From positions 1 through 56,858 of the forward strand of contig JAHJHG010000005.1 of assembly GCA_018823885.1 (NCBI GenBank): 56,858 bases of DNA. The letters are read 5' to 3'. The position numbers and the translations under genes are program-made. The notes below the pieces were generated by a model that made no database searches, was not told the origin of the DNA, and was given only the letters and a program-made list of their open reading frames with translations. This DNA comes from Patescibacteria group bacterium. GTDB taxonomy: Bacteria; Patescibacteriota; Microgenomatia; UBA8517. How positions within the stretch are numbered: position 1 is the stretch's first letter; the number at the start of each line of letters is the position of its first letter. Positions 1-56,858 of this stretch are shown here, piece after piece.

Positions 1-758
1 AAAATGACTAGCAACACAAAAGCCAATACTACAATGAAAAACAGTCTTAGATTCTTTTTCAGCAAAAATACTGTGAATAATCCACCGGCTAGAGCTAGAT
101 ATCCTGCACGCGAATATGTAAACGCAATTGAAATAATAATTACTGCAAGAACCGGCGAAAGCTTGTTGTCTTGTTTTTTGAGATAGCTAACCAAAGTAGC
201 CAGAAACCCAAAGACTAGGATAATACTGGTATGGCCCGGATCTAAAAAGGTGCCGAGAAGTCTAAAATAATGGTCATCCCATCCCCAAATCGTAAAACTT
301 GTAATGTCTGGGTAAATGAAATACTGCAAAAAACCAAAGATAGAAACAGCAAGAACGACAATGATTAGGGAACTAAAAAGATTTTTAGAATACTTTTTAT
401 TGGTTTTTGCCATATTCCATGCCAAAACGAAAAATGAAGAATATGCGAAAAGTCTTAATAAATACAGTCCTCCTACATAAATCCTTTCTCCCCCCAAAGT
501 TGCATAAGAAAGGAGATAAGAAAAGAGAGCAATGCCCAAGAATGAAAGAATAGAACTAAATAACTTCGGCCTTTTATAATTCTCGAGTAAAAATAAAATA
601 AGGCCCACTCCTGCTACAAAATCAATTGGGTGTAGAACAATGCTTGTTCCCAGAAAATTCAGGTTAATTCGAATAATTTGGCCGAATGGAAAAAGTATTA
701 GAAATATAAATATTAGTATTTCCGTAAAGTTATTTATATTTTTCTTTGAAGAAACCAT
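1..758 (-). CDS. O-antigen ligase/polymerase-like membrane protein (partial, runs off the window start; absent from the ORF track)
   Basis: Manual translation from ATG 758 is open to position 1: MVSSKKNINNFTEILIFIFLILFPFGQ...LQYFIYPDITSFTIWGWDDHYFRLLGTFLDPGH...FTYSRAGYLAL. Multi-TM with the R-x-x-G-T-F-x-D-P and T-x-S-R motifs of Wzy_C/WaaL-like proteins. Overlaps the stop of the upstream GT2. Confidence 0.75.
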   Translation of the reverse strand, partial: MVSSKKNINNFTEILIFIFLILFPFGQIIRINLNFLGTSIVLHPIDFVAGVGLILFLLENYKRPKLFSSILSFLGIALFSYLLSYATLGGERIYVGGLYLLRLFAYSSFFVLAWNMAKTNKKYSKNLFSSLIIVVLAVSIFGFLQYFIYPDITSFTIWGWDDHYFRLLGTFLDPGHTSIILVFGFLATLVSYLKKQDNKLSPVLAVIIISIAFTYSRAGYLALAGGLFTVFLLKKNLRLFFIVVLAFVLLVI

Positions 759-1483
759 AATTTACTCCAAGCTAGGTATGAGTGGAAACTCATAACCAAA
801 GCTATCACAAAACCTTGTATACCATCTAAAAATCCTAACCTTAGAATATAGTTATAAATAAAGTGTCCTGGAGGCCAAACAATTATTTTTATTAATGAAG
901 AATTTTTGCCTTCCTCTAAATTCGCCCTTGCATGCAAACCAGACATAATGTTAACACTTGTTAAAAAGTCGGCTAAGGTAGGGTGCGGATAGTGCATTAA
1001 TGTATTCTTAAGCTCACGAGTTCTACCTCCAACTTCCCAAACTTCGTGCACTTTCCTTTTCCATTTCCCTGCTTTGCGCCTCGCAAGACGAAGTAATTTA
1101 ATGTTGGCAGTCTCTCCATGTTTTAGTTTCTTGCCCCACATGTAATCTGTTCTTTTAAAATAGAAGCCCAAATAATTAACCAAGGGGTCATTTGTTATTT
1201 GAACAATTTCGTTTCGCAAATTCTCCGTCACTCTCTCATCTGCATCGATAAACAAAACCCACTTCCCCCGTGCCTTATCTAAACCGAAGTTTCTTTGTGC
1301 CGCAAAGTTTTTCCCTAGTTTTCTTTCATATACTTTGGCGCCTAATTTTTTTGCCAAATCTGTTGTACCATCAGATGAATTATCGTCAACAACAATTGTC
1401 TCGTCGCAAAAATTAAGACTATCAAGACATTCTTTAATATTCTTTTTTTCGTTTTTTGTTAAAACTACGACTGTAAGATTCAT
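734..1483 (-). CDS. Glycosyltransferase family 2 (WaaE/KdtX-like)
   Basis: N-terminal VVVLTKNE, VVDDNSSDGT, DxD motif (FIDADE), KVHE motif. Confidence 0.9.
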   Translation of the reverse strand: MNLTVVVLTKNEKKNIKECLDSLNFCDETIVVDDNSSDGTTDLAKKLGAKVYERKLGKNFAAQRNFGLDKARGKWVLFIDADERVTENLRNEIVQITNDPLVNYLGFYFKRTDYMWGKKLKHGETANIKLLRLARRKAGKWKRKVHEVWEVGGRTRELKNTLMHYPHPTLADFLTSVNIMSGLHARANLEEGKNSSLIKIIVWPPGHFIYNYILRLGFLDGIQGFVIALVMSFHSYLAWSKLWFLQRKI

Positions 1484-1569
1484 GATTATTTTATTTAGAC
1501 CTCAGTAGTTCATTATATTGTAAATTCTGAAAACATATATCGTAAACTATCAACATAGATCAAAATACA

Positions 1570-2454
1570 TTACTGCAGTCCTAATAATCTCGAAAAAACT
1601 CCTATGAACACAATTGCAAACAATAACGCATGCCATTTTGAAAATCTCGCAAACATCTCGACAATCAGCGCACTAGCTATTCCATAATGTTTCCTAAAAT
1701 AGTAGAAGCGGCTTTGTGCAAATATTATTTTGGCCTTTTTGGTATCCGGCTTACCAGGTTTCCAAAAATGAAGAATTTGCGCATTAGGAATTATATATAT
1801 ACTAAATCCAAGTTCTTTTACTCTTTTGCAGAAATCGCTTTCCTCAAAATACAAAAAGAAATTTTCATCAAATCCTTTTGCTTTCTCAAAAACTTGCCTT
1901 CTTATTAAAAAAGCAGATCCCGGAACTACATCCACTTGCCGCTTTTTGTTCATTGGAACATCTGTTAACCAATATTTTTTTGAAATAGGATTATTGGGGA
2001 AAAGTTTGTTTAAAAAAGAAAGGGCGACAATACCTCTTAAGGGAGTTAGCTTTTTTGACCCAAGCTGAGGAAAAATCTTCCCTTTTTCATCAACAAGGTT
2101 GGGCGCAACTAACCCAGCTCGCTTGTTTTTCTCGAGAAAATTAATTAATTTATCAATAGATCCTAAAATGATTTTAGTATCAGGATTTAAGATAAATAAA
2201 TATCTTCCCTTTGCGTACTTTGCACCCAAATTATTTCCGGCTCCATAGCCAATATTTCCAGGCGACCTGATATATTTTGCCCACTTAAATTTAGCCTTAA
2301 GTGTTTTTCGTATTGTCGCTTTTTCATCATTATCAACGACAATAACCTCGAAAGAAACTTTCGGTTTGTTTTGTTTGATTGACAAAACACAATCAAACAA
2401 CCTTCTCTTGTCCTTATAGTGGACAATAATTATAGAAACAACTATTTTTTGCAT
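1570..2454 (-). CDS. Glycosyltransferase family 2 (WbbL/rhamnosyltransferase-like)
   Basis: IIIVHY, NIGYGAGNN, LNPD, GFDENFFLYFEESD motifs; hydrophobic C-terminus. Confidence 0.9.
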   Translation of the reverse strand: MQKIVVSIIIVHYKDKRRLFDCVLSIKQNKPKVSFEVIVVDNDEKATIRKTLKAKFKWAKYIRSPGNIGYGAGNNLGAKYAKGRYLFILNPDTKIILGSIDKLINFLEKNKRAGLVAPNLVDEKGKIFPQLGSKKLTPLRGIVALSFLNKLFPNNPISKKYWLTDVPMNKKRQVDVVPGSAFLIRRQVFEKAKGFDENFFLYFEESDFCKRVKELGFSIYIIPNAQILHFWKPGKPDTKKAKIIFAQSRFYYFRKHYGIASALIVEMFARFSKWHALLFAIVFIGVFSRLLGLQ

Positions 2455-3215
2455 ACCGCTACAAAATACTCTGCTTTAGAAAGATTACCTGGTTTTATCG
2501 GAAAATCACGTGTTTCCAAATTCTCTTGGCTTTTGCGCCCGAATAAACCGCCTAAGCATTTCCAAACCTTTTCTTTAAAAGCTTGGGGAATTATTTTTCT
2601 AATTCTCAAAATATCACTTACAACAAATCTTTCCCTCGCTTTTTGAGAAGCCATGAAGTCTTTCAGGGCAGTTTTTGCTCGCTTGCTTTTTGTTTGACTT
2701 TTAATACCTACTGTTTTGAAATATTTATTCAATAAATGACCTAATTCTTCAGCTGTATATTCCTTTATATGATAAGGGCTTTTTAACTTATCTCCTGTAG
2801 AATGAAAAAACTTATTTGGGGTAGACAATATAAACTTTCCGCCTGGCCTTAGAACCCTATGTACTTCTTTCATAAATTTATGGGTATCTTTTAAGTGCTC
2901 TATTACTTCGAAAGAGCAAGCGGCATCAAATTTACTATCTTCAAATGGTAATGTTGTTGCATTTGCTTTTAGAAATCTCGCTTTCTTTGAATAGTGCTTG
3001 TTTGCGTACTCTATCGCCTCATTATTATTATCTATTGCAGTAACTTCATATTTCTCACCTAAGACTGCACTACCGTACCCTGTACCACAACCAATATCTA
3101 TAACTTTCGCATTTTTTCCAAAGCATCTCTTCGCAAATTCGTAGCGCGCGAGAGATTCCTTAAATTGAAAGTTTGCTGTAACACCAGGAATTACACGTTC
3201 GTTAAAATCCATCAT
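2442..3215 (-). CDS. Class I SAM-dependent methyltransferase (type 11-like)
   Basis: VIDIGCGTGYG motif I, FEVIEH, LRPGG..ILSTPN. Confidence 0.9.
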   Translation of the reverse strand: MMDFNERVIPGVTANFQFKESLARYEFAKRCFGKNAKVIDIGCGTGYGSAVLGEKYEVTAIDNNNEAIEYANKHYSKKARFLKANATTLPFEDSKFDAACSFEVIEHLKDTHKFMKEVHRVLRPGGKFILSTPNKFFHSTGDKLKSPYHIKEYTAEELGHLLNKYFKTVGIKSQTKSKRAKTALKDFMASQKARERFVVSDILRIRKIIPQAFKEKVWKCLGGLFGRKSQENLETRDFPIKPGNLSKAEYFVAVCKK

Positions 3216-4438
3216 TTTATATCAGAAAGAACCTTCCAGGAAAAGTACACCACAAAAGGCAAAGAAATAAGCGAGCCAATAATTGTTGAAATACCCGCAC
3301 CTACTATGCCAAATTTTATTACCAACGGCACTATCGAAACAGCCAAGCCAAGAACACTGATGAATGTAATAAGCGTAACTAATTCCTGTTTCTTAACGGC
3401 TAGAAAAACTGTTAAAGATGGATTAATTATCGCTCTTATAACACCGTATATAGATAAAACCCTAAGAACAGGAACAGCTTCCAACCACTTATCTCCTAAA
3501 ATTATTAGTATTATTTCTCTTGAAAAGAAGAAAATGACCAAACCAAAAGGCACCACTAATACCGAAACAGCCAATATTGTTTTGCAAAATGCATTTTTGA
3601 ATCTTTTACTGTCCTTAGAAATTTTCGTATAGACGGGAAAAGTTACTCGCGCTATAACATCAGCAACTTCAGAAATAGGCAAGCTTGAGATTTTATATGC
3701 AACTTGATAAAGCCCGAGAGAAGATGTTCCCAATATTTTCCCCACAACAGCATCATCGCCCTGACGGAATAAATATTGAAAAATACCCGCTCCCGTCACC
3801 CATTTCCCTCTATTAATAATTCGTTTTATCTTTACCTTCTTGAAACTAAGCTTTGGTATTGGTCTGACATATATATAGGATAACAATACTTCCAAGACTG
3901 CACCCGCGATTAGTCCCCAAACAAGGCTTGTTGCAGATCTTATTGTTAACGCCAAAGCAACCGTCACCCCTGCATCGAACAGAAAAATTGACGATTTTAA
4001 CCAAAACTCTTTTTTAAACTGCAGTTCTTTCTGCAGTTTAACAAGAGATGGATTAATAAAGCCCCGCACAAAAGGCACAACAGCAATGAGATAAAGTAGA
4101 TTCATGGAGTCCGGAGATTTAAAAAAAATTGAAACAGGTTTTGCTGTAAGAATAATAACAAAAGAGATAACTATTCCTCGTATGATTGAAACAACCCAGG
4201 CAGTATCAATATATTCATCAATATTGTCTTTCTCCTGAATTAGAAACACATTTATACCTGTTTCAACCAATATTTCTAAAAATGCTAAAGCAAGAGCGGC
4301 AATTCCAAACAAACCGAATTGAGCCGGAATAAGAATGCGAGCCAATATTGCCGTTTTCACAAAGCCAACAAGCCTTGTAACTCCCCTAAAGGCCCCTACC
4401 CATGTAATACCCTTAACTGTATCTTTTAAATATCCCAC
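3212..4438 (-). CDS. wzx: Polysaccharide flippase (Wzx/WzxC-like, MOP superfamily)
   Basis: About 12 TM segments; LARIL.P..FG and GKILG...LGLYQVAY motifs; lies in a glycosyltransferase cluster. Confidence 0.85.
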   Translation of the reverse strand: MGYLKDTVKGITWVGAFRGVTRLVGFVKTAILARILIPAQFGLFGIAALALAFLEILVETGINVFLIQEKDNIDEYIDTAWVVSIIRGIVISFVIILTAKPVSIFFKSPDSMNLLYLIAVVPFVRGFINPSLVKLQKELQFKKEFWLKSSIFLFDAGVTVALALTIRSATSLVWGLIAGAVLEVLLSYIYVRPIPKLSFKKVKIKRIINRGKWVTGAGIFQYLFRQGDDAVVGKILGTSSLGLYQVAYKISSLPISEVADVIARVTFPVYTKISKDSKRFKNAFCKTILAVSVLVVPFGLVIFFFSREIILIILGDKWLEAVPVLRVLSIYGVIRAIINPSLTVFLAVKKQELVTLITFISVLGLAVSIVPLVIKFGIVGAGISTIIGSLISLPFVVYFSWKVLSDIK

Positions 4439-4453
4439 TATTTGTATTCTAAC

Positions 4454-5407
4454 TCAGTGTTCTTCTCTAGCAAATATCCCTGTCAAAAATCCTGACATTA
4501 CTGCAAAGTCAGATGTAAATTGCAATATAATTCCCCACATACCAATCTTATAATCCCCGAACTCAACATAAACTTTTCTGAAAGACCAGAAAATATATAA
4601 AAATAAACCCAACAGTAGAACAAACCAAAGCAGGGGACTGCTGAAAGCCAAAATTAAGCCAACAAGACCGAATGCGTACCTGACTAAGACAAAAAGTACC
4701 TTAATATTGTGCGACGAAAGCTTTTTGGATGGATGCCACCATATTTTTGATTGCGCATCGCCCTTCGCGTAAAGAAATATTTTATTAAATGCCTTTCTTA
4801 AAGTCCTTGGAATCCCCCACTCCACTTGTGCGTTTTTCACGCGTGCAATGTTTGCTCCACTTTGAACTAACCTGTAATTAAAAACGGTATCTTCTGCAGT
4901 GCCCTTTAATTTCTCTGGGAATCCCCCAACCTCTAGCCAGGTTTCCTTTTTGATAGCCACTGAGCGTGTCGAAGGTAAATAGTTGGTATCAAATTGGGAA
5001 GGCAAAACGCCCAAATAGAATGATAGTGCTTTCTGAAAAGCTGTTTCGCCTGTCATTTTATAAAAACCAGCCACAACATCTACTTCCTTATTTACAAAAG
5101 GTTTTGTAATCCTTCCAAACCAGTGTTTATTTGGCACACAACCTGCGTCTGTTAAAGCCACTATTTCATTTCGTGAAATATCAATTCCCAAATTCCTACC
5201 CTGTGCTCGTGAACATTTTTCAACAAGAAGCTTTATTCTTTTCTCCTTTTTTTGAAAATGTTTTATTATCTCAATTGTTTTATCTTGCGATCCCCCATCA
5301 ACAATTACTATTTCATCAGGTTTTTTCGTTTGTACCAACAAACTTTCAAGAAGATTCGCTATATTCGCCTTTTCATTGAACACTGTAACAACAATAGATA
5401 TCTTCAT
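4454..5407 (-). CDS. Glycosyltransferase family 2 with C-terminal TM helices
   Basis: IVVTVFNE, VDGGSQD, LTDAG, EDT motif. Confidence 0.9.
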   Translation of the reverse strand: MKISIVVTVFNEKANIANLLESLLVQTKKPDEIVIVDGGSQDKTIEIIKHFQKKEKRIKLLVEKCSRAQGRNLGIDISRNEIVALTDAGCVPNKHWFGRITKPFVNKEVDVVAGFYKMTGETAFQKALSFYLGVLPSQFDTNYLPSTRSVAIKKETWLEVGGFPEKLKGTAEDTVFNYRLVQSGANIARVKNAQVEWGIPRTLRKAFNKIFLYAKGDAQSKIWWHPSKKLSSHNIKVLFVLVRYAFGLVGLILAFSSPLLWFVLLLGLFLYIFWSFRKVYVEFGDYKIGMWGIILQFTSDFAVMSGFLTGIFAREEH

Positions 5408-5410
5408 TTT

Positions 5411-6598
5411 TTATAATAATTCATGACCTCTTTTTTGTTTGATAATAATGACAATAACAAACATTATCCATACAATAATAAGCTTGGGTTTGTAGTCAAG
5501 CTGAGGCAAAACCGAAATTGAACTTAACAATGCAACAATGGTAAGTTCTTTAATAATCCTTAACCTTTTCGCTATTATAAACACAAACAACATAAGAGGA
5601 ATCATAACGGGATAAACAAAACGCATGTTCGATACCACAATTTGCATATCAGGCAGGGAGGGCTGAGGAAGAAAAATAATGAAATTAATGACCGCTAATA
5701 CAACCAGGGGTATTAAATCTTTTAGCAACTCTTCTTGTTTCTTTATCTTTGAGTAATATGAAACCAACATTACTATGAGCGGCGCCAAAGACCAAAATAG
5801 ATATTCAGATATAACGGCTTGAATCATCAACCAGGCACCTCCCGGCTCAAGAAACACTTTTACTGAAGTCCAGTCAGTGGCGTGGAAATCTGGATGAGCC
5901 TGCCAACCCAAAAACGCAACAGGATAGATTGGATTTCCTGTTATAATCCAATTCCTTACATACCATGAAAGGCCGAGGATAAAAAAAGGAACAAAAAAAG
6001 CAACAAATCTCCTTACTGTAAACATAGAAAGCACTTTGCGCGAATAAACTACCAAAAGAGCCAACATTAACAGTATGCCGGAATATTTGACTCCGACTAA
6101 TAATCCTAGTGAGAAACCAATTTTCAGAAAATATGAAATACTTCGCTTGGGTTTTTGTAGCAGGGACAAGCTACAAAGAAAAAATACAGCCAACCAAATA
6201 TCTATTGTCTGAGTCAATATTAATCTGAGAACGGTCGGTAACAAAGAGAAGGTTGCAGCAAAAACCAAAGAGGCCATTTTACTGAGACCGAACGTTCTTG
6301 CAGTAAACCTGCAACAAAAGAACAGCAGCACCAAACCCAAAACATTGAAAAGGTTTAAAGGAATATTAAATTTAACAAACAGAGAAAGCATGGTCTCCCC
6401 AACTGCAGGATAATAACCTAATCCCTGTTTTATATAAGATAAATTAGTAAAATCGCCGCGGGAAATACTTTCGGCAATAGGAATATGGTACGTCAAGCTG
6501 TCAACTTCCCCTAACTGAACTGGAGTTGTAGTGAATCCCAAATGTATAAAATACAACAAAACAAAGAAATATAATGCGGTAAATAATTTAGAGATCAT
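5411..6598 (-). CDS. Polytopic membrane protein, probable GT-C fold glycosyltransferase
   Basis: More than 10 TM segments; acidic first loop (EVDSLTYH); WYVRNWIITGNPIYP and RF.YP motifs typical of GT-C-like proteins. Confidence 0.6.
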   Translation of the reverse strand: MISKLFTALYFFVLLYFIHLGFTTTPVQLGEVDSLTYHIPIAESISRGDFTNLSYIKQGLGYYPAVGETMLSLFVKFNIPLNLFNVLGLVLLFFCCRFTARTFGLSKMASLVFAATFSLLPTVLRLILTQTIDIWLAVFFLCSLSLLQKPKRSISYFLKIGFSLGLLVGVKYSGILLMLALLVVYSRKVLSMFTVRRFVAFFVPFFILGLSWYVRNWIITGNPIYPVAFLGWQAHPDFHATDWTSVKVFLEPGGAWLMIQAVISEYLFWSLAPLIVMLVSYYSKIKKQEELLKDLIPLVVLAVINFIIFLPQPSLPDMQIVVSNMRFVYPVMIPLMLFVFIIAKRLRIIKELTIVALLSSISVLPQLDYKPKLIIVWIMFVIVIIIKQKRGHELL

Positions 6599-6653
6599 AA
6601 TTGAGGCAGCTAAGAAGATTATAACTTAAAACCAGGAAGTTTTATAAACAACT

Positions 6654-7352
6654 CTACGACGCCGGAGAAGGGGAGATTTCTGGTGTGGGAGTGGAACTCT
6701 CTGCCGGAGTGGGCACAGGGGATGGCGTTGTGGTGGGAACAGCCTCCACCTCTTCGGGGAAAATTTCTAAATCTGAGGCGTCATTTACAACCAGCGTTCT
6801 TGTGTTCTCATTATACTTACCTGTAGCAAATATTCTCCTGTCGACCAATTTTTTCAAATCGATATTTTCCGGCACTTCCAACGCAATCGCTTCGGATGAA
6901 GTCGTAATTAAATAATACTTTGCGTTAATTTCTGTAAATCTTAGTGTTCCAGTGAAGGCAGTGTTTCGAGTAAGTTCTTGTGTCGTGCTTGGAGACTCTG
7001 TTGGTGTATATTCAAAAAACGGTACGTTGAAAGGCAAAATGAAACGCCCGATACCTAAACTAACACTGACGATTATTAACGAAATAGCTATAGCTGTTAG
7101 CGGACGTACTTTTATACGAAACTCTATCCCCTCATTGCCAATTATCCTTTTCCACCAACTCTTAAGATATGTAATAGGATTTGTAACTTTAATATCTACT
7201 AAAGGAAGTTCTTTTTTGCGAAGATCGGGCTTTATTTTCTTTACAGAAACAACGGGGGTTTTTGAAGCCGTGTTTATATTAACAGTTTTAGACTTTTCAT
7301 TCTCGGTAACCGTTTTCTTATAATTTACTCCACTTCCTGCAGAATCCGCCAT
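6654..7352 (-). CDS. Hypothetical single-pass membrane protein with Pro/Thr/Ser-rich C-terminal tail
   Basis: One TM (LTAIAISLIIVSVSLGIG), beta-rich external domain, tail PTTTPSPVPTPAESSTPTPEISPSPAS; TAAACT -10-like box 10 nt upstream. Confidence 0.75.
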   Translation of the reverse strand: MADSAGSGVNYKKTVTENEKSKTVNINTASKTPVVSVKKIKPDLRKKELPLVDIKVTNPITYLKSWWKRIIGNEGIEFRIKVRPLTAIAISLIIVSVSLGIGRFILPFNVPFFEYTPTESPSTTQELTRNTAFTGTLRFTEINAKYYLITTSSEAIALEVPENIDLKKLVDRRIFATGKYNENTRTLVVNDASDLEIFPEEVEAVPTTTPSPVPTPAESSTPTPEISPSPAS

Positions 7353-7423
7353 AACTATTAAAGTTTAGTATTGATTCTGTTATAACGCAATATTTGCTAG
7401 CTTTAATCGACCAAGCTTCTACG

Positions 7424-7433
7424 TTGGGTGACT
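7424..7433. repeat. Left 10-bp direct repeat TTGGGTGACT (putative att core)
   Basis: Identical to 12536-12545, which is the acceptor-stem 3' end of a tRNA-His-like fragment. Confidence 0.6.
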
Positions 7434-7543
7434 TACCGAACGATGTTAGAACCGCTTTAATAAAGCCTGAAGCTAAGGAAATGGAGTTGCTAGCGAGTTT
7501 ATTGTTGAGTAAGAAGACAAAAGAGATTCCCTTGTATCTTTAG
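7424..7543 (+). pseudogene. Mini-ORF/remnant A (LGDLPNDVRTALIKPEAKEMELLASLLL...), possible C-terminal fragment of a site-specific recombinase
   Basis: 54/84 nt and 13/28 aa identical, ungapped, to 9472-9555, including six synonymous codon differences; begins exactly at the direct repeat. Confidence 0.5.
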
Positions 7544-8064
7544 ATTAGTGCCACGATGGCCAACAAGGCTCGCCCTCTATCAGACATATCCTTAAACGTA
7601 TACTCTACACCTTCTACGTAACATATTTTAGCTGAGTCATAAATCAATAAAGCGTTGTGTTTTTCTTCACTATAGTTTTGAGAAAAATGTGGAAGCGAAC
7701 CACAATCAAACAGATATATTTGCTCTACTCCTGAAGCACTAGAAGCACTCACATATCCCGGCATTGTTTTTAGCTTTGGGCTTGGATTTGTTCTATCCGA
7801 TCCATGAACTGATATTTTTTCCAACCTTTCCTTTCTTTCTGCTGGGTTTTCTTCAAGATGAAAAAATCTAAAACGGAATTTTTCTGGAAATTCTTTAACA
7901 TTCAAATCCAGTCTTTCAAACATTGATTGACTGAACTTTTCATTGAAATCTTCGAGGGACAAGGGGTTGATCAAACTGTGCCTTTTTTTAAACATCTCAG
8001 ACGATATTTCGATATAGGGGATCTTTTTTTTACCTATACGAATTATTTTTTCAGATGATGGCAT
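7540..8064 (-). CDS. Hypothetical protein, possibly ADP-ribosyltransferase-like fold
   Basis: 174 aa ORF 9 nt downstream of the AlbA_2 gene. Pattern FRFFH...LEKISVHG...IYLF...LLIYD...VEY resembles the ART strand order (weak, by eye). Confidence 0.6.
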   Translation of the reverse strand: MPSSEKIIRIGKKKIPYIEISSEMFKKRHSLINPLSLEDFNEKFSQSMFERLDLNVKEFPEKFRFRFFHLEENPAERKERLEKISVHGSDRTNPSPKLKTMPGYVSASSASGVEQIYLFDCGSLPHFSQNYSEEKHNALLIYDSAKICYVEGVEYTFKDMSDRGRALLAIVALI

Positions 8065-8073
8065 TTTATTATA

Positions 8074-9372
8074 TTAACCCCCTTTTTCGATTAACTTATT
8101 TTGCCAATCTTCAAGCATTTTTTCTGAAGGATCATTCCAGTTAAACAGCATGAAGACTTTCTTTATGATTTCTCTGGCAACGGCTTTGTGAGACACTTTT
8201 AACTCAACAGTTTGAATATCTTCGTTAATTTCTGCTGGTTCGTCTTTGCAAATGTAATGGGCACCCAAAATAGTTCCCTGACTTGCTTCTAGTTTTCTGT
8301 CTTTAGCTCCATAAAGCTTAAGTTGCAAATGTAGTCTTTTTACTTTTAAGTTTTTAAGATAAAGTCTTTTTAAAAATAGAGTCATTTCAGTTATAGAATA
8401 TATTCTACTTACAAAATACAGGATACTAAGTCCTTTTTTAGAAAATCCCATCATGTCTTCACCAAGCATTGCCGACCAAACAAATAGTCCACTTTTATAT
8501 AAACGCCATGCTTCACTGTGTGGAACTCTTTCACTCCCCGTAATTGACTGTTTCCCATTGTTAAAATTTGAGAAATTTCCATGAACATCAATGTGGGGGA
8601 AATCCCAACCTCTCAATCTTACCTTGCTTTGCTCAACCATCTTTCCAGCTTCAACAGGGTTGTCTATTAATTGATCATTGTAATCATGTGGGTGAACCAC
8701 AAGCTCCCACCTTCCTATCTCCTCAATATTCTCAAGATTGGCTCGGACAAAACCGAGGGCCTCTTTGATGTCATTGTCGAATTTTTTGTTTTTGTCATCT
8801 GCTTTTTTTATTATCGGAGATCCACTCACAATCCTTTTTATTGTTTCGAAAATTTCTTCACTCTTCTTGGTTATCCCTCTTCCTAAAATTCTTCTCATTT
8901 CATCAACGTTGCTTATGGCTTCACTTGTATTTTTCTTGGTTCTTATATACACAGCGCCTTTTGTAAGTAAAATCTCGTTATCCTTTGAGTGGAGTGTTTT
9001 TTTGCAAATAATTGGTTCTTCAGCAAACTCAGGAATGTCTATCACTACTGTTAGTTTGTTGTTCACTTTCATTTTAACAACATCGCAACTTAAGGGCGGG
9101 TCTGCGTACTCTTGAAGAAGTTGGTTAATTGGGGTCGTGTCAAAAGCATAAAATTCCTTTTCGGTTATTCCTACGTGCTTAAACGCCTTATCGGTCACAC
9201 CTATCACAATTTTTCCACCATCTCTCGTGTTTGCCATGGCCATAATGTCTTTGATAATTTCAATTCTTGGGCTTTTGTTTTGCTTGCTCCAAACAAAACC
9301 TTCTTTAAAGTCCTTATTGATCGTTTCGGTTTTTTCTTCAATTAATGCCTTTATGTCTTCTTTTGTAAGCAT
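8074..9372 (-). CDS. AlbA_2/Schlafen-like domain protein with an uncharacterised C-terminal domain
   Basis: TETINKDFKE, IIKDIMAMANTRDGGKIVIGVTD and VYIR motifs of AlbA_2; C-terminal WELVVHP...VRLRGWDFP domain. Confidence 0.85.
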   Translation of the reverse strand: MLTKEDIKALIEEKTETINKDFKEGFVWSKQNKSPRIEIIKDIMAMANTRDGGKIVIGVTDKAFKHVGITEKEFYAFDTTPINQLLQEYADPPLSCDVVKMKVNNKLTVVIDIPEFAEEPIICKKTLHSKDNEILLTKGAVYIRTKKNTSEAISNVDEMRRILGRGITKKSEEIFETIKRIVSGSPIIKKADDKNKKFDNDIKEALGFVRANLENIEEIGRWELVVHPHDYNDQLIDNPVEAGKMVEQSKVRLRGWDFPHIDVHGNFSNFNNGKQSITGSERVPHSEAWRLYKSGLFVWSAMLGEDMMGFSKKGLSILYFVSRIYSITEMTLFLKRLYLKNLKVKRLHLQLKLYGAKDRKLEASQGTILGAHYICKDEPAEINEDIQTVELKVSHKAVAREIIKKVFMLFNWNDPSEKMLEDWQNKLIEKGG

Positions 9373-9471
9373 GTGCTACCCATATTTTAACAGATAGCCA
9401 CTAAGAAAATTGTGAACGAGTGAAGTTTGTCAAGGACTTTTTTAGAATATCCCGAGAATACGGCCATTTCG

Positions 9472-9606
9472 ATGGGTAGACTACCGGATGCTGTTAGAAC
9501 TCATTTTATGACCTCTGAGGATAAGGAAAGGCTGTTATTGACGAAATTTTTGCTTCTTAATAATGATTTTGGTGGAAATATACACACGCTACAATTTACT
9601 ACATAA
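9472..9606 (+). pseudogene. Mini-ORF/remnant B (MGRLPDAVRTHFMTSEDKERLLLTKFLL..., 44 aa), homologous to 7424-7543
   Basis: Ungapped codon alignment with remnant A; ATG 9472, TAA 9604-9606; lies between the AlbA_2 and RM genes. Confidence 0.5.
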
Positions 9607-9622
9607 AAGTAGGCTCAGAAAT

Positions 9623-12403
9623 TCAGATTATTTCTGTCGTAACCCCCTCCACAATCTTAATTTCTTCAGAATTAAGACCATACATATCATAAACTTCTTC
9701 GTTAATCTTCTCATCTATATCTTCCACTCTTTTTTTAAGCACCTCTCTATTGTCTGTAAGGTCAGAAAGATTATCCAACTGTTTTTCAAGCACAATCACC
9801 TTATTTACTAGATCCACTAATTTCTTCTTTTTTCCAATTTTCACAACGAGACTATTAAGATACTTAGGCAAATATTCGTAAGACTCGCCCATTTTTTTTG
9901 ACTTTGATCGAATATAGAAACCAAAAAGTCTGGAGTTCAGCAAACCTAAAAAGTACTTTATATCAACATCGGATTTAGCAAATAGGACAGTCGTATTATG
10001 TCTTGAACCCACCATTCCTTTGTTGTCATAAATGAATATATTATCTTTTGCCCTTGATCTACAAAACAATTTTCCCTCACCCCAAGGGTATTCGATCATA
10101 GGGCGTGCTAATCCCAAACCAAGCTTTTCGTTTCTTCTTTTGTTTCTTTCTAAAATCATTGTTCTGTTTGTTTTCAAATATTTTTTAAGATTGGGGGTTT
10201 TCGATAGATCACTATGTTTATCAATATGTATCATATACTTATTTGTTTCACTAGAAAGATATTTTCTCTGTATATTGGTCGATCTAATAAATTTTCTTAG
10301 ATATTTTTTTTCCAGATTGAAATTTTCTACAGTTTTCTTATCAATAATATATATCTCGTCTAGAGCCGTTAGGGGAGTATTTTTTATATCAAAATGTTTT
10401 GTAATTGGCTCACCCTCATTTTCGAACTTCGCTATCAATTTTGACGCAGTTGGCTTTTCTAAACTCCAAATATCCATCTGCTTCAATTTCACCTGCTTTA
10501 TATAAAAGGGTTTTGTATAAATATCGTCAAGATAAATTGTTATTATATTTTTTTCTGGTTTTTTGTTCCTCAAGGTTATTATCGCAGTATGAACACTCGC
10601 TCCTTCAAAAACTTGCTTCTTTCTAAAATCAATTATTGAAAGTATTTCCACATTATCTAAAAGATATTCTCTAAGCTTCTTAGCATAAACAGATTCCAAA
10701 AAATATCTTGAGACTATAAAAGACATCACGCCTCCTTGCCTTAGAAGTTTTATGCCTTTTAAAATAAAATAGTAGAGCAGGTCATTTTTCCCTGAATATA
10801 TTTCATTATACTTTTGATGAAAATATTCTTTTAATTCACTACTTTGCTTACCTTTTGCCCAGCCCACATAAGGTGGATTGCCTATAACAATATCAAACCC
10901 CCCCTTATCAAAAACATCGGAAAATTCTCTCTCCCAATTAAAAGGCTTTTGATCTCTCCAATCCTCGCCAAAAATTTTCTTAAGGTCTTTTTCTGAGCCT
11001 GATACAAGTGAGTTTCCCACTTTTACGTTGTCTGTCAGCATTGGCAGCTTATGACCTGGCTCTAGAGCCTTTATAAGCATGTTTAATCGAGCTATCTCCG
11101 TTGCCTGAGGGTCTAAATCTACACCGAAAATGCTGTTTTTTAATATCTTATATTTGGTCGACATCTCTCCATTTTTAGACTCATCTTTATCTTTTTTCTT
11201 TGAGTATTCATTTATAACTGCAAATGCTTTAGTTAAGAATGAGCCACTCCCACAGGCTGGGTCTATGATTTTAATATCCCCAATTCTTTCAGGTTGATCA
11301 GAAAGAATATTTCCAAGCGTGTTTCTAACAATATATTCAACGATATAAGAAGGTGTATAGTATATTCCTTGTTTTTTCCTTTTGCTCTTAGTGCCGTCTA
11401 TGCCTTGCACATATCCTAAATATTGTTCATAAACACTGCCCAATACATCAACATCAATGGCATCAAATCTGTATTTAACACCCCTCTCCTTTTCTCCGTA
11501 AAGCTGTGGAATAATTTTAGAGAAAGGGTCACCTTCTGTATTCAATTCTTCGCAAACATGAGGGCTGAAAAGATTACTATTGTATTTCCCGTCAAATTTT
11601 TTAAAAAGGGGTTTTAATACTTTTATAAAGTTGTTCGATTCTCTACGCTCACTTTCCCACTTTTTAAATATTTGCCACAGCTTTTTCTCCTCAAACTCCC
11701 TATCCTCAACAACTCTTATAAAAATAAGCCTGTCTAATATTCTCTGCACTGATTCATTTATTACCTCTTCGCTTTTATCTGTATTCCATTGCAAAAGATT
11801 GTTGGTTAATTTCTCTCTCCAGTTTAACAAGTCTTGAGCTAACTTTTCGTTAACACTCTCTCTAGTAGATGTTATTCCCCATTTCGAAGCTTGCTTTTGA
11901 AGTTCTTTTTGCTCAAAAGACTGCTTAGAAAGTAACCACAAATTATCAAACTCTTTAAGATACTCCTTATAGGTCAAATTAAGATTTGCTTTTGGATGAT
12001 CTATTTTCCACTCTGAATTGAAAAGCTTAAGACCCTCGAAGTCGCTTAAAACGACCCAAGTTATTCCCTTGTTCCACCCATATTCAATTGCCTGCATTGC
12101 CCATTTTTCTTTATTTAGATCTTCAGGAATGGCTTTCGCCTCAAGAATAAACTGCGTAATATTGTTTAATCTAAAAGAGTAGTCAATTCTTCCTCCAACA
12201 ATTGAAGTCTCTTCCTCAACAACTTCATTGTCAACATGCTCATTGTCTACATCCCATCCCAAAGCTTCAAAAAGAGGCATTATAAACATCCTTCGTGTAT
12301 CTGCCTCGTTTATCGTTTTAAGTCTAGTTTCAGAAACACCTTCATATTTTTTAACAAGCCGTTCAATCTTGTTTCTAGCCTCCTTTTTATAATCTACGCT
12401 CAT
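9623..12403 (-). CDS. Type IIG restriction-modification enzyme (fused endonuclease, N6-adenine methyltransferase and target-recognition domain)
   Basis: N-terminal ADTRRMFIMPLFEALGWD and RIDY...ILEAK (PD-(D/E)xK nuclease); GIYYTP, DPACGSGSFL (motif I), GNPPY (motif IV); TaqI_C-like C-terminus. Confidence 0.92.
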   Translation of the reverse strand: MSVDYKKEARNKIERLVKKYEGVSETRLKTINEADTRRMFIMPLFEALGWDVDNEHVDNEVVEEETSIVGGRIDYSFRLNNITQFILEAKAIPEDLNKEKWAMQAIEYGWNKGITWVVLSDFEGLKLFNSEWKIDHPKANLNLTYKEYLKEFDNLWLLSKQSFEQKELQKQASKWGITSTRESVNEKLAQDLLNWREKLTNNLLQWNTDKSEEVINESVQRILDRLIFIRVVEDREFEEKKLWQIFKKWESERRESNNFIKVLKPLFKKFDGKYNSNLFSPHVCEELNTEGDPFSKIIPQLYGEKERGVKYRFDAIDVDVLGSVYEQYLGYVQGIDGTKSKRKKQGIYYTPSYIVEYIVRNTLGNILSDQPERIGDIKIIDPACGSGSFLTKAFAVINEYSKKKDKDESKNGEMSTKYKILKNSIFGVDLDPQATEIARLNMLIKALEPGHKLPMLTDNVKVGNSLVSGSEKDLKKIFGEDWRDQKPFNWEREFSDVFDKGGFDIVIGNPPYVGWAKGKQSSELKEYFHQKYNEIYSGKNDLLYYFILKGIKLLRQGGVMSFIVSRYFLESVYAKKLREYLLDNVEILSIIDFRKKQVFEGASVHTAIITLRNKKPEKNIITIYLDDIYTKPFYIKQVKLKQMDIWSLEKPTASKLIAKFENEGEPITKHFDIKNTPLTALDEIYIIDKKTVENFNLEKKYLRKFIRSTNIQRKYLSSETNKYMIHIDKHSDLSKTPNLKKYLKTNRTMILERNKRRNEKLGLGLARPMIEYPWGEGKLFCRSRAKDNIFIYDNKGMVGSRHNTTVLFAKSDVDIKYFLGLLNSRLFGFYIRSKSKKMGESYEYLPKYLNSLVVKIGKKKKLVDLVNKVIVLEKQLDNLSDLTDNREVLKKRVEDIDEKINEEVYDMYGLNSEEIKIVEGVTTEII

Positions 12404-12537
12404 CGGCCCAATTTTATCATTATTTTAATTTTTCGGAAAGAAAAATGTAATTCCCTCGGCGTTACCGGAGGATTTCCAAACAGCTGACTGGATAGAAAAA
12501 GACAGATTGAATCACATACTAGGAAATATGAGGTCTT

Positions 12538-12564
12538 GGGTGACTGACGGGACTCGAACCCCGT
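12538..12564 (-). pseudogene. 3' fragment of a tRNA (T-arm plus acceptor 3' strand), His-like
   Basis: Minus strand reads ACGGGGTTCGAGTCCCGTCAGTCACCC: GGTTCGAGTCC T-loop plus CAGTCACC acceptor strand. No D-arm or matching 5' acceptor strand found upstream. Confidence 0.65.
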
Positions 12565-12597
12565 AGCACAACCTATGTTTTCTCTGGGTGACCTTTT

Positions 12598-13245
12598 TTA
12601 TTTATTTGTAATTATAGGTAGGATGTGTTTTCGAATAAATGTATATAAAACGGCAATCATTCCAAACCAAAAAATATAAACAAAGAATGTACTGATCACA
12701 TCCGTACCTACAAACCATGCGTGTGCTGCTATTAAGAAAAATACAAAATAATTTAAAATATGAAATTTACGCCAATTTTCTTTCCACCAAACTTCATTTT
12801 TAACTATTGCCGCCAAGATAGCGAGAGATATAAGCCAAAAGGTAATTCTGCCGAAACTATAATAAAGCTCAATCGGCCTTGAACAGAGAAGACAAAAGTC
12901 AGTAAAGACATAAAAGGGATCGAGTACACCTCTTGTTTTGAAATTATAAATAAGAAATAGAAGAGGGTGTACCAATACCAATACGTAAGCAACAAACCCT
13001 TGAATTAGATGAAATTTAAAAATCCACGCTCCAAATTTTTCTTTCCACTTCTGCATAAATGCCCCGAGAATAATTTGCACAAACAATAAACTAAAAACAA
13101 CTAATCCTAAAATCCTTTGAAAAATATTAATTAAAAGAGGAACATTCTGGGTAATATCAAAAACTTTGACTGACTTTAATACAGCAAAAGGGCCTGACAA
13201 TAAAATAATAAACCATATAATAATAAAAGAAAGTTTTGATTTCAT
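12598..13245 (-). CDS. Ferric reductase-like transmembrane domain protein (MsrQ/Ferric_reduct family, no flavin domain)
   Basis: About 6 TMs with paired His residues (FHLIQG, VHP, FHILNY, AHA) spaced as in heme-b-binding ferric reductase TM domains; W..LH-like motif. Confidence 0.75.
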   Translation of the reverse strand: MKSKLSFIIIWFIILLSGPFAVLKSVKVFDITQNVPLLINIFQRILGLVVFSLLFVQIILGAFMQKWKEKFGAWIFKFHLIQGFVAYVLVLVHPLLFLIYNFKTRGVLDPFYVFTDFCLLCSRPIELYYSFGRITFWLISLAILAAIVKNEVWWKENWRKFHILNYFVFFLIAAHAWFVGTDVISTFFVYIFWFGMIAVLYTFIRKHILPIITNK

Positions 13246-13272
13246 GAGTAATTATTTGAAGTATACCAGAAG

Positions 13273-13354
13273 AAAAAGGGACTTACGGGTGGAGCTTGAG
13301 AGATAATGTTTCAAACTATACGGTGTTATACCGCAAGTCTTCTCAAGCCCCACC
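13273..13354 (-). ncRNA. Structured 3'-UTR element or terminator with two competing helices
   Basis: 14-bp stem (13341-13354 with 13288-13301, one G-U pair) and 8-bp stem (13332-13339 with 13280-13287), followed by a U-tract at 13273-13277. Confidence 0.55.
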
Positions 13355-13364
13355 TTTGTCGCAC

Positions 13365-13652
13365 CTACCCCGAGAGAGAAGCCAAAACCGCTGTTGAAGA
13401 TGCTATCATCATTGCTATTACGGCAAGTAGCAAGAGGCTATTGGTACGCTTTCTAGCGCTGTCATCTGAATTAGATAACATTGCAAAAACGTACATAATT
13501 AGTGAAATCACAAAAGAAAGTGAAAACACAACATCTAAAACGAAAGCCCAAGTCGAAACGTCAGGATCTGGTAATTTCCTGTACAAATGGATCGACGCAG
13601 TGGCAATCACTATTAGTGCAATCACAGCTAATAATATGCGTTTCTTGTCCAC
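13365..13652 (-). CDS. Small hypothetical membrane protein (3 TM)
   Basis: 95 aa, three hydrophobic segments, GTG start preceded by perfect Shine-Dalgarno AAGGAGGT. Confidence 0.75.
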   Translation of the reverse strand: MDKKRILLAVIALIVIATASIHLYRKLPDPDVSTWAFVLDVVFSLSFVISLIMYVFAMLSNSDDSARKRTNSLLLLAVIAMMIASSTAVLASLSG

Positions 13653-13674
13653 GCTTTTACCTCCTTATAGGTAG

Positions 13675-14211
13675 TTATGCAGGTCTTGCTCTCACGTAGA
13701 GTGCAAGTATAGAATTCGAGCGCTTGTTGATTAATCTTTCTCGTTTCGTTAGATGATTCAAGGAGCGCCTAAGCTCGGCGAGTTCTTTGTCAAATTCGCC
13801 GACTAATTTTTCATACTCCTTCTTGAGTTTGTCATACTCCGCCCCAATCTCTTCAAAAGCCAAGGATGTTGTTAATCTCTCCTCAGGCTTTTGGCCTTTC
13901 ATGATAAAAGCAAGCTGCATCTGTGCATCAACTTTAAGCTTGAAAAGTTGAGTTATTCTTCTTATTTCTTGGTTTTTCTGATCGGCTTGCTCCATCCTCA
14001 ATTCAAGCGCCGTCATTTCCATACCTATCTTGCGTAATGTTGTGGCACATCGATGTAAATACTTCTTCGCTTTTATGAAACGAAGAAAAAATGGGCCATA
14101 CTTCTTCCATATTCTCTTTGACATCACATTCTTACTGAAAGCAGCCCATATGTGGAAAACAAGCACAAATACTAATACCACAGCCAAGTAAGACAGCAGT
14201 TGCGTGAACAT
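13675..14211 (-). CDS. Hypothetical membrane-anchored coiled-coil protein
   Basis: N-terminal TM, heptad-rich body, SD AAAGGAG, consensus promoter upstream. Confidence 0.75.
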   Translation of the reverse strand: MFTQLLSYLAVVLVFVLVFHIWAAFSKNVMSKRIWKKYGPFFLRFIKAKKYLHRCATTLRKIGMEMTALELRMEQADQKNQEIRRITQLFKLKVDAQMQLAFIMKGQKPEERLTTSLAFEEIGAEYDKLKKEYEKLVGEFDKELAELRRSLNHLTKRERLINKRSNSILALYVRARPA

Positions 14212-14270
14212 TTTCTTTTCTCCTTTAAGGTGCGAATTTTTGGAATTAGTCTCTTTATCAGACTTGCAGA

Positions 14271-14299
14271 ATTATATAATTCTAGAAGACAAAAGTCAA
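14271..14299 (-). promoter_or_regulatory. Sigma70-type promoter TTGACT-N17-TATAAT with a 16-bp palindrome over the -10 box
   Basis: -35 at 14294-14299, -10 at 14271-14276; perfect palindrome AGAATTATATAATTCT at 14268-14283. Confidence 0.75.
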
Positions 14300-14316
14300 A
14301 CTATGGGTTATGAATG

Positions 14317-14390
14317 TGGTCGTGACAGGACTCGAACCTGTGGCCTCCGCAATGTGAATGCGGCGCTCTAGCCAACTGAGCTACACGACC
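14317..14390 (-). tRNA. tRNA-Val (anticodon CAC), CCA not encoded
   Basis: GGTCGTGTAGCTCAGTTGGCTAGAGCGCCGCATTCACATTGCGGAGGCCACAGGTTCGAGTCCTGTCACGACCA folds into a full cloverleaf; anticodon arm CCGCA-TTCACAT-TGCGG. Confidence 0.97.
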
Positions 14391-14445
14391 AAATAGTTAT
14401 TTCTTAACCCTGAATTTTATCATCTTCAGCGTTTCTTTAACAGGA

Positions 14446-14475
14446 TTGACATCCTAGTCTCTCTTTCGCTAAAGT
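14446..14475 (+). promoter_or_regulatory. Putative promoter of the GuaB/GuaC-like gene (TTGACA-N18-TAAAGT)
   Basis: Perfect -35 at 14446-14451 and near-consensus -10 at 14470-14475. Confidence 0.55.
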
Positions 14476-14506
14476 TAAATGTAATGATTCATATCATTAC
14501 GTAAGT

Positions 14507-15574
14507 ATGAATCAGAGAATACCTTTAGGTTTAAGCTACGACGACGTTTTACTTGTTCCTCAGCATTCTCATATTAACAGCCGCTCCGAAGTAAGCATCG
14601 ATACTCAAATTACGCCAAGAGTAAAGATAAAGCTCCCCCTGATAAGCATCAATATGACTGACGTAACAGGTCCCGAAATGGCCATTGCTCTCGGAAAATT
14701 AGGTGCCTTAGGTTTTTTGCATCGATTTACATCTCCTGAAAAACAAGCCGACATGGTTTTAAAAGTAAAAAAGCAAAAAGTATTAGTTGGTGCTGCAGTA
14801 GGTGTTAGAAATGGTCATTTGGCACGCTCCGAAAAATTAGTAAATGCAGGAGTGGATATTTTGACCATTGATGTTGCCCATGGAGCAATGCAAAAAACAA
14901 TAGACACAACAAAAGAGCTTAAGAGAAAATTTGGAGATAAAGTAGATATTGTCTCTGGAGTTGTTGCAACCTATGAGGGAGCAGTAGATCTCTTCAAGGC
15001 CGGTGCTGATTCCGTAAGAGTCGGCGTGGGACCAGGAACAATCTGTACGACAAGAATAACAACCGGCGTTGGCGTACCCCAAATCACGGCCGTTATGGAA
15101 GCAGCTAGGGCTGCCAGAAAATATAAAAAAACCATTCTCTGTGACGGAGGTACAAAAAACTCTGGAGATATTGTTAAGGGGTTAGCCGCCGGTGCGTCTG
15201 CTGCAGTTATTGGAAGTCAATTTGCCGGCACCGATGAAGCTCCCGGAAGAATCCTTGTGCGGTGTAATAAGAAATATAAGGCCTACAATGCCTCAACATC
15301 ACTAGTAGAAAAAAGAAATCATGTCAAAACTCTCAAAAATACTAGTGAAAATTATTTAAGCCATATTGAAGGCGTTAAGGCCACTGTTCCATATAAAGGC
15401 GCTGTGTCAAGGGTTATATCAATAATGGAAGCGAACATTAAATCAGGTTTTAGCTATTGCGGAGCAAAAGATCTAGAAACGCTGTGGAAAAATGCTCAAT
15501 TTATCCGCATAAGCCAACTCGGGGTAAGAGAAAGTGGCGCGCATGATGTTATAGTTGAAAAAGAGAAAATTTAA
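14507..15574 (+). CDS. guaB: IMP dehydrogenase / GMP reductase family protein, CBS-less
   Basis: LSYDDVLLVP, IDVAHG, GVGPGTICTTR (catalytic Cys), DGG, EGV..VPYKG. IMPDH versus GMP reductase is unresolved. Confidence 0.8.
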   Translation: MNQRIPLGLSYDDVLLVPQHSHINSRSEVSIDTQITPRVKIKLPLISINMTDVTGPEMAIALGKLGALGFLHRFTSPEKQADMVLKVKKQKVLVGAAVGVRNGHLARSEKLVNAGVDILTIDVAHGAMQKTIDTTKELKRKFGDKVDIVSGVVATYEGAVDLFKAGADSVRVGVGPGTICTTRITTGVGVPQITAVMEAARAARKYKKTILCDGGTKNSGDIVKGLAAGASAAVIGSQFAGTDEAPGRILVRCNKKYKAYNASTSLVEKRNHVKTLKNTSENYLSHIEGVKATVPYKGAVSRVISIMEANIKSGFSYCGAKDLETLWKNAQFIRISQLGVRESGAHDVIVEKEKI

Positions 15575-15593
15575 GATCCTGTATTTTGCCCCC

Positions 15594-15623
15594 TTGAAAA
15601 TATCAAGTTAAGGTACATATAAT
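15594..15623 (+). promoter_or_regulatory. Promoter of lepB (TTGAAA-N18-TATAAT), probably leaderless transcript
   Basis: -10 at 15618-15623 lies 7 nt before the ATG; no SD. Confidence 0.6.
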
Positions 15624-15630
15624 TAATACT

Positions 15631-16188
15631 ATGTTAAGGCGTCTCAGCGCATTTTTTTTGGACATAATTCAAGTAGTTGTGTTTGCAGTTGCTATCTTTC
15701 TTTTCATATATTTGCTCGTTTTACAACCACATAAAATTAAGGGAGATTCTATGCAACCTAATTTCCCAGACGGTGAATATCTCCTCACTGACAAAGTAAC
15801 ATATCGTCTTGAAGAACCAAAAAGAGGAGATGTGATTGTTTTTAAAGCTCCCACCGGAAATGGTGATGAGTTTATTAAAAGAATAATAGGACTACCTGGA
15901 GAAACGGTTTCAATTTCAAACGGCAAGATATATATAAATGGCGAAATATTAAAAGAGTCCTATTTATCAGATAAAATCTATACATCCAGCGCTTCTTTTT
16001 TAAGCGAAGGAAAAGAAGTGTCAGTACCCAAAGAGTCTTACTTAGTTTTCGGTGACAACAGACCACGTTCTTCCGACTCTAGAGTTTTTGGGTTTATTAC
16101 TAAAGAAGATATTACTGGACGCGCTTGGTTAGTTTACTGGCCCATTCAAAGTGCAGGAATCGTTCAAAAGATTGATTACAATTATTAA
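15631..16188 (+). CDS. lepB: Signal peptidase I
   Basis: GDSMQP (catalytic Ser), FIKRIIGLPGE (catalytic Lys), GDNRPRSSDSR. Confidence 0.96.
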   Translation: MLRRLSAFFLDIIQVVVFAVAIFLFIYLLVLQPHKIKGDSMQPNFPDGEYLLTDKVTYRLEEPKRGDVIVFKAPTGNGDEFIKRIIGLPGETVSISNGKIYINGEILKESYLSDKIYTSSASFLSEGKEVSVPKESYLVFGDNRPRSSDSRVFGFITKEDITGRAWLVYWPIQSAGIVQKIDYNY

Positions 16189-16191
16189 ACT

Positions 16192-17037
16192 TTACTTCGT
16201 AACCGATTTGAATACTTTCTGAAGTTTGTTTTCTGTTTCCTCTAGGCTCCCTTTAAAGGTGAATGTAATTTTTGTCTCGCGTCTTGATCGAATCAATTTC
16301 ACTTTAGTTGTATTATTGGTTTCTTCATTTTTCCCATCACTAAATGCTTCTTGCATTTCCTCCTGCATTTTATCCAACTCCTCCGAAACTACTCTTAGTT
16401 GGTCTTTCCTTGTTCCTCTTTTCTCTTTTTGGCCGGATTGAGCCTTCATTCTTCTTGCCAATTCCTCAGCTCTACGCACAGAACCGGACTCTCGTAAAAT
16501 TATTTTGTAAGCCTCAACCATTAGGCTTTGATCATCAATTGCAGCTAACGCTCTAGCATGTCCTTCAGTTATCAATCCCGACAACAGCCCATCTTTTAGT
16601 GCATCGGGAAGACCCAGAAGCCTTAAGGAGTTTGAAACATAAGCAACAGACTTTCCAATTCTTACAGCAATTTCTGAAGTGGTAAGACCAAATTCATTTT
16701 GAAGCCTTTCAAAACCTTTACCTCTGTCTAGTGCATTAAGATCAACTCTTTGAACGTTTTCAACCAAAGCCATTTCAAGCATTCCTTTTGGTGTAGTTTC
16801 CCTTACAATCGACGGGACATGCGTTAAACCGGCCAGTTTCGAAGCCCTCCATCGCCTTTCACCTGCAATTATTTGGAACCCTGCAGGTGTTTTGGCTACC
16901 ACAAGTGGCTCAAGAATTCCATGCTCTTTTATTGAATCGACTAGGTCCACCAAGCTTTCGGGGGTTATTGAACCCCTAGGTTGAAGCGGGTTAGCTTGCA
17001 ACTGAACTATATCAATTTGAATTATTTCTTCAGCCAT
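16192..17037 (-). CDS. parB: ParB/Spo0J chromosome partitioning protein
   Basis: NPLQPR, GILEPL, IIAGERRWRA (CTPase motif), ENVQR.DL, HTH, GHARAL. Confidence 0.95.
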   Translation of the reverse strand: MAEEIIQIDIVQLQANPLQPRGSITPESLVDLVDSIKEHGILEPLVVAKTPAGFQIIAGERRWRASKLAGLTHVPSIVRETTPKGMLEMALVENVQRVDLNALDRGKGFERLQNEFGLTTSEIAVRIGKSVAYVSNSLRLLGLPDALKDGLLSGLITEGHARALAAIDDQSLMVEAYKIILRESGSVRRAEELARRMKAQSGQKEKRGTRKDQLRVVSEELDKMQEEMQEAFSDGKNEETNNTTKVKLIRSRRETKITFTFKGSLEETENKLQKVFKSVTK

Positions 17038-17282
17038 TAGACTATTGAAATCTTCTTTTTCCCTAACTTTTGACCAAATTCAACCATTCCGTCTTTCAAG
17101 GCAAAAAGTGTGTGATCCCTTCCCAGCCCTACTCCAGTTCCTGCATGAAATTTCGTTCCTCTTTGTCGCATTAATACCATTCCTGTTGTTACGGTCTGAC
17201 CATGGGCCACTTTCACTCCAAGTCTTTTTCCAGTGGGTCTTTTGTGTTGTGCTGTTTTACCGCCTTGCTTCTTGTGAGCCAT
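17037..17282 (-). CDS. rpmA: 50S ribosomal protein L27
   Basis: [32 protein letters not shown]. Confidence 0.98.
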
Positions 17283-17301
17283 TGTTTTAATCCTTTGAAA
17301 A

Positions 17302-17330
17302 ATTCTAATCTATATTTTCACGGCTGTCAA
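17302..17330 (-). promoter_or_regulatory. Promoter of rpmA-parB (TTGACA-N17-TAGAAT)
   Basis: -35 at 17325-17330, -10 at 17302-17307. Confidence 0.75.
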
Positions 17331-17370
17331 GAGATCAATAATATACAGATTGATATATTTTATATGTGTG

Positions 17371-17673
17371 TTAGGAGATCTTTTCAATTAAAAGTCTGGA
17401 ATATACGGGGCGGAAACCTATCTTCCTTCTATACCTTGATTTAGCCTTGAACGTTTGAACATAAAGTTTTTTTCCTTTTTCTTCTTCACTAATAATTTTT
17501 ATCTTTACCTTTGCATCTTTAACCTCAGGTTTGCCTATCTTTACACCCTTTTCGTCCACAACAAGCAAAATCCTCACATCGAGTTTATCTGTTCCTAGCT
17601 TATCCACCAATATCTCATCTCCTTCGGAGACTCTGTATTGTTGACCTTTTATTTTTACAACTGCGTATTTCAT
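17371..17673 (-). CDS. rplU: 50S ribosomal protein L21
   Basis: YAVVKIKGQQYRVSEG, K.K.RYRRKIGFR. Confidence 0.97.
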   Translation of the reverse strand: MKYAVVKIKGQQYRVSEGDEILVDKLGTDKLDVRILLVVDEKGVKIGKPEVKDAKVKIKIISEEEKGKKLYVQTFKAKSRYRRKIGFRPVYSRLLIEKIS

Positions 17674-17715
17674 GAGTGTTTAACCTTGTTATTTTAACCC
17701 CCACGCAAGACAAAC

Positions 17716-18777
17716 TCAAGCCACACTTGGTTTCTGGCTCCCTAATGCTATCCCTAAACCTATCATTGTGGCTAGAAGTGATGATCCACCCGCAGAAACA
17801 AGAGGCAGAGGAACACCTGTAATAGGAAGTAAACCTAGATTCATTCCTATATGAATTAGTGTCTCTATAAATAGTGTCAGAAAAAGCCCGGAGACAAACG
17901 CCCGTGCAGCAAAACTTCTTGCCGATTCGATTATTATTATTAAGCGCCAAAAAATGACGAACAAGCCTAAAATAACAATAGTCGCACCAATAAACCCTAG
18001 CTCCTCAGAAACAGCGGCAAAGATAAAGTCCGTATGTTTTTCGGGAAGAAATGCTAACTGCGTTTGAACTCCCTTTCCTAAACCTCTACCCGCAAGCATG
18101 CCAGAGCCCACAGACACCATAGATTGAATACTGTTGTAACCTGCTCCAAGAGGATCAGCGCTTGGATTAAGAAATGAAAAAACTCTTGATCGCTGGTAAG
18201 GAGCCAATAACTTCCACCCCAGAGGCATAGCAATAAAGACAATCGCTATACTCGTCAAAAGATATTTTCTATTTAAACCTGATGCCAAAACAACCCCGAT
18301 AAAACCTAACGTGGTTAAAACGGCTACGCCAAAAGATGGCGCAATAACAATTAAAAAGAGAGGAAGAGCAAACAAAAATAGCGCCTTGGCTAACCTTTTA
18401 ATATCCAAAGATTTTTCCGTTAAGTAGTTAGCAAAAAAAACTAACAAAAAAGGTCTGACTATTTCAGCCGGCTGAATACTCAAAGGTCCAATTGGTATCC
18501 ATCTTACTGCTCCCCTTGTGACCTGCCCTATTAACAACGGTAAGAGTAGTAAGATGATACTTCCCCAATATATATGTGTCGAAAATAGAGAAATAATTTC
18601 GAAATCAATTGCCAAGAATAGAAAAAATACCAAAATAGAAAGAACGAAATATAGATAATAAAGAGGGAAAATTGAAGGTGCAATGGATCGTAAAACGATA
18701 ACGCTTAATAGAAATAGTAAACTTATGCTGATAAAGAGAATGTAATCAATACTTACCTTTTTTGATATTTCTGGCAT
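17716..18777 (-). CDS. rodA: Rod shape-determining SEDS glycosyltransferase RodA
   Basis: GAVRWI..G..SIQPAE, YQRSR...FLNP..DPLGAGY...QS, FLPEKHTDFIF, GVPLPLVSAGGSS. Confidence 0.9.
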   Translation of the reverse strand: MPEISKKVSIDYILFISISLLFLLSVIVLRSIAPSIFPLYYLYFVLSILVFFLFLAIDFEIISLFSTHIYWGSIILLLLPLLIGQVTRGAVRWIPIGPLSIQPAEIVRPFLLVFFANYLTEKSLDIKRLAKALFLFALPLFLIVIAPSFGVAVLTTLGFIGVVLASGLNRKYLLTSIAIVFIAMPLGWKLLAPYQRSRVFSFLNPSADPLGAGYNSIQSMVSVGSGMLAGRGLGKGVQTQLAFLPEKHTDFIFAAVSEELGFIGATIVILGLFVIFWRLIIIIESARSFAARAFVSGLFLTLFIETLIHIGMNLGLLPITGVPLPLVSAGGSSLLATMIGLGIALGSQKPSVA

Positions 18778-18783
18778 TAATAT

Positions 18784-21684
18784 TTAAGAAGCTTTTGTAA
18801 CACTAAATTTACCCTCTTTTAAATCCGTTGCTAACGTTTTATTTTTAACTTTTTGTACAACTTCTTTACTCTTCGGTATCCAGGTGTTGGCAACAACAAT
18901 TTCTTGAGTAAGGTTCATGCCCAATTTCTTCCTTTCTCCTTGAATTTTTCGAATAAGTTCTCTTGCTTTCGCTTCTTCTTCTAACTCTTTGGTAACTTTT
19001 GTGTCTAGTTTAACTTTCAATTCCTCTCCCTCTGTTTTAGCCCAACTTATATTCTTTACATTTACTTCATCCTTCACGAGAGCCTCAAGCTCTGAAGATA
19101 ATTCGGGTATAGAAACCGTTAAAGAGTTTAGCGGTTGTCTTACAGGAATTTCCGCTTTCTTCCTTTCGGAATGAGCTTTTTCAGCAAGCTCCCTTGCCAC
19201 AATCATGTTGTTCATTAATTCCTTATCTATATTTTTATCTGAATCTGGCCAATCCTCAACATGCACTGATTCCTTCTTTGTTAAATTCATATATATAAAA
19301 TCTGCCAAGTAAGGAGTTAATGGAGCGATTAGTTTGGTTAATGCAACCAATACGAAATGTGTTGTTTGGTAAAACGCATCTTTATCTGTTTTTTCTCTTG
19401 CTGCAGGCCCAACTCTGTCTCTAGACCGTCTTATATACCAGTTTGAAAAATCATCTACAAATTCCTCTATCAAACCACTTGTTCGATAAGCATTATATTC
19501 ATCCAAATATTTTGTTACTCCATTTATTAACTCGTTTAATCGGGACAATATCCATCTATCAAGAACATTTAGATCTTTATTTGAGGTAGAATCACTTGGT
19601 GTCCAACCGTCTATATTTGCGTAAGTTACAAAAAAATTGTATACATTCCAAATCTTTAAATGAAATCTTCTTCTAGTTTCATCAGCAATCTTATGACCAA
19701 ACAATAAATTCTCCGATGGGTTCTGTCTCGCATACAACCAGCGCATAACGTCGACTCCAATTTTATCGGCACCCTCATTAAACTCAATCATGTTCCCTGA
19801 GCTTTTGTGCATTGATTGACCCTTTTCGTCCAAAAGTGTGGCAAAACCAAGAATTGTTTTAGTAGGTTCTTTATTCTCTAATACCGTACTCATGGCAATT
19901 AACGAATAAAACCAGTTCTTAAACTGTCCAGGGAAACTTTCTGTAATAAAGTCTGCCGGAAACCATTTTGCCCACTCTTTTTTATCCTGCCAGTATAAAG
20001 GCGTTTCTTTGTTATCTGCACTTATTGTCGAAAAAGAAACAATGCCTGCATCAAGCCATGGATTACCAACATCAGGAATACGAGTAGCTGTTTCGCCACA
20101 TTTCTCACATTTAATTTTCACTTCATCAATCCAAGGGCGGTGTGGAGTATTGCCTTCAAACTTCTCCCACCCTTCAATTGCCTTTTTCTTAAGCTCTTCT
20201 TTGCTACCAATCACATCAAAATGGCCACACTTATCACACTCCCAAATCGGAATTGCCAATCCCCAATAACGCTTCTTGGAAATTAACCAATCATGCATAT
20301 TGCTTAGCCAATCTAGTTCTCTCTTGAGGCCAAAAGAAGGAATCCATTGGATTTTCTTAGCAGCGCCCTTCATATTTTCTCTTACGGGGTCTATTTTTAT
20401 ATACCATTCATCAACAACTCTCCAAACAAGTTCTGTCTTACAACGCCAACAAGCTGGATATCTGTGTTTATATTTTTCTTTTTTAAACAAAAAAGACTGT
20501 TCTTCTAGATAATTAATAATTAATTCTGGATCATCCTTGGCATTTTTACCCGCAAACTCCCCTAGTTCGTCAAGATAATTAGCCTCCTCATCAATTACTT
20601 CTATTACTGGAAGACCCTCCTTTTTGCCAAGAGCAAAATCCTCAGACCCAGCCCCCGTTGCTATGTGTACCAATCCCGTCCCTTCATTTTCACCAACAGT
20701 TAATATACGATCGGCAGTAGCGACAACACGATGTTTCTCACCCGAAAGGGCCTTTTTAATCCTTGGTAAATTATCAAAGGCGGACTTGTAAGTTAAACCA
20801 ATCAGTTTTTCGCCCTTGACCTTTTCTAATATTTTCAAGCCTAACAGGCCGGCAGTTTTTTCAGACAAATAATATTTTTTGTCTGAATCTTGAGAACTCG
20901 CTAAAACATAAGTAAGTTTTGGATCAACCGCCACGGCCACGTTAGCTGGCAATGTCCAAGGAGTCGTTGTCCAAATAAGAAGATGTTCGTTTTCCTTTTG
21001 ATCTATTGGGTAAGCCACATAAAGCGCATCGTGCGTAAGGTCTTTGTAGTCTTCCGTTAACATCTCATGTTGAGAAATTGCTGTTCCGCAGCGAGGACAC
21101 CAAGGGACGGAATCCCTGCCTTTGTAAATAAGACCTTCGTCATGGCATTTTTTGAGAAAATGCCAAATCATGTAGTTATTGTTATCTGAAAGTGTGTAAT
21201 AGGAGTTATCCCAATCAACAATATATCCAAGTCTTTTAGACTGTTCTGTCTGTATATCAGCGTATTTGTATACGCGTTTTTTGCAAAGGTCAACAAACTT
21301 GGCCAGACTCCCTTTCATATCTCCCGGTATTAAATTCTCTATATCTTTTTTGCTTTTAAGACCTAGTTCTTTTTCTACTTCAACTTCCACCCATAAACCT
21401 TGACAATCAAAGCCATTTTGAAAACGCTGCTTAAAGCCCTGCATATTTTTGTATCTCTGCCAAATATCCTTGTAGGTTCTACCCCACGCATGGTGAACAC
21501 CCATGGGATTATTGGCGGTTATAGGGCCATCTAGGAACGAAAAGTATTTTTTTGAATTTTTGTTTTTCTGAAGATACTTCTTGATAATTCCTTTTTCATA
21601 CCATTCATCAAGTAATTCCCGCTCCATCACAGAAAAATCTGCTTTAATATTTACTTCATCAAAAAAAGGCCTGTCTTTAGCCAT
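18784..21684 (-). CDS. ileS: Isoleucine--tRNA ligase, type 2 (eukaryote-like)
   Basis: FLDGPITAN..GVHH, GFDCQGL, WTTTPWTLPAN, DWLISKKRYWG, SMHKS (KMSKS variant), NWYIRRSRDR. Confidence 0.97.
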   Translation of the reverse strand: MAKDRPFFDEVNIKADFSVMERELLDEWYEKGIIKKYLQKNKNSKKYFSFLDGPITANNPMGVHHAWGRTYKDIWQRYKNMQGFKQRFQNGFDCQGLWVEVEVEKELGLKSKKDIENLIPGDMKGSLAKFVDLCKKRVYKYADIQTEQSKRLGYIVDWDNSYYTLSDNNNYMIWHFLKKCHDEGLIYKGRDSVPWCPRCGTAISQHEMLTEDYKDLTHDALYVAYPIDQKENEHLLIWTTTPWTLPANVAVAVDPKLTYVLASSQDSDKKYYLSEKTAGLLGLKILEKVKGEKLIGLTYKSAFDNLPRIKKALSGEKHRVVATADRILTVGENEGTGLVHIATGAGSEDFALGKKEGLPVIEVIDEEANYLDELGEFAGKNAKDDPELIINYLEEQSFLFKKEKYKHRYPACWRCKTELVWRVVDEWYIKIDPVRENMKGAAKKIQWIPSFGLKRELDWLSNMHDWLISKKRYWGLAIPIWECDKCGHFDVIGSKEELKKKAIEGWEKFEGNTPHRPWIDEVKIKCEKCGETATRIPDVGNPWLDAGIVSFSTISADNKETPLYWQDKKEWAKWFPADFITESFPGQFKNWFYSLIAMSTVLENKEPTKTILGFATLLDEKGQSMHKSSGNMIEFNEGADKIGVDVMRWLYARQNPSENLLFGHKIADETRRRFHLKIWNVYNFFVTYANIDGWTPSDSTSNKDLNVLDRWILSRLNELINGVTKYLDEYNAYRTSGLIEEFVDDFSNWYIRRSRDRVGPAAREKTDKDAFYQTTHFVLVALTKLIAPLTPYLADFIYMNLTKKESVHVEDWPDSDKNIDKELMNNMIVARELAEKAHSERKKAEIPVRQPLNSLTVSIPELSSELEALVKDEVNVKNISWAKTEGEELKVKLDTKVTKELEEEAKARELIRKIQGERKKLGMNLTQEIVVANTWIPKSKEVVQKVKNKTLATDLKEGKFSVTKAS

Positions 21685-21744
21685 CTTGAAAGTATTTTAC
21701 AATAAATCCCTAGTAGTGTGCAGAAGGAGTTAGAATTGGAGAGA

Positions 21745-22113
21745 TTATATTTCTGCCTGTGGCGGCGGTGCTGGCGTAATTATATGTAATTTTTCCTCCA
21801 TCTCTCTTCTCTCCTGACTTTGTTGTGCTCGTCTTTTACTAATAGTTTCTACCGTTTCTGTATAATCAAATTTGTCGCCAGAAAGCCTCATCTCTACTAT
21901 TTGAGCTAAAGCTTCTATTTTCGAACTCGGTCGATTGTGAGGAGAAACACCTTCGGAAGCAAGTCTCCGATAGTATCCAAGAAGAGCTTCCAAAAGAAGC
22001 TCTCTTGCCTCTTCTGGAGTAAGTATTATGTGTTCTGTTTCAGGATCCCTAAAGACCTCTAAACGCTCGTCAAGCTTTGAGGGTCCTTGATCTCTTTCAA
22101 TATAAATATTCAT
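21745..22113 (-). CDS. Hypothetical protein
   Basis: 122 aa ORF 17 nt downstream of ftsZ; SD-like GGGGGTGA upstream. Confidence 0.7.
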   Translation of the reverse strand: MNIYIERDQGPSKLDERLEVFRDPETEHIILTPEEARELLLEALLGYYRRLASEGVSPHNRPSSKIEALAQIVEMRLSGDKFDYTETVETISKRRAQQSQERREMEEKLHIITPAPPPQAEI

Positions 22114-22130
22114 AAATAATCACCCCCGAT

Positions 22131-23306
22131 TTAATGTATCTTTCTTAAGAAAGCTGGTATTTCAAATTTCTCTCCAAAAACATCCTCTTCTTGTTCCTTT
22201 GTAGGTAAGTCTTCTTCTAGAGATGGTTCAAGAATTTCTTCTTCTTTCCCTTCGATATTTTCTTCGTCTGTAGGCAGTTGTTCCTCGCTTATTAACCCTT
22301 CACTAATTACATGTTCTGAGGGTTGTGCCATTTTAGCCAGACGAGCCCTTGCTTCGTCAAAACCTGTGGCAATAACAGTAATTTTTACCTGATCACTCAG
22401 ATCTTCTTTAATCACTGCACCAAATATTATATTTGCATCTGGGTCAGCCGCTGCTGCTATTACTCTTGCTGCTTCGTCTACCTCAAACATTGTAAGATCT
22501 GAGCCTCCAGCAATATTAAACAACACACCTCTTGCTCCATCTATTGAAAGATCCAGCAACGGGGATGATATAGCCGCTCTTGCCGCCATTTGGGCTCTGT
22601 TTTCTCCGACTCCAGTTCCAATCCCAAGTAAAGCGGTGCCAGCATCTCTCATAATTGTTTTAACATCTGCAAAGTCGACGTTAATTAATCCCGCCGTTGT
22701 AATTATGTCCGCAATTCCACCGACTGCTTGTCCCAATACCGAATCGGCAACTTTGAATGCTTCAACCAAAGTCATTTTTTTATCTATCACATCCATTAAT
22801 CTTTGATTAGGAATAACAATCAAAGTGTCTACTTCCTCTCTGAACTTTTCGATTCCATCTTCTGCTACAACCATCCTCCTGGTACCTTCGAATGCAAATG
22901 GCTTCGTCACGACACCAACAGTAAGAGCCCCTGTTTCTTTTGCCAATCTAGCGATGATAGGAGAAGCCCCTGTTCCTGTGCCTCCGCCCATTCCAGAAGT
23001 TAGAAAAACCATATCTGAATCAACCAACAGTTCTTTTATTTTTTCGACAGACTCCTCAGCAGCCTGACAACCAACCTCCGGATTGCCTCCAACTCCCAAT
23101 CCTTTAGTGAGTTTTTCTCCAATTTGAAGTTTTGTCGGAGCTTTATTAGCCAAAAGAACCTGTGCATCCGTATTAACCGCAATGAATTCAACGCCATTGA
23201 TGTTTTCAGAATCTATCATGGAAGAGACAGCGTTTCCTCCTCCTCCGCCAACACCAATTACTTTTATTTTTGCTATCCTTGCTGAATCAGGTTTTACTAA
23301 TGCCAT
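22131..23306 (-). CDS. ftsZ: Cell division protein FtsZ
   Basis: [26 protein letters not shown] tubulin signature, acidic linker, C-terminal EIPAFLRK. Confidence 0.99.
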
Positions 23307-23358
23307 TTGTATGCGTGATTTTACTAGGAGCAGAGAAAAATTACAAGTTATCTATTTT

Positions 23359-24636
23359 TTAGGGCAGAAGATCGCGTATTGAATCCACCAATTTCCCTAC
23401 AAACCCTCCCGACGGAAATTTAATTCTTTTGGCCAAACTTGTCAAACGCTCATTCGGTTCCTGTTGTGTACCAAACAAAATCAATCCGATAGGCACCGCA
23501 AACGCTGGATTTATAACATCATCAATCAAACCGCCAACTCCTTTAGGTACCCCTATTCTTACCGGTAAAGACATCATTCTTTTAGCCGAATCGGTTATGC
23601 CGACAGTTTCTGCTCCACCACCCGTGATTATTGCACCAGCCGGAATTTTATTAATTAGATTTGCTCTTTCAAGTTCTAGTCTAATCATCGTAAATATTTC
23701 ATTCAATCTTGGTCTAATTATTCCTTCAACCAAGGTTTTTTTCGAAACTTTCTTGATTTCATCAACCCCTAGGGTTCTCAATTCCAACTGATCGCTTTCA
23801 CCTGCAGTTTTAATCTTGTTTTTCTTTTTTGCATCCTCTGAGAGAGCAACTTTTATTTTTTCAGCAGACTCTAAGGAAACTCGTAGACCAATAGCAAGGT
23901 CGTTTGTCACGTTTCTTGCACCAATAGGAATCACTCCCGAATAAGAGAGCGCGCCATCAATATATGCGGCAACAGAAGTTGTCCCCCCTCCTATATCAAC
24001 AAGAACACAGCCTAATTCTTTTTCTGTTTTGGTAAGAACAGATACTGAAGCAGCCAGCCCTGAAAAAACTAAATCTTCAATATTTACACCTACTTCATTC
24101 ACGGCTTTTTTGAGGTTTTTAATTGCTGCCGAAGATGCAGTAACAATATGTGTATCAACTTCCAATCTTACACCACTCATTCCAGCCGGATCTTTCACTC
24201 CTGATTCTCCATCAACAGCAAATTCTCGAGGAAGAACATGTATTAACTCTCGCGACGAGGGAAGGGAAATTGCGGATGCAGCTTCTATTGCTCGCTCCAC
24301 ATCATCGGGTGCTACTTCCCCACTGGGATCAGAAACGGCAACAACTCCATGAGAATTTTGTGAAGTAACATGAGCTCCACCTAAGGCGATATAGGCGTTA
24401 TCTAAATTATAGCCGGCCATTCTTTCCGCTGCTTCAACTGAAGCAATAGTTGCCTCAACCGCCTCTTCTATATCTACTATTTGACCTTTCTTAACACCTT
24501 TAGATTCAACTGAAGCAACTCCCACTATATTAATCGAGGTCGTAAAGCTTACTGGATCTACTTGAACTTGAGCAATAAGCGTTACTACCTTGGATGAGCC
24601 TAATTCTATCCCTGCTACTATTCGTGTTTTAGCCAT
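23359..24636 (-). CDS. ftsA: Cell division protein FtsA
   Basis: GIELGSSKV, GVKKG.IVDIE, GMSGVRLE, DIGGGTT, VTNDLAIGL, ITGGGA. Confidence 0.97.
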   Translation of the reverse strand: MAKTRIVAGIELGSSKVVTLIAQVQVDPVSFTTSINIVGVASVESKGVKKGQIVDIEEAVEATIASVEAAERMAGYNLDNAYIALGGAHVTSQNSHGVVAVSDPSGEVAPDDVERAIEAASAISLPSSRELIHVLPREFAVDGESGVKDPAGMSGVRLEVDTHIVTASSAAIKNLKKAVNEVGVNIEDLVFSGLAASVSVLTKTEKELGCVLVDIGGGTTSVAAYIDGALSYSGVIPIGARNVTNDLAIGLRVSLESAEKIKVALSEDAKKKNKIKTAGESDQLELRTLGVDEIKKVSKKTLVEGIIRPRLNEIFTMIRLELERANLINKIPAGAIITGGGAETVGITDSAKRMMSLPVRIGVPKGVGGLIDDVINPAFAVPIGLILFGTQQEPNERLTSLAKRIKFPSGGFVGKLVDSIRDLLP

Positions 24637-24651
24637 ATTATAAAAAGGGGC

Positions 24652-25356
24652 TTACTTGATGACAGGATTTTTAAACCGTAAGTCGATTATACTCGCCCCA
24701 GACACATTTTCAATTTTAAAATCTTGGCTATCATTATTCAATTTCGAAAGTACAAGCCTCAAAGATCCTAAAAGAACTTCCCTCTCCCCTTCTAGCGGAA
24801 ATATTACCTTAGGACCCTGACTTAATTCAATGACCAAACTTTCATTCTCTATTATTCCCTCCCGAACTTGATAAGAGGAAAACGTACCGTAAAGGATCTC
24901 TAAAGCAAAAGCTACCTTGTCTGATACTTTTTTACCTACATTTGGTGGAGGCTCAATGGTGGTCAAAAAAGGCAACCCCGTTAGATCCTGAAAATAGATA
25001 ACATAACCTTCTTCATCAACTAATGCGTATGAATCCGTACCTTCGGCTTTAATAGCATATTTCGCTTTTCTTTCTAAGAGATTCACCTCAACGATGTTGG
25101 GAAATCGGAAATGAAAAGAGTAATCGCTAACTAAGATATTGCTTGCAAGCGTTCCTTGGAGCTCTCTTTTAACATCGTAGTAGCTTTTCTCCCCGTTTCC
25201 TATCTTGTTAATCGACCCTAAAATGCTTGCGTTACACGGACCAAACTGGCTTTGACAAACAATATTCTTTATTTTTATTTTCTTAGGAACAACAAAAAAC
25301 GAACTTACAAGAAGGACAAAAAGGATAATTCCGAAAAATACTTTTACATATTTCAC
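24652..25356 (-). CDS. ftsQ: FtsQ/DivIB-like cell division protein
   Basis: Single N-terminal TM, POTRA-like region (FP..V.V.L.ER), C-terminal IDLRF; between murG and ftsA. Confidence 0.75.
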   Translation of the reverse strand: MKYVKVFFGIILFVLLVSSFFVVPKKIKIKNIVCQSQFGPCNASILGSINKIGNGEKSYYDVKRELQGTLASNILVSDYSFHFRFPNIVEVNLLERKAKYAIKAEGTDSYALVDEEGYVIYFQDLTGLPFLTTIEPPPNVGKKVSDKVAFALEILYGTFSSYQVREGIIENESLVIELSQGPKVIFPLEGEREVLLGSLRLVLSKLNNDSQDFKIENVSGASIIDLRFKNPVIK

Positions 25357-26478
25357 TTAAACCAATCCTTCCAATATATTAACTAGTTTTTTAGATGCAT
25401 TGATATCTAGACTTTTCTTTTTCCTAACGTTCTTAACAATATCTTCCCAATTACCTTCAACGTCTTTGATCGCATCATATAAGACATTTCCAGAAAGAGT
25501 CTCTTGATTAAGTACTTTTGCCAAACCAAATTTCTCAGCAAATTCAGCGTTTTTAACCTGTTCGTTCTCATATGACCAAGGTATCGGAATAAGAACAGAG
25601 GGTCTTTTTGTCGCCACAATTTCGGATACAGTATTCGCTCCCGCTCGGGCAACAACAATATCCGCTCTCCTATAAACTCCATCTATATCCATCGGGTCAA
25701 GAACCGAATATATTTCATATCTTTCTTTCAAATCATTCGGCAACGAATCTCTTAATTTTTTGATTTTTTCATAATCTAAAAATCCTGTCTGATGAACAAC
25801 CAAATAGTTTTTAAGTAATTTTTCTAAAACATTAAGAACAAATGTGTTTATTGTCTGTGAGCCGCGGGAGCCACCTGTAACAAAAACAGTAGGAGGATTT
25901 CCTATTTTATTTTTAGGTTCTATCTCGGCGATTTGGGTAAGCAAGGGATTACCAACAACTTTACATTTTTTGCATGGAAAGTGTTTTTTACTACCTTCCC
26001 TAGCCAATGCAATTTCCTTAGCAAATCGAGCCGATGATTTGTTGGCTCGCCCTGCAGCAGATGTTTGCTCGTGAATAACAATAGGGATTCTTAGACAAAA
26101 CCCGATAACAACAACTGGAAATGAGGCAGCTCCACCGAAAGACAGTATTATTTTAGGTCTAATTTTAAGAAGCAGGAAAGTTGCGTGAATAAAGCCAATT
26201 GGTATTTTTATAAGTGAAGGTAGTGTCCAAAAAGTTAATTTTCTCTGTATTCTCCCTGAAATTATCTTGTGTGAGCGTATTCCTATTTTTGGAAGGATTT
26301 TGGATTCCAAGGTTGGAATATTCTTCCCCTCTATCGCCGTCTTTGCTCCAATCCAATATATATCCCAACTTTCTCGTCTAATCAGCTCCTCAACGGTGGC
26401 AAGTGCAGTGGTTGCTGCATGGCCACCCGTCAGAACTATTTTATCTTTTTCTTTGTCTTGTTTTTTGTTTATTCTCAT
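25357..26478 (-). CDS. murG: UDP-GlcNAc:lipid I transferase MurG
   Basis: LTGGHA, FGG..SFP, HEQ...GRAN, GNP, TGGSRGS, RAGANTVSE. Confidence 0.95.
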   Translation of the reverse strand: MRINKKQDKEKDKIVLTGGHAATTALATVEELIRRESWDIYWIGAKTAIEGKNIPTLESKILPKIGIRSHKIISGRIQRKLTFWTLPSLIKIPIGFIHATFLLLKIRPKIILSFGGAASFPVVVIGFCLRIPIVIHEQTSAAGRANKSSARFAKEIALAREGSKKHFPCKKCKVVGNPLLTQIAEIEPKNKIGNPPTVFVTGGSRGSQTINTFVLNVLEKLLKNYLVVHQTGFLDYEKIKKLRDSLPNDLKERYEIYSVLDPMDIDGVYRRADIVVARAGANTVSEIVATKRPSVLIPIPWSYENEQVKNAEFAEKFGLAKVLNQETLSGNVLYDAIKDVEGNWEDIVKNVRKKKSLDINASKKLVNILEGLV

Positions 26479-27556
26479 GTTTTGAGATATTTAAAAGTAT
26501 ACCAGTTGCAAGAAGCGTCATCGTCAAAGCAGAACCCCCATAGCTAAAGAAGGGAAGCGGCACACCAGTTAACGGAACTAGAGCAACCATAGATCCAATA
26601 TTTAAAAAGATTTGGGCACCTATCCAAACTATTATGCCTGTGGCCAACACCTTCGAAAACTTATCAGGCGCACCCGTTGCAATCTTTAAGCCACGGAATA
26701 CAAATACCAGGAAAAGAGCTATCAAAACAACACCTCCAATAAAGCCTACTTCTTCAGCAATGACGGCAAAAATTGAATCGGTCGCCGCTTCCGGCAAGAA
26801 AAGAAATTTTTGTCTGGACTGTCCTAGGCCTACGCCAAATATTCCTCCTGAGCCCAAAGCAAGAAGAATTTGTCTTATATGATAAGATTTTCCCAGTGGG
26901 TCTTTTGATTGCTGAAAAAAAGTCATTAATCTATCTCGCCGGTAGCCAGATGTCATGATTAATATAAAGCTGGCAAGAGCCCCTGTTACTAACGCACCGG
27001 TAAAATGTAGCAAGTTAACTCCCGCTACAAAAACTTGAGCCATTCCTGCTGCGGCTACCACCAGGGTTGTTCCTAAATCGGGTTGAAACATAATAAGTCC
27101 GGCTACAATTGCGATTGGCAAAAAATACGAGAGAGATCCTTTTTCACTCGCAGCTACCTTAGCAATATAGATAGATAAGGCCAGCTTGACAAACTCCGAG
27201 GGTTGAAAAGAGACTGATCCAAGAATAATCCACCTTCTTGCACCCATAACTTTTACTCCTATACCCGGTATCAGAACAAGTATTAAAAGCAATATGCTGG
27301 CAATGAAAAGAGGCGTAGCGATCTTTTCCCAAAAAGAATAGCGAATTTTAGAGGTAACCAATAAAGCACCAAGACCAATTAATCCCCACACTGCCTGTTG
27401 TTTGACGTAGTAGAACCTATCAGAAAAATTACTCAAGGCTGCCGGTGAAGAAGCGTCGGCGACAACTATTAGCCCCAAAGCCGTCAAAACAAGGGTTAAT
27501 ATAAAAAGTTTCCTATCAGCCACATTGTTTTGTTTTTTAAGTTTCAGTTTTTGCAC
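26441..27556 (-). CDS. ftsW: Cell division SEDS protein FtsW
   Basis: GARRWI..G..SFQPSEF, QPDLGT, ALGSGGIFGVGLGQSRQK..FLPEA.TDSIF, FFSYGGS. Confidence 0.95.
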   Translation of the reverse strand: MQKLKLKKQNNVADRKLFILTLVLTALGLIVVADASSPAALSNFSDRFYYVKQQAVWGLIGLGALLVTSKIRYSFWEKIATPLFIASILLLILVLIPGIGVKVMGARRWIILGSVSFQPSEFVKLALSIYIAKVAASEKGSLSYFLPIAIVAGLIMFQPDLGTTLVVAAAGMAQVFVAGVNLLHFTGALVTGALASFILIMTSGYRRDRLMTFFQQSKDPLGKSYHIRQILLALGSGGIFGVGLGQSRQKFLFLPEAATDSIFAVIAEEVGFIGGVVLIALFLVFVFRGLKIATGAPDKFSKVLATGIIVWIGAQIFLNIGSMVALVPLTGVPLPFFSYGGSALTMTLLATGILLNISKHENKQKTRQRKR

Positions 27557-27568
27557 AAAGAGAAGTTT

Positions 27569-28624
27569 TTAAATCGTTGCCAGCCATAAACCAAAGATTG
27601 CAAGCATTATTCCAGCGAGCCATGCACGCATTACTATTTTCGGTTCCTCCCAACCTTGAGCCAAAAATGTATGGTGAATTGGGGCAAGTGGGAAAATAGG
27701 TTTATTAAGAAACTTCCAACCTAAAATCTGAACCGCTGAGGAAACAATCTCAATAAGAAATATCGCTCCGATAATCAAAAGAGCAAAGACACTTCCAGTT
27801 ACAAGTCCTATTACGGCTATCGTAGCACCAAAAGATAAGGCGCCAGCGTCTCCCAGGAAAATTCTTGCAGGCCAAACATTGAAATATAGAAAAGCCATCA
27901 AAGATCCTAACCATATGGTTATAAACAAGGAAAGAGGTACATCTAAGCTTGCTGCAGCAAGAGTGCCAAAGGCAATAAGAAATATCATTAGCAGTCCACT
28001 AGCAAGCCCGTCTAGCCCATCTGTAATATTGTAGGCGTTGGTAAAAGTAACAATAAGGGTGGCCGCGAATGGAACATACCAAAAACCAAGATCCAGTGTT
28101 TTATTAAATAATGGAATGTGAAGAATATGAATACCTAACTTATTATAAAGAAAGTAACCCACGAAAATAGCCAAAATCCATTGAGCTATAAATTTTTGCT
28201 TACGAGTTATACCAAACCACATACCCAACCTTCCCTTTCTGGGCTTACCGAACATCTTGACTATATCATCTGTTAAACCTAACAAGCCAAATGAAAGGAA
28301 GGTGAAAAATACCACAAACAATTCATCACGTAAACCAAATGAGCTTTGTATATAAACCCCCATATAAGTAATAATGGGAAATATTGCAGCAAAAAGAGCC
28401 GTAACTACGGCGATTATCAATATTCCGCCACCAACAGGCGTTCCTGCTTTGCCATCATGTAGCCTATCGAAAAGAGAAGTTTTCCCATTTTTTGAAGCCT
28501 GTTTGCGTCTTGTCAGTTTTAGCCTATAAAGAAGATCGATAAAGGGAACAACCAAAACACTTGTAATCAAGAAGGAGAAAATTATAAGTCCTAAAGCTAA
28601 GGGCAAGGTGCTTGATGTACTCAT
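27569..28624 (-). CDS. mraY: Phospho-N-acetylmuramoyl-pentapeptide transferase (start moved to ATG 28624)
   Basis: K.GTP.GGG, GL.DD..K, NAYNITDGLDGL, FLGDAGAL, APIHHTF...GW.E.KIV. Confidence 0.95.
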   Translation of the reverse strand: MSTSSTLPLALGLIIFSFLITSVLVVPFIDLLYRLKLTRRKQASKNGKTSLFDRLHDGKAGTPVGGGILIIAVVTALFAAIFPIITYMGVYIQSSFGLRDELFVVFFTFLSFGLLGLTDDIVKMFGKPRKGRLGMWFGITRKQKFIAQWILAIFVGYFLYNKLGIHILHIPLFNKTLDLGFWYVPFAATLIVTFTNAYNITDGLDGLASGLLMIFLIAFGTLAAASLDVPLSLFITIWLGSLMAFLYFNVWPARIFLGDAGALSFGATIAVIGLVTGSVFALLIIGAIFLIEIVSSAVQILGWKFLNKPIFPLAPIHHTFLAQGWEEPKIVMRAWLAGIMLAIFGLWLATI

Positions 28625-28646
28625 ATTAAGGGATAAACCCCCTCTG

Positions 28647-28675
28647 ATTATAAAACACAGGCTCAACTAGAGCAA
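28647..28675 (-). promoter_or_regulatory. Internal promoter upstream of mraY (TTGCTC-N17-TATAAT)
   Basis: -10 at 28647-28652, -35 at 28670-28675, in the intergenic gap after murF. Confidence 0.55.
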
Positions 28676-28723
28676 GGCGTGAAAATTACAATATTTATTA
28701 AGGATGTCGTTATCGCCTAATTA

Positions 28724-29986
28724 TTATTTTGTTAATCTCTCTACAATTTCTTCCATGGCGAGTGATCTGGAGCCCTTAATTAGTATTATGTCTTTCGCTT
28801 TTATCGTTGCTGTCATTTTTGTCAAAAGTTCTGTCTTGTCTTTTGCTAGATAAGTACATTCTTTTCCTAATCCTGCCTTTCGGGCTTCATCAACTACATA
28901 ACGCGTTGCTGATCCCAAGGTAATAATGCAATCAACACCTTCTTTAACAGCAAATTTGCCAACCTCTCTGTGACCCTCTTCTTCATACCTCCCTAATTCT
29001 TTCATCTCACCAAGAACTAATATTTTTCGACGTTTCTTGCCAATACTGGACATTAGACGTATTGCCTCTCTCACGGCAATTGGATTTGCATTGTATGTAT
29101 CATCAATCACGATCGTATCGTTTTTTAATCTTGAAGGAGTCATTCTGTGAGGTTGCGCTTTTATTTTCTCTAGCCCTTTCTTAATTTGTTTGGTGTTTAG
29201 ACCATTAATGTGCCCCACTGCTGCTGCGGCTAGGGCCAATGAAACAAACTGCTGTCCCAAAAGAGGAAGGACTATCTCCTGCATTTCATTTCCGGTTTCC
29301 AAAATAAATTTCGTTTTAAAATCTTTTGTAATACTTATATTTTTTCCTCTTATTTGCGCTCGTGAGTCTAATCCATACCAAACAATTTCTGCTTTTGTTG
29401 TATCTTTTAATTTAGCCGATTGGGGATCGTCAATATTCAAAACTGCACACCCATTTTTCGGCAAAGATTTAATTAATTTGCCTTTTTCCTTTACAACATT
29501 ATCCAGACTTCCCAAAAACTCTGTGTGTGTCCAGTAGATAGTAGTTATTACTCCTACCTTGGGTTGTACCAACCAAAGGTAATAATCCATTTCGCCGAGA
29601 AATTCTATTCCCATTTCTAAAACAAGTTTCTTGGTTCTTGAACCAGTAGACAAAACTGTAGCAGGAATATTATAAATAGGGTCTATATTTCCAAAGGTCC
29701 AGGCAGTTGTGTATTTTTGTAAAAGTACTGAAGCTATCATGTTCTTTGTTGTCGTCTTGCCCACACTGCCAGCAACTCCAATAATTTCGCATCCTGATTT
29801 GATAAGCAACTTAGAATATTCATGAGCCAAATGTCTTTTAATAGGATGGATGATCCACCTACCTAAGTACAAACGCATCGTTGTAAAAAGTCCTGAAGAC
29901 TTTTTCCCCGATGTTATAAATACGTGCTCCTTAGGAAGATGCGGTGCAACCCACCATTGTACAATTGGATATATTTTATTGCCCAT
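28724..29986 (-). CDS. murF: UDP-MurNAc-tripeptide--D-Ala-D-Ala ligase (start moved to ATG 29986, overlapping the upstream stop)
   Basis: GVAGSVGKTTTK P-loop, VLEMG, H.EFLGS, DDTYNANP, LVLGEMKELG, IKGSRSL.ME. Confidence 0.92.
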   Translation of the reverse strand: MGNKIYPIVQWWVAPHLPKEHVFITSGKKSSGLFTTMRLYLGRWIIHPIKRHLAHEYSKLLIKSGCEIIGVAGSVGKTTTKNMIASVLLQKYTTAWTFGNIDPIYNIPATVLSTGSRTKKLVLEMGIEFLGEMDYYLWLVQPKVGVITTIYWTHTEFLGSLDNVVKEKGKLIKSLPKNGCAVLNIDDPQSAKLKDTTKAEIVWYGLDSRAQIRGKNISITKDFKTKFILETGNEMQEIVLPLLGQQFVSLALAAAAVGHINGLNTKQIKKGLEKIKAQPHRMTPSRLKNDTIVIDDTYNANPIAVREAIRLMSSIGKKRRKILVLGEMKELGRYEEEGHREVGKFAVKEGVDCIITLGSATRYVVDEARKAGLGKECTYLAKDKTELLTKMTATIKAKDIILIKGSRSLAMEEIVERLTK

Positions 29987-30647
29987 GATTAAGAACCGTT
30001 GGCTTGGCACATACGTGATAACAAGAATCATATTCGAGAACTGCTTCATCCACAACTTTATAGCTCTTTTCCCAAATTACCTGACATTTTCCTTCTTTCT
30101 CTAACTCCTCAAGCACTTCCTTTAAAATTAATATGTACCTTTCATCAAATATTCCATCACCCCTTTTAACTGAAACTCTTTCGCTACCCTTATAGTAGCC
30201 ATTGGGGTCAAAATCAATAGCTGCACCAGCTTGATGCGCACTTCTTGTGGAAGCATTTGCCCCATTTCTCAATAACTCTTCTTGTAGCTTTCGAGAGCGA
30301 TATAGTGAGGTAACCGAAAGAAAAATAACGTCGTGAGTAGGAATATTAATTAATTTATCTTTCCATTTTTGACCGACTAATCCCAGAAGGTCTAAAGCTT
30401 GGGAATTTAATAATTTTGGTTCCTTATTGTTTCTTAAGGTCATAATCAATCGATATCCTGTTCCTTCTTGGGGTACTTCTTTTAATATCCCTTTTTGTAA
30501 AGCTTCTGGCACATCCTCTATCAATCTATCTTCCCACCACGACAACTCATCTCTGCATTTCTCTTGAACTCTTAGCCGCTCATCTTTTCGTAGCCCGTCA
30601 AGTTCTATGTTTATATTGGGAGTGCTTCGTTGTATTTCTGTATCCAT
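29976..30647 (-). CDS. DUF5715-like / peptidase M15-clan Zn-peptidase-like protein
   Basis: VTSLYRS...NGANA..RSAHQAGAAIDF...CYHV fits the S-x-H-x6-D...H Zn-ligand pattern of M15-type enzymes; no signal peptide. Confidence 0.7.
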   Translation of the reverse strand: MDTEIQRSTPNINIELDGLRKDERLRVQEKCRDELSWWEDRLIEDVPEALQKGILKEVPQEGTGYRLIMTLRNNKEPKLLNSQALDLLGLVGQKWKDKLINIPTHDVIFLSVTSLYRSRKLQEELLRNGANASTRSAHQAGAAIDFDPNGYYKGSERVSVKRGDGIFDERYILILKEVLEELEKEGKCQVIWEKSYKVVDEAVLEYDSCYHVCAKPTVLNHGQ

Positions 30648-30651
30648 ATGG

Positions 30652-31356
30652 TTATTTTTTCTTCAACGAAATAATTCTGCGAGTCGAAAGATTCTTAAAA
30701 TCATTTTTACTAATATACTTACCCTCACCCGCATCCTCAAAATCATTTGAGTCATGAATCCAAAAACCACTAAGTTCTTTTTTACTATTCATTTTAAATC
30801 CGTACATTAAAAGAAAGTGTCCTCCTGTTAAACTCTCTGTCGAGGCCAAAACATATGACCCTTTTGAAATTATAAGTGCAATTTCTGAAGCTGGTACGAA
30901 TTTCTTTAACTCCGCTTTCAGTTTATATTTCTCTGCTAATTTTGCAATACTTTTGTGAAACCAGCCAGTATCTATTTTTGTATCATACCCTCCTAACTCA
31001 TAACCTTCTTTTATCAATTCTATTGTCTTGTGGTCGAAACTATTTCCATGAACGGTTTTGAGAACCATCTGTAAGCCAACGATACCACATGCTCTCCAGG
31101 CCCAATAACTGAATTCTTTTAAATCTTTTGTTCCGAATCGATACGCCGCATCTTTATCCTTTATTGCACCATAAAAACCATCAATCGATGATTTTTTGGC
31201 ACTTGCTAGTTGGCTTATATAAAATGGCTTCTTGTGAACAAAATAGCTCCCAACCTCTAAAGACTTTAGTTTTCGAGCCACAACTTGTTCACGAACTTCA
31301 GCCACTCTCTTTCCCAATGCTTCGTAAAGTAAACTTTTTATATCCTGTCGTTTCAT
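30652..31356 (-). CDS. Papain-like cysteine peptidase (C39-like)
   Basis: Catalytic-triad-like pattern RACGIVGLQM (Cys), GGHFLLMYG (His), WIHDS (Asp); no signal peptide. Confidence 0.75.
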   Translation of the reverse strand: MKRQDIKSLLYEALGKRVAEVREQVVARKLKSLEVGSYFVHKKPFYISQLASAKKSSIDGFYGAIKDKDAAYRFGTKDLKEFSYWAWRACGIVGLQMVLKTVHGNSFDHKTIELIKEGYELGGYDTKIDTGWFHKSIAKLAEKYKLKAELKKFVPASEIALIISKGSYVLASTESLTGGHFLLMYGFKMNSKKELSGFWIHDSNDFEDAGEGKYISKNDFKNLSTRRIISLKKK

Positions 31357-32573
31357 TAATCTAAATTATCTGTCAATTTTCTAGCTTTACCCATTAAAGC
31401 AAAGAGAACAGCTTCCCGGTCAGACCAAGGATACTCCTTTCCATTATAAGCCATACTTTTTTCGTGTCCCTTACCACATATAACAACCGTGTCTCCTCTT
31501 CTTGCCGTTTTTTCTATAGAAAGCAATATTGCCTTGCCACGTTCTGGTTCTTTAATAATTTTGCTCCTTTTTTGTTTACTTATATCATCAGTACCATTAA
31601 TAATTTGCTCTATTATGTCGTTTATGTTTTCATTTCGAGGATCCTCGGCAGTAATAATAGAAATATCAGCTAGTCTAGCAGCAATCTTTCCCATTAAGTA
31701 CCTTTTCTCAATATCCCGTTCGCCGGCACAACCAAAAACAACAATTAATTTCGAATTGCCCTTTTTCCTATTCAGGGTCTCTAATACATTTTCTAAAGCA
31801 TTTGGTGTGTGAGCAAAATCAATATATATTTTAATTCCTTTCTTGTTTTTTATTTCTTCCATTCGTCCAGGAATACCAGAAAAATCCTTTATTCCTTTAA
31901 TAATTCTCTCGTTGTCTATATTTAACTCTTTGGCTGCTAAAATTGAGGCCGTTGCATTAAGCCTGTTGTAATTTTCAGCAAATTTATTTCTAATTGCCTT
32001 ACCTAAGTCTTTTTTAAGAGTTTTTTCACTGTATGAAACGACTTTTGTCCCCGAATTAAGTATTTTTTTAATATGTATATATGAAGAATCACTCTTATTG
32101 AGAATCGCTACATCTACGTTTCTAAACATTTTTGCCTTTGTGTTTAAATATTTCGCATATGTTTTATGATAATCCAAATGTTCGTGGGTGATATTGGTAA
32201 GAACAGCAATGAAAACGTTTGTTCCTAATAACCGGTGTTGATCTAAGCCATGTGACGTTGCTTCTAAAACTAGATATTTATACCCTTCGTCTGCAATTTT
32301 TTTTATCAATTTTTGTAAATGCCATGAGTCGGGGGTGGTTACATGCAAACCGGTATCAATTTCTTTTTCTCCAACATAAGCAGCCACCGTACTCACGAGA
32401 GCAACCTTCTTTTTAGCCGCTAGCAATAAATAATAAATCAATGTGGAAGTTGTTGTTTTTCCGTCTGTGCCAGTAACCCCAATCACTTTCAGCTTTCTTG
32501 CTGGATATCGGAAATATATAATCGCCAACACTGCCTTCAGAAAATGAAGTTTATTCTTTATAAAAGGTATCAC
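31356..32573 (-). CDS. murE: UDP-MurNAc-dipeptide--diamino acid ligase
   Basis: GVTGTDGKTTT, TTPD, LEATSHGLDQ.R, NITHEHLDYH, GRME, DFAHTP, FGCAGERD..KR, AEDPR, GKGHE. Confidence 0.95.
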   Translation of the reverse strand: MIPFIKNKLHFLKAVLAIIYFRYPARKLKVIGVTGTDGKTTTSTLIYYLLLAAKKKVALVSTVAAYVGEKEIDTGLHVTTPDSWHLQKLIKKIADEGYKYLVLEATSHGLDQHRLLGTNVFIAVLTNITHEHLDYHKTYAKYLNTKAKMFRNVDVAILNKSDSSYIHIKKILNSGTKVVSYSEKTLKKDLGKAIRNKFAENYNRLNATASILAAKELNIDNERIIKGIKDFSGIPGRMEEIKNKKGIKIYIDFAHTPNALENVLETLNRKKGNSKLIVVFGCAGERDIEKRYLMGKIAARLADISIITAEDPRNENINDIIEQIINGTDDISKQKRSKIIKEPERGKAILLSIEKTARRGDTVVICGKGHEKSMAYNGKEYPWSDREAVLFALMGKARKLTDNLD

Positions 32574-32629
32574 CTATGTATTTTACCAGATTTGAATTCT
32601 TTTTAGGCTATCCTGTATAATCGTTCCAT

Positions 32630-32911
32630 ATGTCAGCCGAAATGAAGTTTAATGGTATTCCTGAGAAATTTCAGCCACTTTTTACTGGCTCCGCCAGAGA
32701 TGTATTATTTTTCGCTAATAATATGATTTCTGCTGCTTCCGAAGACGAACAAATAATTCTTTTAGAAGACGATATATTTTGTGGAGCTGTAAGTAGTGCC
32801 TTGCATAACCTGGACCAGAGAAGTCCAGAGGCTAGGGTAGAAATCACAGCTTCATTTCACAAAAGGGTTCAGCCTTTTGCATTTAAAACATTTATTGGAC
32901 GCTCCAATTAA
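32630..32911 (+). CDS. Small hypothetical protein, divergent from murE
   Basis: 93 aa ORF filling the ftsI-murE gap; TATAAT 8 nt before the ATG. Confidence 0.65.
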   Translation: MSAEMKFNGIPEKFQPLFTGSARDVLFFANNMISAASEDEQIILLEDDIFCGAVSSALHNLDQRSPEARVEITASFHKRVQPFAFKTFIGRSN

Positions 32912-32919
32912 CGCCCCTC

Positions 32920-34632
32920 TTATTTTGTAGGTTGGATTCCGAAGTATATAAAAAGATCTTTCGCGACATTGTACCAAAGAGGAGCCGCTGTTTCCGACGC
33001 CCAAGGAGAACTGGAAGGTTCTCTTAAGGTTATCAGCATAACAAAGTCTGGATCATCTGCGGGTGCGAAACCGACGAAACTGGCTATTGTTCTTTCTTCA
33101 TCATAATGTCCAGCAATAGGAATCTGAGCTGTCCCTGTCTTTCCAGCGACATTAAATCCCCTAAGATGAGTCCATTTTGATTCTCCATTCTTCGCGGCTT
33201 CAACCATCATTGCGGTTACCTCATTGGCTGTTTTGGCAGAAATCACTCTTTCGTCAATTTCAGGTTTAATATCTTCTCCCCAAGTTTCTCCCAATATCCT
33301 GTCAACAACTTGCGGTGTTACGAGGATACCGTCGTTTGCAATTGCCCCAACAGCACGAACCATTTGGATAGGAGTAGTCACTACTCCCTGCCCAAAGGAA
33401 GTTGTCGCTAAATCAACTATGTTCCACGTTCCTTTTTCTCTTAATTTCGGTTCTATTTCTCCTTGGAGATCGACGTTTGTGGCCTTTCCTATACCGAAAG
33501 CGTCCAAATAATCATAAAGCGTGTCGGCACCTGTCTTTTGACCTACATAGGACATCCCTACGTTATCGGAGTGAACAATAACGTCAAGCATGGTTTGGTC
33601 GGGAGTATATTCATTGTTCCATGTTTTAATAAAATACTTATCTACTTTCAAGGGTCCGTCGCAAATTTCACACTTTGTATCGGGCTCCACAGCATCTGAA
33701 TCAAGTCCCGCCGCCATTACCAAAACTTTAAAAATCGATCCTGGCTCAAAAGAATCAGAGACAATCGGATTTTTGAAAAAAGTATCTCCAAAATCGGAAT
33801 AGCTTGCGGGATCGTAAGAAGGATAGGCCGACATTGCCAAAACCGCACCATTTTTTGGATTCATGACAACAGCTGTTCCTCCCACGGCTCCGTATTTTTC
33901 AATTCCCTCAGAAAGTTTTTCATCCAATAGAAGCTGGATCGTTTTATCGATGTGTGTTAATAAATCAACACCAGCGATAGCCGTTACTTCCGTCATATCT
34001 CCAATCCCAATCGGCAATCCCCTAGCATCCCTTTCCCTTCCTAAAAAACCAGGCTTGCCTGAAAGTGGAGCATTGTAATAACCCTCCAAACCAAAGTAGC
34101 CAATATCTTCTCCTTGAGCATCTTTTCCAACAAATCCTAACAAATGGGCGGCACTTGAGGCTTCAGGGTACATCCTTGTTTCTTGTTGTTCAAAACCTAT
34201 TCCGGCTATTCCCAGCGCTTCAATATTTCGCTTAACTTCTGTACTAATTTTGTGTTTTATGGGAATCCAAACAATTTCCTCTTTCGTTAAAAGGGAATAT
34301 ATTCTTTCAACTTCCAGTAAAACATCTGTTCTTTCTGATTCTTCCTCAAGAAAAAACGGAGCTAGCTTGTCGGCAATTTTTCTGGGGTTTTCTTTTATGT
34401 CCGGCAAAGAAGCATAAACTAACCATGCCTCCCCTCTCGCCGCAAGCCATGTTGAGTCACTTGCTAATATATTGCCTCTGGGAGCACCAATATTTTTTCC
34501 TGACTGATATTGGTCCCTAGCTTGAGCCGACAAGTCTTTACCCCTAATAATCTGCCAAAAAAATAATCTAGCCAAAAGAACAACGAAGATAATCAAAAAA
34601 AATGCGGCTACCAGCTTTAAGCGCGTCTGCAT
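32920..34632 (-). CDS. ftsI: Class B penicillin-binding protein (FtsI/PBP3-like)
   Basis: RG.I, R.YP, G.FGLE; transpeptidase motifs SIFK, SDN, KTG. Confidence 0.92.
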   Translation of the reverse strand: MQTRLKLVAAFFLIIFVVLLARLFFWQIIRGKDLSAQARDQYQSGKNIGAPRGNILASDSTWLAARGEAWLVYASLPDIKENPRKIADKLAPFFLEEESERTDVLLEVERIYSLLTKEEIVWIPIKHKISTEVKRNIEALGIAGIGFEQQETRMYPEASSAAHLLGFVGKDAQGEDIGYFGLEGYYNAPLSGKPGFLGRERDARGLPIGIGDMTEVTAIAGVDLLTHIDKTIQLLLDEKLSEGIEKYGAVGGTAVVMNPKNGAVLAMSAYPSYDPASYSDFGDTFFKNPIVSDSFEPGSIFKVLVMAAGLDSDAVEPDTKCEICDGPLKVDKYFIKTWNNEYTPDQTMLDVIVHSDNVGMSYVGQKTGADTLYDYLDAFGIGKATNVDLQGEIEPKLREKGTWNIVDLATTSFGQGVVTTPIQMVRAVGAIANDGILVTPQVVDRILGETWGEDIKPEIDERVISAKTANEVTAMMVEAAKNGESKWTHLRGFNVAGKTGTAQIPIAGHYDEERTIASFVGFAPADDPDFVMLITLREPSSSPWASETAAPLWYNVAKDLFIYFGIQPTK

Positions 34633-34644
34633 GATTTGTCTTTG

Positions 34645-34971
34645 TCACGGAAGTTTTGCTACAGCTTCTTTTTCGCTAATATATATAACGTCAGAAGGCT
34701 TTATAAACCCTAACTGTTCAGCTTTTTCTCCCATTCCACTTAATGAAGATGAATTAATGAGCTGATTTGAATATTCCTGTTTTTCTTTATTTAGAGCTAT
34801 CTCTTCATTTTCAAGTTCCGCCAGGTGAGCCCCTAAAGTCGAAGCCTCTATTGCAAAAAATACTGTGGCAACGATAAACATCGCGAGTATCGAAAATAGA
34901 GCCATAGAAATATTAAATCCGGCAACTGTTTTTCTTTTATTAATTTGGTTTTCTCTCTTTTTGTTTTGCAT
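34645..34971 (-). CDS. ftsL: FtsL-like cell division protein
   Basis: Basic N-terminus, one TM, coiled coil, A.QLGF motif; between rsmH and ftsI. Confidence 0.7.
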   Translation of the reverse strand: MQNKKRENQINKRKTVAGFNISMALFSILAMFIVATVFFAIEASTLGAHLAELENEEIALNKEKQEYSNQLINSSSLSGMGEKAEQLGFIKPSDVIYISEKEAVAKLP

Positions 34972-34973
34972 AA

Positions 34974-35894
34974 TTATATTTTTTCAAGACACCTTAGTTT
35001 TGCACTTCTTGCGCGAGGATTTTTTGTAGTTTCTTCCCTTGCAGGTACTACTGGCTTTTTAGTTAGAACTTTTACTAGATTCTTGTTCCGCATCTCTCTG
35101 AAAAAATTCTTAACTAAAGCATCCTCTCCGGAATGAAAACTGATAACGACCAATCTTCCTTCCTTTTTTAACAACCCTAGTGCTTTTGGGAGTGCAATTT
35201 TCAGGTTTTCAAGCTCACTATTAACAGCCATTCGCAATGCCATAAAGGGTAGTGTGGCAGGGTTTAGTTTCCCTCCATCAACCCTTGCCCTACTAACAAT
35301 TGCCAAAAAGTCAGAGGTTTCTTTGATTGGTTTTTCTTTTCTACGAAAAACGACCTCTTTCGCTAATTTTCTAGCAACAGGCTGTATCATTACTGATTCA
35401 AATAGATCAATCAGTTGGTCCTCGCGTAAATTGTTTAATAAATCCGCAGCCGTCACGCCTTGCGTTTTAGTATCGATCCTCATATCTAGTGGCGCAGAAC
35501 CACTTTCAAATGAAAATCCACGCGTTTGAGATTTTAGGTGAATATTACTGACACCAAGATCAAAAAGAATGCCATCAACTTCTTTGACTTCCATTCTCTT
35601 TGCAATTTTGTCTATGTCCCTGAAATTTCCGTTTACTAACTTGAAGTGACCCTGAACTGAATCGTTCAGAGTAGGGCAGGCAATATTCAAGCGTTTTTCA
35701 GCAATTTCGAGCAACTCTTTATCAGCATCTATTCCTAATACATTTCCTCCGGCTTTTAATATTTCTAACGTGTGTCCAGCCGTTCCAAGGGTTGTATCTA
35801 TAAAGTAAGCTTGTTTTTTTAAAGGTACATCTAGACCCAAATAGTTAATTACCTCATGGGCCAGGACCGGCTCATGATATTCGCTATTTTTCAT
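34974..35894 (-). CDS. rsmH: 16S rRNA m4C1402 methyltransferase
   Basis: HEPVL, DTTLGTAGH, DGILFDLGVS, RGFSF...PLDMR, ALRMAVNSEL, ISFHSGED, NPRARSAKLR. Confidence 0.98.
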   Translation of the reverse strand: MKNSEYHEPVLAHEVINYLGLDVPLKKQAYFIDTTLGTAGHTLEILKAGGNVLGIDADKELLEIAEKRLNIACPTLNDSVQGHFKLVNGNFRDIDKIAKRMEVKEVDGILFDLGVSNIHLKSQTRGFSFESGSAPLDMRIDTKTQGVTAADLLNNLREDQLIDLFESVMIQPVARKLAKEVVFRRKEKPIKETSDFLAIVSRARVDGGKLNPATLPFMALRMAVNSELENLKIALPKALGLLKKEGRLVVISFHSGEDALVKNFFREMRNKNLVKVLTKKPVVPAREETTKNPRARSAKLRCLEKI

Positions 35895-36321
35895 CTTTTT
35901 CTGCTAATTTTTCAATAAATTCGCCAGCATGGCGAGCAATATACGATTCTCTTTTCTCCCATTCGTCTTTGTCCCAAATCTCAGCTCTATCCCCCAATCC
36001 TACGAAAACAACTTTTTTTGACAATTTCGCATAACTTGTCAAAGAGGAGGGTAAAATTACCCTTCCTTGGTCATCAGGGTCAAGTTCGTACGCAGACCCC
36101 AGAACAAATCTGTCTGTGTCTCTTACTGGCGCTGTAATAACCTTCGATTCGCCCGTAAGCCTGTTTAAAAGTGCTTCCCAGTTTGCTTCCCCTATTAAGA
36201 CCAAGCAACCCTCATACCATTTGGCGACGATCATTTTCTTCCCAAGTTTTACTCTTATCTTTTTGGGAATGGCTATTCTTCTTTTTGAGCCTAAATTCGT
36301 CGAGTATTGGCCAATAAGCAT
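35884..36321 (-). CDS. mraZ: Transcriptional regulator MraZ
   Basis: GQY...L..KRRIAIP, D.QGRVILP, FVGLGDRAEIW. Confidence 0.97.
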   Translation of the reverse strand: MLIGQYSTNLGSKRRIAIPKKIRVKLGKKMIVAKWYEGCLVLIGEANWEALLNRLTGESKVITAPVRDTDRFVLGSAYELDPDDQGRVILPSSLTSYAKLSKKVVFVGLGDRAEIWDKDEWEKRESYIARHAGEFIEKLAEKDEK

Positions 36322-36396
36322 AATCGGAGTAAGTTAATAATCTAAGTCTTTTGTTATGGTCTGGGCAGATCATGTTTAAGATGGTTCTATTTAGTA

Positions 36397-36415
36397 TTCA
36401 CCACTTTTCACCACT
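36397..36415 (-). promoter_or_regulatory. MraZ operator-like direct repeats (AGTGGTGAA x2, 10-bp period)
   Basis: TTCACCACT at 36397-36405 and 36407-36415; matches the GTGG-type repeats known upstream of mraZ. Confidence 0.75.
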
Positions 36416-36422
36416 ACATATC

Positions 36423-36451
36423 ATTTTGGTATATTTTCACGGACATGTCAA
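36423..36451 (-). promoter_or_regulatory. mraZ/dcw promoter (TTGACA-N17-CAAAAT)
   Basis: Perfect -35 at 36446-36451; -10-like box just upstream of the MraZ repeats. Confidence 0.6.
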
Positions 36452-36495
36452 TATGGGCTGTTACCGCTATCAAACACTAAATATAGCGCTAGAGG

Positions 36496-37236
36496 CTATT
36501 CTGAGAGGCCTATGAAGATGCCAATACCCGAAGTCTCACCACTTACACTACTCCATTCGCTGCCTGACCACCTGTGAAGCGTGCCTGAGCCTATTTTAAC
36601 TGTACCTGAAAGCGTGGTGGCCGAAGAGAAAACTCCATACGGTCCTGAAACTACCTCACCCCCTGGAACTTCCGGTACACCAAAAGTTTCCATAACAACA
36701 AAATATTCACTAGACTTTTTGTTTAAACTTACCGTAAAATCCTCGTCTACCGATGCCAATTCAGAAATTCCTGACAATAAAGCAAACTCTGTGGAAAATT
36801 TAGCGATAAGCTTGCCCTTTTCATTCCTAAAACGCAAAGTAAGAGTGCCCTTCTCAACACCTTCATCATACCTAAACTTCCCAGACGACTCTGACCCCAA
36901 AAGAAGTTCTCTTTCAATTTCATTCTCCCCATCAAGGTTAATCGAGCCAGGGACACCTTGAGTTCGACCGTCGGGCAACTTATATAGTAGTTCATAATCA
37001 AGACTGGCTGCATCTATCGTTATTTTCTCTATTACCAATGTAAGCCAATGACCATCATTAGAAGGTGTGAGTGAAGTAATTGGTCTGTCGGACAATGGAA
37101 CCTCTATTAGGGATGTCTCGTCCTCTGTTATATCCCCCTCTTTTTTGCTTCTGGTCACAAAAAAGTAAGCCCCAACAATTACAACGATTCCTAGTAAAAG
37201 TAAAATTAGCGGGAGAAACTTTTTTATCTTTGTCAT
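36496..37236 (-). CDS. Hypothetical membrane-anchored or exported protein
   Basis: N-terminal TM/signal, beta-rich body; 4-nt ATGA overlap with glyQS. Confidence 0.75.
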   Translation of the reverse strand: MTKIKKFLPLILLLLGIVVIVGAYFFVTRSKKEGDITEDETSLIEVPLSDRPITSLTPSNDGHWLTLVIEKITIDAASLDYELLYKLPDGRTQGVPGSINLDGENEIERELLLGSESSGKFRYDEGVEKGTLTLRFRNEKGKLIAKFSTEFALLSGISELASVDEDFTVSLNKKSSEYFVVMETFGVPEVPGGEVVSGPYGVFSSATTLSGTVKIGSGTLHRWSGSEWSSVSGETSGIGIFIGLSE

Positions 37237-38525
37237 TTGCCTGATATTTTATTTTCTAGAAAGCTGGCAATCTTGTCAATCGCAATCCTGTCTTGTTTTT
37301 TTGTATCTCTATCCCGAATAGTGACCGATTTATCGTTTAATGTATCGAAATCAACCGTTATGCACCAAGGAGTACCAATCTCATCTTGAGCAAAATAGCG
37401 CTTACCAATGTTTCCTCTTTCGTCCCAAGCAACCGGGAATTTCTTAATCAAATCCTCATAAATTTCTCTTGCTTTCTTAACAAGTTCCGGCTTATTTGCA
37501 AGAAGCGGGAAAATTGCCGCCTTATATGGAGCAAGTTTTGGATGAAGTTTCAAGAAAACTCGCCCTTCTTCTTCATTATATCCATCAAGAAGTGTTATTA
37601 AGAAAGTTCTATTGGCACCAAAAGTTGGTTCCACAACGTGCGGGAAAAACGGCTCACCTTCTTCGGGGTGATATCGCAAATCCTCACCAGATTTTTCTGA
37701 ATGGTTTTTCAAATCATAGTCGGAACGATAAGCTAAACCATACAACTCACCCCAACCGAAAGGAAATTTATACTCTATATCTTCCGTACGGTCAGAATAA
37801 TGCGAGCGCTCATCCTTTTCGTGTTCTCGCCATCGCAATTTCTTTTCATCTATGCCTAGATCAATAAGCCATTTCCACATTTCTTTCTTCCATTTCTCAA
37901 AATACTTTTCACCCTCTTTTGGACCAATGAAATACTCTATTTCCATCATATCGAACTCCAGAGTCCTAAAAATGAAATTTCCTAAAGTAACCTCATTCCT
38001 AAAGCCTTTTCCTATTTGAGCCAAACCAAAAGGCAAGCTAGGACGTTGAGTATTAATCACATTTTTGAAATTAACAAACATTCCCTGAGCGGTTTCAGGC
38101 CTAAGATAGATTTCTGCACCTCTATTTTCAGTAGCCCCAATTTGAGTTTTAAACATACCCTGAAAAAGTTTTGGCTCTGTCAATTCACCACCACAATCAG
38201 GACATTTTGCTTTGTCCTTTAAATGATCCTCTCGGAAGCGCTTGTGGCACTTTTTACATTCAACAAGCGGGTCAACAAAGGATTCAACATGTCCCGATGA
38301 TTCCCATACCTTAGGATTCATTAAAATACTCGTGTGGATACCAAAAATTTCTTCTCTTTGCTCTACAAACCTTTCCCACCAAAGATTTTTGATATTGCGA
38401 AGCAGTTCTGCACCAAGAGGTCCATAATCATAAGTATTAGCCAAGCCTCCGTAAATTTCACTTCCTGGGTATATAAACCCTCGACTCTTTGCAAGAGAAA
38501 CAATTTTTTCCATCTTGTTCTTCAT
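37233..38525 (-). CDS. glyQS: Glycine--tRNA ligase, homodimeric alpha2 type
   Basis: RGFIYPGSEIYGG, YDYGPLG, YLRPETAQGMF, GKGFRNE, HVVEPTFG, RYFAQDEIGTP. Confidence 0.97.
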   Translation of the reverse strand: MKNKMEKIVSLAKSRGFIYPGSEIYGGLANTYDYGPLGAELLRNIKNLWWERFVEQREEIFGIHTSILMNPKVWESSGHVESFVDPLVECKKCHKRFREDHLKDKAKCPDCGGELTEPKLFQGMFKTQIGATENRGAEIYLRPETAQGMFVNFKNVINTQRPSLPFGLAQIGKGFRNEVTLGNFIFRTLEFDMMEIEYFIGPKEGEKYFEKWKKEMWKWLIDLGIDEKKLRWREHEKDERSHYSDRTEDIEYKFPFGWGELYGLAYRSDYDLKNHSEKSGEDLRYHPEEGEPFFPHVVEPTFGANRTFLITLLDGYNEEEGRVFLKLHPKLAPYKAAIFPLLANKPELVKKAREIYEDLIKKFPVAWDERGNIGKRYFAQDEIGTPWCITVDFDTLNDKSVTIRDRDTKKQDRIAIDKIASFLENKISGK

Positions 38526-38584
38526 ATCTCTACCAAATTATAACTAGTCAAAACATCATTATCTAGTAGTTAGCTTACTAAAGA

Positions 38585-39130
38585 TCAAGAAAGAAGCTTT
38601 TTGCCAACGCGAACTGAATTGATGTTTCTCTCTGTTATTTCTTCTAATAACATATCCGGATTTTTTATCTGTCTTTCTTTTGGCCAGTATCCAAGCAAGA
38701 TCACTACATCCTTGACAAACCCTTCCCTAAGTTTTTTAAGTGCCCTTTCATTACGAAGAGAATGAATGTATTTCAATAAAAGAAAAAACAATTTTTCGTT
38801 TCTTTCTCCTTCGTTAGTCAGTCGCCCTATTACTTCAGTAAAATAATATGCAACAGCAACTTTTTTCAGATTTTTTCGGATTTGGGGGAAAGAAGAAATT
38901 ATTTCAGCTTCTGTCAAAATATCTAGACTTTTAGTTCTTGCGGCAGAAAATCGAATGTGGCTAAAAACTTCTATCGAACCGCGCTTTCTACTTTTAATTT
39001 TTCTTACACTCTTGGCTATTAAGGAAAGCTTGCCATAATCCTTACTGTAAACCACGATAATCCTGTCTGCCTCGGAATAGTTTTTCCTTGCAAGAACAAT
39101 TGCTTCTGAAGAATATGATCTAGATCTCAT
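38585..39130 (-). CDS. recO: DNA repair protein RecO
   Basis: AIVL.RKNYSEADRI...YSKDYGKL..IAKSVRK..S, Y..E. Confidence 0.93.
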   Translation of the reverse strand: MRSRSYSSEAIVLARKNYSEADRIIVVYSKDYGKLSLIAKSVRKIKSRKRGSIEVFSHIRFSAARTKSLDILTEAEIISSFPQIRKNLKKVAVAYYFTEVIGRLTNEGERNEKLFFLLLKYIHSLRNERALKKLREGFVKDVVILLGYWPKERQIKNPDMLLEEITERNINSVRVGKKLLS

Positions 39131-39174
39131 TCAAAACATTGTAGCACTCAAACCCGATAAGCTTTACTAAATAG

Positions 39175-41229
39175 CTAAATTTTAAATTCAAACTCTTTGT
39201 CAGTACGAAGAAATAATTCTTCAAGTTGTTTGCCTACTTCTATCGTGTAAAGTGGCGCATCGGTTCCCGACTGCTTCTGAACAAAAAGTTTATACTCATC
39301 ATCTACTTTAAAAGGTAATTTATACTTTAATGTTACTTTGGCAACACCCAAGGGCCTTAATTCAAAAAAACCAGCAAAAACAGTTTTGTCGAACTCTTCA
39401 TATGGTTCTACCTTATCCTCAACACCGCTGAAATCTATCAGCTCTGAACCTTTCGGTACGTAAATTCTTACCCAGTTGGGGAGAACCGAATTGAGCCAAC
39501 CATCATATTTTTCTGGGTTATTATAAGTAATAGTAACCTCCTTCTCTACGCTTCCGTCTTTTGCTATAGAAACACTTTGATTCACTTCCTGAGTAACGTA
39601 GAGATTTGATTTTCTCCCACCAAGGTTCGCGTCGTTTATGTGTAAATAATCACCTTCAAAATCATCCATTCTTCCAGCTATTCCAAAAGATTCAACCCCG
39701 GCTTGAGCTTTTGAGTCATAAAGGTAGAAAAGAACATGTTTTTCTATCAAGGATTTAAAGACCGCTTCAAAAAGCCCCGGCAATTTGTCTTTTGGTTGAC
39801 CCATCGCATTTGCTAATATTGAATTCATAAGTGGGCCAATTATTTTCTTTCTGTTTTCGTAATTCTCCGGAGCAAAAACAATTTTCCCCGGCTCATTCTC
39901 ACTCCAAACAATCGGCCCTTCTACGTCAGCAAAGCTTTCTAATTCATAAACAACTTGAGGGCAATTACATTCTTCGACTATTTCTGTACTAAAATTGCCA
40001 AAACCAAAGACTCCAATGGGACCGATGGCGTCCAAAAGATTAACTACAACCTGTGTATCAACAGCAATGATTCCATCAATTTCATCAATGCCTACTTTTT
40101 CAATTTCCTCCGAAAAAAGCTTCATACTTTCAGAATAATCCGGACTCCAATTCAAATCTCTTAATCGTAGGTTGGGAGATAAGGCATATGGGCCTTGAAG
40201 ATAATCTACAATTGGATCTGGCGCTGGAATATATGGTCTGTATGATGCATCGAGATTATATATATCACTTGAGGAAACTGGTTCAAATTTCCCTTTCTCA
40301 ACCTTTGCAATGGAATACGCTGTCAAGAAACCACCCGTTGGCCGCAATTCTTTATCGTTTTGAAAAAGGATAAGATATGTCCTTCCCTCTTCTGCTCCCA
40401 ATAAATATGGGGCCGCTTCCAAAAGAGGTTTTCCTTTTTCAATAAATAGCGCCCCCTGGCCAATTAAATCAATTGCCTTACTGACATTTTCTCTAACTGC
40501 TAAACCCGCAAACTTGACTGGATATCTTGCCGGGTTTATCTTGTCAATTTCCGACTTAGCGGCACCGGCCTTGATTGCAAGCTCATCTGCTTTAGGAATA
40601 ATATCCGGAATAGTTTTTATTACAAACTCTATTCTGTCCTGAGCAGTTTGTTGACCATCAGAGGCTTCCTCAGCCACTTCGGAGCCAGTAAGGCCAATGA
40701 TGTCTGCGTAAGGCTCTATCGCTTCTATTAATATGTCCACTGACTCTAAGCCTAATCTGGCTGCCTTTAGGGCATGGTCCAGATCTTTTGTGTAACCACC
40801 AAAGAAGGGAATAATTTTCGTCCATGAAAGAAGTTTGAAGCTTTTTTGCAAACTAACTAATGCCTCTTCCGTCTCTTGTAGTTCAGATTTTATAGCAGGA
40901 AGATTTTGTTGTTCTCCCGCAGCAAGAACATCTTGAGCTGAGGCATAAACAGCTTTTACTTTGCCATAAACAAGAAGTGAGGGAATTAACGTCGCAAAGA
41001 ATAAAACAAGAAGAAATATCCCGCCAATAAGAAAAGCTTTTGCTTTTCGTCCTTTAAATCTGTCTTTAATTGATATTTTTTGTTTTAAGCTTTTTTTATT
41101 ACCCTCGCCTAACTTAGGAATAGATACTGCCTCTGCTTCATTTTCCTGAATAATATCTGCCACGGGTTGAGAGGTCTTTTCTGGAGCAACAGTCTCTGGC
41201 TTAAGCTGGGGAATATCGTTAATTGGCAT
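39175..41229 (-). CDS. DUF4012 domain membrane-anchored protein (start likely ATG 41229)
   Basis: One TM, helical stalk, then YLILFQNDKELRPTGGF, RDLNWSPDY, DGIIAVD, NLGGRKSN motifs. Confidence 0.85.
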   Translation of the reverse strand: MPINDIPQLKPETVAPEKTSQPVADIIQENEAEAVSIPKLGEGNKKSLKQKISIKDRFKGRKAKAFLIGGIFLLVLFFATLIPSLLVYGKVKAVYASAQDVLAAGEQQNLPAIKSELQETEEALVSLQKSFKLLSWTKIIPFFGGYTKDLDHALKAARLGLESVDILIEAIEPYADIIGLTGSEVAEEASDGQQTAQDRIEFVIKTIPDIIPKADELAIKAGAAKSEIDKINPARYPVKFAGLAVRENVSKAIDLIGQGALFIEKGKPLLEAAPYLLGAEEGRTYLILFQNDKELRPTGGFLTAYSIAKVEKGKFEPVSSSDIYNLDASYRPYIPAPDPIVDYLQGPYALSPNLRLRDLNWSPDYSESMKLFSEEIEKVGIDEIDGIIAVDTQVVVNLLDAIGPIGVFGFGNFSTEIVEECNCPQVVYELESFADVEGPIVWSENEPGKIVFAPENYENRKKIIGPLMNSILANAMGQPKDKLPGLFEAVFKSLIEKHVLFYLYDSKAQAGVESFGIAGRMDDFEGDYLHINDANLGGRKSNLYVTQEVNQSVSIAKDGSVEKEVTITYNNPEKYDGWLNSVLPNWVRIYVPKGSELIDFSGVEDKVEPYEEFDKTVFAGFFELRPLGVAKVTLKYKLPFKVDDEYKLFVQKQSGTDAPLYTIEVGKQLEELFLRTDKEFEFKI

Positions 41230-41311
41230 ACTAATCATAATACATAACAAACGAACCATTTATCAATTAATAATCGGGGTTTAATATTAATAAATTTAAT
41301 GTGAAGGCTTA

Positions 41312-41950
41312 CTATACTGCACCCCTACCAGAAATCATTGCCCAAGGGGTCTTAATTAATATCAGTATATCTAATCCGATAGACCGCTTCCTTGCATAAA
41401 ATGCATCCATTTCAATTCTTTTGTCAAAATTTACCTCACTTCTCCCTGTCACTTGCCAATAGCCAGTAATTCCAGGTTTTACGGTTAACATCTCTTTTAC
41501 AAGTTTTTTTGTTTGGGGATATTTTTCCTGTTGTTCTTCCAATTCATCAGGAAAATAGGCACGGGGACCAACGATGCTCATTTCTCCTTTTAAGACATTC
41601 ACAAACTGTGGAATTTCATCTATCGAGTGCTTTCTAATAAACTTGCCAACCTTAGTAACTCTTGGATCCTCATAAAGTTTGTAACTCGATTTTTTATATT
41701 GTTTGTAGAGCTTTTTAAATTTAGGATCCGTTCTAATCAATCCGTGGGCGTTTAAAATCATCGACCTAAATTTGTATAAGCGGAAAAGTTTTCCATTTTT
41801 CCCTACTCTCCTGGGCGTATCGGCCATGCACGGCCCTGGCGAGGTCACTTTAATTGCAACCATTGTGATTAAAATAATTGGAGAAAAGATAATCAAAAGA
41901 GCGGATGCTCCAACAAGGTCTATTGTTCGTTTAGTAATATCAAACAACAT
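41312..41950 (-). CDS. Priming undecaprenyl-phosphate sugar-1-phosphate transferase (Bac_transf, small monotopic type)
   Basis: KRTIDL, YKFRSM, DPRVT.VG.FIRK.SIDEIPQF.NVLKGEMSIVGPR, KPGITG.WQV. Confidence 0.95.
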   Translation of the reverse strand: MLFDITKRTIDLVGASALLIIFSPIILITMVAIKVTSPGPCMADTPRRVGKNGKLFRLYKFRSMILNAHGLIRTDPKFKKLYKQYKKSSYKLYEDPRVTKVGKFIRKHSIDEIPQFVNVLKGEMSIVGPRAYFPDELEEQQEKYPQTKKLVKEMLTVKPGITGYWQVTGRSEVNFDKRIEMDAFYARKRSIGLDILILIKTPWAMISGRGAV

Positions 41951-41966
41951 ATCGGGCAGAATTATA

Positions 41967-43073
41967 CTATAAAAAGATAGTCTTTTTCTCTTCCTTCAGT
42001 TTATTGACTATCTGTTTGACTTTTTGCGCCTGAGACTTGGGTGCAACTAAAACAGCATCTTCCGTTGCAACCACTATCATATCCGTTAATCCGATTACTC
42101 CTAACATACGATTGTCTTCGGAAATAATCATTGAATCTGTTGTGTCAATACCTATCCATTCTCCTCCATTATCCAGTATTACACTATTCTCATTCTTATC
42201 TTTCTTTCCTACTTTCCATAAAACAGAAAAGTCTCCTAGATCATACCAATCAAATATCCCCTGTACGACAAGAAAGTTCTTAGCTTTTTCCGCCAAGACA
42301 ACGTCTATTGAAGCATCGGGGGCACTTTTATATTCATTTATTATTTTTCCTTTTCCATAATTCTTTTCTAAAGCTTCAGATATTGCTTCAAGTCTTTTAG
42401 ACGTAGCAGGTGAATGTTTCTTGACTGCTTTCATGAATGCATCCACTCTCCAAACAAATGGCCCTGTATGCCATAAATAAGAACCTGACTTAAACATTCT
42501 TTTTGCATCAGGCAATTTTGGTTTTTCAGTAAAGCGCTCTATTTTAAAAACATTAACGGAGTTGATAATGTCATGAACCCGATCTTTCTTAATATATCCC
42601 AGACCAGCATGGGGGTATGTTGGCGCTACTCCGACGGTAACTAAGTTCTCGCCACTCGATGCCGACTTGGCAGCGGCAAAGACTGATTTTCTCCAAGAAA
42701 CTTTTTTCTCAATAAGCTGATCTGCCCATATATTGGCTATAATCGCTTTTGGGTCTTTCTTTTGTATATAGGCCGCCCCTAGTCCCGCTGCCATGGCTGT
42801 ATTTTTCCTAGCAGGTTCCACTATCACTCTGCTTTTTGAAATCTCGGGAAGCTCTTCAGCTACCTCATCTGCATATCCAGGAGTTGTAACAACAAACATG
42901 CGCTCTGCTGGGATAAGCGGAAGCAATCTTTCGAAGGTGTTTCTAACAAGTGTTTTCTTGCTATTCACTTTTAGGAATTGTTTTGGTCTTTGTTGTTTAG
43001 AAAAAGGCCAGAGACGTGTGCCTCCACCGCCACAAAAAATAAGAGCGTATAAATGGGATTTTACATCATCCAT
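41967..43073 (-). CDS. manC: Mannose-1-phosphate guanylyltransferase (start likely ATG 43073)
   Basis: CGGGGTRLWPFS....PKQFL, EP.RKNTA, G.GYI, F.EKP, SID, W.DLGDF. Confidence 0.92.
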   Translation of the reverse strand: MDDVKSHLYALIFCGGGGTRLWPFSKQQRPKQFLKVNSKKTLVRNTFERLLPLIPAERMFVVTTPGYADEVAEELPEISKSRVIVEPARKNTAMAAGLGAAYIQKKDPKAIIANIWADQLIEKKVSWRKSVFAAAKSASSGENLVTVGVAPTYPHAGLGYIKKDRVHDIINSVNVFKIERFTEKPKLPDAKRMFKSGSYLWHTGPFVWRVDAFMKAVKKHSPATSKRLEAISEALEKNYGKGKIINEYKSAPDASIDVVLAEKAKNFLVVQGIFDWYDLGDFSVLWKVGKKDKNENSVILDNGGEWIGIDTTDSMIISEDNRMLGVIGLTDMIVVATEDAVLVAPKSQAQKVKQIVNKLKEEKKTIFL

Positions 43074-44154
43074 ACTTTGTGATTCTAAGGATTTCTCTTT
43101 TAAATCTTTCTTTTGAGAATCTTTCGGCATTTTTAATTAAATCTTTTTGGTTAAACGATAGCTTTTCAAACTTCTTGACCGCTTTTATCAAACTCTTTTT
43201 GTTTTGTTTATCAAAAAACACTCCTGTCTTTCCTTCTATTACTGTATCTAAGGCGCCTCCGGCTTTATAAGCAATCACAGGCGCCCCGGCTGCTTGTGCT
43301 TCAAGGGCAACAATTCCGAAATCTTCCTCTTGCGGAAAGATAAATGCTGCGCACTTCTTATAGTAGTCAGCAAGCTTCGTATCTGTCAAATGGCCCACAA
43401 ATTTTATATTGCTTTTCGCCATGTTTTTTAGTTTTTCTTCTTCGCTCCCCGTACCCACAATAATAAGGGGGAGCCCTAATTCGTTAAAGGCAGAAACAGC
43501 AAGATCCACCATCTTGTAAGGAACCAGTCTTGATACAACCAAAAAGAATTTTTCTCTTTTTTCTTTTCCATTCTTATTAGAAAAGTTATTCTTAAAAAAG
43601 TCGAGCTCTACAGGCGGAAAAATAACTTCGGAGGGGCGATTGTAGTATTTTTTAATTCTCTTCTGAACGGCATGCGAAATTGCAATCATCTTGTCAGGTC
43701 TTTGGGCAGCAATCTTATCCCAAACCCTCAAATAATCAACTACGGGCTTCGAAATTAATTTTAGAAGCGGATTCCTAAAATATATATCGTACCCACTCCA
43801 AAGATATCTTGTAGGAGTAAGACAATAGCAAATATGTTTTGTGGGGGGCTGAACAATTACTCCTTTGGCCGCTTCGCTCGTCACTGAAATTATTAGATCA
43901 AAACCAGTTAAATCAAGGTTCTCAAAAGCAATTGGAGTAAAAGTACCTAATAATTCATGTTTATCTTTAGTAAAAGGAATTTTTTGCAAAAAGGTTGGAA
44001 TTACTTTAGGAAAAACTTTTGCCCATGGAGCATTTTCAGTAGAATATACGGCTGTAAAAAGAGGCGCATTCGGAAATACCTCGTGAAGAGCCAAAAGAGT
44101 TCTTTCGGCACCACCCCATTTATTTACTCTGTCATACAGAAACGCTGTTTTCAT
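43066..44154 (-). CDS. Glycosyltransferase family 4
   Basis: WGGAERTL, SRLVPYK.VD, EDFGIVALEAQAAGAP (E-x7-E). Confidence 0.93.
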   Translation of the reverse strand: MKTAFLYDRVNKWGGAERTLLALHEVFPNAPLFTAVYSTENAPWAKVFPKVIPTFLQKIPFTKDKHELLGTFTPIAFENLDLTGFDLIISVTSEAAKGVIVQPPTKHICYCLTPTRYLWSGYDIYFRNPLLKLISKPVVDYLRVWDKIAAQRPDKMIAISHAVQKRIKKYYNRPSEVIFPPVELDFFKNNFSNKNGKEKREKFFLVVSRLVPYKMVDLAVSAFNELGLPLIIVGTGSEEEKLKNMAKSNIKFVGHLTDTKLADYYKKCAAFIFPQEEDFGIVALEAQAAGAPVIAYKAGGALDTVIEGKTGVFFDKQNKKSLIKAVKKFEKLSFNQKDLIKNAERFSKERFKREILRITKYG

Positions 44155-45262
44155 ACACCTTTAATGTTTGTTTCGCCATTGTAGCCCAAGAATATCTTTT
44201 TATATAATTTTGGTTTATAGCAATACGCTTTTCTCTTTCTTTTATGGACATCGCCATTGTGTTTTTCATTGCCTTTGTCATTGAAGAAAAGTCGAAAGGA
44301 TTAAAATAAGAAACACTATCTTTATAGACTTCCTTGAACACAGGAATGTCTGAAGCTAACACCAAAGTACCTGCCCGAATCGCCTCCATTCCTGGCAAAC
44401 CAAAACCTTCTGATAAGGAAGGAAAAATAAAAGCTGTAGAATGTTTAAATAAAACTCCTAAGTCATGGTCCGGTACAAAACCCAAAAGTTTTATGTATTT
44501 GTCGGCCTTCGCTTTTTTGATTGTCTCTCTTAATTTTTTCGTAAAGACATTCCTTGCCGAAGTCATAACAAAAAGGACTTTTTTATCAACCTCTTCATTC
44601 AATAAAACCATCGCCTCAACAACTCTCTTTAAGTTTTTATGCGGGTACGCATTTCCTGCATAAATAAAATAGGGGGATGAAATATTATATTTTTTAAAAA
44701 TATTCTCTTTTTTCCCTTTAGACACAATGTTTGTATCCACTCCCTCGTACGTCACCGTAATTTTACTTTTTTCCAAGCCATAGTAGTCGATTAATTCTTT
44801 TTTAACAAAGTTACTTGGAACGATAATCTTTTCTGATCCACAAACAGCTTTCCTAAAAACGCGGTGATATCCAATTTTTTTTAGATAGTAAAGAGGCGCA
44901 GAAAGTGTTGTCGCATTTCTACCTTTTTGCTTATGCATCAAAATATCATGGATCGTAACTATATATTTTCCTTTAAAAAACACAGGAACATTAAAATGGG
45001 GGAAATGAGTAATGGAAGGCTTGTGTTTAGATATAATCCTAGGAAGCCTAATTTGTTCGATAAAACTATAATGCCGAAAATCAACCAACACTTTCTCCCA
45101 ATTCTCTGGAACGCTTAACTCTTTAAAATATTTCTTCCTTAATAGAAGAACGTATCTATTTTTCTTATCAATATTGGCTAGTTCGTCTATTAAATTAACT
45201 AGATACCGCCCCAATCCTGCGTTCTCCAGTCCATACAGTCTTGCATCAATTAATATCTTCAT
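44132..45262 (-). CDS. Glycosyltransferase family 4
   Basis: IDAR...GLGRY, TIHD, YPHKN, EGFGLPGMEA. Confidence 0.93.
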   Translation of the reverse strand: MKILIDARLYGLENAGLGRYLVNLIDELANIDKKNRYVLLLRKKYFKELSVPENWEKVLVDFRHYSFIEQIRLPRIISKHKPSITHFPHFNVPVFFKGKYIVTIHDILMHKQKGRNATTLSAPLYYLKKIGYHRVFRKAVCGSEKIIVPSNFVKKELIDYYGLEKSKITVTYEGVDTNIVSKGKKENIFKKYNISSPYFIYAGNAYPHKNLKRVVEAMVLLNEEVDKKVLFVMTSARNVFTKKLRETIKKAKADKYIKLLGFVPDHDLGVLFKHSTAFIFPSLSEGFGLPGMEAIRAGTLVLASDIPVFKEVYKDSVSYFNPFDFSSMTKAMKNTMAMSIKEREKRIAINQNYIKRYSWATMAKQTLKVYENSVSV

Positions 45263-46164
45263 TATAGAAGCATTTTAATTATCCTTAGGACCCTGAGAAA
45301 CTTAATCCCCGCGATAACTAGCAAATTCAACAACAAAGGATATTTATTCCAAAGTCTTTTCCTGTAAAAGATTTCCATGGAGGTAACGCCCGAAGCCCTA
45401 AATTTAATTCTTTCAGCGAGTGGAGCTTTTTTCTTTGCTTTCTTATTTTTCCCTTTTGTGACACCCTTGAGATGAATTATTGAAACCTCTGGATAATATA
45501 TTATTTTCCATCCAGCTTCTCCTATTTTCCAGCAGAGATCAATATCTTCTCCATCGAGAAAATAATCCTCGTCAAGCCAGTCCACCTTATCCAATATTTT
45601 TTTACGAACTAAGAAAAAGGCTCCCTGAATGGCGTCTACTTCATGAGTTGTATCCTCAGGGATATATCCATACCAATATTTTGCAAACAAGGGAGATTTT
45701 GGAAATATCTTATCTAAACCAAGAACAAGATGAGTTAATGAAACCCATGGTGTAGGAAAAGACCTTCTTGCGTCTTTATCGACTCCACCATCCAATAAAT
45801 CAAGCTTGCAAGTTAAGGCTCCAACTTCTTTGTTCTTGTGTAAATATTCTAAACATTTTTTTAAAGTTCCTTTGTGTACTATCGTGTCCGTATTTAGCAA
45901 CAAAACATTTTCCCCTTTACAGTAGTCCTTTGCCCTATTGTTTCCAGCTGCAAAACCTAGATTTGCATTATTCTCAACCAATATAACCCAACGGAAGTCT
46001 TTTTTAAGCATTTCACAGCTACCATCAACTGAGCCGTTGTCAGCAACTATTACTTCAAAACTTGCCTCGTTCTTTACTTTCTCAAGAGAAAGTAAACAAT
46101 CTTTAAGAAGATCTTTTGTATTATAGTTTAATATTATTATCGAAAGATTTGGTTTTTCTTTCAT
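45262..46164 (-). CDS. Glycosyltransferase family 2
   Basis: IIILNYNT, DNGSVDG, NLGFAAGNN, LNTD, DEDYFLDGEDID. Confidence 0.93.
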   Translation of the reverse strand: MKEKPNLSIIILNYNTKDLLKDCLLSLEKVKNEASFEVIVADNGSVDGSCEMLKKDFRWVILVENNANLGFAAGNNRAKDYCKGENVLLLNTDTIVHKGTLKKCLEYLHKNKEVGALTCKLDLLDGGVDKDARRSFPTPWVSLTHLVLGLDKIFPKSPLFAKYWYGYIPEDTTHEVDAIQGAFFLVRKKILDKVDWLDEDYFLDGEDIDLCWKIGEAGWKIIYYPEVSIIHLKGVTKGKNKKAKKKAPLAERIKFRASGVTSMEIFYRKRLWNKYPLLLNLLVIAGIKFLRVLRIIKMLL

Positions 46165-47381
46165 TAGTTTTTAGGCCGCCTTAATATATTATCGTATATT
46201 GGCTGGTGAAGCTTAGTGATTGCTTTCCAATCAAAATTATCTCTAACAAATTTTTGCCCTTCCTTCCCCATTATTTCCGCCGCCTTTTTGTCTCTAATAA
46301 CTTTTATGGCTTGTTTTGCCAATCCAGACATACTGTCTGAAACAAGTGCGTGCTTACCATTTGTGAGGCCAAGTCCGGCAACACCTATGGAAGTTGATAC
46401 AATCGGTAATCCGGCCGCCATTGCTTCTAATATCTTCAGTCTCGTCCCTCCTGCACCTTTTATTGGTGTTACCATTACCGTTGATGATAAATATGCATCT
46501 CGTGCATCCTCAATCGATTCAGTGATCTCAACATCGTCTCTCTCTTCGGCTAGCTTGACAATTCTTTCCGGTATTCTCCTTCCGACTATCCAAAGTTTTG
46601 CGCTAGGCTCTTCTTTATGTATTGTTGGCCATACTTCGTCAATCAGAAGATCTACTGCCTCAACGTTTTGGAGCCATTCAAAATTCGTTACTCCATACAT
46701 GACTCTTGCTGGATCTTTTTTAACAGCTTTCTTGGCAACATAATAATCCGCATCTACTCCATTTGGAATAATATCAACATTAGTCTCAGGGATTAGTTCC
46801 AGCATCGCTTGGCGATCTTCGTTAGAAACAGATACTAGCTTGTCTGCCTTTTTCCAATAATATTTCTCCCAATACCTAAGCTTAAAAACATCGAGTAAAT
46901 AGAAAGGCTTCAAAAGCAATGGCACTTCGTTGTCAACATAGTGCTTATAAACCATATACTCTATTGTTTGCTCTACAAGAACTGTGGGAACATCTGTTTC
47001 CGGTATGTGGGGCATCACATAAAAAGCTTCAGCATGAATCAGGTCATATTTTTCTTTCTCTAGTTCTTCTTTGACCGCTTTTCTTTCAGATGCGGAAAAA
47101 TTCCTAATAACAACTAGTGGATAAAATCCGAGTTCTGCGAGCAAAATATTTTTAAGCGTCCAAGGGGATTTCGGTCTTGAAAAAACTCTTACTTTTTTAC
47201 AATATTTTTTGAGTTCGGGTATGAACTTTTTCTCCGATTCATCCTTCTTTAAAGAAAAAAGTGTAATATCGTGCTCTTTTGATAGATGTTTAATAATATT
47301 GTACCAACGCGTTTGGCCCCCCGATGTTTGGATGTTAGGCAAGAAAGGAACAAGCATTAGAATTTTTAATTTTTTCTTCAT
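46164..47381 (-). CDS. Glycosyltransferase family 4
   Basis: GGQTR, IIPNGVD, GGTRLKILEAMAAGLPIVST. Confidence 0.9.
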   Translation of the reverse strand: MKKKLKILMLVPFLPNIQTSGGQTRWYNIIKHLSKEHDITLFSLKKDESEKKFIPELKKYCKKVRVFSRPKSPWTLKNILLAELGFYPLVVIRNFSASERKAVKEELEKEKYDLIHAEAFYVMPHIPETDVPTVLVEQTIEYMVYKHYVDNEVPLLLKPFYLLDVFKLRYWEKYYWKKADKLVSVSNEDRQAMLELIPETNVDIIPNGVDADYYVAKKAVKKDPARVMYGVTNFEWLQNVEAVDLLIDEVWPTIHKEEPSAKLWIVGRRIPERIVKLAEERDDVEITESIEDARDAYLSSTVMVTPIKGAGGTRLKILEAMAAGLPIVSTSIGVAGLGLTNGKHALVSDSMSGLAKQAIKVIRDKKAAEIMGKEGQKFVRDNFDWKAITKLHQPIYDNILRRPKN

Positions 47382-48847
47382 AATTTAGGTTTATTTAGGT
47401 CGATTATCACGTAATCATTTGTTTTTTCTACAACCTCGTAACCTTCTTCGACCATAAGTGTGTCAGTATCATTCAGATTTACTGATACATAATAATCTGC
47501 TCCTCTTTTTATCAGTGTTTCTAAAGACGTGTCTATAACAGGCCAGCCTTTTCGTTTGGTTTGATAAAGAAAGGCTGTGTCACCGTTATATGGAGCAATA
47601 ACCAACGCATCTTTTGGGGCTATGTTGTCAATGGCTTGCCCAGCAACCATAATTTCCGGGTGATTTATTTTGTAATACTCTTTCACTCTGTACGCAGTCG
47701 CCCCAAGCATCATTATTATTGAGAAAATCAAAAGCGGCCTTGAAAAAATTCGTTTAAAGTCTTTGCTATTCCACATATATATTGCTCCCTGAGCAAGCGC
47801 AAGGGAAACTGCTGGAATAATCATTAATTGATAATAATCATGTCTTACGTTGGCAGTTGCGAATATAAGAGTGTACAAAAACATACCTAATAGGAAGAAG
47901 TGAATAAAATAATCTTTTGTCTTAGCCTTTAGCAACCCCAAAACAAAAGGTATTAATCCCCAAACACCCAAAATAAGAATTCCTAATCTTTCAACAAAAA
48001 TCCATCTCCAAAATGCTGGCCGAAAGCGTATGTGGTCACCGTTAAACATCCATTTCCAGCCCGGAATTCCAGCTGGATATTGATTAATCCAAGCTCTCCA
48101 AGCTAAAAAAGGGATTACCACTATGCTGGCAAAAACTAACAACTTTATTACTAGTTTTGAATTCTGCAACATTTTTTTCCAATCATATTTTCTAAAAAAT
48201 AGATAAGCTGCTGGCACAAAATAAAAAGCGGTAAACGGCTTCATCAACATTGAAGTTGTAAACAAAGCTCCCGACAAATACAGCGGGAGAGGTTTCTCGT
48301 CTTCTGTAAACCTAACAAAAAACCACAATCCAAGAAGGGCAAGGGTTATAGCAGTAGGGTCAGGCAATATCACTCGAGTGAAATATATATTAAACGGTAA
48401 AAGCATATAAAATGCTGCAGCCAAAATACCGCCCCATTTGTTTATAAATTTTTTCCCAAGCAGATAAATTACATATGCAGAAACCAAAGAAGAAAAAATT
48501 GCAACTAATCGTCCCCACACTTCTAGTGATAATTGGGGAAATGTATTGACCAAACTGGCATGAATAACATTAAAAATCGGCAGTTCAACGAAACGATAAC
48601 CATTCGGGTTATACAACCTAGACTGTGTGGCGGAAAAATCATGATAGCGAGGATATAAAAAGTTAATTCCCTCTTCCACATAAATTCTAGTTACAGAAGC
48701 TGTGTCGGCCTGGCGAAAGGAATGCCAGTCTGCCACAGGGTTTCCTATTTTATATAGTCTCACCAATAAGCCCAAAATCAATATTATTGCTAACAAATAA
48801 TATTCAATATTCTTTACTTTTTGTATTCGTTCAATTATTTTTCTCAT
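47378..48847 (-). CDS. GT-C fold glycosyltransferase (ArnT/PMT_2, GT39/GT83-like)
   Basis: LLVRLY, DWHSFRQADT, ELP, about 11 TMs, HDYYQ, soluble C-terminal tail. Confidence 0.85.
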   Translation of the reverse strand: MRKIIERIQKVKNIEYYLLAIILILGLLVRLYKIGNPVADWHSFRQADTASVTRIYVEEGINFLYPRYHDFSATQSRLYNPNGYRFVELPIFNVIHASLVNTFPQLSLEVWGRLVAIFSSLVSAYVIYLLGKKFINKWGGILAAAFYMLLPFNIYFTRVILPDPTAITLALLGLWFFVRFTEDEKPLPLYLSGALFTTSMLMKPFTAFYFVPAAYLFFRKYDWKKMLQNSKLVIKLLVFASIVVIPFLAWRAWINQYPAGIPGWKWMFNGDHIRFRPAFWRWIFVERLGILILGVWGLIPFVLGLLKAKTKDYFIHFFLLGMFLYTLIFATANVRHDYYQLMIIPAVSLALAQGAIYMWNSKDFKRIFSRPLLIFSIIMMLGATAYRVKEYYKINHPEIMVAGQAIDNIAPKDALVIAPYNGDTAFLYQTKRKGWPVIDTSLETLIKRGADYYVSVNLNDTDTLMVEEGYEVVEKTNDYVIIDLNKPKL

Positions 48848-50216
48848 TTTTTAATAAAACAACGGAAAAACCGGCTAATAGCCAAAAGATTATAGCAAAC
48901 TTCGATGCCTCGAAAACATCTATGAACATTGCGTTTATAAATATTCCCGGCAGAGCGCCCACAAAACCTGCCATAAAAGCAAGCTCTACTCCATTGAAAT
49001 TTCTCACCAAAGGAAGCGAATCGTATATTTTCTTGCCAATTCTAATAAAAACCAAAAAGAATGCAAAAAAGCCTAGTATTCCAACTTCACCTAGTAATCT
49101 TAAGTAGTCATTGTCTGTTGCTAGTGTAATTGAAGAATATCCTGTACCCAGCAAAGGATTTTTTGAAAGAGCTCGCAATGCCCTTGGCCACTCAACATCA
49201 AACCTAATGGAGGTTGATCTGTCCTCAAAAACCGGAACAGGCGTAGGAGTTGGGATTGTAGTTTTTCTCCTTAGGGAATTATCATCAAGCTCTTCTATGG
49301 CTATCACTTCTCCCAAAGATTGATTAAATAGTAGTTTATTATTAATCTCTTCTATTTTTTCCTTTCCAACATCAATCAATCTTTGATATCTCGATGTTAA
49401 ATTCGAAGACATACCAAAGACCAAAATACCAATTAACACCATAATAGGAATGACCTTATATTTTTTGATGAGAATTAATGACAGAATGGCAGCAACAAGA
49501 TATGAAGCGGCTGAAATTCTTGATCCCGAAAAAGAAAGCAACCACAATCCAGAAAGAATAACAGCTAATATTATCGTCTTGGCTCGAAAATTTTTGATCA
49601 AAAGCAATAAAGACAAATAAACGGGTAAAAGCAATATCAAAAAAGTAGCAAGATCGTAATGTCCCGCAAACGTAGCGTTAATATGTCCTCCCTGGACATA
49701 GCGTAGAGCGACGCCTTTGGCATATTCCTCATTTTGAGTAACAATGATCGGCCAATTTAAATGTCGCTGGCCAAAACCGTAAAGAAATGCCAATAATATC
49801 GATATCATTAATACTTTAAGGAAAAATTCCAGATTGCCCTTGTTTTTCCTGATTGCAATTACTCCCAAAAAGAAAGGAATAAAATATTCCACTCGTCGTA
49901 GCCAATGCAACACTCCCAAATGAGGCTGAACTGTTTTGGTCACAAATATGGCGGAGGAAAGAGATACTAAGCCCACCAATAAGAATACAAATATTGCTAT
50001 ATTGGTCTTATTTTTTAAAAATTCGGAAAGCCTGGGTAAAATATGAGCCACTAGCACTAAAACGGCAATTGCCAAAAGAAAATCCTCCAAGCGAATTGAA
50101 ACATAGGTTCCAGGTATTCTCAAAAGAGGAAATTTCGGATACAAAGGGATTGCCAGCAAAATAGTTGCCACTAAATATTTGGTAATGTCATCAAGCCGCT
50201 TTAAAAGCTTTTGCAT
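48831..50216 (-). CDS. O-antigen ligase/polymerase-like (Wzy_C) membrane protein
   Basis: NATFAGHYDL, SGSRIS, IR...W..A......PLLGTGY, DNDYLRLLGEVGILG. Confidence 0.8.
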   Translation of the reverse strand: MQKLLKRLDDITKYLVATILLAIPLYPKFPLLRIPGTYVSIRLEDFLLAIAVLVLVAHILPRLSEFLKNKTNIAIFVFLLVGLVSLSSAIFVTKTVQPHLGVLHWLRRVEYFIPFFLGVIAIRKNKGNLEFFLKVLMISILLAFLYGFGQRHLNWPIIVTQNEEYAKGVALRYVQGGHINATFAGHYDLATFLILLLPVYLSLLLLIKNFRAKTIILAVILSGLWLLSFSGSRISAASYLVAAILSLILIKKYKVIPIMVLIGILVFGMSSNLTSRYQRLIDVGKEKIEEINNKLLFNQSLGEVIAIEELDDNSLRRKTTIPTPTPVPVFEDRSTSIRFDVEWPRALRALSKNPLLGTGYSSITLATDNDYLRLLGEVGILGFFAFFLVFIRIGKKIYDSLPLVRNFNGVELAFMAGFVGALPGIFINAMFIDVFEASKFAIIFWLLAGFSVVLLKNEKNN

Positions 50217-51108
50217 AAGTTATTGCTGCCTCCTTCCCTTTAAGTAACCCGAATAGCGGCACCCTAAGAGCTGCACCGCCTTTCAAAAATAGCCGAACCA
50301 ATGGTGTCTGCCAAGCAGGTTTATTCTTTTTGTAAAAAAGCTTCACTCCTTTGTATTCAGAAAGTATCGGAAATTCTGAAGTAGAGCTTGCTCCTCCCAA
50401 ATGTGTAATATTCCATTTGGGGAGAAACCAAATCTGCCAACCCTTTTTCTTTATCCGCCAACATAAATCAACTTCTTCTGTATACATAAAATAATCCTCA
50501 TCAAATCCTCCCACCTCCTCGTACAAATCTGTTCTTGTTAGCAGATATGCACCCGTAACCCAATCTCTTTGGTGTGCTTTTTTGAAAAAACGTTCTCCTT
50601 TATATAGTGGAGATTGTGGGTGCATGGGATGAAATGGCTTTATAAGACTATCAACAAGTGGGATATTTTCTAGGAAAAACATCCAAGCAAATACTTTAAA
50701 TAGATTCGGAAAATAACCACCTGTCCCTTGCAAGCTACCGTCCAAATTCCTTAAGGCGCAGGTAGAAGCTCCCACTTTAGAGTTTTTGTTCATCCATAAA
50801 ACCATCTCACCCAAAACATTCTTTTTCACTATTGTGTCTGAATTCAGGAATAATATATATTTGCTCTTGGCAATTTTTGCTCCTTGATTATTGGCAATAC
50901 CAAAACCAGCGTTTGTTCTATTGGCAATAATACGTATGGGGTATTTCTTTGCAAGCAATTTCAAAAGCTCTACACTACCATCCTTGGAATCATTATCAAC
51001 AACAATTACCTCATATTTTATTTTCTTTGTTGTTTTTATTACGGATTCAAGACAATCCTTTAAGATTTTTTTCGTATTAAAACTGACTATTATTATTGAT
51101 AAGTCCAT
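50191..51108 (-). CDS. Glycosyltransferase family 2
   Basis: IIIVSFNT, N.GFGIANN, LNSD, GFDEDYFMYTEEVD. Confidence 0.93.
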   Translation of the reverse strand: MDLSIIIVSFNTKKILKDCLESVIKTTKKIKYEVIVVDNDSKDGSVELLKLLAKKYPIRIIANRTNAGFGIANNQGAKIAKSKYILFLNSDTIVKKNVLGEMVLWMNKNSKVGASTCALRNLDGSLQGTGGYFPNLFKVFAWMFFLENIPLVDSLIKPFHPMHPQSPLYKGERFFKKAHQRDWVTGAYLLTRTDLYEEVGGFDEDYFMYTEEVDLCWRIKKKGWQIWFLPKWNITHLGGASSTSEFPILSEYKGVKLFYKKNKPAWQTPLVRLFLKGGAALRVPLFGLLKGKEAAITYAKAFKAA

Positions 51109-51116
51109 TATTCTGT

Positions 51117-51668
51117 TTATACCCTTTTCTTTCTTTTCAGAAAACCTTTAATAGCAGTCTCCCACTCTTTGCCAACAATTACCATCAAAGCCAATGTCAA
51201 CACTATTACGGCAACTCTGGCAAGACTATTGCTTGGTACAAATCTCACCGTAATTTTTTGATACCAATCTTTACCTTCTATGTATATAGCATCTTTCTTT
51301 AAGGCAGGCTTAAAACCATTAATATAGACCGACTCTCTAAAAGGATGAACAATCTCTTCTAGAAAAGTGCTTCTTGTTTGGTCTCTAATAATCATTCGCG
51401 CTTCTTCCGGGGGATAGTTTAATCTGTATGAAGGTAAATATATTCCGAAAATAACAGGCTTTTCAAATTGGTCTTTATAATGAATCATTACCTCCTCACG
51501 GGTGTAGTTTGTAAAATATGCTTTTCTTAAAGGTGTTTCCGTGTCTGCTGGTTCATTTGACTGAAGTGCATCTGGTGGTGGCTCCGGAAAGGTTGGATTA
51601 GGCAATAAAAGGTAAATAATAAATAGTGTGCTAAAGCAGCTGAAGAATATCTTTGTTATTCTTTTCAT
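51117..51668 (-). CDS. Hypothetical membrane protein (N- and C-terminal TM anchors)
   Basis: 183 aa in-operon ORF with hydrophobic ends and a Pro/acidic-rich external domain. Confidence 0.75.
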   Translation of the reverse strand: MKRITKIFFSCFSTLFIIYLLLPNPTFPEPPPDALQSNEPADTETPLRKAYFTNYTREEVMIHYKDQFEKPVIFGIYLPSYRLNYPPEEARMIIRDQTRSTFLEEIVHPFRESVYINGFKPALKKDAIYIEGKDWYQKITVRFVPSNSLARVAVIVLTLALMVIVGKEWETAIKGFLKRKKRV

Positions 51669-51676
51669 TAGAAGTA

Positions 51677-52279
51677 TTATTGAAAAAGTCTTGCCCTACC
51701 CAGCTTGTATTTTAGATTTTTGTTTTTGCGTTCTCCAATAGTTTTCGCCGGTACTCCTCCTGCTATCGCAAAATTAGGTACATTCTTAGAAACAACCGCT
51801 CCTGCAGCTACTATTGCACCTTTGCCAATTTTAACCCCGGGCAAAATAATTACCCTAGGGCCAATAAACACATAGTCATCTATCTCTACAGGCTCTTCTC
51901 TTGCAGAAAAATCCTCTGCTTCGATATCATGCTCTGAGTTATAAATCAAAACATTTGAAGCTATGTCAACATGATTTCCTATTGTTAGTTTAGCCCTACC
52001 GTCCAGAAACACACGATCACCAATAATAGATCCTTCTCCTATCTTTATGTTCTTGGGTTGAAAGAAATTGGCCCACATGTGAATCACTGATCCTCTACCT
52101 ATTTTCATACCAGCCAGCTTATAGAAAAACTTGCGGCAAGTGTGGAAAGGTATATGTCCCACCCAACGTAAAACCATTAATTCAAGATCAAGAAAATAAT
52201 TACAAAAACGACTACATATTTTAGAATACGCTTGGACGAGAGTAAGGCCTTGACCCATTCGATCGCGAAAGATAGGCAT
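51677..52279 (-). CDS. Hexapeptide-repeat O-acyltransferase
   Basis: Repeated [LIV]G motifs, V.IDDYVFIG..V.ILPGVKIG.GAIVAAGAVV, GGVPAK. Confidence 0.92.
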   Translation of the reverse strand: MPIFRDRMGQGLTLVQAYSKICSRFCNYFLDLELMVLRWVGHIPFHTCRKFFYKLAGMKIGRGSVIHMWANFFQPKNIKIGEGSIIGDRVFLDGRAKLTIGNHVDIASNVLIYNSEHDIEAEDFSAREEPVEIDDYVFIGPRVIILPGVKIGKGAIVAAGAVVSKNVPNFAIAGGVPAKTIGERKNKNLKYKLGRARLFQ

Positions 52280-52306
52280 TATAAAGGAATTATAACACCT
52301 ACGAGC

Positions 52307-53452
52307 CTACCTGCCCACTTTAGAAGTATTTACTTTCTCTAATATCTTAACTGTCTTTCGAGCTGTATCCTCCCAAGAGAACTTTTCTGCCTGCCTCATA
52401 CCTTTTCCAACAAGGAGCTTATAGCTTGTTTCGTTCATTGAAAGAACCTTAGTAACTCCCCTGGCTATATCTGGAATATTATAAGGATCAACAAATATCC
52501 CAGCTTTATCTGTAACTTCACGCAAGGCTGCTATATCGGAAACAACGACAGGCGTACCACACGCCATTGAAGTCAAAGCATCCATCCCAAAACCTTCCCA
52601 AAACGAAGGAAGTGTAAAAACTTTTGCACCAGAGATTAGAGCTGGCTTATCCTCTTCAGAAATAAAGTCTGTAAAAATAATTTTGCTTTCTAGCTTCAAA
52701 TTCTTAACCTTTTTGAAAATTGATTCATATAACCAACCCTTTTTACCAGCTATAACCAGTTGATATTTCGGAAAATCTTTAAGAACAAGTTTCCACGCCT
52801 CCAAAAGACCTTCTATGTTCTTGCTAGGCTTGAGAGTGCTGATAAAAAGTACATAGTCACCAACTATAGCGTACTTATTTTTGACACGTCGCACATCATT
52901 GTCGCTTATATTTATGTTAAAGCGACTCTTATCATATCCATGCTGCGTAACCTTTATCTTGTCTGAGACGGAAGGGTAGTGTCGTACAATGTCACCCTTT
53001 GTACTATTTGATACTGCAATGATAGCTTTTGATATATAAAGTGAGATGGCAGTCCAATATTTCAACTGCCAAAAGTCATATTTCTTAAATTGTCCCGAAA
53101 ATTCGAGATATCCGAGGTCATGAATAGTACATACTCTTGGAATGACAGAAATCGGTGGAACATAATGATTTGGAGTGAAAAAAACATCAGGTTTTTCTTT
53201 ATCAAAAAGCAGCCTAGGCATCAACTTTGTGAGAACCCAGAGTTTCTGTCCCGGGATAATTTTATATTTCCATCCAGAATTTTCTTTAGGAAGGTCTTTT
53301 TGGGGACTAGAACTCAAGTAAACTATGACCTTATGTCTATTTTTCCATTCCTCCTGTAGTTTATAGATATTTTTCAATAATTCGAAGGCATATTGGTTCA
53401 CACCAACCCTTTTTTCAATATTTGCTTCGTTTCCGTCTATTCCAATTAACAT
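52307..53452 (-). CDS. Glycosyltransferase family 4
   Basis: IGIDG, TIHDL, KPSKN, EGFGMDALTSMACGTP (second Glu of E-x7-E replaced). Confidence 0.92.
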   Translation of the reverse strand: MLIGIDGNEANIEKRVGVNQYAFELLKNIYKLQEEWKNRHKVIVYLSSSPQKDLPKENSGWKYKIIPGQKLWVLTKLMPRLLFDKEKPDVFFTPNHYVPPISVIPRVCTIHDLGYLEFSGQFKKYDFWQLKYWTAISLYISKAIIAVSNSTKGDIVRHYPSVSDKIKVTQHGYDKSRFNINISDNDVRRVKNKYAIVGDYVLFISTLKPSKNIEGLLEAWKLVLKDFPKYQLVIAGKKGWLYESIFKKVKNLKLESKIIFTDFISEEDKPALISGAKVFTLPSFWEGFGMDALTSMACGTPVVVSDIAALREVTDKAGIFVDPYNIPDIARGVTKVLSMNETSYKLLVGKGMRQAEKFSWEDTARKTVKILEKVNTSKVGR

Positions 53453-53458
53453 AAAAGT

Positions 53459-54538
53459 CTATTTTTTAGCCTCGTTATATACTTCCAGAGTCATTTCTGC
53501 TGTTTTTTCCCAAGAAAAGTCTTTTGAGCGCTCTAACCCTTTACTAATTAACCCCTTCTTGCGATTTAGGGCGTTTTTTATCCCTTCTGTAATAGAATTT
53601 ACATCAAACGGATCAACAATTTCCGCTGCATCACCGGCAACTTCGGGAAGACTTGAAGTATTGGATGTAACGACGGGGGTTTTGCAAGAAAAAGCTTCTA
53701 ATACGGGTAGTCCAAAACCTTCATATATTGTGGGGTAAACCAAAGCTTCGGCCCCTGAATAATACGTAGGCATTTTACTTATATCTACCTGTCCGGTAAA
53801 AATTACTCCACTCTTCTGCTCAATTCTTTTGTACGGGTGGCCAAGAATAATTAATTTTAAATTTCGTCCTGCCCTTACTTTCTCATATGCTTCAATGATT
53901 CTTTCTGTATTTTTTCTTGGACCAACCCCAACCGCAAGAATATATCCTTCCTTAATCCTATGGCTTCTTTTTAATTTTTCTATCTCTTTTTTCTCGGCAG
54001 GCTTATAGATAGGATCAGCAGCTTCTGGTATTACTCTAATTCTATCTTCAGACACACCATTCACCATCAAATCCTCTTTGCTGGCATCAGAGGGAACAAT
54101 AACAACGTCTATCTCTCTTTTAATGTGTTTCAGCCTTGCTTTGTGGGCCGACACTATCCTCGGGTGAGAATATTGAGGAAAACGCAAGGGCACTAAATCA
54201 TGAATAGTTGTCACTTTAAAAGCGTTGCTGGGTGGTTGTGTCCAGTCAGAAGAATGGAAAACATCCAGGTCACCAACTAGTTTTTCTATTCTCAATACAT
54301 GAAGCCTATTCCAAAGAATATCTGCCATGGTCGGGGGAAAAGGATACACTTTACCGCTGACATTGCCCTTAAGGCCTGTAAGAAAAGCTTCCAATTCGTT
54401 CCTTCTTCTTAAAGAACCCCCAAAGACTACATAGTCGCTGTCTTTATCCAAAGACAAAAGTGCTTTAATAAGATTTCTGGTATAAGTTGAAACACCAGTA
54501 CCGTAAACAATTTGTGATATATCAATTCCGATTTTCAT
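53459..54538 (-). CDS. Glycosyltransferase family 4 (start likely ATG 54538)
   Basis: MKIGIDIS, TGVSTY, TIHDL, PRKN, EGFGLPVLEAF. Confidence 0.93.
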   Translation of the reverse strand: MKIGIDISQIVYGTGVSTYTRNLIKALLSLDKDSDYVVFGGSLRRRNELEAFLTGLKGNVSGKVYPFPPTMADILWNRLHVLRIEKLVGDLDVFHSSDWTQPPSNAFKVTTIHDLVPLRFPQYSHPRIVSAHKARLKHIKREIDVVIVPSDASKEDLMVNGVSEDRIRVIPEAADPIYKPAEKKEIEKLKRSHRIKEGYILAVGVGPRKNTERIIEAYEKVRAGRNLKLIILGHPYKRIEQKSGVIFTGQVDISKMPTYYSGAEALVYPTIYEGFGLPVLEAFSCKTPVVTSNTSSLPEVAGDAAEIVDPFDVNSITEGIKNALNRKKGLISKGLERSKDFSWEKTAEMTLEVYNEAKK

Positions 54539-54540
54539 AA

Positions 54541-56010
54541 CTACTTTGTCCAATATGTTACCTGGCCAACACCTATAAAATCAAAGATTTCATCTTTTCC
54601 AAAGCCCACATCCTGTATCGTCTGCACCACTATTCCTTTCGGGTCTGAAAGATCGTGCAAGTATTCAAAATAATACACTCCTTGTCGATTGTTGATAATC
54701 GACAAAGTTTTTTGTTTTGTTTCAGCTTCGTCTGCCAATATTGAGTTTGTTGCCCCAAAAGCATCAATTTCTCCCTTCTCATACCACATATAAGGAGCGA
54801 AAGGTTGGGGGTTCTCAAAAACAACCACATCTTTATCCTTCTGCGCTCTGCTTTCAATAAAACTTACTGCCTGGCGCCACTGTTCTCTTTGTTGGTAGGG
54901 CTCGCCAACATAAAATAGCCAACCAACAATATTCACCGCAAGAAGCAAGCCTCCAATTAGAACTCGCTTTTCTCTGTCTTTAATTTGATTAACACCCCAG
55001 GCAACAAGTAAATAAAATGCAGGAACTACATATAAAAATCTGAAGTAAATAAATGCGGGAAAAACTAAAGAGGCAATAAAGGTCAGGGATAAGGGTACCA
55101 AAAGCCAACTCCATATAATACATATCTTTTTTCTCTCTTTAAGCGCCTTACTAAGCGAATAAATAAAAGGCAAGGAAGAAATTCCTATTAAGCTGTAATA
55201 TAAAACCTTATTCTTAAAGGAAATTCTTCCTAAAATAAATTTTGCCCAAACCAATAAGGCTTGTTTGGGGGTTGCTCCTCCAGCTAGCCTGCTCCACGCA
55301 GGAAGTTTTTGCATAAGCCAGGCTCCTCTTTCCAGCTGAACTAAGAAGATGGGAAGCCATAATGCCCCAGAAAAGACCAGGGGCAAATGAGAAAGAAGAA
55401 ATTTTATCCACCAATCCTTTTTTTGTTTTTTTATAAAAGCAAACAACCAAAAAAGAGGTAATAGAAACACAGGAACATAATCTATGAATACTAGTGCCGT
55501 TATCGATAATGAAAAGAGGATCCAGGGATATTTTTGTTTAACTTTGGTATCAAGTGTCAGCAAGAAATAATAAATAGCCATGGAAGCAAAAAGCCCTGCC
55601 ATAATATACATTCTTGCTTCCTGAGAATAGTAAATATGGAAAGGGGAGCTTGCTAATAAAAGCGCCGAAAATAAGGGATAAGATACCTTTTTCTTATTTG
55701 TAAATATTTTCGCGATTAAAAACGTAAAATATACTGTCAAAACTCCGAACAATACTGACAGGCCCCTTAGTGCCACCTCTGAATAACCAAATAGATTACC
55801 CCAGCCCTCAAGGGCCAAATAATATAGTGGTGGGTGATTATCTCCTTTCGGAAATTGAGTTGCTATTTGAACAATGTTTTGTTCTTTGACTACCAAGGCT
55901 CCTATTGCCTCATCTAACCAGAATGATTGATTGATGACAACAAGCCTTAGAATCAGTGCTAGGAATAATATTGATAATAAATATCTGTAGTTATGAAGGT
56001 ATTTAAACAT
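54541..56010 (-). CDS. GT-C fold glycosyltransferase (ArnT/PMT_2-like)
   Basis: QSFWLDEA, DNHPPLYY, LRGLSV.FG, YYSQEARMY; about 12 TMs. Confidence 0.88.
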   Translation of the reverse strand: MFKYLHNYRYLLSILFLALILRLVVINQSFWLDEAIGALVVKEQNIVQIATQFPKGDNHPPLYYLALEGWGNLFGYSEVALRGLSVLFGVLTVYFTFLIAKIFTNKKKVSYPLFSALLLASSPFHIYYSQEARMYIMAGLFASMAIYYFLLTLDTKVKQKYPWILFSLSITALVFIDYVPVFLLPLFWLFAFIKKQKKDWWIKFLLSHLPLVFSGALWLPIFLVQLERGAWLMQKLPAWSRLAGGATPKQALLVWAKFILGRISFKNKVLYYSLIGISSLPFIYSLSKALKERKKICIIWSWLLVPLSLTFIASLVFPAFIYFRFLYVVPAFYLLVAWGVNQIKDREKRVLIGGLLLAVNIVGWLFYVGEPYQQREQWRQAVSFIESRAQKDKDVVVFENPQPFAPYMWYEKGEIDAFGATNSILADEAETKQKTLSIINNRQGVYYFEYLHDLSDPKGIVVQTIQDVGFGKDEIFDFIGVGQVTYWTK

Positions 56011-56853
56011 CTATTTTGACTGTTTTTTCAAAAAAATATATTCCAGGATACCAAGAAAAATTCCAAAATCATATACCACCTTAAAAATTAAAAATGCAGG
56101 CTGAAGTTTAATTATTGATTTAAACAAACCAACAATTAAGGAAACGGGCAAAGACGCGCGGATGAGTGCAACCATGCACCCCAAAACACCTAATTTATAC
56201 GGCCTTTTGCCTACCCACTTGGCATGCTTAAAAATTTCAAACAAAGAGCTTGGATTTTTATGATAAAACCTGGCTCCTTTGGCAACCACGGCTTCATAGC
56301 CTAGTTTTTCGCTTAAGCTGTAATCATCCGTGTATCCACCAGGATCAAAACCGTCCACTTTATCAAATTCACTCTTTAAAATAGCCCTAAATACTTTTTG
56401 TTTGTCCGGATAATTCGCAGGGTGGCGACGCTTATCAGCCCAACCTTCATTAATATTCCAGCATTTGGCCCATATGTTACCCCAATTTGAAACATGTTCT
56501 TCTTTACTAAATGTTCCTTTTTCTTCTCCTGAATCAATTGGCTTTACTAATTTCTCTAGAAAATCTTTATCAAAAGTCATGTCTGCATCTACAAAAACAA
56601 GAATTTCGCTGGTTGCCCTTTCTGATCCTAAATTTCTTCCTGCTCCTGGACCCTTATGGTTTTGTTTAATAATTACTAATTTGTATTTATTTGGATTAAA
56701 TCCCTTAACTAACTTAGGCGTCTTATCTGTTGAACCATCGTCAACAATGATCACTTCGAAATTGGAGTGTGTTTGTTTGTCTAGAGAGGATAGGCAATCA
56801 ATAATTACATCTTCTTCGTTGTATGCAGGAATAACTACAGATATTTTTTTCAT
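56011..56853 (-). CDS. Glycosyltransferase family 2
   Basis: VVIPAYNEE, VDDGSTD, GPGAGRN, FVDAD. Confidence 0.93.
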   Translation of the reverse strand: MKKISVVIPAYNEEDVIIDCLSSLDKQTHSNFEVIIVDDGSTDKTPKLVKGFNPNKYKLVIIKQNHKGPGAGRNLGSERATSEILVFVDADMTFDKDFLEKLVKPIDSGEEKGTFSKEEHVSNWGNIWAKCWNINEGWADKRRHPANYPDKQKVFRAILKSEFDKVDGFDPGGYTDDYSLSEKLGYEAVVAKGARFYHKNPSSLFEIFKHAKWVGKRPYKLGVLGCMVALIRASLPVSLIVGLFKSIIKLQPAFLIFKVVYDFGIFLGILEYIFLKKQSK

Positions 56854-56858
56854 TTTGT

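Follow-up and report, generated by a model that had tools for sequence, protein, structure and literature searches.

The window, by which we mean the whole analysed stretch of 56,858 nucleotides from a Patescibacteria group bacterium (GCA_018823885.1 JAHJHG010000005.1), contains a variable region in the order flank, repeat copy A, a cassette of two genes, repeat copy B, a type IIG restriction-modification cassette and a decayed tRNA-His gene. Copy A (7425-7543, plus strand) is placed in subfamily 1 of a repeat family by nhmmer (7425-7503, E 1e-19) and by a profile of its tail (tail HMM, E 6e-18), with P0001-P0005 as its relatives. It begins at the 10-bp core TTGGGTGACT (7424-7433, plus strand), identical to positions 12536-12545, and comprises a 26-nt block with conservation at the DNA level, GGTGACTTACCGAACGATGTTAGAAC, and then the tail ORF GDLPNDVRTALIKPEAKEMELLASLLLSKKTKEIPLYL with its stop codon. 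The preliminary description had placed the start of A at a repeat shared with a tRNA fragment and its stop over that of the convergent gene, and both observations are correct, the stop codon lying at 7541-7543 and the minus-strand gene at 7540-8064.

The first cargo cassette (7540-9372, minus strand) encodes a 174-aa protein, for which no family match was found, and a 432-aa protein with an N-terminal Schlafen/AlbA_2 domain that matches the candidate defence family PDC-S50. The second (9623-12403, minus strand) encodes a 926-aa type IIG restriction-modification enzyme of the Eco57I/MmeI type (Pfam), matched over its full length by the PADLOC model REase_MTase_IIG (E 8e-120). Copy B (9472-9606, plus strand), which separates the two, is composed of the core ATGGGTAGAC and an arm of subfamily 2 (nhmmer 9472-9551, E 1e-16; tail HMM, E 9e-16) with the tail ORF MGRLPDAVRTHFMTSEDKERLLLTKFLLLNNDFGGNIHTLQFTT, again closed by a stop codon. 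It is preceded by the remnant of another conserved segment, the P arm (9424-9471, plus strand; ..GAATATCCCGAGAATACGGCCATTTCG, in-frame ..LEYPENTAIS), which is also present in the public loci L001, L002, L003, L009 and L010. At the left border of the variable region, 31 nt (7393-7423, plus strand) separate the core of A from the end of synteny with locus L011 at ~7392; a possible degenerate P-arm remnant was seen here by eye alone (AATCGACCAAGCTTCTACGT against AATACGGCCAAATCTA). No recombinase gene was found within 0-24.6 kb of the window, in agreement with the earlier statement that there is no resident integrase.

The fragment at the right end (12537-12584, minus strand) is a decayed tRNA-His. 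What survives is CCA, C73, the 3' acceptor strand, the T arm and a piece of the GTG anticodon loop (..TTGTG..); the 5' half is gone, and neither ARAGORN nor Rfam calls it. A second core, TGGGTGAC (12585-12592, plus strand), lies immediately past this remnant; it occurs 4 times in the window as compared to 0.61 expected. Kinship of the fragment with the neighbouring tRNA-Val was considered and rejected, the two sequences being unrelated. The Rfam covariance models return only this tRNA-Val at threshold between 7200 and 14500, and A, B and C are blank even at E up to 10.

A and B are homologous. The figures given earlier for their ungapped alignment (54/84 identical nucleotides, 13/28 identical residues and six synonymous codon differences) were reproduced, and the best unrelated 84-mer in the whole window, on both strands, reaches only 39-40/84 (mean 21.6, sd 4.0). 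The 30 mismatches are distributed 10/8/12 over the codon positions; hence the pair alone provides no evidence of the coding constraint that had been read from it. Copy A shares 74% protein identity with P0002, and B is closer to copies of the P0005/L002a type than to A (38% B-A identity), so that they stem from separate donors and not from a local duplication. The third proposed homologue, segment C (12462-12536, plus strand), matches the first 24 nt of A at 17 positions on recount, not 18, and a match of this level is found at just four sites of the window (A, B, C and 18302), where chance would give about one. A core is absent from C, however, and it goes undetected by nhmmer --max with a profile built from 30 DNA copies (E>10) as well as by the tail and recombinase C-terminus protein profiles (E>50), so that C is at most a possible member. 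By eye, the frame of C (..LNH, nine residues, core) resembles the end of a recombinase gene entering the tRNA remnant.

The family to which A and B belong comprises about 50 copies in 15 public loci (L001-L012, L018-L020), with 2-7 same-strand copies per locus, a median spacing of 1.39 kb and typically one or two genes per cassette. Its protein relatives form 58 clusters at 50% identity, nearly all below 110 aa, and are short ORFs on other contigs; no family or domain match was found for the tail ORF. Across the family the tail frame is under purifying selection, as evident from pN/pS values of 0.29, 0.42 and 0.41 in three subfamilies against 0.8-1.9 in the other two frames, and third codon positions are about twice as variable as the others. 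The coding constraint claimed earlier is therefore real for the family as a whole. The first 26 nt are conserved at third positions too, for instance CCG in 28/30 copies.

The cargo genes of different cassettes are unrelated (kinase, NUDIX, CSD, R-M, peptidase and others) and may point either way; the same cassette recurs in different arrays beside different neighbours, and L001 and L003 contain units of P' and P arms devoid of cargo. A P arm of about 45-60 nt is kept in at least six copies from different samples and is read in differing frames, which points to conservation at the DNA level; at most junctions no P arm can be recognised. A syntenic relative of the window is L011 (1504-8155, against window 7393-14312), where the flanks are 68-74% identical and the interior is unrelated except for the repeats. 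The same genes thus flank different cargo in L011, and the left breakpoint lies 31 nt from A.

The repeats are linked to tRNA-His. TTGGGTGACT at 7424 and 12536 matches a tRNA-His 3' end in reverse complement (CCA, C73, acceptor strand), and every family copy starts at a mimic of this end (TGGGT + acceptor). In L005-L010 the copies have TGGG(G)T and part of the acceptor strand in common, in the same orientation, with the local tRNA-His. Seven loci (L005, L006, L007, L008, L010, L018 and L019) carry an intact tRNA-His(gtg) past the downstream end of the array, on the other strand; the array ends at tRNA-His in 7/7 loci of sufficient extent, and the window and L011 have this gene solely in decayed form.

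Homology between loci breaks at the core. A GIY-YIG cassette adjoins tRNA-His in L006 and a family copy in L008, and the CSD cassette of L003 and L009 stops at TATGGG. L016 and L015 are homologous along the gene of a large serine recombinase (LSR) as far as the core, beyond which lies tRNA-His in L015 and element DNA in L016. As shared cargo and recombinase genes all break at the core, it is a recombination joint. The recombinases of the related elements are of the serine type with Resolvase, Recombinase and Zn-ribbon domains (PF00239, PF07508, PF13408); an SSV-type tyrosine recombinase was thereby rejected.

In the sister subfamily P0013/P0014 the LSR ORF crosses the core and ends differently in the free and the integrated state, the tails beyond the core being VADAARTRDLMVHNHPL in L015 (P0014) and VADVPYFEPHIQLFQQLFQAYPDYKQQFAYANL in L016 (P0013), each closed by a stop codon. 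The LSR gene overlaps tRNA-His, ending within its antisense, in L015 (5898-7466 and 7410-7485) and in L017 (10001-11572 and 11515-11591). The C-termini of P0007 and P0008 (..SLRVTDGNRTRN) are the translation of GGGTGACTGACGGG, the sequence that forms the tRNA remnant of the window. A 5'-truncated LSR in L010 (1565-2503) runs at its 3' end straight into the copy L010_2434, with its frame offset by +1 from the selected tail frame, an offset that must be explained by a junction of hybrid origin, formed from two distinct elements. In large serine recombinase sites the distal motif of a P-type half-site lies 5 bp farther out than that of a B-type half-site. The distal identity of P' and the tRNA peaks at 0.45 with a shift of +5 nt and has a second peak of 0.42 at -2, over a background of 0.16-0.25.

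P' denotes the attP half found at attL after integration, distal to the tRNA. We favour, with some reservation, an explanation of A and B as P' arms of the attL type that carry the displaced 3' end of an ORF spanning attP and were left as scars of serial integration; they are probably marks of cassette addition rather than working peptide genes. A and B would be independently acquired arms from the attachment site of one family of integrative elements, which insert at the tRNA-His end in many CPR bacteria, with the tRNA-His mimic at the start of each copy as the crossover core, the 26-nt block presumably as a recombinase half-site, and the next ~25-30 codons shaped by protein-level selection in the donor elements. 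The recombinase would most likely be an LSR whose gene, located at the opposite element end, continues through the core, so that P' encodes its last 10-35 codons in the free element. Upon integration this end would be swapped for tRNA-His antisense and the old tail stranded, inert, at attL. B may be a hybrid junction that retains ~45 nt of the P arm of a previous element, and the locus would have grown by two or more stacked insertions, whose mobility genes were lost or never carried in cis.

This follows in outline the earlier proposal that the segments are 3' tails of recombinase genes whose frame crosses attP, one being left with its cargo at each integration. The joint at the tRNA end, the core-crossing LSRs, the remnant in L010, the turnover of cargo in L011 and the recombinase-free window agree with that proposal; the coding argument from the A/B pair does not survive, C is a doubtful member, and no intact recombinase with an A/B tail was found. 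Indeed, an LSR joined to this tail is absent among 1.84 billion representatives and a word-indexed set of 5.8 billion. The matches are all short ORFs. Likewise, the arrays contain no intact LSR and the LSR loci L013-L017 contain no family copies, and the likeness between the P arm and the LSR C-terminus is by eye alone, with nothing returned by HMM or hhalign. The +1 offset in L010 and the small size of the cassettes (median 1.4 kb, as compared to at least 6-11 kb for LSR-bearing elements) also count against the serial-integration reading. Finally, LSR integration normally destroys attB, so that a further assumption is required if one tRNA is to be targeted repeatedly.

Several known systems share parts of this organization. 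Tandem tRNA islands, for which displaced 3' tDNA fragments are the Islander signature (PMC4383910), likewise show insertion at the tRNA 3' end, tRNA-end direct repeats at the borders, stacking and defence cargo. They differ in using tyrosine integrases, with an own integrase for each island of a recognised tandem; here just ~5-13 nt of core are shared, most of the repeat consists of element DNA (P') rather than a piece of tRNA, and the cassettes lack an integrase. Elements of the phiC31/Bxb1/A118 type have the same three recombinase domains, the gene at the element edge by att, and short arms. In contrast to them, the target here is a tRNA, the recombinase ORF crosses the crossover with its last 10-35 codons differing between the free and integrated states, and stacking at one site is unexpected from one-way attP x attB chemistry.

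The 'suicidal' integrases of the SSV type, which are tyrosine recombinases (PF16795) reported from Archaea alone (PMC8371274), also have att inside the recombinase gene, a tRNA target and border gene fragments that record past insertions. Their gene is cut into two inactive halves, whereas in the bacterial serine recombinases of the present elements only the extreme C-terminus is swapped and the catalytic body stays intact. In cluster G/N/P mycobacteriophages, whose immunity depends on integration (Broussard et al. 2013, reviewed in PMC9262239), the ORF is a repressor, the enzyme a tyrosine integrase and the removed tail an ssrA-like degradation tag of demonstrated role; any role of the A/B tail is putative. 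Integron arrays and CALINs resemble the present arrays in their short conserved sites between same-strand cassettes of one or two genes and in a recombinase that is often not nearby. The present arrays differ in the absence of attC hairpins, IntI and attI, in the tRNA-His anchor and in sites with a coding frame.

A possible alternative, to which we give a smaller though appreciable weight, keeps the same att family but makes A and B working recombination sites instead of scars. Small recombinase-less units of P', cargo and P would be moved in trans, like integron cassettes, into the tRNA-His end or a resident P-core-P' site by a serine recombinase whose gene lies elsewhere, on a helper element or at a different locus. 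The lack of a recombinase gene in any array of some 50 copies, the cassette size, the P arm kept as DNA, the recurrence of one cassette in different arrays and the cargo-less units all fit such movement. On the other hand, no circular cassette, empty site or excision joint was seen in assembled contigs, most junctions lack a recognisable P arm, and no helper recombinase was found for the A/B tail family. To our knowledge, repeated integration of serine integrases into attL- or attR-like sites has no precedent.

It is rather unlikely that the site-spanning ORF is a gene of its own of ~58 aa (MN[FL][VI]EVYYP..TA.SMG.LPNDVRT...LLL..), whole in the attP form alone and split on integration, which would act as a state-dependent switch of the element. 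A Met recurs 15-16 codons before the core in P0001, P0077, P0079, P0057, P0038 and P0058, which suits such a gene and is a point against the serial-integration reading, as are the missing LSR-tail fusion and the out-of-register LSR of L010; the selection on the tail frame is also accommodated. Against it, the P arm is read in another frame (IPxIRPKRSMG) in P0081, P0088 and P0030, B has a frameshift, the ORF has no family or domain match, and in L016, a sister element, the core is crossed by the LSR ORF itself.

The other proposal of the preliminary description, that each copy is an expressed antitoxin or regulator of 35-45 aa serving the adjoining defence cassette, appears very improbable. The frame is under selection family-wide, one copy lies at each cassette boundary, and ATG stands at the core in 16/30 copies, with TTG in several more. 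But selection is equally explained by evolution in the donor elements before integration, and 6/30 copies have TGG GGT in place of a start codon, a start at the core being absent from between about a quarter and a half of all copies. The sequence upstream of the core varies between copies, which leaves no conserved promoter or ribosome-binding site, while the conserved frame itself extends upstream of the supposed start. The tail ORFs are truncated at differing C-terminal points and stand beside unrelated cargo in either orientation or, in L001 and L003, beside none; conserved starts, a defined end and a constant partner gene, as expected of a small peptide gene, are all lacking. An interpretation of the repeats as attC sites, whether of a chromosomal integron or of a CALIN, can practically be dismissed: same-strand repeats of 80-175 nt between cassettes of 0.5-3 kb do give an integron-like layout, but the structure refutes it (fold z-scores of A/B as DNA, both strands against shuffled, of -1.3, -1.3, 0.0 and +0.4), there is no R''/R' inverted core pair, dyad symmetry is weak (best complementarity 0.43, z ~2.9 over 100 candidate centres), and no annotated locus has an IntI-type integrase, the anchor being a tRNA gene and not attI.

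A further-reaching view, which we hold tentatively and regard as doubtful, is that Patescibacteria possess an integron-like platform for gene capture at the 3' end of tRNA-His, built of recombinase-less cassettes of 0.5-3 kb with coding attP-like sites and served by an LSR in trans. Such an LSR would insert and shuffle cassettes that often carry defence or stress genes, and its C-terminus, or a small ORF, would be rebuilt solely in the P-core-P' state. If true, the cassette-array principle would have been invented a second time, by an unrelated mechanism, in a group with very small genomes.

For annotation, the many 'hypothetical proteins' of 30-70 aa in the A/B family are most likely site remnants. 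If the serial-integration reading holds, serine recombinases would join the enzymes that target tRNA genes, contrary to PMC4383910, according to which serine integrases are not known to do so. The frame of a bacterial recombinase would cross its own att site, a property given only to archaeal tyrosine integrases (PMC8371274), and the swap of the C-terminal tail could let the enzyme sense whether the element is free or integrated. TGGGT..YTACCGAAYGAYGTTMGNAC would then be a simple handle for finding such arrays in metagenomes, and the tRNA-His end would be a conserved hotspot for the gain and exchange of defence and accessory genes in CPR bacteria, whose genomes are tiny.

The two plus-strand mini-ORFs A (7424-7543) and B (9472-9606) can be aligned gap-free with 54 of 84 nt identical, and the best other window match to either 84-mer, on either strand, reaches 39-40 of 84 (mean 21.6, sd 4.0), which indicates that the similarity is real. 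The homology claimed in the preliminary description is thus reproduced, well beyond the window background, as are its counts of 13 shared residues in 28 and six synonymous codons, the opening of A with TTGGGTGACT, the same ten bases that begin the tRNA fragment (12536-12545), and the overlap of the stop of A with that of the convergent gene at 7540-8064. The coding constraint read from this pair is not borne out by it; the 30 mismatches are spread 10/8/12 over the codon positions, so that the pair alone is uninformative on this point. The nearest relatives of A come from other samples, among them the ORF product P0002 (74% protein identity), and B is closer to copies of the P0005/L002a type than to A, to which it shows 38% protein identity. 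As each is closer to copies from elsewhere than to the other, A and B represent two separate acquisitions and not a local duplication.

The cargo genes form two sets on the minus strand, bracketed by the mini-ORF segments. They encode a 174-aa protein that matches no family, a 432-aa product that carries a Schlafen/AlbA_2 domain and has a match in the candidate defence family PDC-S50, and a type IIG restriction-modification enzyme of 926 aa, detected by PADLOC over its full length (E 8e-120). The non-cargo genes within 0-24.6 kb have housekeeping functions (glycosyltransferases, IMPDH, signal peptidase, ParB, FtsW, IleRS, FtsZ and FtsA). The earlier statement that no integrase is resident agrees with the absence of recombinase genes from the Pfam annotation of 0-24.6 kb and of any match to a serine recombinase profile across the window; a phmmer search of the window for a tyrosine integrase with the L014 integrase as single query, a weak test, also gave no match.

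The sole intact tRNA of the window is tRNA-Val(cac) at 14316-14390, to which the tRNA fragment at 12537-12584 is unrelated. On the minus strand this fragment retains CCA, C73, the acceptor 3' strand, the T arm and a GTG anticodon-loop scrap, which identify it as a decayed tRNA-His. An intact tRNA-His is missing from the whole 56.9 kb window and from the syntenic contig L011, so the functional gene must sit elsewhere in the lineage; the loss recalls the tRNA-dependent lysogeny of phages, where integration disrupts the target tRNA (PMC10865867). A second core (the mimic of the tRNA-His 3' end), TGGGTGAC, lies at 12585-12592 right after the 48-nt remnant, which is thus bracketed by cores; the window has four occurrences of TGGGTGAC, with 0.61 expected. 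A perfect direct repeat of 15 nt, AGAAGACAAAAGTCA, at 12887-12901 (inside a 215-aa gene) and 14284-14298 (just left of tRNA-Val), with an 87% copy inside A at 7512-7526, may be a sign of another insertion.

A profile of A and B retrieved five ORFs of 43-68 aa on short metagenome contigs, with the motif MG.LPNDVRT....EAKEMELLASLLLSKK, and these contigs carry two or three copies each around single small genes. Scans of species-representative genomes and metagenome contigs, with look-ups of further matches, gave the loci L004-L012 and L018-L020, with 2-7 copies per locus, on one strand in every case. A and B are members of a widespread repeat family of about 50 copies in 15 loci, in which the median spacing of successive copies is 1.39 kb (quartiles 0.86 and 2.43 kb). 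When 1.84 billion representative proteins were searched exhaustively with a profile, 58 clusters were obtained, nearly all of them ORFs of 29-110 aa, and in most the match begins at residue 1. The cargo between copies lies in either orientation and includes AAA_33/zeta-like kinases, GIY-YIG, NYN, HIT, NUDIX, cold-shock protein, EamA, peptidase S51 and APH; no recombinase was found among the annotated array cargo.

Cargo-less units occur at L001 (640-845) and L003 (68-240), where the tail ORF ends in an ATGA overlap with the beginning of MN[FY][VI]EVYYP..TAK., the P arm (left of the core) of the next unit; an 'empty' P'-P element of about 175 nt thus exists in two different samples, P' being the arm right of the core. 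Contigs labelled as Bathyarchaeia (L004) and Gammaproteobacteria (L007) MAGs also carry family copies; L007 has long syntenic stretches in common with the Patescibacteria contig L005, and these labels are likely due to mis-binning. When the groundwater metagenome runs X3 and X5 were compared with the window (7426-7528, 9473-9506 and 12588-12596), assemblies were seen to break at A and at the tRNA remnant, and contigs of other organisms from the same samples hold the conserved block in two copies, so that the element is repeated across the community. P0064, a 988-aa cell-wall-binding-repeat protein with three tail-profile matches through GSLPDNVRTEL, appears to be an unrelated look-alike.

The third segment, C (12462-12566), had been included as a more diverged relative of A and B. 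Its match to the first 24 nt of A covers 17 positions and not the 18 described, the core is absent, and neither the DNA profile of 30 family copies (nhmmer --max, E>10) nor the protein profiles built for tail and recombinase C-terminus (E>50) detect it. With the 17/24-nt match as all that remains, the membership of C in the repeat family is left undecided. The only other 17/24 match in the window to the 24-nt block of A, at 18302-18325, antisense within an FtsW-family gene, is regarded as the single match that chance would produce.

Downstream of the last copy, and on the other strand, an intact tRNA-His(gtg) is present in L005, L006, L007, L008, L010, L018 and L019, that is, in every locus extending far enough to show the array end. 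The start of a copy is the reverse complement of the tRNA-His 3' end, with TGG (CCA), G (C73) and then a partial acceptor strand, and in most copies the sequences left of this core are unrelated to one another. The window has the layout of these arrays, but its tRNA-His is decayed. Three independent comparisons mark the core as a recombination joint. Two genomes share a GIY-YIG cassette with the end ..GTCGAATGGGT, followed by the tRNA-His body in L006 and by a family copy in L008; the homology of a cold-shock-protein cassette common to L003 and L009 stops at TATGGG; and L016 and L015 keep 74% identity along a gene for a large serine recombinase (LSR) as far as GGGGTGGCTGA, past which L015 continues into tRNA-His and L016 into unrelated element DNA. 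The GIY-YIG mini-cassette of L006 (17399-17833, 434 bp) holds a 94-aa GIY-YIG gene alone and adjoins tRNA-His, and is internal in the L008 array; its far flank in L006 repeats the tRNA-His 3' end directly (18/20 nt), in place of a tail element. Among assembled contigs of the groundwater runs no excision joints of the window were found, the few 'joints' belonging to arrays of other organisms.

The contig L011 has the same flanking genes as the window (68-74% nt identity), wholly different cargo and its own pair of family copies; the left synteny breakpoint lies 31 nt from A. Cargo variation in a relative with a breakpoint near the repeat, as anticipated, is thus observed. The divergent region (window 12598-14312, L011 5250-8155) continues beyond the tRNA-His remnant to tRNA-Val; in the window it encodes three further proteins, a ferric-reductase-like membrane protein of 215 aa and two others of 122 aa and 178 aa, and a T-arm-like scrap (8092-8122) adjoins tRNA-Val in L011.

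Conservation within the repeat is of two kinds. In the first 26 nt past the G-run (GGT RRC YTA CCG AAC GAT GTT MGA AC) third codon positions are also conserved, and 28 of 30 copies keep CCG in genomes whose G+C content is 35-40%; the third-position conservation points to a DNA-level constraint on this block, such as that of a putative recombinase half-site. Past it, third positions are about twice as variable as the others in all three subfamilies, and pN/pS is 0.29, 0.42 and 0.41 in the reading frame originally described versus 0.8-1.9 in the other two, which shows that the tail frame was under selection at the protein level. About 45-60 nt left of the core are also conserved in B, L001, L002b, L003, L009_9657 and L010_8563, with the pattern TATCCC.A.AATACGGCC.WWTC.ATG; this P arm is in frame with the tail in some copies (..YPENTAxSMG..) and in another frame in others, and its conservation is thus mainly at the DNA level. 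In serine integrases the half-sites of P type and B type differ by a 5-bp outward shift. When the distal motif of the repeat (..TAGAACC / ..TCGGACC) was compared, over all copies, with the T-loop part of the tRNA-His of its own locus, the best agreement was at a 5-nt outward shift (identity 0.45 against a background of 0.16-0.25), with a second peak at -2.

A recombinase gene adjoins the family in L010, where 1565-2503 encodes the C-terminal 300 residues (Zn_ribbon_recom) of a 5'-truncated LSR, the 3' end of which continues straight into the family copy L010_2434. Its full-length relatives P0007-P0014 (506-543 aa; Resolvase, Recombinase and Zn ribbon) have C-termini that are tRNA-antisense translations, for example ..SLRVTDGNRTRN, ..SGVADAARTRD and ..FGVAEGTRTPD. 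The LSR gene overlaps tRNA-His in L015 (5898-7466 and 7410-7485) and L017 (10001-11572 and 11515-11591), and a relative overlaps tRNA-Leu(gag) in L014 (10001-11533 and 11513-11596). These genes are at the edge nearest the tRNA in elements that span at least 6-11 kb and also carry primase-type genes; direct repeats at the far ends were not found within the contigs of L013, L015 and L017. P0013 (L016) is the non-integrated counterpart of P0014 (L015), the same gene, with 33 codons beyond the core from element DNA in the former and 17 from tRNA antisense in the latter. This pair directly shows that, in this sister subfamily, the recombinase frame spans attP and its tail is exchanged upon integration. 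Further members of the clade have C-termini read from the antisense strand of other tRNAs (tRNA-Leu; P0018 and P0020, with tails such as ..TGFEPVLPP and ..RFELPTLRFEA), and reading across the tRNA attachment site therefore looks like a trait of the entire serine recombinase clade.

With the tRNA on the minus strand, integration at its 3' end would leave flank-core-P' (attL) on the far side and P-core-tRNA (attR) on the near side, and a second insertion would create an internal P-core-P' junction. A would fit attL, the 31-nt stretch from synteny breakpoint to core possibly being a degenerate P remnant; B would fit an internal hybrid junction, and the decayed tRNA-His the near end of the stack. 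A and B are therefore read, with moderate confidence, as probable attL-type scars of serial integration, each with a tail from an attP-spanning recombinase ORF. The first proposal of the preliminary description, recombinase-gene tails left by integrations at a tRNA end, thus appears broadly right, with three corrections: tRNA-His as the tRNA, an LSR as the most likely recombinase, and C as not established.

Confidence in this reading is held at that level by several points that do not fit. Intact LSRs are missing from all arrays and family copies from all LSR loci, and the cassettes are far smaller than the LSR-bearing elements. Neither the search of 1.84 billion proteins nor a word-indexed search with P arm and tail found an LSR joined to an A/B-type tail, only short ORFs; an hhalign comparison of this tail with the one that P' encodes in P0013 gave no sign of homology (probability 0.2%), and the P arm resembles the LSR C-terminus by eye only, HMM comparison finding no homology. 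At the L010 junction the LSR is read in a frame shifted by +1 from the selected frame of the tail; the junction is assumed to be a hybrid of two different elements, as tandem insertion predicts. Five to seven insertions at one site are poorly accounted for by serine-integrase chemistry.

These points keep two alternatives alive. Recombinase-less cassettes may have been moved in trans, which their small size and the lack of a recombinase gene in any array would suit. The tail may also belong to a separate small ORF of its own spanning attP, to which a Met common to several ORFs, 15-16 codons before the core, would point. One expressed antitoxin or regulator per cassette, the second earlier proposal, is unlikely, as evident from the lack of conserved start signals, the absence of a start codon at the core in 6 of 30 copies, variable ends, unrelated cargo and some cargo-less copies. 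Integron attC sites are rejected, since A and B fold no better than shuffles on either strand (z -1.3 to +0.4) and dyad symmetry is weak, as are a described RNA family or pseudo-tRNA (no Rfam match at E up to 10, no ARAGORN call for A or B) and a phage origin or phage attP (no match in the viral contig collection). Repeats of a diversity-generating retroelement appear unlikely, as the A/B mismatches, by eye, are not adenine-specific and no reverse transcriptase is among the annotated genes nearby.

The layout of the window locus is the same as that of tandem islands at a tRNA gene. Only tyrosine integrases, and not serine integrases, were known to target tRNA genes according to the Islander paper (PMC4383910). 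An att site inside the recombinase gene is known from the 'suicidal' tyrosine integrases of the SSV type, confined to Archaea according to a 2021 review (PMC8371274); in the present case, in contrast, the last codons alone are exchanged and the enzyme body stays whole. In the integration-dependent immunity of mycobacteriophages, an ORF crosses attP at a tRNA target and its C-terminal end changes on integration (PMC9262239), the ORF there being the repressor and the lost tail a degradation tag (PMC9262239). A limited literature search, which does not prove absence, found no published description of these arrays in Patescibacteria. The feature is serial site-specific integration at a tRNA gene, a known process, in a new variant; what is unusual is that serine recombinases cross the tRNA-His attachment site and that long cassette arrays stand without a recombinase, and it is this read-across, together with the recombinase-less arrays, that makes the feature worth following up.

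Follow-up and report, generated by a model that had tools for sequence, protein, structure and literature searches.

A probable ectopic two-cassette array on a pseudo-tRNA-His platform in a Woesebacteria genome

In the SCCmec/Ccr system one conserved gene receives cargo at its 3′ end through large serine recombinases, and tandem or composite elements and recombinase-less pseudo-elements occur. The Dehalococcoides ssrA islands, whose description names SCCmec/Ccr as a homologue, lie in tandem downstream of one small-RNA gene; every island is delimited by a repeat, in direct orientation, of ssrA's 3′ end, beside which is a conserved motif that does not align with the target and represents an element-borne arm (McMurdie et al. 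2011, PMC3146451). A large serine recombinase of ∼540 amino acids is encoded on the reverse strand next to attL, and some islands without an integration module were read as cis-mobilizable or accreted (PMC3146451). The tycheposons of Prochlorococcus are cargo elements that integrate at tRNA genes in streamlined genomes, where older elements are pushed inward by newer ones and the islands are strewn with partial tRNAs and degenerate remnants; they mostly carry tyrosine recombinases and replication modules, with a minority carrying large serine recombinases (Hackl et al., bioRxiv 10.1101/2020.12.28.424599). Because the genomes of Patescibacteria are tiny and contain few mobile elements that can be recognised, the acquisition and exchange of accessory genes in this group are poorly understood. 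The family considered here consists of ultra-small groundwater bacteria.

The DNA analysed (the window) is a stretch of 56.9 kb, positions 1–56,858 of the forward strand of contig JAHJHG010000005.1 from a Patescibacteria group bacterium (GCA_018823885.1) with a genome of 756 kb (G000). Its segment 7,424–12,577 probably consists of two cassettes in an ectopic array, part of a tRNA-His-type gene-cassette system confined to one Woesebacteria family. Along the minus strand, a membrane-protein gene is followed by a pseudo-tRNA-His head, a type IIG restriction-modification (RM) gene, junction B, a Schlafen/AlbA_2 gene, an orphan gene encoding 174 residues, junction A and the chromosomal flank. The surroundings are glycan and housekeeping genes, as a preliminary description had stated, with a glycan cluster on the left and genes for the membrane protein, tRNA-Val, an IMPDH-family protein, a signal peptidase and ParB on the right. 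The ferric-reductase-like membrane-protein gene (12,598–13,245, minus strand) is a conserved flank that has 61 homologues, is syntenic with tRNA-Val(cac) across the family and the order, and bears the platform at its 3′ end. On the other side, a gene for a 232-residue protein of unknown function (6,654–7,352, minus strand) lies just beyond the tail junction and is counted as flank despite being absent from the sister strain as well; its homologues adjoin glycan clusters in G017 and other genomes.

The enclosed genes had been called defence-type or unknown, and this stands. Cassette 1 carries a full-length gene (9,623–12,403, minus strand) for a single-chain type IIG RM enzyme of 926 amino acids. 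The protein matches PADLOC REase_MTase_IIG (PDLC03604, 8e-120) over profile positions 5–1003 of 1011 and the Pfam families Eco57I (3e-42), N6_Mtase, MmeI_Mtase and TaqI_C, and it contains D..EAK, DPACGSGSF and NPPY motifs. Its sequence thereby predicts the three parts of a type IIG enzyme, namely an N-terminal PD-(D/E)XK nuclease, a gamma-class N6-adenine methyltransferase and a C-terminal target-recognition domain. Cassette 2 encodes a 432-residue protein (8,074–9,372, minus strand) with an N-terminal AlbA_2 (Schlafen-core) domain (Pfam SLFN_AlbA_2, PF04326, 9.5e-15, residues 19–150). It matches the PADLOC candidate PDC-S50 weakly (7e-11), sequence comparison with the PDB yielded no relative, and homologues with 45–62% identity lie among different neighbours in other metagenome contigs. 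A function in defence is predicted for this protein from its domain. The second gene of cassette 2 (7,540–8,064, minus strand) encodes the orphan 174-residue protein, which has no Pfam, NCBIfam or PADLOC match and only two homologues among 5.8 billion proteins. In L160 a homologue is followed by a junction copy, and this is the only cassette gene that arrays of different genomes have in common.

The 10-mer TTGGGTGACT occurs at both positions originally reported, 7,424–7,433 and 12,536–12,545, and nowhere else in the window (expected count 0.06; at least two matches in 0 of 100 shuffles); one further copy is present in the 756-kb genome, at position 31362 of contig C8. The right copy was indeed correctly recognised as the minus-strand acceptor end of a tRNA fragment. 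This array head (12,577–12,536, 42 nt, minus strand) comprises the variable region, T arm and acceptor of a tRNA-His-like 3′ end, terminates in ...CCCGTCAGTCACCC|AAGACC and matches the genome's own tRNA-His (C1 c25501–25575) at 25 of 28 nt. It is also identical over 20 nt, 6-nt trailer included, to the tRNA-His junction of G001, a genome of the same genus. Neither ARAGORN nor Rfam called a tRNA at this site, and the fragment is not a working tRNA because it has an 8-nt T loop and an insertion of roughly 5 nt. The proximal end of the array thus has the 42-nt 3′ fragment alone in place of an intact target tRNA gene. Homologous fragments follow the orthologous membrane gene in L153, L154 and L155/L156. 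A displaced fragment beside a live tRNA-His was considered as an identity for the head and rejected in favour of a pseudo-tRNA platform behind the membrane gene, at the same place in these three other lineages. A second CACCC core, GGTCACCCAGAG (12,585–12,596, minus strand), is located immediately 3′ of the stop codon of the membrane-protein gene; it has counterparts in L154 (GGTCATTCAGAA) and L157 (GGCCACCCAGAT), is not kept in the sister L151, and may be either a pseudo-attB or a piece of the platform in its ancestral form.

At the left end, the 10-mer forms the terminal core of a longer repeat, junction A (7,425–7,488, minus strand; nhmmer E = 2e-13), which forms the array tail, reads ...GCGGTTCTAACATCGTTCGGTAAGTCACCC|AACGTAGAAG in tRNA orientation and is identical over 27 nt to three copies on C8. 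Junction B (9,473–9,536, minus strand; nhmmer E = 6e-13) is internal and parts the two cassettes. Its sequence in tRNA orientation is ...AAAATGAGTTCTAACAGCATCCGGTAGTCTACCC|ATCGAAATGGCCGTATTCTCGGGAT, the trailer belongs to class I, and the subfamily of this junction also includes the copies at C8 35899 and G001 C3 7780. These two and eight copies arrayed on C8 make up the 10 junctions of the genome, all with nhmmer E ≤ 5e-12. Each junction spans 34–65 nt, copies the T arm and acceptor of tRNA-His in diverged form, contains a 6-nt insert and ends ...CACCC; in tRNA orientation GAGTTCTAACATCGT[TCGGTA]AGTCACCC aligns with GAGTTCGAATCTCGT-CAGTCACCC in the tRNA-His of G046. Conservation among 38 aligned copies ceases exactly after CACCC. 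The head (12,577–12,536) and junctions B (9,536–9,473) and A (7,488–7,425) all lie on the minus strand and share a tRNA-His-like end terminated by ...(A/C)CCC, and the window array thus has, at its boundaries, the co-oriented direct repeats of a target 3′ end that mark tDNA islands. The proposal that a tRNA-His 3′-end core bounds accessory DNA therefore holds for the origin of the repeat and for both ends, but only 8 of the 10 bases (AGTCACCC) form the core conserved in the family, the extra AA not being conserved there.

A single islet with a simple 10-bp target duplication, as initially proposed, does not fit this anatomy. In its fullest form, such a history would have one element insert into a once-complete second tRNA-His and duplicate a 10-bp core, with subsequent loss of the integrase and then of the tRNA 5′ half. 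It would explain why the tRNA fragment and the left repeat both contain AGTCACCCAA and why tRNA-His-like pieces are found at the same locus in related lineages, and the second tRNA-His copy could decay because a working tRNA-His exists elsewhere in the genome. Nevertheless, this history is improbable given that junction B divides the segment, that the left repeat extends over 34–65 nt with family features missing in the tRNA (the 6-nt insert and CTAAC), and that no homologue of the head fragment is a complete tRNA in any lineage examined.

The junctions might alternatively be small genes or regulators on the window plus strand, (M)GDLPNDVRTHFI..., antisense to the 3′ ends of their neighbours and only incidentally similar to tRNA-His. 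Synonymous-looking changes in this frame (AGA/CGA, TTA/CTA and CCG/CCA) and two peptide-like subfamilies downstream (SEDKE..LL and NSTDYQILK) are what such genes would produce. However, entropy has no three-base periodicity (0.64/0.45/0.58 by codon position), the start codon is missing in more than half of the 38 copies, and in seven copies the 24 codons read include in-frame stops. Moreover, the frame from motif to stop is just 26–50 amino acids in the ten copies of this genome, no long open reading frame starts or ends with the motif on either strand, and the strict co-orientation with tRNA-His and the position downstream of it would be left unaccounted for. Small genes are accordingly a very unlikely source of the repeats.

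The junction repeat is distributed across the family. Of 139 genomes of the order, 12 contain it (11 of 91 genera), a reversed control pattern gave 0 matches, and the repeat is absent from ∼370 genomes of other families in the class. It matches at 33/33 nt in the same-genus G001 and at 31/33 nt in another genus, although the two genomes of this genus are just 74–80% identical in coding DNA. In G046, G075, G122, G123, G126 and G127 a full tRNA-His gene precedes the repeats in the same orientation, a linkage that holds for 6 of the 6 other genomes having tRNA-His on the stretch examined; the arrays of these six genera begin directly downstream of the intact target. In G000, G001 and G008 the large arrays and tRNA-His are on different contig stretches. 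The junction copies together with the tRNA-His-linked arrays elsewhere therefore make the window segment probably a two-cassette array on a pseudo-tRNA-His platform. The same observations largely refute a chance match of the 10-mer in an ordinary variable spot between the membrane-protein gene and the glycan cluster. The spot does vary in many relatives, with unrelated genes and no junction repeats, and by estimate a 10-mer common to the 45-nt fragment and intergenic DNA no more than a few kb away, at any position, is not very rare; but chance would not link the junction repeat to tRNA-His family-wide, nor place the same trailer class after the tRNA-like head and ordinary junctions, as in L153, where the platform fragment is followed by a class I trailer and then by an unrelated gene.

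The segment had been described as having no integrase of its own, and profile searches of the window and C8 (PF00589, PF00239) detected neither a tyrosine nor a serine recombinase. PF00589 matches in G000 are confined to C1 92.6 kb and C6 83.8 kb, and no array lies near either. The search suggested at the outset for a tRNA-His-targeting recombinase elsewhere in the genome yielded a large serine recombinase against the real tRNA-His (C1 23987–25564), so a candidate for action in trans exists. Serine recombinases overlap the tRNA-His 3′ end in both G000 and G001, and colinearity of these two genomes ends at the tRNA-His 3′ end base that they overlap. The G000 enzyme shares only 24% identity with the G001/G122 type, and nhmmer found no junction repeat on its contig, C1. 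In G122 a 543-residue large serine recombinase comes after the tRNA-His, then an HTH protein and genes for type III RM, with a junction 9.3 kb downstream; beyond this junction, the next conserved gene is orthologous (58.6%) to the one that flanks the C8 array tail. A recombinase gene next to attL is thus present at tRNA-His in G122, G001 and on C1 of G000, and absent from the window and C8 arrays. The conserved arm of up to ∼60 nt exceeds a typical serine-integrase half site, and the enzyme class is uncertain for this reason.

Junctions could also serve as portable homology arms, with DNA uptake and RecA-type exchange at the tRNA-His end and no dedicated site-specific recombinase. Most arrays lack a nearby recombinase, and junctions are near-identical over 34–65 nt across genera. 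Cassettes have turned over completely within the genus, while the flanks remain 74–80% identical. Homology of 34–65 nt is short for efficient RecA exchange, however, the sharp CACCC end and discrete trailer classes resemble a defined crossover and not variable end points, and serine recombinase elements occupy exactly this site in G122, G001 and G000. We regard homologous exchange as unlikely.

The array is absent from a sister strain that co-occurs with the window strain. The sister contigs L151/L152 are 88.5% identical to the window over 12,605–14,182 and 80% over 3,164–6,631, and lack 6,632–12,604, in place of which are 5.3 kb of other genes. The right breakpoint fits the array and the left breakpoint, 6,631, is 0.8 kb beyond the tail junction. 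A search for an empty site in relatives had been suggested: the segment is missing from the nearest relative, but no clean empty site is seen because the sister carries other genes there and its left breakpoint is at 6,631, not 7,424. The flanking genes abut each other in G015. Judged by these comparisons, the array segment is accessory. In the sampled population it appears fixed, with 11 contigs from several assemblies 99.98–100% identical over 5,000–15,000 and containing no excision product, circular junction or empty-site allele. Nor was a join of 12,545 to 7,424 found in Logan contigs (assembled, not raw reads) of the eight runs with the sequence, so that there is no sign of present-day mobility.

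We propose that cassettes would be brought in through site-specific recombination whose target is the CACCC core, located at the very 3′ end of tRNA-His or its mimic, that each arrival would leave the element-borne arm (the junction) behind its cassette, and that repeated arrivals would build a tandem array by accretion. The likeliest enzymes would be large serine recombinases such as those against tRNA-His in G122, G001 and G000 (C1 23987–25564), acting in trans or once cassette-borne and later lost. We infer arrival, accretion and the recombinase role from the arrangement of junctions and enzymes. The notion of a decayed or trans-mobilised islet survives in that the segment is accessory, lacks an integrase and has a trans-acting candidate; it is amended in that the segment is a two-cassette array with no sign of mobility. 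A more speculative possibility, which we put forward tentatively, is that the family maintains an integron-like platform of one- to two-gene cassettes, each with a ∼35–60-nt tRNA-His-mimicking site, which large serine recombinases encoded on separate elements would insert and excise in trans, both at the CACCC end of tRNA-His and at dedicated pseudo-tRNA-His landing pads maintained at other chromosomal sites, the membrane-protein locus of the window being one. If so, these ultra-small genomes would share a fast-turnover pool of defence and surface-protein genes.

RM and Schlafen-type genes thus reside in arrays interspersed with a junction that mimics the end of a tRNA and is conserved across genera whose proteins are only ∼50% identical, with completely different cassettes between the junctions of each genome. 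The CACCC core as the site and the tRNA-His-adjacent serine recombinases as candidate enzymes are concrete handles on the system, and the junction offers an easy sequence tag with which accessory genes and candidate defence genes could be collected from the family's metagenomes. The pseudo-tRNA landing pad, separate from the genuine tRNA gene, is unusual and, if functional, could be an integration site for genetic tools.

In layout, the system resembles SCCmec/Ccr in its serine recombinase cargo at a gene 3′ end and in its tandem and recombinase-less elements, but it differs in host, target gene and scale. Integrons (IntI, attI, attC) similarly collect small, mostly promoterless and unrelated cassettes, each followed by a site-like repeat in one orientation, from a huge cassette pool with turnover. 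Unlike integrons, the arrays have no IntI-type tyrosine recombinase with adjacent attI and Pc, the anchor is a tRNA end, cassette genes on C8 lie in both orientations, and the junctions lack a common hairpin or imperfect palindrome of the attC type; five folded as single-stranded DNA had no shared fold (z-scores −2.9 to +1.3). Classical tDNA islands (Islander/TIGER, PMC4383910) share the tRNA 3′-end target, the 3′ fragment that marks the ends and the accessory cargo, whereas the window has neither intact tDNA nor integrase, its fragment is proximal and not distal, and it contains a multi-junction array. Tycheposons likewise occur in streamlined genomes, integrate at tRNA genes and leave partial tRNAs, but the junction here is a 34–65-nt tRNA mimic conserved across genera and not merely a partial host tRNA, and the cassettes are units of one to two genes. 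The closest analogue is the Dehalococcoides ssrA arrays, which share its logic: tandem units downstream of one small-RNA gene, direct repeats of the target 3′ end, an arm motif, a serine recombinase and module-less units. The ssrA islands target tmRNA with a crossover in the T loop, whereas the cassette system uses the extreme 3′ end of tRNA-His, its units of 0.06–2.6 kb between junctions are far smaller than whole ssrA islands, and most of its arrays are without any integration module. The cassette system differs further from the ssrA islands in its Patescibacteria host and in having a second, ectopic array on a pseudo-tRNA platform.

Read on the minus strand, the locus proceeds from a membrane-protein gene to a tRNA-His-like fragment (the platform, 12577-12536), a restriction-modification (RM) cassette, a junction (B), a cassette with a Schlafen gene and the gene of a 174-aa protein, a second junction (A) and the flank. 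The RM cassette encodes a complete type IIG enzyme (9623-12403, minus strand; PADLOC, 8e-120 over the whole profile) with nuclease, SAM-binding and NPPY motifs. The other cassette encodes a Schlafen/AlbA_2 protein recognized by a domain match (8074-9372, minus strand) and the 174-aa protein (7540-8064, minus strand), which matches no family. The enclosed genes are thus defence-type or unknown, as the preliminary description had it, and the integrase that it reported missing is indeed absent, a family search having found no recombinase anywhere in the window.

The window is all of contig C5 in a genome of 756 kb (nine contigs, 38% G+C), which the names carried by homologues and assemblies assign to the Woesebacteria (Patescibacteria) and to groundwater metagenomes. 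The 10-mer TTGGGTGACT, reported earlier at both ends of the segment, has exact copies at 7424-7433 and 12536-12545 and no third copy in the window, where the expected count is 0.06 and at least two matches arose in 0 of 100 shuffles. The derivation of the right copy from tRNA-His is borne out: 12577-12536 (minus strand) matches 25 of 28 positions in the 3′ portion of the real tRNA-His of this genome (contig C1, c25501-25575), and shares a 20-nt identity, which includes six bases past the tRNA, with the tRNA-His junction of a same-genus relative (G001). Its 8-nt T loop and an insertion mark it as a tRNA fragment rather than a tRNA gene; neither ARAGORN nor Rfam calls a tRNA there, the sole call in the window being tRNA-Val(cac) at 14316-14390. 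The fragment shows no relatedness to this neighbouring tRNA-Val, and that origin was rejected.

The left 10-mer is not a stand-alone repeat and belongs to a larger one, the junction repeat. Positions 7426-7452 are identical to three sites on contig C8 and resemble another five there; one more copy, at 9474, separates the Schlafen gene from the RM gene. When the genome was searched with a profile of 38 copies, exactly ten matches appeared, each with E ≤ 5e-12, at 7425-7488, at 9473-9536 and at eight places between 29.5 and 39.3 kb on C8, all ten being co-oriented. A third, degenerate junction suggested by eye at 12463-12495 was detected neither by the profile nor by MAFFT and is not counted among the junctions. 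The 10-mers at 12536 and 7424 are the cores of the array head and of the tail junction, respectively; the conserved core comprises only eight of the ten bases (AGTCACCC), the extra AA not being kept family-wide.

The junction matches at 33 of 33 nt in G001 and at 31 of 33 nt in a genome of a different genus, a conservation far above that of coding DNA in the genus's two genomes, which is only 74-80% identical. Within the order, 12 of 139 genomes carry it (11 of 91 genera), with zero matches to a reversed control pattern, and none of ∼370 genomes from the class's other families does. In six other genera (genomes G046, G075, G122, G123, G126 and G127), which represent all other genomes with tRNA-His on the fetched stretch, copies lie directly downstream of the full tRNA-His, always co-oriented. 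This linkage of the junction to tRNA-His excludes, for practical purposes, a chance match of the two 10-mers.

In tRNA orientation the junction reads ...ATGAGTTCTAACATCGT[TCGGTA]AGTCACCC, compared with CGAGTTCGAATCTCGTCAGTCACCC in the tRNA-His of G046, and it is a diverged T loop, T stem and acceptor of tRNA-His with a 6-nt insert. The reading of the junction as a small ORF is weak, since codon periodicity is lacking, more than half of the copies have no start codon, in-frame stops occur, and the motif neither begins nor ends any long ORF. Two further candidates were rejected: a 'ghost gene end', because the antisense junction reads ...EMSSNIVR followed by a stop, an ending that no long ORF of the genome has, and attC-like hairpins, because folding revealed no common structure. 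Across the 38 copies, conservation of the tRNA-His-like sequence ends exactly after CACCC, corresponding to tRNA positions 70-74, and the sequences beyond that point group into a small number of trailer classes (for example, ..GCCGTATTATTGGGAT). This stop and the trailer classes are the pattern expected from recombination at the tRNA-His 3′ end. We propose that elements would recombine at the very 3′ terminus of tRNA-His, each insert then being followed by the arm of its own element. Homologous recombination through the junctions would account for most arrays being without a recombinase; we regard it as an unlikely substitute for recombination of elements at the tRNA-His end. Two junctions in G046 (L114, contig C67) at 8883-9007 are just 58 nt apart and form an 'empty' cassette, which is the expected outcome if recombination between neighbouring junctions can delete cassettes.

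The platform was examined together with its flanks. In the classical tDNA orientation the partial fragment would be the distal end and the island would lie to the right of 12577. This arrangement was rejected because the genes located there, a membrane-protein gene (12598-13245) that adjoins tRNA-Val across the family and order and the tRNA-Val itself, are core genes whose synteny holds throughout the order. Between the membrane-protein gene and the glycan cluster, relatives have unrelated genes or nothing, and in relative G015 the two genes that flank the segment abut. The empty-site comparison with G001 was uninformative, as its contig begins 265 bp before tRNA-Val. The same metagenomes also contain a sister strain, whose contigs (L151 and L152) are 88.5% identical over 12605-14182 and 80% identical over 3164-6631; they lack 6632-12604 and the tRNA fragment and have instead a 1377-aa surface protein, of C39-peptidase/Ig-like type, and a glycosyltransferase. 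The same groundwater samples contain a second, related population, and both sister-strain contigs derive from the same pair of metagenome assemblies. In one sequencing run (X2), variant contigs (∼4-5% different) of 12748-13800 reach a depth of ∼40 compared with 95-109 for the main type. Over 5000-15000, the identity among eleven contigs drawn from several assemblies and samples is 99.98-100%, and the segment appears fixed in this population. A comparison with the contigs of four public runs gave no excision joint, only cross-matches to the junction repeat from other organisms.

A homologous tRNA-His-like fragment lies behind the same gene in three lineages more distant than the sister strain (L153, L154 and L155/L156), whose membrane proteins are 64-75% identical. 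In L153 the fragment ends in ...GTTAGTCACCC followed directly by ATAATATGCCGTATTATTGGGAT, a trailer class of ordinary junctions, and then by a gene unrelated to any here. Its occurrence behind the same gene in three lineages, in L153 with a junction-type trailer and an unrelated gene, argues that the fragment at 12577-12536 is a putative conserved secondary platform with variable cargo and not a random scar. A conserved structured RNA was rejected for the platform, there being no common fold (z-scores of 0 to −1.4). Between tRNA-Val(cac) and the membrane-protein gene, 13246-14315 (∼1.07 kb) contains two ORFs (122 aa, plus strand; 178 aa, minus strand); several relatives have <35 bp in this interval and several independent assemblies end inside it. 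Run X2 has variant contigs of this interval, too, ∼4-5% different and at lower depth. The interval is possibly a further small insertion at the 3′ end of a tRNA.

Recombinases were found outside the window. In both G001 and the present genome, large serine recombinase ORFs overlap the real tRNA-His 3′ end, and colinearity of the two genomes breaks at that 3′-end base. On C1, an element apparently integrated at the real tRNA-His (∼19400-25575) carries a 525-aa large serine recombinase ORF (23987-25564) running into the tRNA antisense, ORFs of 871 aa (with a Walker A motif) and 262 aa, and small ones; the family-library check of this element covered the recombinase domain. The search for a tRNA-His recombinase proposed in the preliminary description therefore succeeded in that one adjoins tRNA-His in this genome, but it is only 24% identical to the type in G001 and G122 and the junction repeat is absent from its contig, on which the distal end of the element was not found. 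A 12-nt tRNA-His-like match at C1 22026, inside the 871-aa ORF, was treated as chance. The tRNA-His of G122 precedes a 543-aa large serine recombinase, whose domains are Resolvase, Recombinase and Zn-ribbon, then an HTH protein and type III RM genes; a junction repeat lies 9.3 kb downstream. Past this junction, the next conserved gene is orthologous (58.6%) to the one that flanks the C8 array at its tail. A second large serine recombinase of the present genome (C6 127812-129305, within 127776-129462) lies directly against the 3′ end of tRNA-Ser(gct); 21 nt immediately past this tRNA (127857-127877) return inverted at 129442-129462, so that inverted repeats bracket the recombinase gene.

The eight-junction array on C8 (29540-39245), of the same repeat family, has cassettes that encode secreted or surface proteins (PKD/beta-propeller, GH10 and serpin) and unknowns, and the cargo is therefore not limited to defence genes. 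The contig ends 5.4 kb past the array head, and a second repeat at 33630-33746 has matches at three places in the corresponding G001 array. No paralogy was found between the genes of the segment and those of the C8 array. Arrays of different genomes differ wholly in cassette content with the sole exception of the 174-aa gene, for whose product a search of 5.8 billion proteins gave just two homologues, at 80% and 68% identity; a junction copy follows its only distant homologue with context. One homologue sits among MazE/Fic/AAA-ATPase genes, a neighbourhood that hints at a defence or toxin role. The RM, Schlafen and 174-aa genes were not found travelling together elsewhere. An RM homologue (43% identical) in a marine Patescibacteria MAG (L040 2316-4646) starts 360 nt after tRNA-Gln, and a Schlafen homologue (49% identical; L071 10001-16504) lies 3.5 kb away from a serine recombinase gene that directly adjoins tRNA-Glu(ctc). 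Islands at tRNA ends with RM- or Schlafen-type cargo seem to be common in the phylum.

A literature search for cassette arrays in Patescibacteria yielded nothing relevant in the collection of papers searched. Four features are new: cassette arrays of miniature size occur family-wide at tRNA-His in Patescibacteria, their junction is a conserved mimic of a tRNA, a pseudo-tRNA landing pad lies remote from the real tRNA-His gene, and there is defence cargo. That serine recombinases can drive tandem accretion at a small-RNA gene is already known in principle (PMC3146451; bioRxiv 10.1101/2020.12.28.424599). Dehalococcoides has tandem ssrA islands in which a target repeat of 20 bp stands next to a motif that fails to align with the target; a serine recombinase lies beside attL, and some islands are without an integration module (PMC3146451). 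The junction pattern in the present arrays is the pattern described for those islands (PMC3146451).

Follow-up and report, generated by a model that had tools for sequence, protein, structure and literature searches.

The element described here lies on the minus strand of contig C5 of a 756 kb genome that is 98% complete; this contig, with its full length of 56,858 nucleotides, is referred to as the window. The host is an ultra-small groundwater bacterium (Woesebacteria), and its relatives are Candidatus Woesebacteria. All features of the window described below are on the minus strand. Approximately 1.07 kb lies between a tRNA-Val(cac) gene (14316-14390), the sole tRNA found here by ARAGORN, and a ferric-reductase-like gene (12598..13245), and this interval holds a promoter, two open reading frames and a hairpin. 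The predicted cassette promoter, a strong one (TTGACT-17-TATAAT), occupies 14299..14271, with its TATAAT at 14276-14271. It is followed by an ORF of 178 amino acids (13675..14211), with an N-terminal TM segment and a coiled-coil-like region, and by a small membrane ORF of 95 amino acids (13365..13652), the last gene ahead of the hairpin. No family match was obtained for either ORF; across 60 related genomes, the 178-aa protein has a single match, a weak one (E = 6.6e-5). The ferric-reductase-like gene has its ATG at 13245 and encodes a transmembrane protein of 215 residues of the MsrQ/YedZ type (PF01794), which scores 27.8 bits against this family, for a curated cutoff of 28. Fourteen nucleotides ahead of the ATG is a predicted extended -10 box, TGgTATACT (13260..13268; hexamer 13260-13265).

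The same interval was surveyed in approximately 50 loci (L020-L069) that bear a homologue of the ferric-reductase-like gene. tRNA-Val(cac) is found upstream in about 36 of them, and in all but four of these it has the orientation of the gene. In approximately 20 loci, 0-8 nt separate the end of the tRNA from the start codon and a -10 box is missing; presumably, processing of the tRNA makes the 5' end of the mRNA, and the message would be leaderless or nearly so. Where a spacer or an insert of 0.3-2 kb intervenes, a TGnTATACT or TATAAT box is observed 11-21 nt ahead of the start. The locus in the window, with its insert and TGgTATACT, belongs to this separated class, and inserts of 0.3-2 kb are present in the interval in approximately eight other lineages. 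In L056 and L057, a canonical terminator is located at the end of the insert, just ahead of the -10 box. In L058 (AMFJ01022584.1, approximately 2300-2400), a second, partial tRNA-Val-like sequence is positioned just upstream of the intact tRNA-Val; this copy is broken in the D-loop region and has a T-run at its end.

Sequence and fold of the element

The TAG stop codon of the 95-aa ORF (13367-13365) is followed, after a gap of 10 nt, by the 5' arm of helix P1, GGTGGGGCTTGAGA (13354-13341). A single A leads to segment b, GACTTGCG (13339-13332), which had been proposed as the 5' arm of a second helix, P2. A stretch of 30 nt, which includes a small inner hairpin, CGGT/ACCG (13333-13321), lies between b and the 3' arm of P1, TCTCAAGCTCCACC (13301-13288). 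Directly adjoining this arm is segment b', CGTAAGTC (13287-13280), the proposed 3' arm of P2, and next come CC and TTTTT (13277-13273). The T-rich run as a whole, TTTTTCTTCT (13268..13277), sets in 10 nt past P1. As far as the sequence goes, the preliminary description of the element was accurate: P1 has 14 bp and P2 8 bp, each with one G-U pair, the linkers are 1 nt and 0 nt long, and the inner hairpin (13321-13333), the CCUUUUU tail, the strand and the 10-nt distance from the stop codon are as described. P1 is not a random occurrence: by chance, 0.2 pairs of a 14-mer and its inverted copy would be expected per window. A search of the genome found the element in a single copy.

Using RNAfold, the minimum free energy (MFE) structure of the sense strand is one long hairpin (13288..13354) of -41.9 kcal/mol (z = -4.1; none of 200 shuffles is as stable). 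The antisense strand gives z = -2.5 in the same shuffle comparison. The basal part of the hairpin is P1, with pair probabilities of 0.96-1.0 in the ensemble. The apical part pairs AGACU with AGUUU and UGCGGU with ACCGUA, a fold that consumes b inside the loop (its partner is 13313-13324). Below P1, the stem continues in a weak outer extension, formed from UGCG/CGUA and GGGG/CCCU, that reaches the U-run. This extension is interrupted and contains approximately 7 pairs, and it is the sole means of placing the base of a helix beside the U-run, whose onset lies directly at it.

The element was compared in four sequences, namely the window, L046, L048 and L049, of which three are independent, too few for statistical covariation; the MAFFT alignment prepared for RNAalifold was out of register. 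L046 (protein 81% identical) shares both the cassette and the element, the latter with two substitutions in the 5' half, both G to A. One changes the G-U pair of P1 to A-U, and the other changes a G-U pair of the inner helix to A-U. The element is 99% identical in these two sequences, which is not above the background of 95-97% for the pair. In L048 (66%), the basal stem is kept with one double change of G-C to A-U and two U.U mismatches. Its apical hairpin is also kept, with a G-C to C-G change, and the 3' internal loop is missing. L049 (60%) carries different small membrane ORFs and a related stem, GGGG.AGGCUGAGAGC/GCUCUCAGUCUCCCC, capped by another apical hairpin. In all four sequences, the sense strand folds more stably than the antisense strand, and the G-U pairs are in the sense stem.

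Searches over a wider range returned nothing further. In the 60 related genomes, BLASTN gave chance matches only, and the three best of these, inspected by eye, are without the hairpin. The two arms, taken as exact patterns, had 0 matches in 185,579 species genomes, and a protein-guided scan of the same genomes found none closer than 54% identity. The element has no family match in Rfam, either at the gathering threshold or at E values up to 10; the tRNA-Val was the sole match of these scans.

Boundaries of the insert

The state of the locus before insertion can be seen in L047, whose ferric-reductase-like protein is 71% identical. In this empty site, a near-identical tRNA-Val is located approximately 41 nt upstream of the ferric-reductase-like gene and is followed directly by CCGCAAGTTTCTTTCCTTCTGATATACTT, the orthologue of b' together with the U-run and the -10 box. 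The trailer of the L047 tRNA, CCGCAAGT, aligns with b' at a score of 37, and 0 of 3000 shuffles are as good (copy 2 versus trailer). The empty site therefore indicates that b' and the U-run go back to the ancestral trailer of the tRNA and to promoter DNA, and that P1 and b came with the insert. A different origin of b', as a paralogue of the inner arm, has no statistical support (p = 0.58, J1 versus copy 2).

At tRNA genes, the ends of genomic islands are marked on one side by the regenerated tRNA and on the opposite side by a repeat or a displaced fragment (Islander, PMC4383910). The insert resembles them in that it starts right past an intact tRNA-Val (14316-14390), a relative has the empty site, a direct repeat is present at both ends, and the same tRNA-Val site bears different inserts elsewhere. 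It is unlike them in that the repeat does not belong to the tRNA, the insert measures only about 1 kb, and it contains no integrase gene. The hairpin could be read as a recombination scar at the DNA level, that is, as the right-end attachment-type site of an insert beside tRNA-Val that is now without an integrase. Its palindromic and repeated pieces would then reflect the architecture of a recombination site and serial insertions rather than a function of the RNA.

What speaks for such a scar is found at both ends of the insert. The left copy of the direct repeat, ATAACCCATAGTTTGA (14296..14311), lies 5 nt past the 3' end of tRNA-Val and holds the -35 hexamer of the cassette promoter; the right copy, ATAACACCGTATAGTTTGA (13311..13329), is inside the hairpin, where it supplies the loop and the 3' strand of the apical helix. 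The repeat, ATAAC(A)CC(GT)ATAGTTTGA, matches at 16 of 19 positions (p = 0.002-0.016), and its occurrence in the interior of the hairpin and at the other end of the insert suggests, for part of the sequence, a scar at the DNA level. There is also an inverted match of 15/20 between 13328-13347 and 14253-14272. The repeat is, however, outside the tRNA and missing from the empty site L047. The exact junctions of the insert share CCAC alone, and CCAC is likewise the only unambiguous match to a 3' fragment of the tRNA at the far end, which a gapped alignment extends to 10/14. Through the inverted match, the start of the cassette mRNA, predicted to lie just past TATAAT (14276-14271), is complementary to the b region of the hairpin at 15 of 20 positions.

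Comparison with relatives bears on the same question. The inserts of 0.3-2 kb in other lineages favor recombination at this site, as does L026 (G009:C1), in which 13 nt of the tRNA-Val 3' end, CAGGTGCGACCAC, recur as a displaced copy 354 nt downstream of the intact tRNA. This copy, just ahead of the ferric-reductase -10 box and approximately 25-40 nt upstream of the start, is a classical island scar. In the window (13356-13364), L046 and L048, AGGTGCGAC is positioned right ahead of the hairpin; BLAST places the short matches to the G009 scar (AGGTGCGAC, AGTTTGAAA) at chance level. When the window is compared with L046, the DNA of the 178-aa ORF is 97% identical, and that of the 95-aa ORF is 65-70% identical with flanks of 95-99%. 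Along this alignment, the only drops, to 65-75% nucleotide identity, are at 13366-13630 (the 95-aa ORF) and at 12598-12870 (the 3' half of the ferric-reductase-like gene). These blocks of divergent sequence point to allele replacement by recombination, with one putative breakpoint at the hairpin, where the first block stops.

The remaining evidence argues against the scar. No integrase (PF00589) is found on the contig of the window, and the two tyrosine recombinases of the genome are elsewhere, on C1 and C6. The G-U pairs of the stem favor the transcribed strand. An integron attC site was considered and rejected: the R''/R' cores (RYYYAAC ... GTTRRRY) are missing at the base of both P1 and P2. 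We regard such a scar as unlikely, if still worth weighing. A recombination site would also be compatible with a role as terminator, and a hairpin at the end of a transcript possibly overlaps such a scar.

A probable hairpin at the end of a transcript

Other genes of this genome end in similar structures. Among 719 rough gene calls, there are 104 stems of at least 10 bp located after a stop codon; in several, the stem has 12-18 bp with few G-U pairs, and the T-run is short or offset. Such hairpins include GGTGGGGAGAACTGAAAG (or GGTGGGGAGAAC)...CCCCACC AGATTTTTT on C1, after C1:143556-143948, and TGGTTACCACCAGTT.../ATCGTTTTT after C9:213972-214745. The element is one of this class of post-stop hairpins.

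It shares several properties with intrinsic terminators. It is a stem-loop of -41.9 kcal/mol on the sense strand, 10 nt past the TAG of the last gene, with a T-rich run after it and a position ahead of the next promoter. Its G+C-containing stem is conserved in form while the sequence drifts. It differs from them in the unusual length of its stem (14 bp and 11 apical pairs), in an interior of 39 nt, and in a U-run that has only 5 U and starts 10 nt past the main stem; termination at this position is a prediction. The placement of the U-tract also varies among the homologues. In the window, UUUUUCUUCU follows 10 nt after P1 and touches the weak outer extension; in L048, the hairpin continues directly into AAUUUUUUU, the form of a canonical terminator with a U7 tail; in L049, there is no U-run. 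Among Rho-independent terminators there are also non-canonical ones, in which the hairpins are long or clustered and the U-tracts weak (PMC8355165).

Taken together, we think it probable that the element is a single static stem-loop that ends the transcript of a small accessory operon, acting as a terminator or as a 3' stabilizer. The operon, located between tRNA-Val(cac) and the ferric-reductase-like gene, would be transcribed from its own promoter through the 178-aa and 95-aa ORFs. On the mRNA, 13354-13288 would fold as one hairpin, with a weak basal extension to the U-run, and this hairpin may act as an intrinsic terminator or protect the 3' end. Transcription would end, or the transcript be processed, at this position, so that the hairpin would separate the cassette transcript from the ferric-reductase-like gene. 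The latter would start from its own extended -10 promoter, predicted just downstream. P2 would be a by-product, having a 3' arm that is the ancestral tRNA trailer and a 5' arm that is already used in the hairpin.

The genome encodes both Rho and RNase III; the hairpin could thus terminate transcription alone, protect a 3' end made by Rho, or be processed. The element may be an RNase III site, or it may protect the transcript against exonucleases after Rho-dependent termination. The long and near-continuous stem (14 + 5 + 6 pairs) would suit a nuclease specific for double strands, and the U-run lies at a distance from the main stem in the window and does not occur in L049. The canonical U7 tail in L048 argues the other way. 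Seen from the sequence, these roles are indistinguishable from the terminator or stabilizer that we prefer, and we judge a function that excludes intrinsic termination to be unlikely.

A further reading combines the boundary of the insert with the fold. The hairpin may be the folded right boundary of an exchangeable cassette beside tRNA-Val that doubles as a recombination site; the promoter-bearing left end and the hairpin at the right end would be kept, and the genes for small membrane proteins would be swapped between them. We consider both parts of this proposal, the double role of the hairpin and the exchange of genes between conserved ends, to be quite improbable.

The proposed alternating helices

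The preliminary description had proposed that P1 and P2 alternate, forming a conditional terminator, riboswitch-like element or novel ncRNA that gates read-through into the ferric-reductase-like gene. The arrangement is suggestive: as in attenuators and riboswitch expression platforms, interleaved complementary segments are located beside a U-run, and P2 has 8-9 bp. We asked if the two helices could exchange. In isolation, P1 has a stability of -23.4 kcal/mol and P2 of -7.9 kcal/mol. The linkers of 1 nt and 0 nt rule out a pseudoknot, and the best structure that contains P2 (-27.3 kcal/mol) carries a penalty of 14.6 kcal/mol relative to the MFE fold. The two alternatives are thus not of comparable stability, and the pair probability of P2 in the ensemble is 0.0. 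In growing transcripts, b is fully paired at lengths of at least 70 nt, before the 3' arm of P1 and b' are synthesized. The penalty, the zero probability and the early pairing of b leave no thermodynamic or kinetic route between two states unless an outside factor intervenes.

The complementarity of P2 itself is marginal against chance. A duplex between loop and tail at least as stable as P2 is obtained in 12-14% of dinucleotide shuffles; if P2 is counted as 9 bp by sharing the last C of P1 (-14.7 kcal/mol), only 2.3% of shuffles match it, which is in its favor, as is a post hoc test (p ~ 0.004) in which the b region pairs over 10 bp with the trailer of L047. The homologues do not bear it out. 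In L046, the second substitution turns a G-C pair of P2 into A.C; it weakens P2 and at the same time improves the hairpin. An equivalent of P2 is missing from L048 and L049: their best duplex between loop and tail is no better than in 45-62% of shuffles. The hairpin is therefore conserved in form across L046, L048 and L049, with changes that preserve pairing, and P2 is not, a comparison that comprises three independent homologues. The apical sequence is not conserved, and the Rfam scan is without a match. In contrast to attenuators and riboswitch platforms, neither the alternative helix nor an aptamer-like core is conserved. Finally, the -10 box of the ferric-reductase-like gene, predicted and conserved, is downstream of the element, which is accordingly outside the leader of this gene. 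From its own promoter, the gene is not transcribed through the element. A two-state switch is thus very unlikely. Of the proposed control of read-through, a plausible part stands, namely that a hairpin of the terminator type limits transcription from the upstream ORFs into the ferric-reductase-like gene; the conditional part does not.

It is hardly credible that the element is a tRNA-like mimic or decayed tRNA, in the former place of the tRNA, that provides a signal for RNase P/Z ahead of the ferric-reductase mRNA: its stem resembles the acceptor of tRNA-Ala with a G3.U70-type pair, AUAGU-UUGAAAC-AUUAU could be drawn as a T-arm-like structure, the CCACC end of the hairpin coincides exactly with the position of the L047 tRNA-Val 3' end, and in the approximately 20 relatives with abutting genes the 5' end of the mRNA is presumably a product of tRNA processing, but ARAGORN finds only tRNA-Val, RF00005 has no match in 13150-13450 at E values up to 10, there is no significant similarity to the 46 tRNAs of the genome (best-of-all p = 0.43), GGU-ACC pairing buries the would-be cleavage site, and the predicted promoter of the ferric-reductase-like gene is downstream. 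The stem in question, 13288-13351 read from the fourth base, is GGGGCUU/AAGCUCC followed by A-CC. Because the G.U is lost in L046, where it is A3-U70, and no tRNA model matches, the resemblance to a tRNA-Ala-type acceptor is probably coincidental. An origin from a decayed tRNA, tmRNA or tRNA-Ala was rejected: the tmRNA is elsewhere (C9:1509-1881), the tRNA-Ala genes of the genome begin with GGGCC, and no similarity is significant. Separately, ARAGORN reports at G000:C9:116003-116090 a Ser-like tRNA with a long arm and an irregular anticodon loop, as 'tRNA-???(gg)'.

Returning to the probable static hairpin at the end of the cassette transcript, a terminator-type structure is of little importance in itself. 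It does illustrate how an elegant "switch" of interleaved helices can arise where inserted DNA meets an ancestral tRNA trailer. If the hairpin did bound an exchangeable cassette, it would represent an integron-like or cis-mobilizable system that operates in ultra-small bacteria without a local integrase. For the Woesebacteria, insertions recur in the interval from tRNA-Val to the ferric-reductase-like gene, and this gene is presumably read directly off the tRNA transcript where no insert is present and from its own, predicted promoter where one is.

Follow-up and report, generated by a model that had tools for sequence, protein, structure and literature searches.

Two uncharacterised peptidase genes, referred to herein as A and B, lie between murE and murF in the dcw cluster of an ultra-small groundwater bacterium of the Patescibacteria, in the 56,858-nt stretch of DNA that we analysed (the window). 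Both genes are intact, encode predicted hydrolase folds that have no signal sequence and keep conserved active sites, and are under purifying selection. A and B form a module that is conserved across several Patescibacteria lineages, where it adjoins MurF, and in this genome they occupy the place of murC-murB-murD-ddl-alr in sister genomes. Our preferred reading is that stem peptides are trimmed in the cytoplasm and fed to MurE and MurF in a salvage route. That A and B are co-translated cytoplasmic peptidases of such a route, with the stem peptide as substrate and the MurF step or one adjacent to it as their point of action, has, in our judgement, an even chance of being right. These data suggest that these bacteria re-tailor cell wall pieces from a host rather than building them from scratch.

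It is not settled how ultra-small episymbiotic CPR/Patescibacteria, with so little metabolism, make a peptidoglycan wall, and the locus offers a defined gene set with which to test this: two peptidase families that are both uncharacterised, one being a Pfam DUF without literature, tied to MurF in genomes where no known route leads to UDP-MurNAc-dipeptide and, in some, none leads to D-Ala-D-Ala either. If the salvage reading is true, no obligatory pathway for the salvage of peptidoglycan precursors would have been described before this one, the dependence on a host would have an explanation in the cell wall itself, and both DUF5715 and a new branch of C39-like peptidases would gain a function. 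The MurE of this cluster, which lacks domain 1, would also be of interest to Mur-ligase enzymology.

Organization of the locus

The remodelled segment is bounded upstream by mraZ-rsmH-ftsL-ftsI, and past mraY the gene order is ftsW, murG, ftsQ-like, ftsA and ftsZ (Table 1). A first-pass annotation of the window had described murE, A, B and murF as coupled, and their junctions bear this out: the murE stop and the A start share the sequence TAATG (31358-31354), 4 nt separate the A stop from the B start (TAAccatATG), and B overlaps murF by 11 nt, given the ATG at 29986 as the murF start. The longer murF reading frame from the TTG is open as well. In three independent groundwater runs, PBP-gap-murE-A-B-murF-mraY is covered by contigs that have no joints. 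The three metagenome assemblies are collinear here, and mis-assembly was ruled out as the source of this arrangement and of the short cluster. Since our run search found the sequence of the locus in DNA runs only, it is from the gene overlaps that we infer probable co-transcription of murE-A-B-murF. All five cluster genes compared (MurE, A, B, MurF and MraY) are under purifying selection, with dN/dS values of 0.12 for the truncated MurE (versus L148), 0.14 for A, 0.17-0.18 for B and 0.08-0.12 for murF.

Table 1. Features of the remodelled cell wall segment, with positions in the window.
Feature	Position	Strand	Remark
mraY	27569..28666	-	downstream consumer of the finished precursor
murF	28724..29986	-	TIGR01143; start ATG 29986, alternative TTG 30055
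ORF B	29976..30647	-	223 aa; LAS/M15-fold Zn peptidase, Pfam DUF5715
ORF A	30652..31356	-	234 aa; papain/C39-fold cysteine peptidase, uncharacterised family
murE	31356..32573	-	405 aa; TIGR01085; without N-terminal UDP-binding domain 1
ftsI/murE interval	32574..32919	n/a	346 nt; murA and more here in sister genomes
Conserved antisense ORF	32630-32911	+	93 aa; inside the ftsI/murE interval
ftsI-type PBP	32920..34632	-	upstream boundary of the remodelled segment

The flanking ligases were readily recognised. MurE scored 364 bits against TIGR01085 (cut-off 257), with a match that begins only at profile position 69, and MurF scored 309.5 bits against TIGR01143, again over the cut-off. The window's MurE does not have the three-domain architecture that includes an N-terminal UDP-binding domain, and its alignment with the MurE of sister genome G038 does not begin before residue 92. 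This N-terminal domain is present in A-negative relatives and absent in the window, G165, G063 and L148. The MurE sequence contains an EDPR motif, and the enzyme is presumably of the DAP type.

A is a papain-like protein and B an M15-like protein

The annotation of A as a C39-like cysteine peptidase was upheld by its fold matches and by a conserved Cys-His-Asp/Asn triad. Against Pfam Peptidase_C39_2 (PF13529), A scored 23.4 bits (E 9.5e-5) and did not reach the gathering threshold of 24 bits; a PF13529 match is precomputed for several of its homologues, and the relatives P0083, P0105 and P0167 scored 38-43 bits. By its profile scores, A is a borderline, divergent member of Peptidase_C39_2. The AlphaFold model of A (pLDDT 93) adopts a papain-like/C39 fold (clan CA), and its best PDB matches in Foldseek were the C39 peptidase domains of ComA and PCAT1 (E about 1e-5, probability 1.0). 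Further matches with a probability of 1.0 were 3erv, PeiR and Alr0975, and a papain-like toxin/immunity pair was also among the fold matches. Among 127 A representatives, Cys90 is kept in 127, His180 in 123 and an Asp or Asn as third triad residue in 110, in the same order and spacing as in ComA, PCAT1 and Peptidase_C39_2.

In contrast to ComA and PCAT1, A is a stand-alone, soluble protein in which about 85 aa at the N-terminus are specific to the family, and its partners in the genome are cell wall ligases rather than an ABC transporter. A does not show the ABC exporter linkage or fusion and the double-glycine leader that define C39 bacteriocin-leader peptidases (PF03412): going by the Pfam labels of called genes and the cell-wall reference matches, neither an ABC transporter nor a gene for a leader peptide adjoins A in the mapped loci. 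Assignment of A to NlpC/P60 or CHAP was rejected, as neither Pfam nor Foldseek supported it, and a PDB sequence search with the A profile returned nothing meaningful. Some relatives of A are fused to TPR.

B had been proposed to be an M15/DUF5715-like zinc peptidase, and we reached the same assignment from its family match, its LAS/M15 fold and its invariant zinc residues. B scored 53.8 bits against Pfam DUF5715 (PF18979; E 2.4e-14), well past the gathering threshold of 26.8 bits, and 24 of 26 B homologue clusters carry PF18979. The match of B to M15_4 was weak and under the cut-off (18.8 bits), Pfam VanY gave no match, and our literature search found no paper that mentions DUF5715. The model of B (pLDDT 89.5) matched the folds of the M15 L-Ala-D-Glu peptidases LysECD7 and ChiX, and also the RB49 peptidase; weak sequence-profile matches were to Ply500, LdcB/YodJ, VanY and VanXYc. 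Three elements are invariant in B, namely SLYR..Q (SLYRSxxxQ), S136-x-H138-x2-G-x-A-x-D145 and His211. They include the H-x6-D...H triad of M15/LAS zinc enzymes, with His138, Asp145 and His211 as predicted metal ligands.

With VanX, VanY, VanXY and LdcB, B has in common the LAS/M15 fold, the SxHxxGxAxD zinc motif, the S-x-YR-xxxQ motif and the final His. B differs from these enzymes in a helical N-terminal extension of about 100 aa in the model, in the absence of a resistance context, and in having S/A-C-Y-H-V-C with conserved cysteines where they have E-x-x-H. The usual E/D-x-x-H base motif is thus absent, residue -3 being Ser or Ala; Cys188, Cys209 and Cys213 are invariant or nearly so, and Glu193, which is invariant and lies on a neighbouring strand, may serve as the base. 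Two further points of the first-pass annotation held for both proteins: plausible catalytic residues are kept (Cys90/His180/Asp-Asn in A; His138, Asp145 and His211 in B), and no signal peptide or TM segment is present, as hydrophobic N-termini and TM-like segments are missing from every A or B homologue.

MurF is the conserved partner of the module

Synteny across lineages agreed with a link to cell wall synthesis, as most independent loci place A, alone or with B, next to murF, ddl or mraY. They include loci of Woesebacteria and of Saccharibacteria, among the latter L016 and L023. The pair had been viewed as belonging with MurE plus MurF, and this did not hold: elsewhere the linked ligase is always MurF or MurF-like, and the conserved partner is MurF (with Ddl). 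Besides MurF, the module is usually accompanied by Ddl and often by an alpha/beta-hydrolase. Natural fusion proteins join A to B (P0078) and a MurF-like ligase to A (P0167). The ORFs that follow A in L015, L021, L022 and L023 were rejected as divergent copies of B, being three alpha/beta-hydrolases and one ORF without a match. At L004 and L010-L012, A lies away from mur genes, beside copper-ATPase or FolD genes.

Precursor synthesis genes are lost from most genomes that carry both A and B

The source genome is 98% complete and has two Mur ligases only. MurA, B, C, D, Ddl, Alr, MurI and an AmgK-like kinase were not found in it, and tblastn against this genome gave no sign of MurA, B, C, D, Ddl or Alr; MurF, MraY, MurG, FtsW, PBPs and the domain-1-less MurE are kept. 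The loss is visible within the cluster. In sister genome G038 the slot reads ftsI-murA-cofD-murE::glmU-murC-murB-murD-ddl-alr-murF, in G165 it reads ftsI-murA(fragments)-murB(fragment)-murE-x-x-A-B-murF, and in the window ftsI-gap-murE-A-B-murF.

A sample of 301 genomes of the class was used for association counts, with kinship ignored: two Mur ligases or fewer were found in 5/5 genomes with both A and B versus 27/296 of the others. The distribution is patchy (15/301 genomes). Ten more genomes with a clear A homologue, from other lineages, have one ligase (five genomes), two (two), three (two) or five (one). In genomes with A and B, MurA-D are mostly gone, and often Ddl, Alr and MurI as well; Ddl, for instance, is absent from G000 and G165. 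The A-negative sisters have Ddl and Alr, and some have MurI. MraY is kept by all A+B genomes checked (G000, G002, G063, G165, G129, G302, G303 and G305), and the clusters or genomes that were inspected also contain MurF, MurG, FtsW and PBPs, except that G002 has only a divergent MurF-like ligase and keeps A-B with MurE absent. The pair is not simply a replacement, as A-B is embedded in a complete murA-murE-murC-murB-murD...murF-ddl cluster at L147, where the closest relative of A is found (74% identity). Together with the A-only genomes G259 and G310, which have five ligases each, this locus indicates that the module does not require pathway loss.

MurNAc salvage of the AmgK/MurU type was ruled out as a source of UDP-MurNAc, since no APH-family (AmgK-like) kinase was found in G000, G002, G063 or G129 and a generic NTP-transferase was all that was present. 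G000 and G002 share 41 ORFs that A-negative G038 does not have. A, B, a PGA_cap protein, a sortase and housekeeping genes are among them, and inspection of the sequences by eye recognised no kinase, uridylyltransferase or obvious muropeptide transporter. Our literature search found nothing relevant on any described CPR salvage pathway in Mur-deficient genomes.

A proposed salvage route for stem peptides

The first-pass annotation had suggested that the pair trims or proofreads UDP-MurNAc-peptides, or remodels host-derived muropeptides. Remodelling of host material gains strong circumstantial support, as MurA-D, Ddl, Alr and MurI are lacking and the module stands in their sister-genome slot; proofreading is less favoured than salvage. 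In the salvage route, host-derived wall precursors or muropeptides would be taken up by the cell, and A and B would trim the peptide, removing D-Ala from tetra- or pentapeptides and possibly, where MurE is kept, the residue at position 3 as well. The domain-1-less MurE and MurF would then remake a donor-competent pentapeptide for MraY. Linkage and fusion to MurF and Ddl may point to such trimming, perhaps at the bond between position 3 and D-Ala4 that is the target of LdcA and LdcB.

This genetic tie to MurF and Ddl fits the logic of E. coli recycling by LdcA, Mpl and MurF, in which cytoplasmic trimming yields a tripeptide and MurF (with Ddl) restores D-Ala-D-Ala. E. coli LdcA is an S66 L,D-carboxypeptidase, whereas papain/C39 and DUF5715/M15 are unrelated families, and a Mpl or MurC-type ligase is absent here. 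As de novo synthesis is also absent, the salvage route would be obligatory, while recycling in E. coli is auxiliary. The YkfA-YkfB-YkfC operon of B. subtilis offers a second likeness, with signal-less papain-superfamily and carboxypeptidase enzymes that degrade murein peptides in the cytoplasm: YkfA is an LD-carboxypeptidase, YkfB an L-Ala-D/L-Glu epimerase and YkfC an NlpC/P60 gamma-D-Glu-DAP endopeptidase. A is of the C39_2 type instead and no epimerase is present here. Unlike the Ykf system, the A-B module lies inside a biosynthetic dcw cluster and is linked or fused to MurF, which points to rebuilding rather than catabolism.

Several findings stand against salvage. The nearest structures to B are L-Ala-D-Glu endopeptidases, while its nearest sequences are LD/DD-carboxypeptidases. 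L147 has the full pathway, and 27 genomes of the class sample have two ligases or fewer without A. No route to obtain or activate the MurNAc core was found in the genomes searched, G000 and G165 are without Ddl although MurF uses D-Ala-D-Ala, and G002 keeps A-B with only its divergent ligase.

An obligate version of salvage, which might be termed precursor piracy, is rather improbable in our estimation. Patescibacteria without MurA-D and AmgK would import host precursors or muropeptides, A and B would cut the peptide back, and MurF together with this MurE, which has no UDP-binding domain, would rebuild it, possibly on a substrate other than the canonical UDP-linked one. In its boldest form, A would be an ATP-independent transpeptidase and not a simple hydrolase, swapping or installing a C-terminal D-Ala-D-Ala or transferring a salvaged peptide. 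Parallels would be L,D-transpeptidases, sortases and phytochelatin synthase, which are all Cys acyl-enzyme catalysts.

Alternative explanations for A and B

A and B could instead supply substrates, degrading imported host stem peptides to free meso-DAP for MurE, D-Ala or D-Ala-D-Ala for MurF, and D-Glu, while leaving the sugar-linked precursor untouched, as MpaA, LdcA and YkfC do in catabolic recycling. We consider this unlikely. A DAP-type MurE and MurF remain under selection in a genome that is missing Ddl, Alr and MurI, the peptidases lie between the two ligases that would consume their products, and A-B is kept without MurE in G002, all of which would suit substrate supply. It leaves the origin of UDP-MurNAc-L-Ala-D-Glu without MurA-D unaccounted for, however, and would matter only after the loss of Ddl, Alr and MurI, as the A-negative sisters have Ddl and Alr, and some of them MurI. 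The fusion of MurF to A fits channelling of a MurF substrate, be it a dipeptide or a tripeptide precursor.

Editing is a distinctly unlikely role for the pair. Here, A and/or B would strip incorrect residues that MurF or MurE had added at the C-terminus, or would destroy dipeptides that are not wanted, much as PgeF acts on MurC products or VanX and VanXY, which are cytoplasmic and lie beside a Ddl-type ligase, reshape the precursor pool. The MurF::A fusion, a hydrolase joined to a ligase, recalls editing domains, the M15 peptidase, Ddl and MurF-like ligase are laid out like van clusters, and A-B stands beside a complete pathway in L147. PgeF (YfiH), a cytoplasmic amidase that edits the products of Mur ligases, is a precedent (PMC12280929). 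PgeF has another fold and another target step, and its conservation is wide; A-B is tied to pathway loss and has a patchy distribution that would not be expected of a general fidelity factor. Editing would also leave unpredicted that A-B co-occurs with the loss of MurA-D, Ddl and Alr and that G002, with only its divergent MurF-like ligase, has kept the pair.

An unrelated function hitch-hiking in the dcw cluster, such as a processing protease for a small peptide, a toxin/immunity-like pair or a general peptidase, is very improbable: the leader-peptide C39 domains and the toxin/immunity pair among the fold matches of A, the TPR fusions of some relatives and the A genes away from mur genes would fit it, but genes for ABC transporters or leader peptides are not linked, distant lineages repeatedly show the tie to MurF and Ddl, a fusion to a MurF-like ligase exists, and B has the fold of a cell wall peptidase.

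The interval between ftsI and murE

Searched by tblastn with G038 queries, the 346-nt gap upstream of murE yielded no remnants of MurA, MurB, MurC, MurD or the MurE N-terminal domain. The small antisense ORF within it has no Pfam match and is 58% identical, without gaps, to an ORF at the same place in L148.

Two peptidase genes are coupled to murE and murF

The dcw (division/cell-wall) cluster of the window is encoded on the minus strand in the order mraZ to ftsZ, and contains ORF A, predicted to adopt a papain/C39 fold, and ORF B, a predicted LAS/M15-fold Zn peptidase. When the junctions were re-read in the window sequence, they were exactly those described in the first-pass annotation: TAATG at murE/A, a 4-nt spacer at A/B, and 11 nt shared by B and murF. 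The PBP gene and murE are separated by 346 nt. As three groundwater metagenome runs, independent of one another, gave contigs collinear with 27500-35000, an assembly artefact was ruled out. One groundwater run differs at position 30458 (C>T, plus strand), which leads to Gly64Arg in B, the state of the cluster representative P0018. The ftsI-murE gap carries a 93-aa ORF antisense to the operon, with no match in Pfam. The related locus L148 has it at the same position, aligning without gaps at 58% identity. The ORF may be a genuine small gene, or its conservation may simply follow from that of the opposite strand.

Features of the dcw region in the window
Feature	Position	Strand
mraZ	36321-35884	-
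rsmH	35894-34974	-
ftsL	34971-34645	-
ftsI-type PBP	34632-32920	-
93-aa ORF	32630-32911	+
murE	32573-31356	-
ORF A	31356-30652	-
ORF B	30647-29976	-
murF	29986-28724	-
mraY	28666-27569	-
ftsW	27556-26441	-
murG	26478-25357	-
ftsQ-like, ftsA, ftsZ	downstream of murG	-

Predicted folds and active sites of A and B

ORF A (234 aa) scored 23.4 bits against Pfam Peptidase_C39_2, just under the gathering score of 24. Its predicted fold (pLDDT 93, from a 19-sequence alignment) best matched C39 peptidase domains in the PDB (ComA, PCAT1, 3erv), followed by other papain-like enzymes including the pseudomurein endoisopeptidase PeiR and a phytochelatin-synthase-like protein. The papain core spans ~150 residues and the N-terminal ~85 residues are family-specific. 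All 127 full-length representatives have Cys90, 123 have His180, and 110 have Asp or Asn as the third triad residue. The A homologue of genome G063 (C1:270477-271133; L034/L057) has an in-frame TAG stop, and may be a pseudogene or have a shortened start.

ORF B (223 aa) scored 53.8 bits against Pfam DUF5715, to which it clearly belongs; the family is not mentioned in the literature searched. Its LAS/M15 signatures are S-L-Y-R-x3-Q, S-x-H-x2-G-x-A-x-D and a final His. The predicted fold (pLDDT 89.5) resembles M15 L-Ala-D-Glu endopeptidases, and the sequence weakly resembles Ply500, LdcB/YodJ, VanY and VanXYc. The usual E/D-x-x-H base is absent from the sequence; close to that site are an invariant Glu193 and three conserved cysteines. 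No signal peptide or TM segment was found in any member of either family, so that what had been observed of A and B at first pass was confirmed in full.

A-B is a conserved module with MurF as its partner

Homologues of A and B are few, unnamed and nearly all from Patescibacteria; an exhaustive profile search returned 311 representative clusters at E<1e-10, 54 of them at E<1e-30. All Mur ligases linked to A or B classify as MurF or divergent MurF-like. The arrangement first noted is real and above chance, and the pair is a conserved module with MurF as partner. Two natural fusions, P0078 (A::B) and P0167 (A joined to a MurF-like ligase that lacks the N-domain), support functional coupling. A recurrent third partner, an alpha/beta-hydrolase of 230-255 aa (227-256 aa over all listed loci), is absent from the window's genome.

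Gene orders around A and B (L, locus; G, genome)
Arrangement	Where found
ftsI-A-B-murF-[42-aa ddl remnant]-mraY	L144
murE-A-B-murF-mraY	window, L148, G165
A-B-murF-mraY	L016, Saccharibacteria
ftsI-A-ddl-alr-murF-mraY	L006/L007
A-B-(alpha/beta-hydrolase)-MurF-like, ddl convergent	L145
A-(alpha/beta-hydrolase)-MurF-like, ddl convergent	L015, L023
A-B-ddl, MurF-like-(alpha/beta-hydrolase) convergent	L018
A-B-(alpha/beta-hydrolase), mraY divergent	L008/L013 = G129
A-ddl, MurF-like convergent	L001
distant from wall genes (a few loci)	L002, L004, L010-L012

The hydrolase is of the Abhydrolase_1, S33-like type (L008, L014, L015, L018, L022, L023, L058, L145), and a histidine phosphatase (His_Phos_1) occurs twice in these neighbourhoods (L018, L146). 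In L144, a Woesebacteria cluster, the remnant (8918-9046) is of the Ddl N-terminal domain and indicates ddl decay.

De novo precursor genes are often missing from genomes with A-B

The window's genome, 98% complete, has only two Mur ligases, and MurA, Ddl and MurI were not found. Searching it by tblastn with same-family references gave no trace of MurA, MurB, MurC, MurD, Ddl or Alr, and no mur genes remain in the ftsI-murE interval; MraY, MurG, FtsW and PBPs are retained. The A-negative sister genome G038 has the cluster ftsI-murA-cofD-murE::glmU(N)-murC-murB-murD-ddl-alr-murF-mraY. In A-positive G165, A-B occupies the slot of murC-murB-murD-ddl-alr, and a split murA (348 + 95 aa) and shortened murB (285 aa) persist (L055 13061-15394). 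These pieces look like pseudogenes, with pathway loss caught in progress.

Two or fewer Mur ligases were found in 32/301 genomes of the class sample, comprising 5/5 with A and B versus 27/296 others (Fisher's p = 1e-5, kinship among genomes ignored). Within one genus, G002 and G063 carry A-B and have 1 and 2 ligases, versus 4 in G085, which has no A-B. The complete genome G002 has lost all mur genes between ftsI and mraY and kept A-B; its Mur ligase is a divergent MurF-like protein only. It also has MraY, MurG, FtsW and PBPs. In other lineages, ten more genomes carry a clear A homologue; they have one ligase (G301, G303, G305, G307, G311), two (G304, G312) or three (G302, G306, G313). In the first five, which were compared for position, the sole ligase adjoins A, B or Ddl. 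G310 has 5 ligases, and G308, with a weak A match (25% identity), has 0. In G151, MraY is present with no Mur-ligase match.

The N-terminal UDP-binding domain is absent from MurE of the window, G165, G063 and L148, and present in A-negative G038, G121 and G243 and in L014, L017 and L147; the match of the window's MurE begins at TIGR01085 position 69. Compared with L148, dN/dS was 0.06 in MraY and 0.08 in MurF, and 0.12, 0.14 and 0.17 in MurE, A and B, respectively. The value for MurE denotes purifying selection, and the shortened gene is not decaying. In G038 (L053 7795-9855) and G243 (L059), a 686-aa fusion protein joins MurE to the uridylyltransferase (N-terminal) half of GlmU. Such a fusion is absent from the window's genome, as is a clear GlmU; what it does encode is a generic NTP-transferase, on contig C9.

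A possible role in peptide salvage

The best-supported reading, which we put at about an even chance, places A and B in a salvage route as cytoplasmic peptidases acting on stem peptides. Wall peptides taken from a host would be cut back to a form that MurE and MurF extend again. This resembles recycling by LdcA then MurF in E. coli, and by YkfA/YkfC in Bacillus, although those families are unrelated to A and B and, unlike in those recycling routes, the cells here are unable to make the precursor themselves. A-B may be a variant within known cytoplasmic murein-peptide processing. The first-pass proposal, a stem-peptide editing or recycling pair, is supported in outline; the fusions and the loss of MurA-D in genome searches sharpen it, and its mur linkage, conserved across lineages, narrows to MurF with Ddl.

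It is unlikely that A and B instead supply free mDAP or D-Ala-D-Ala to the ligases. Less likely still is that they edit what the ligases make, in a PgeF- or VanX-like way (PMC12280929). As a point against salvage, Ddl is absent from the window's genome and G165, so that MurF would need D-Ala-D-Ala from some other source. In L147, whose A is the closest relative (74% identity), murD and murF flank A-B in a complete murA-murE-murC-murB-murD...murF-ddl cluster. Since this cluster is complete, A-B is compatible with de novo synthesis, and it probably preceded the loss. The A-B-murF segment of L147 is nearer L148 (80-88% identity) than the window, and the truncated MurE of L148 is nearer the window's MurE, which we read as possible movement of A-B-murF as a unit.

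Also counting against salvage, an AmgK-type kinase was not found, gene-content comparison gave no candidate to supply or activate the MurNAc core, and 27 class genomes have reduced ligase sets yet no A. Our boldest reading, an obligate precursor pathway based on cutting and rebuilding or on a transpeptidase, is improbable. That A and B have a function unrelated to the cell wall is very improbable.

A PGA_cap (CapA-like) membrane protein adjoins the divergent MurF-like ligase in G002 (641611-643911), and Ddl and MurF-like in G063 (L058 4790-8802). It is also encoded in the window's genome (contig C1 139618-140508), and not in G038.
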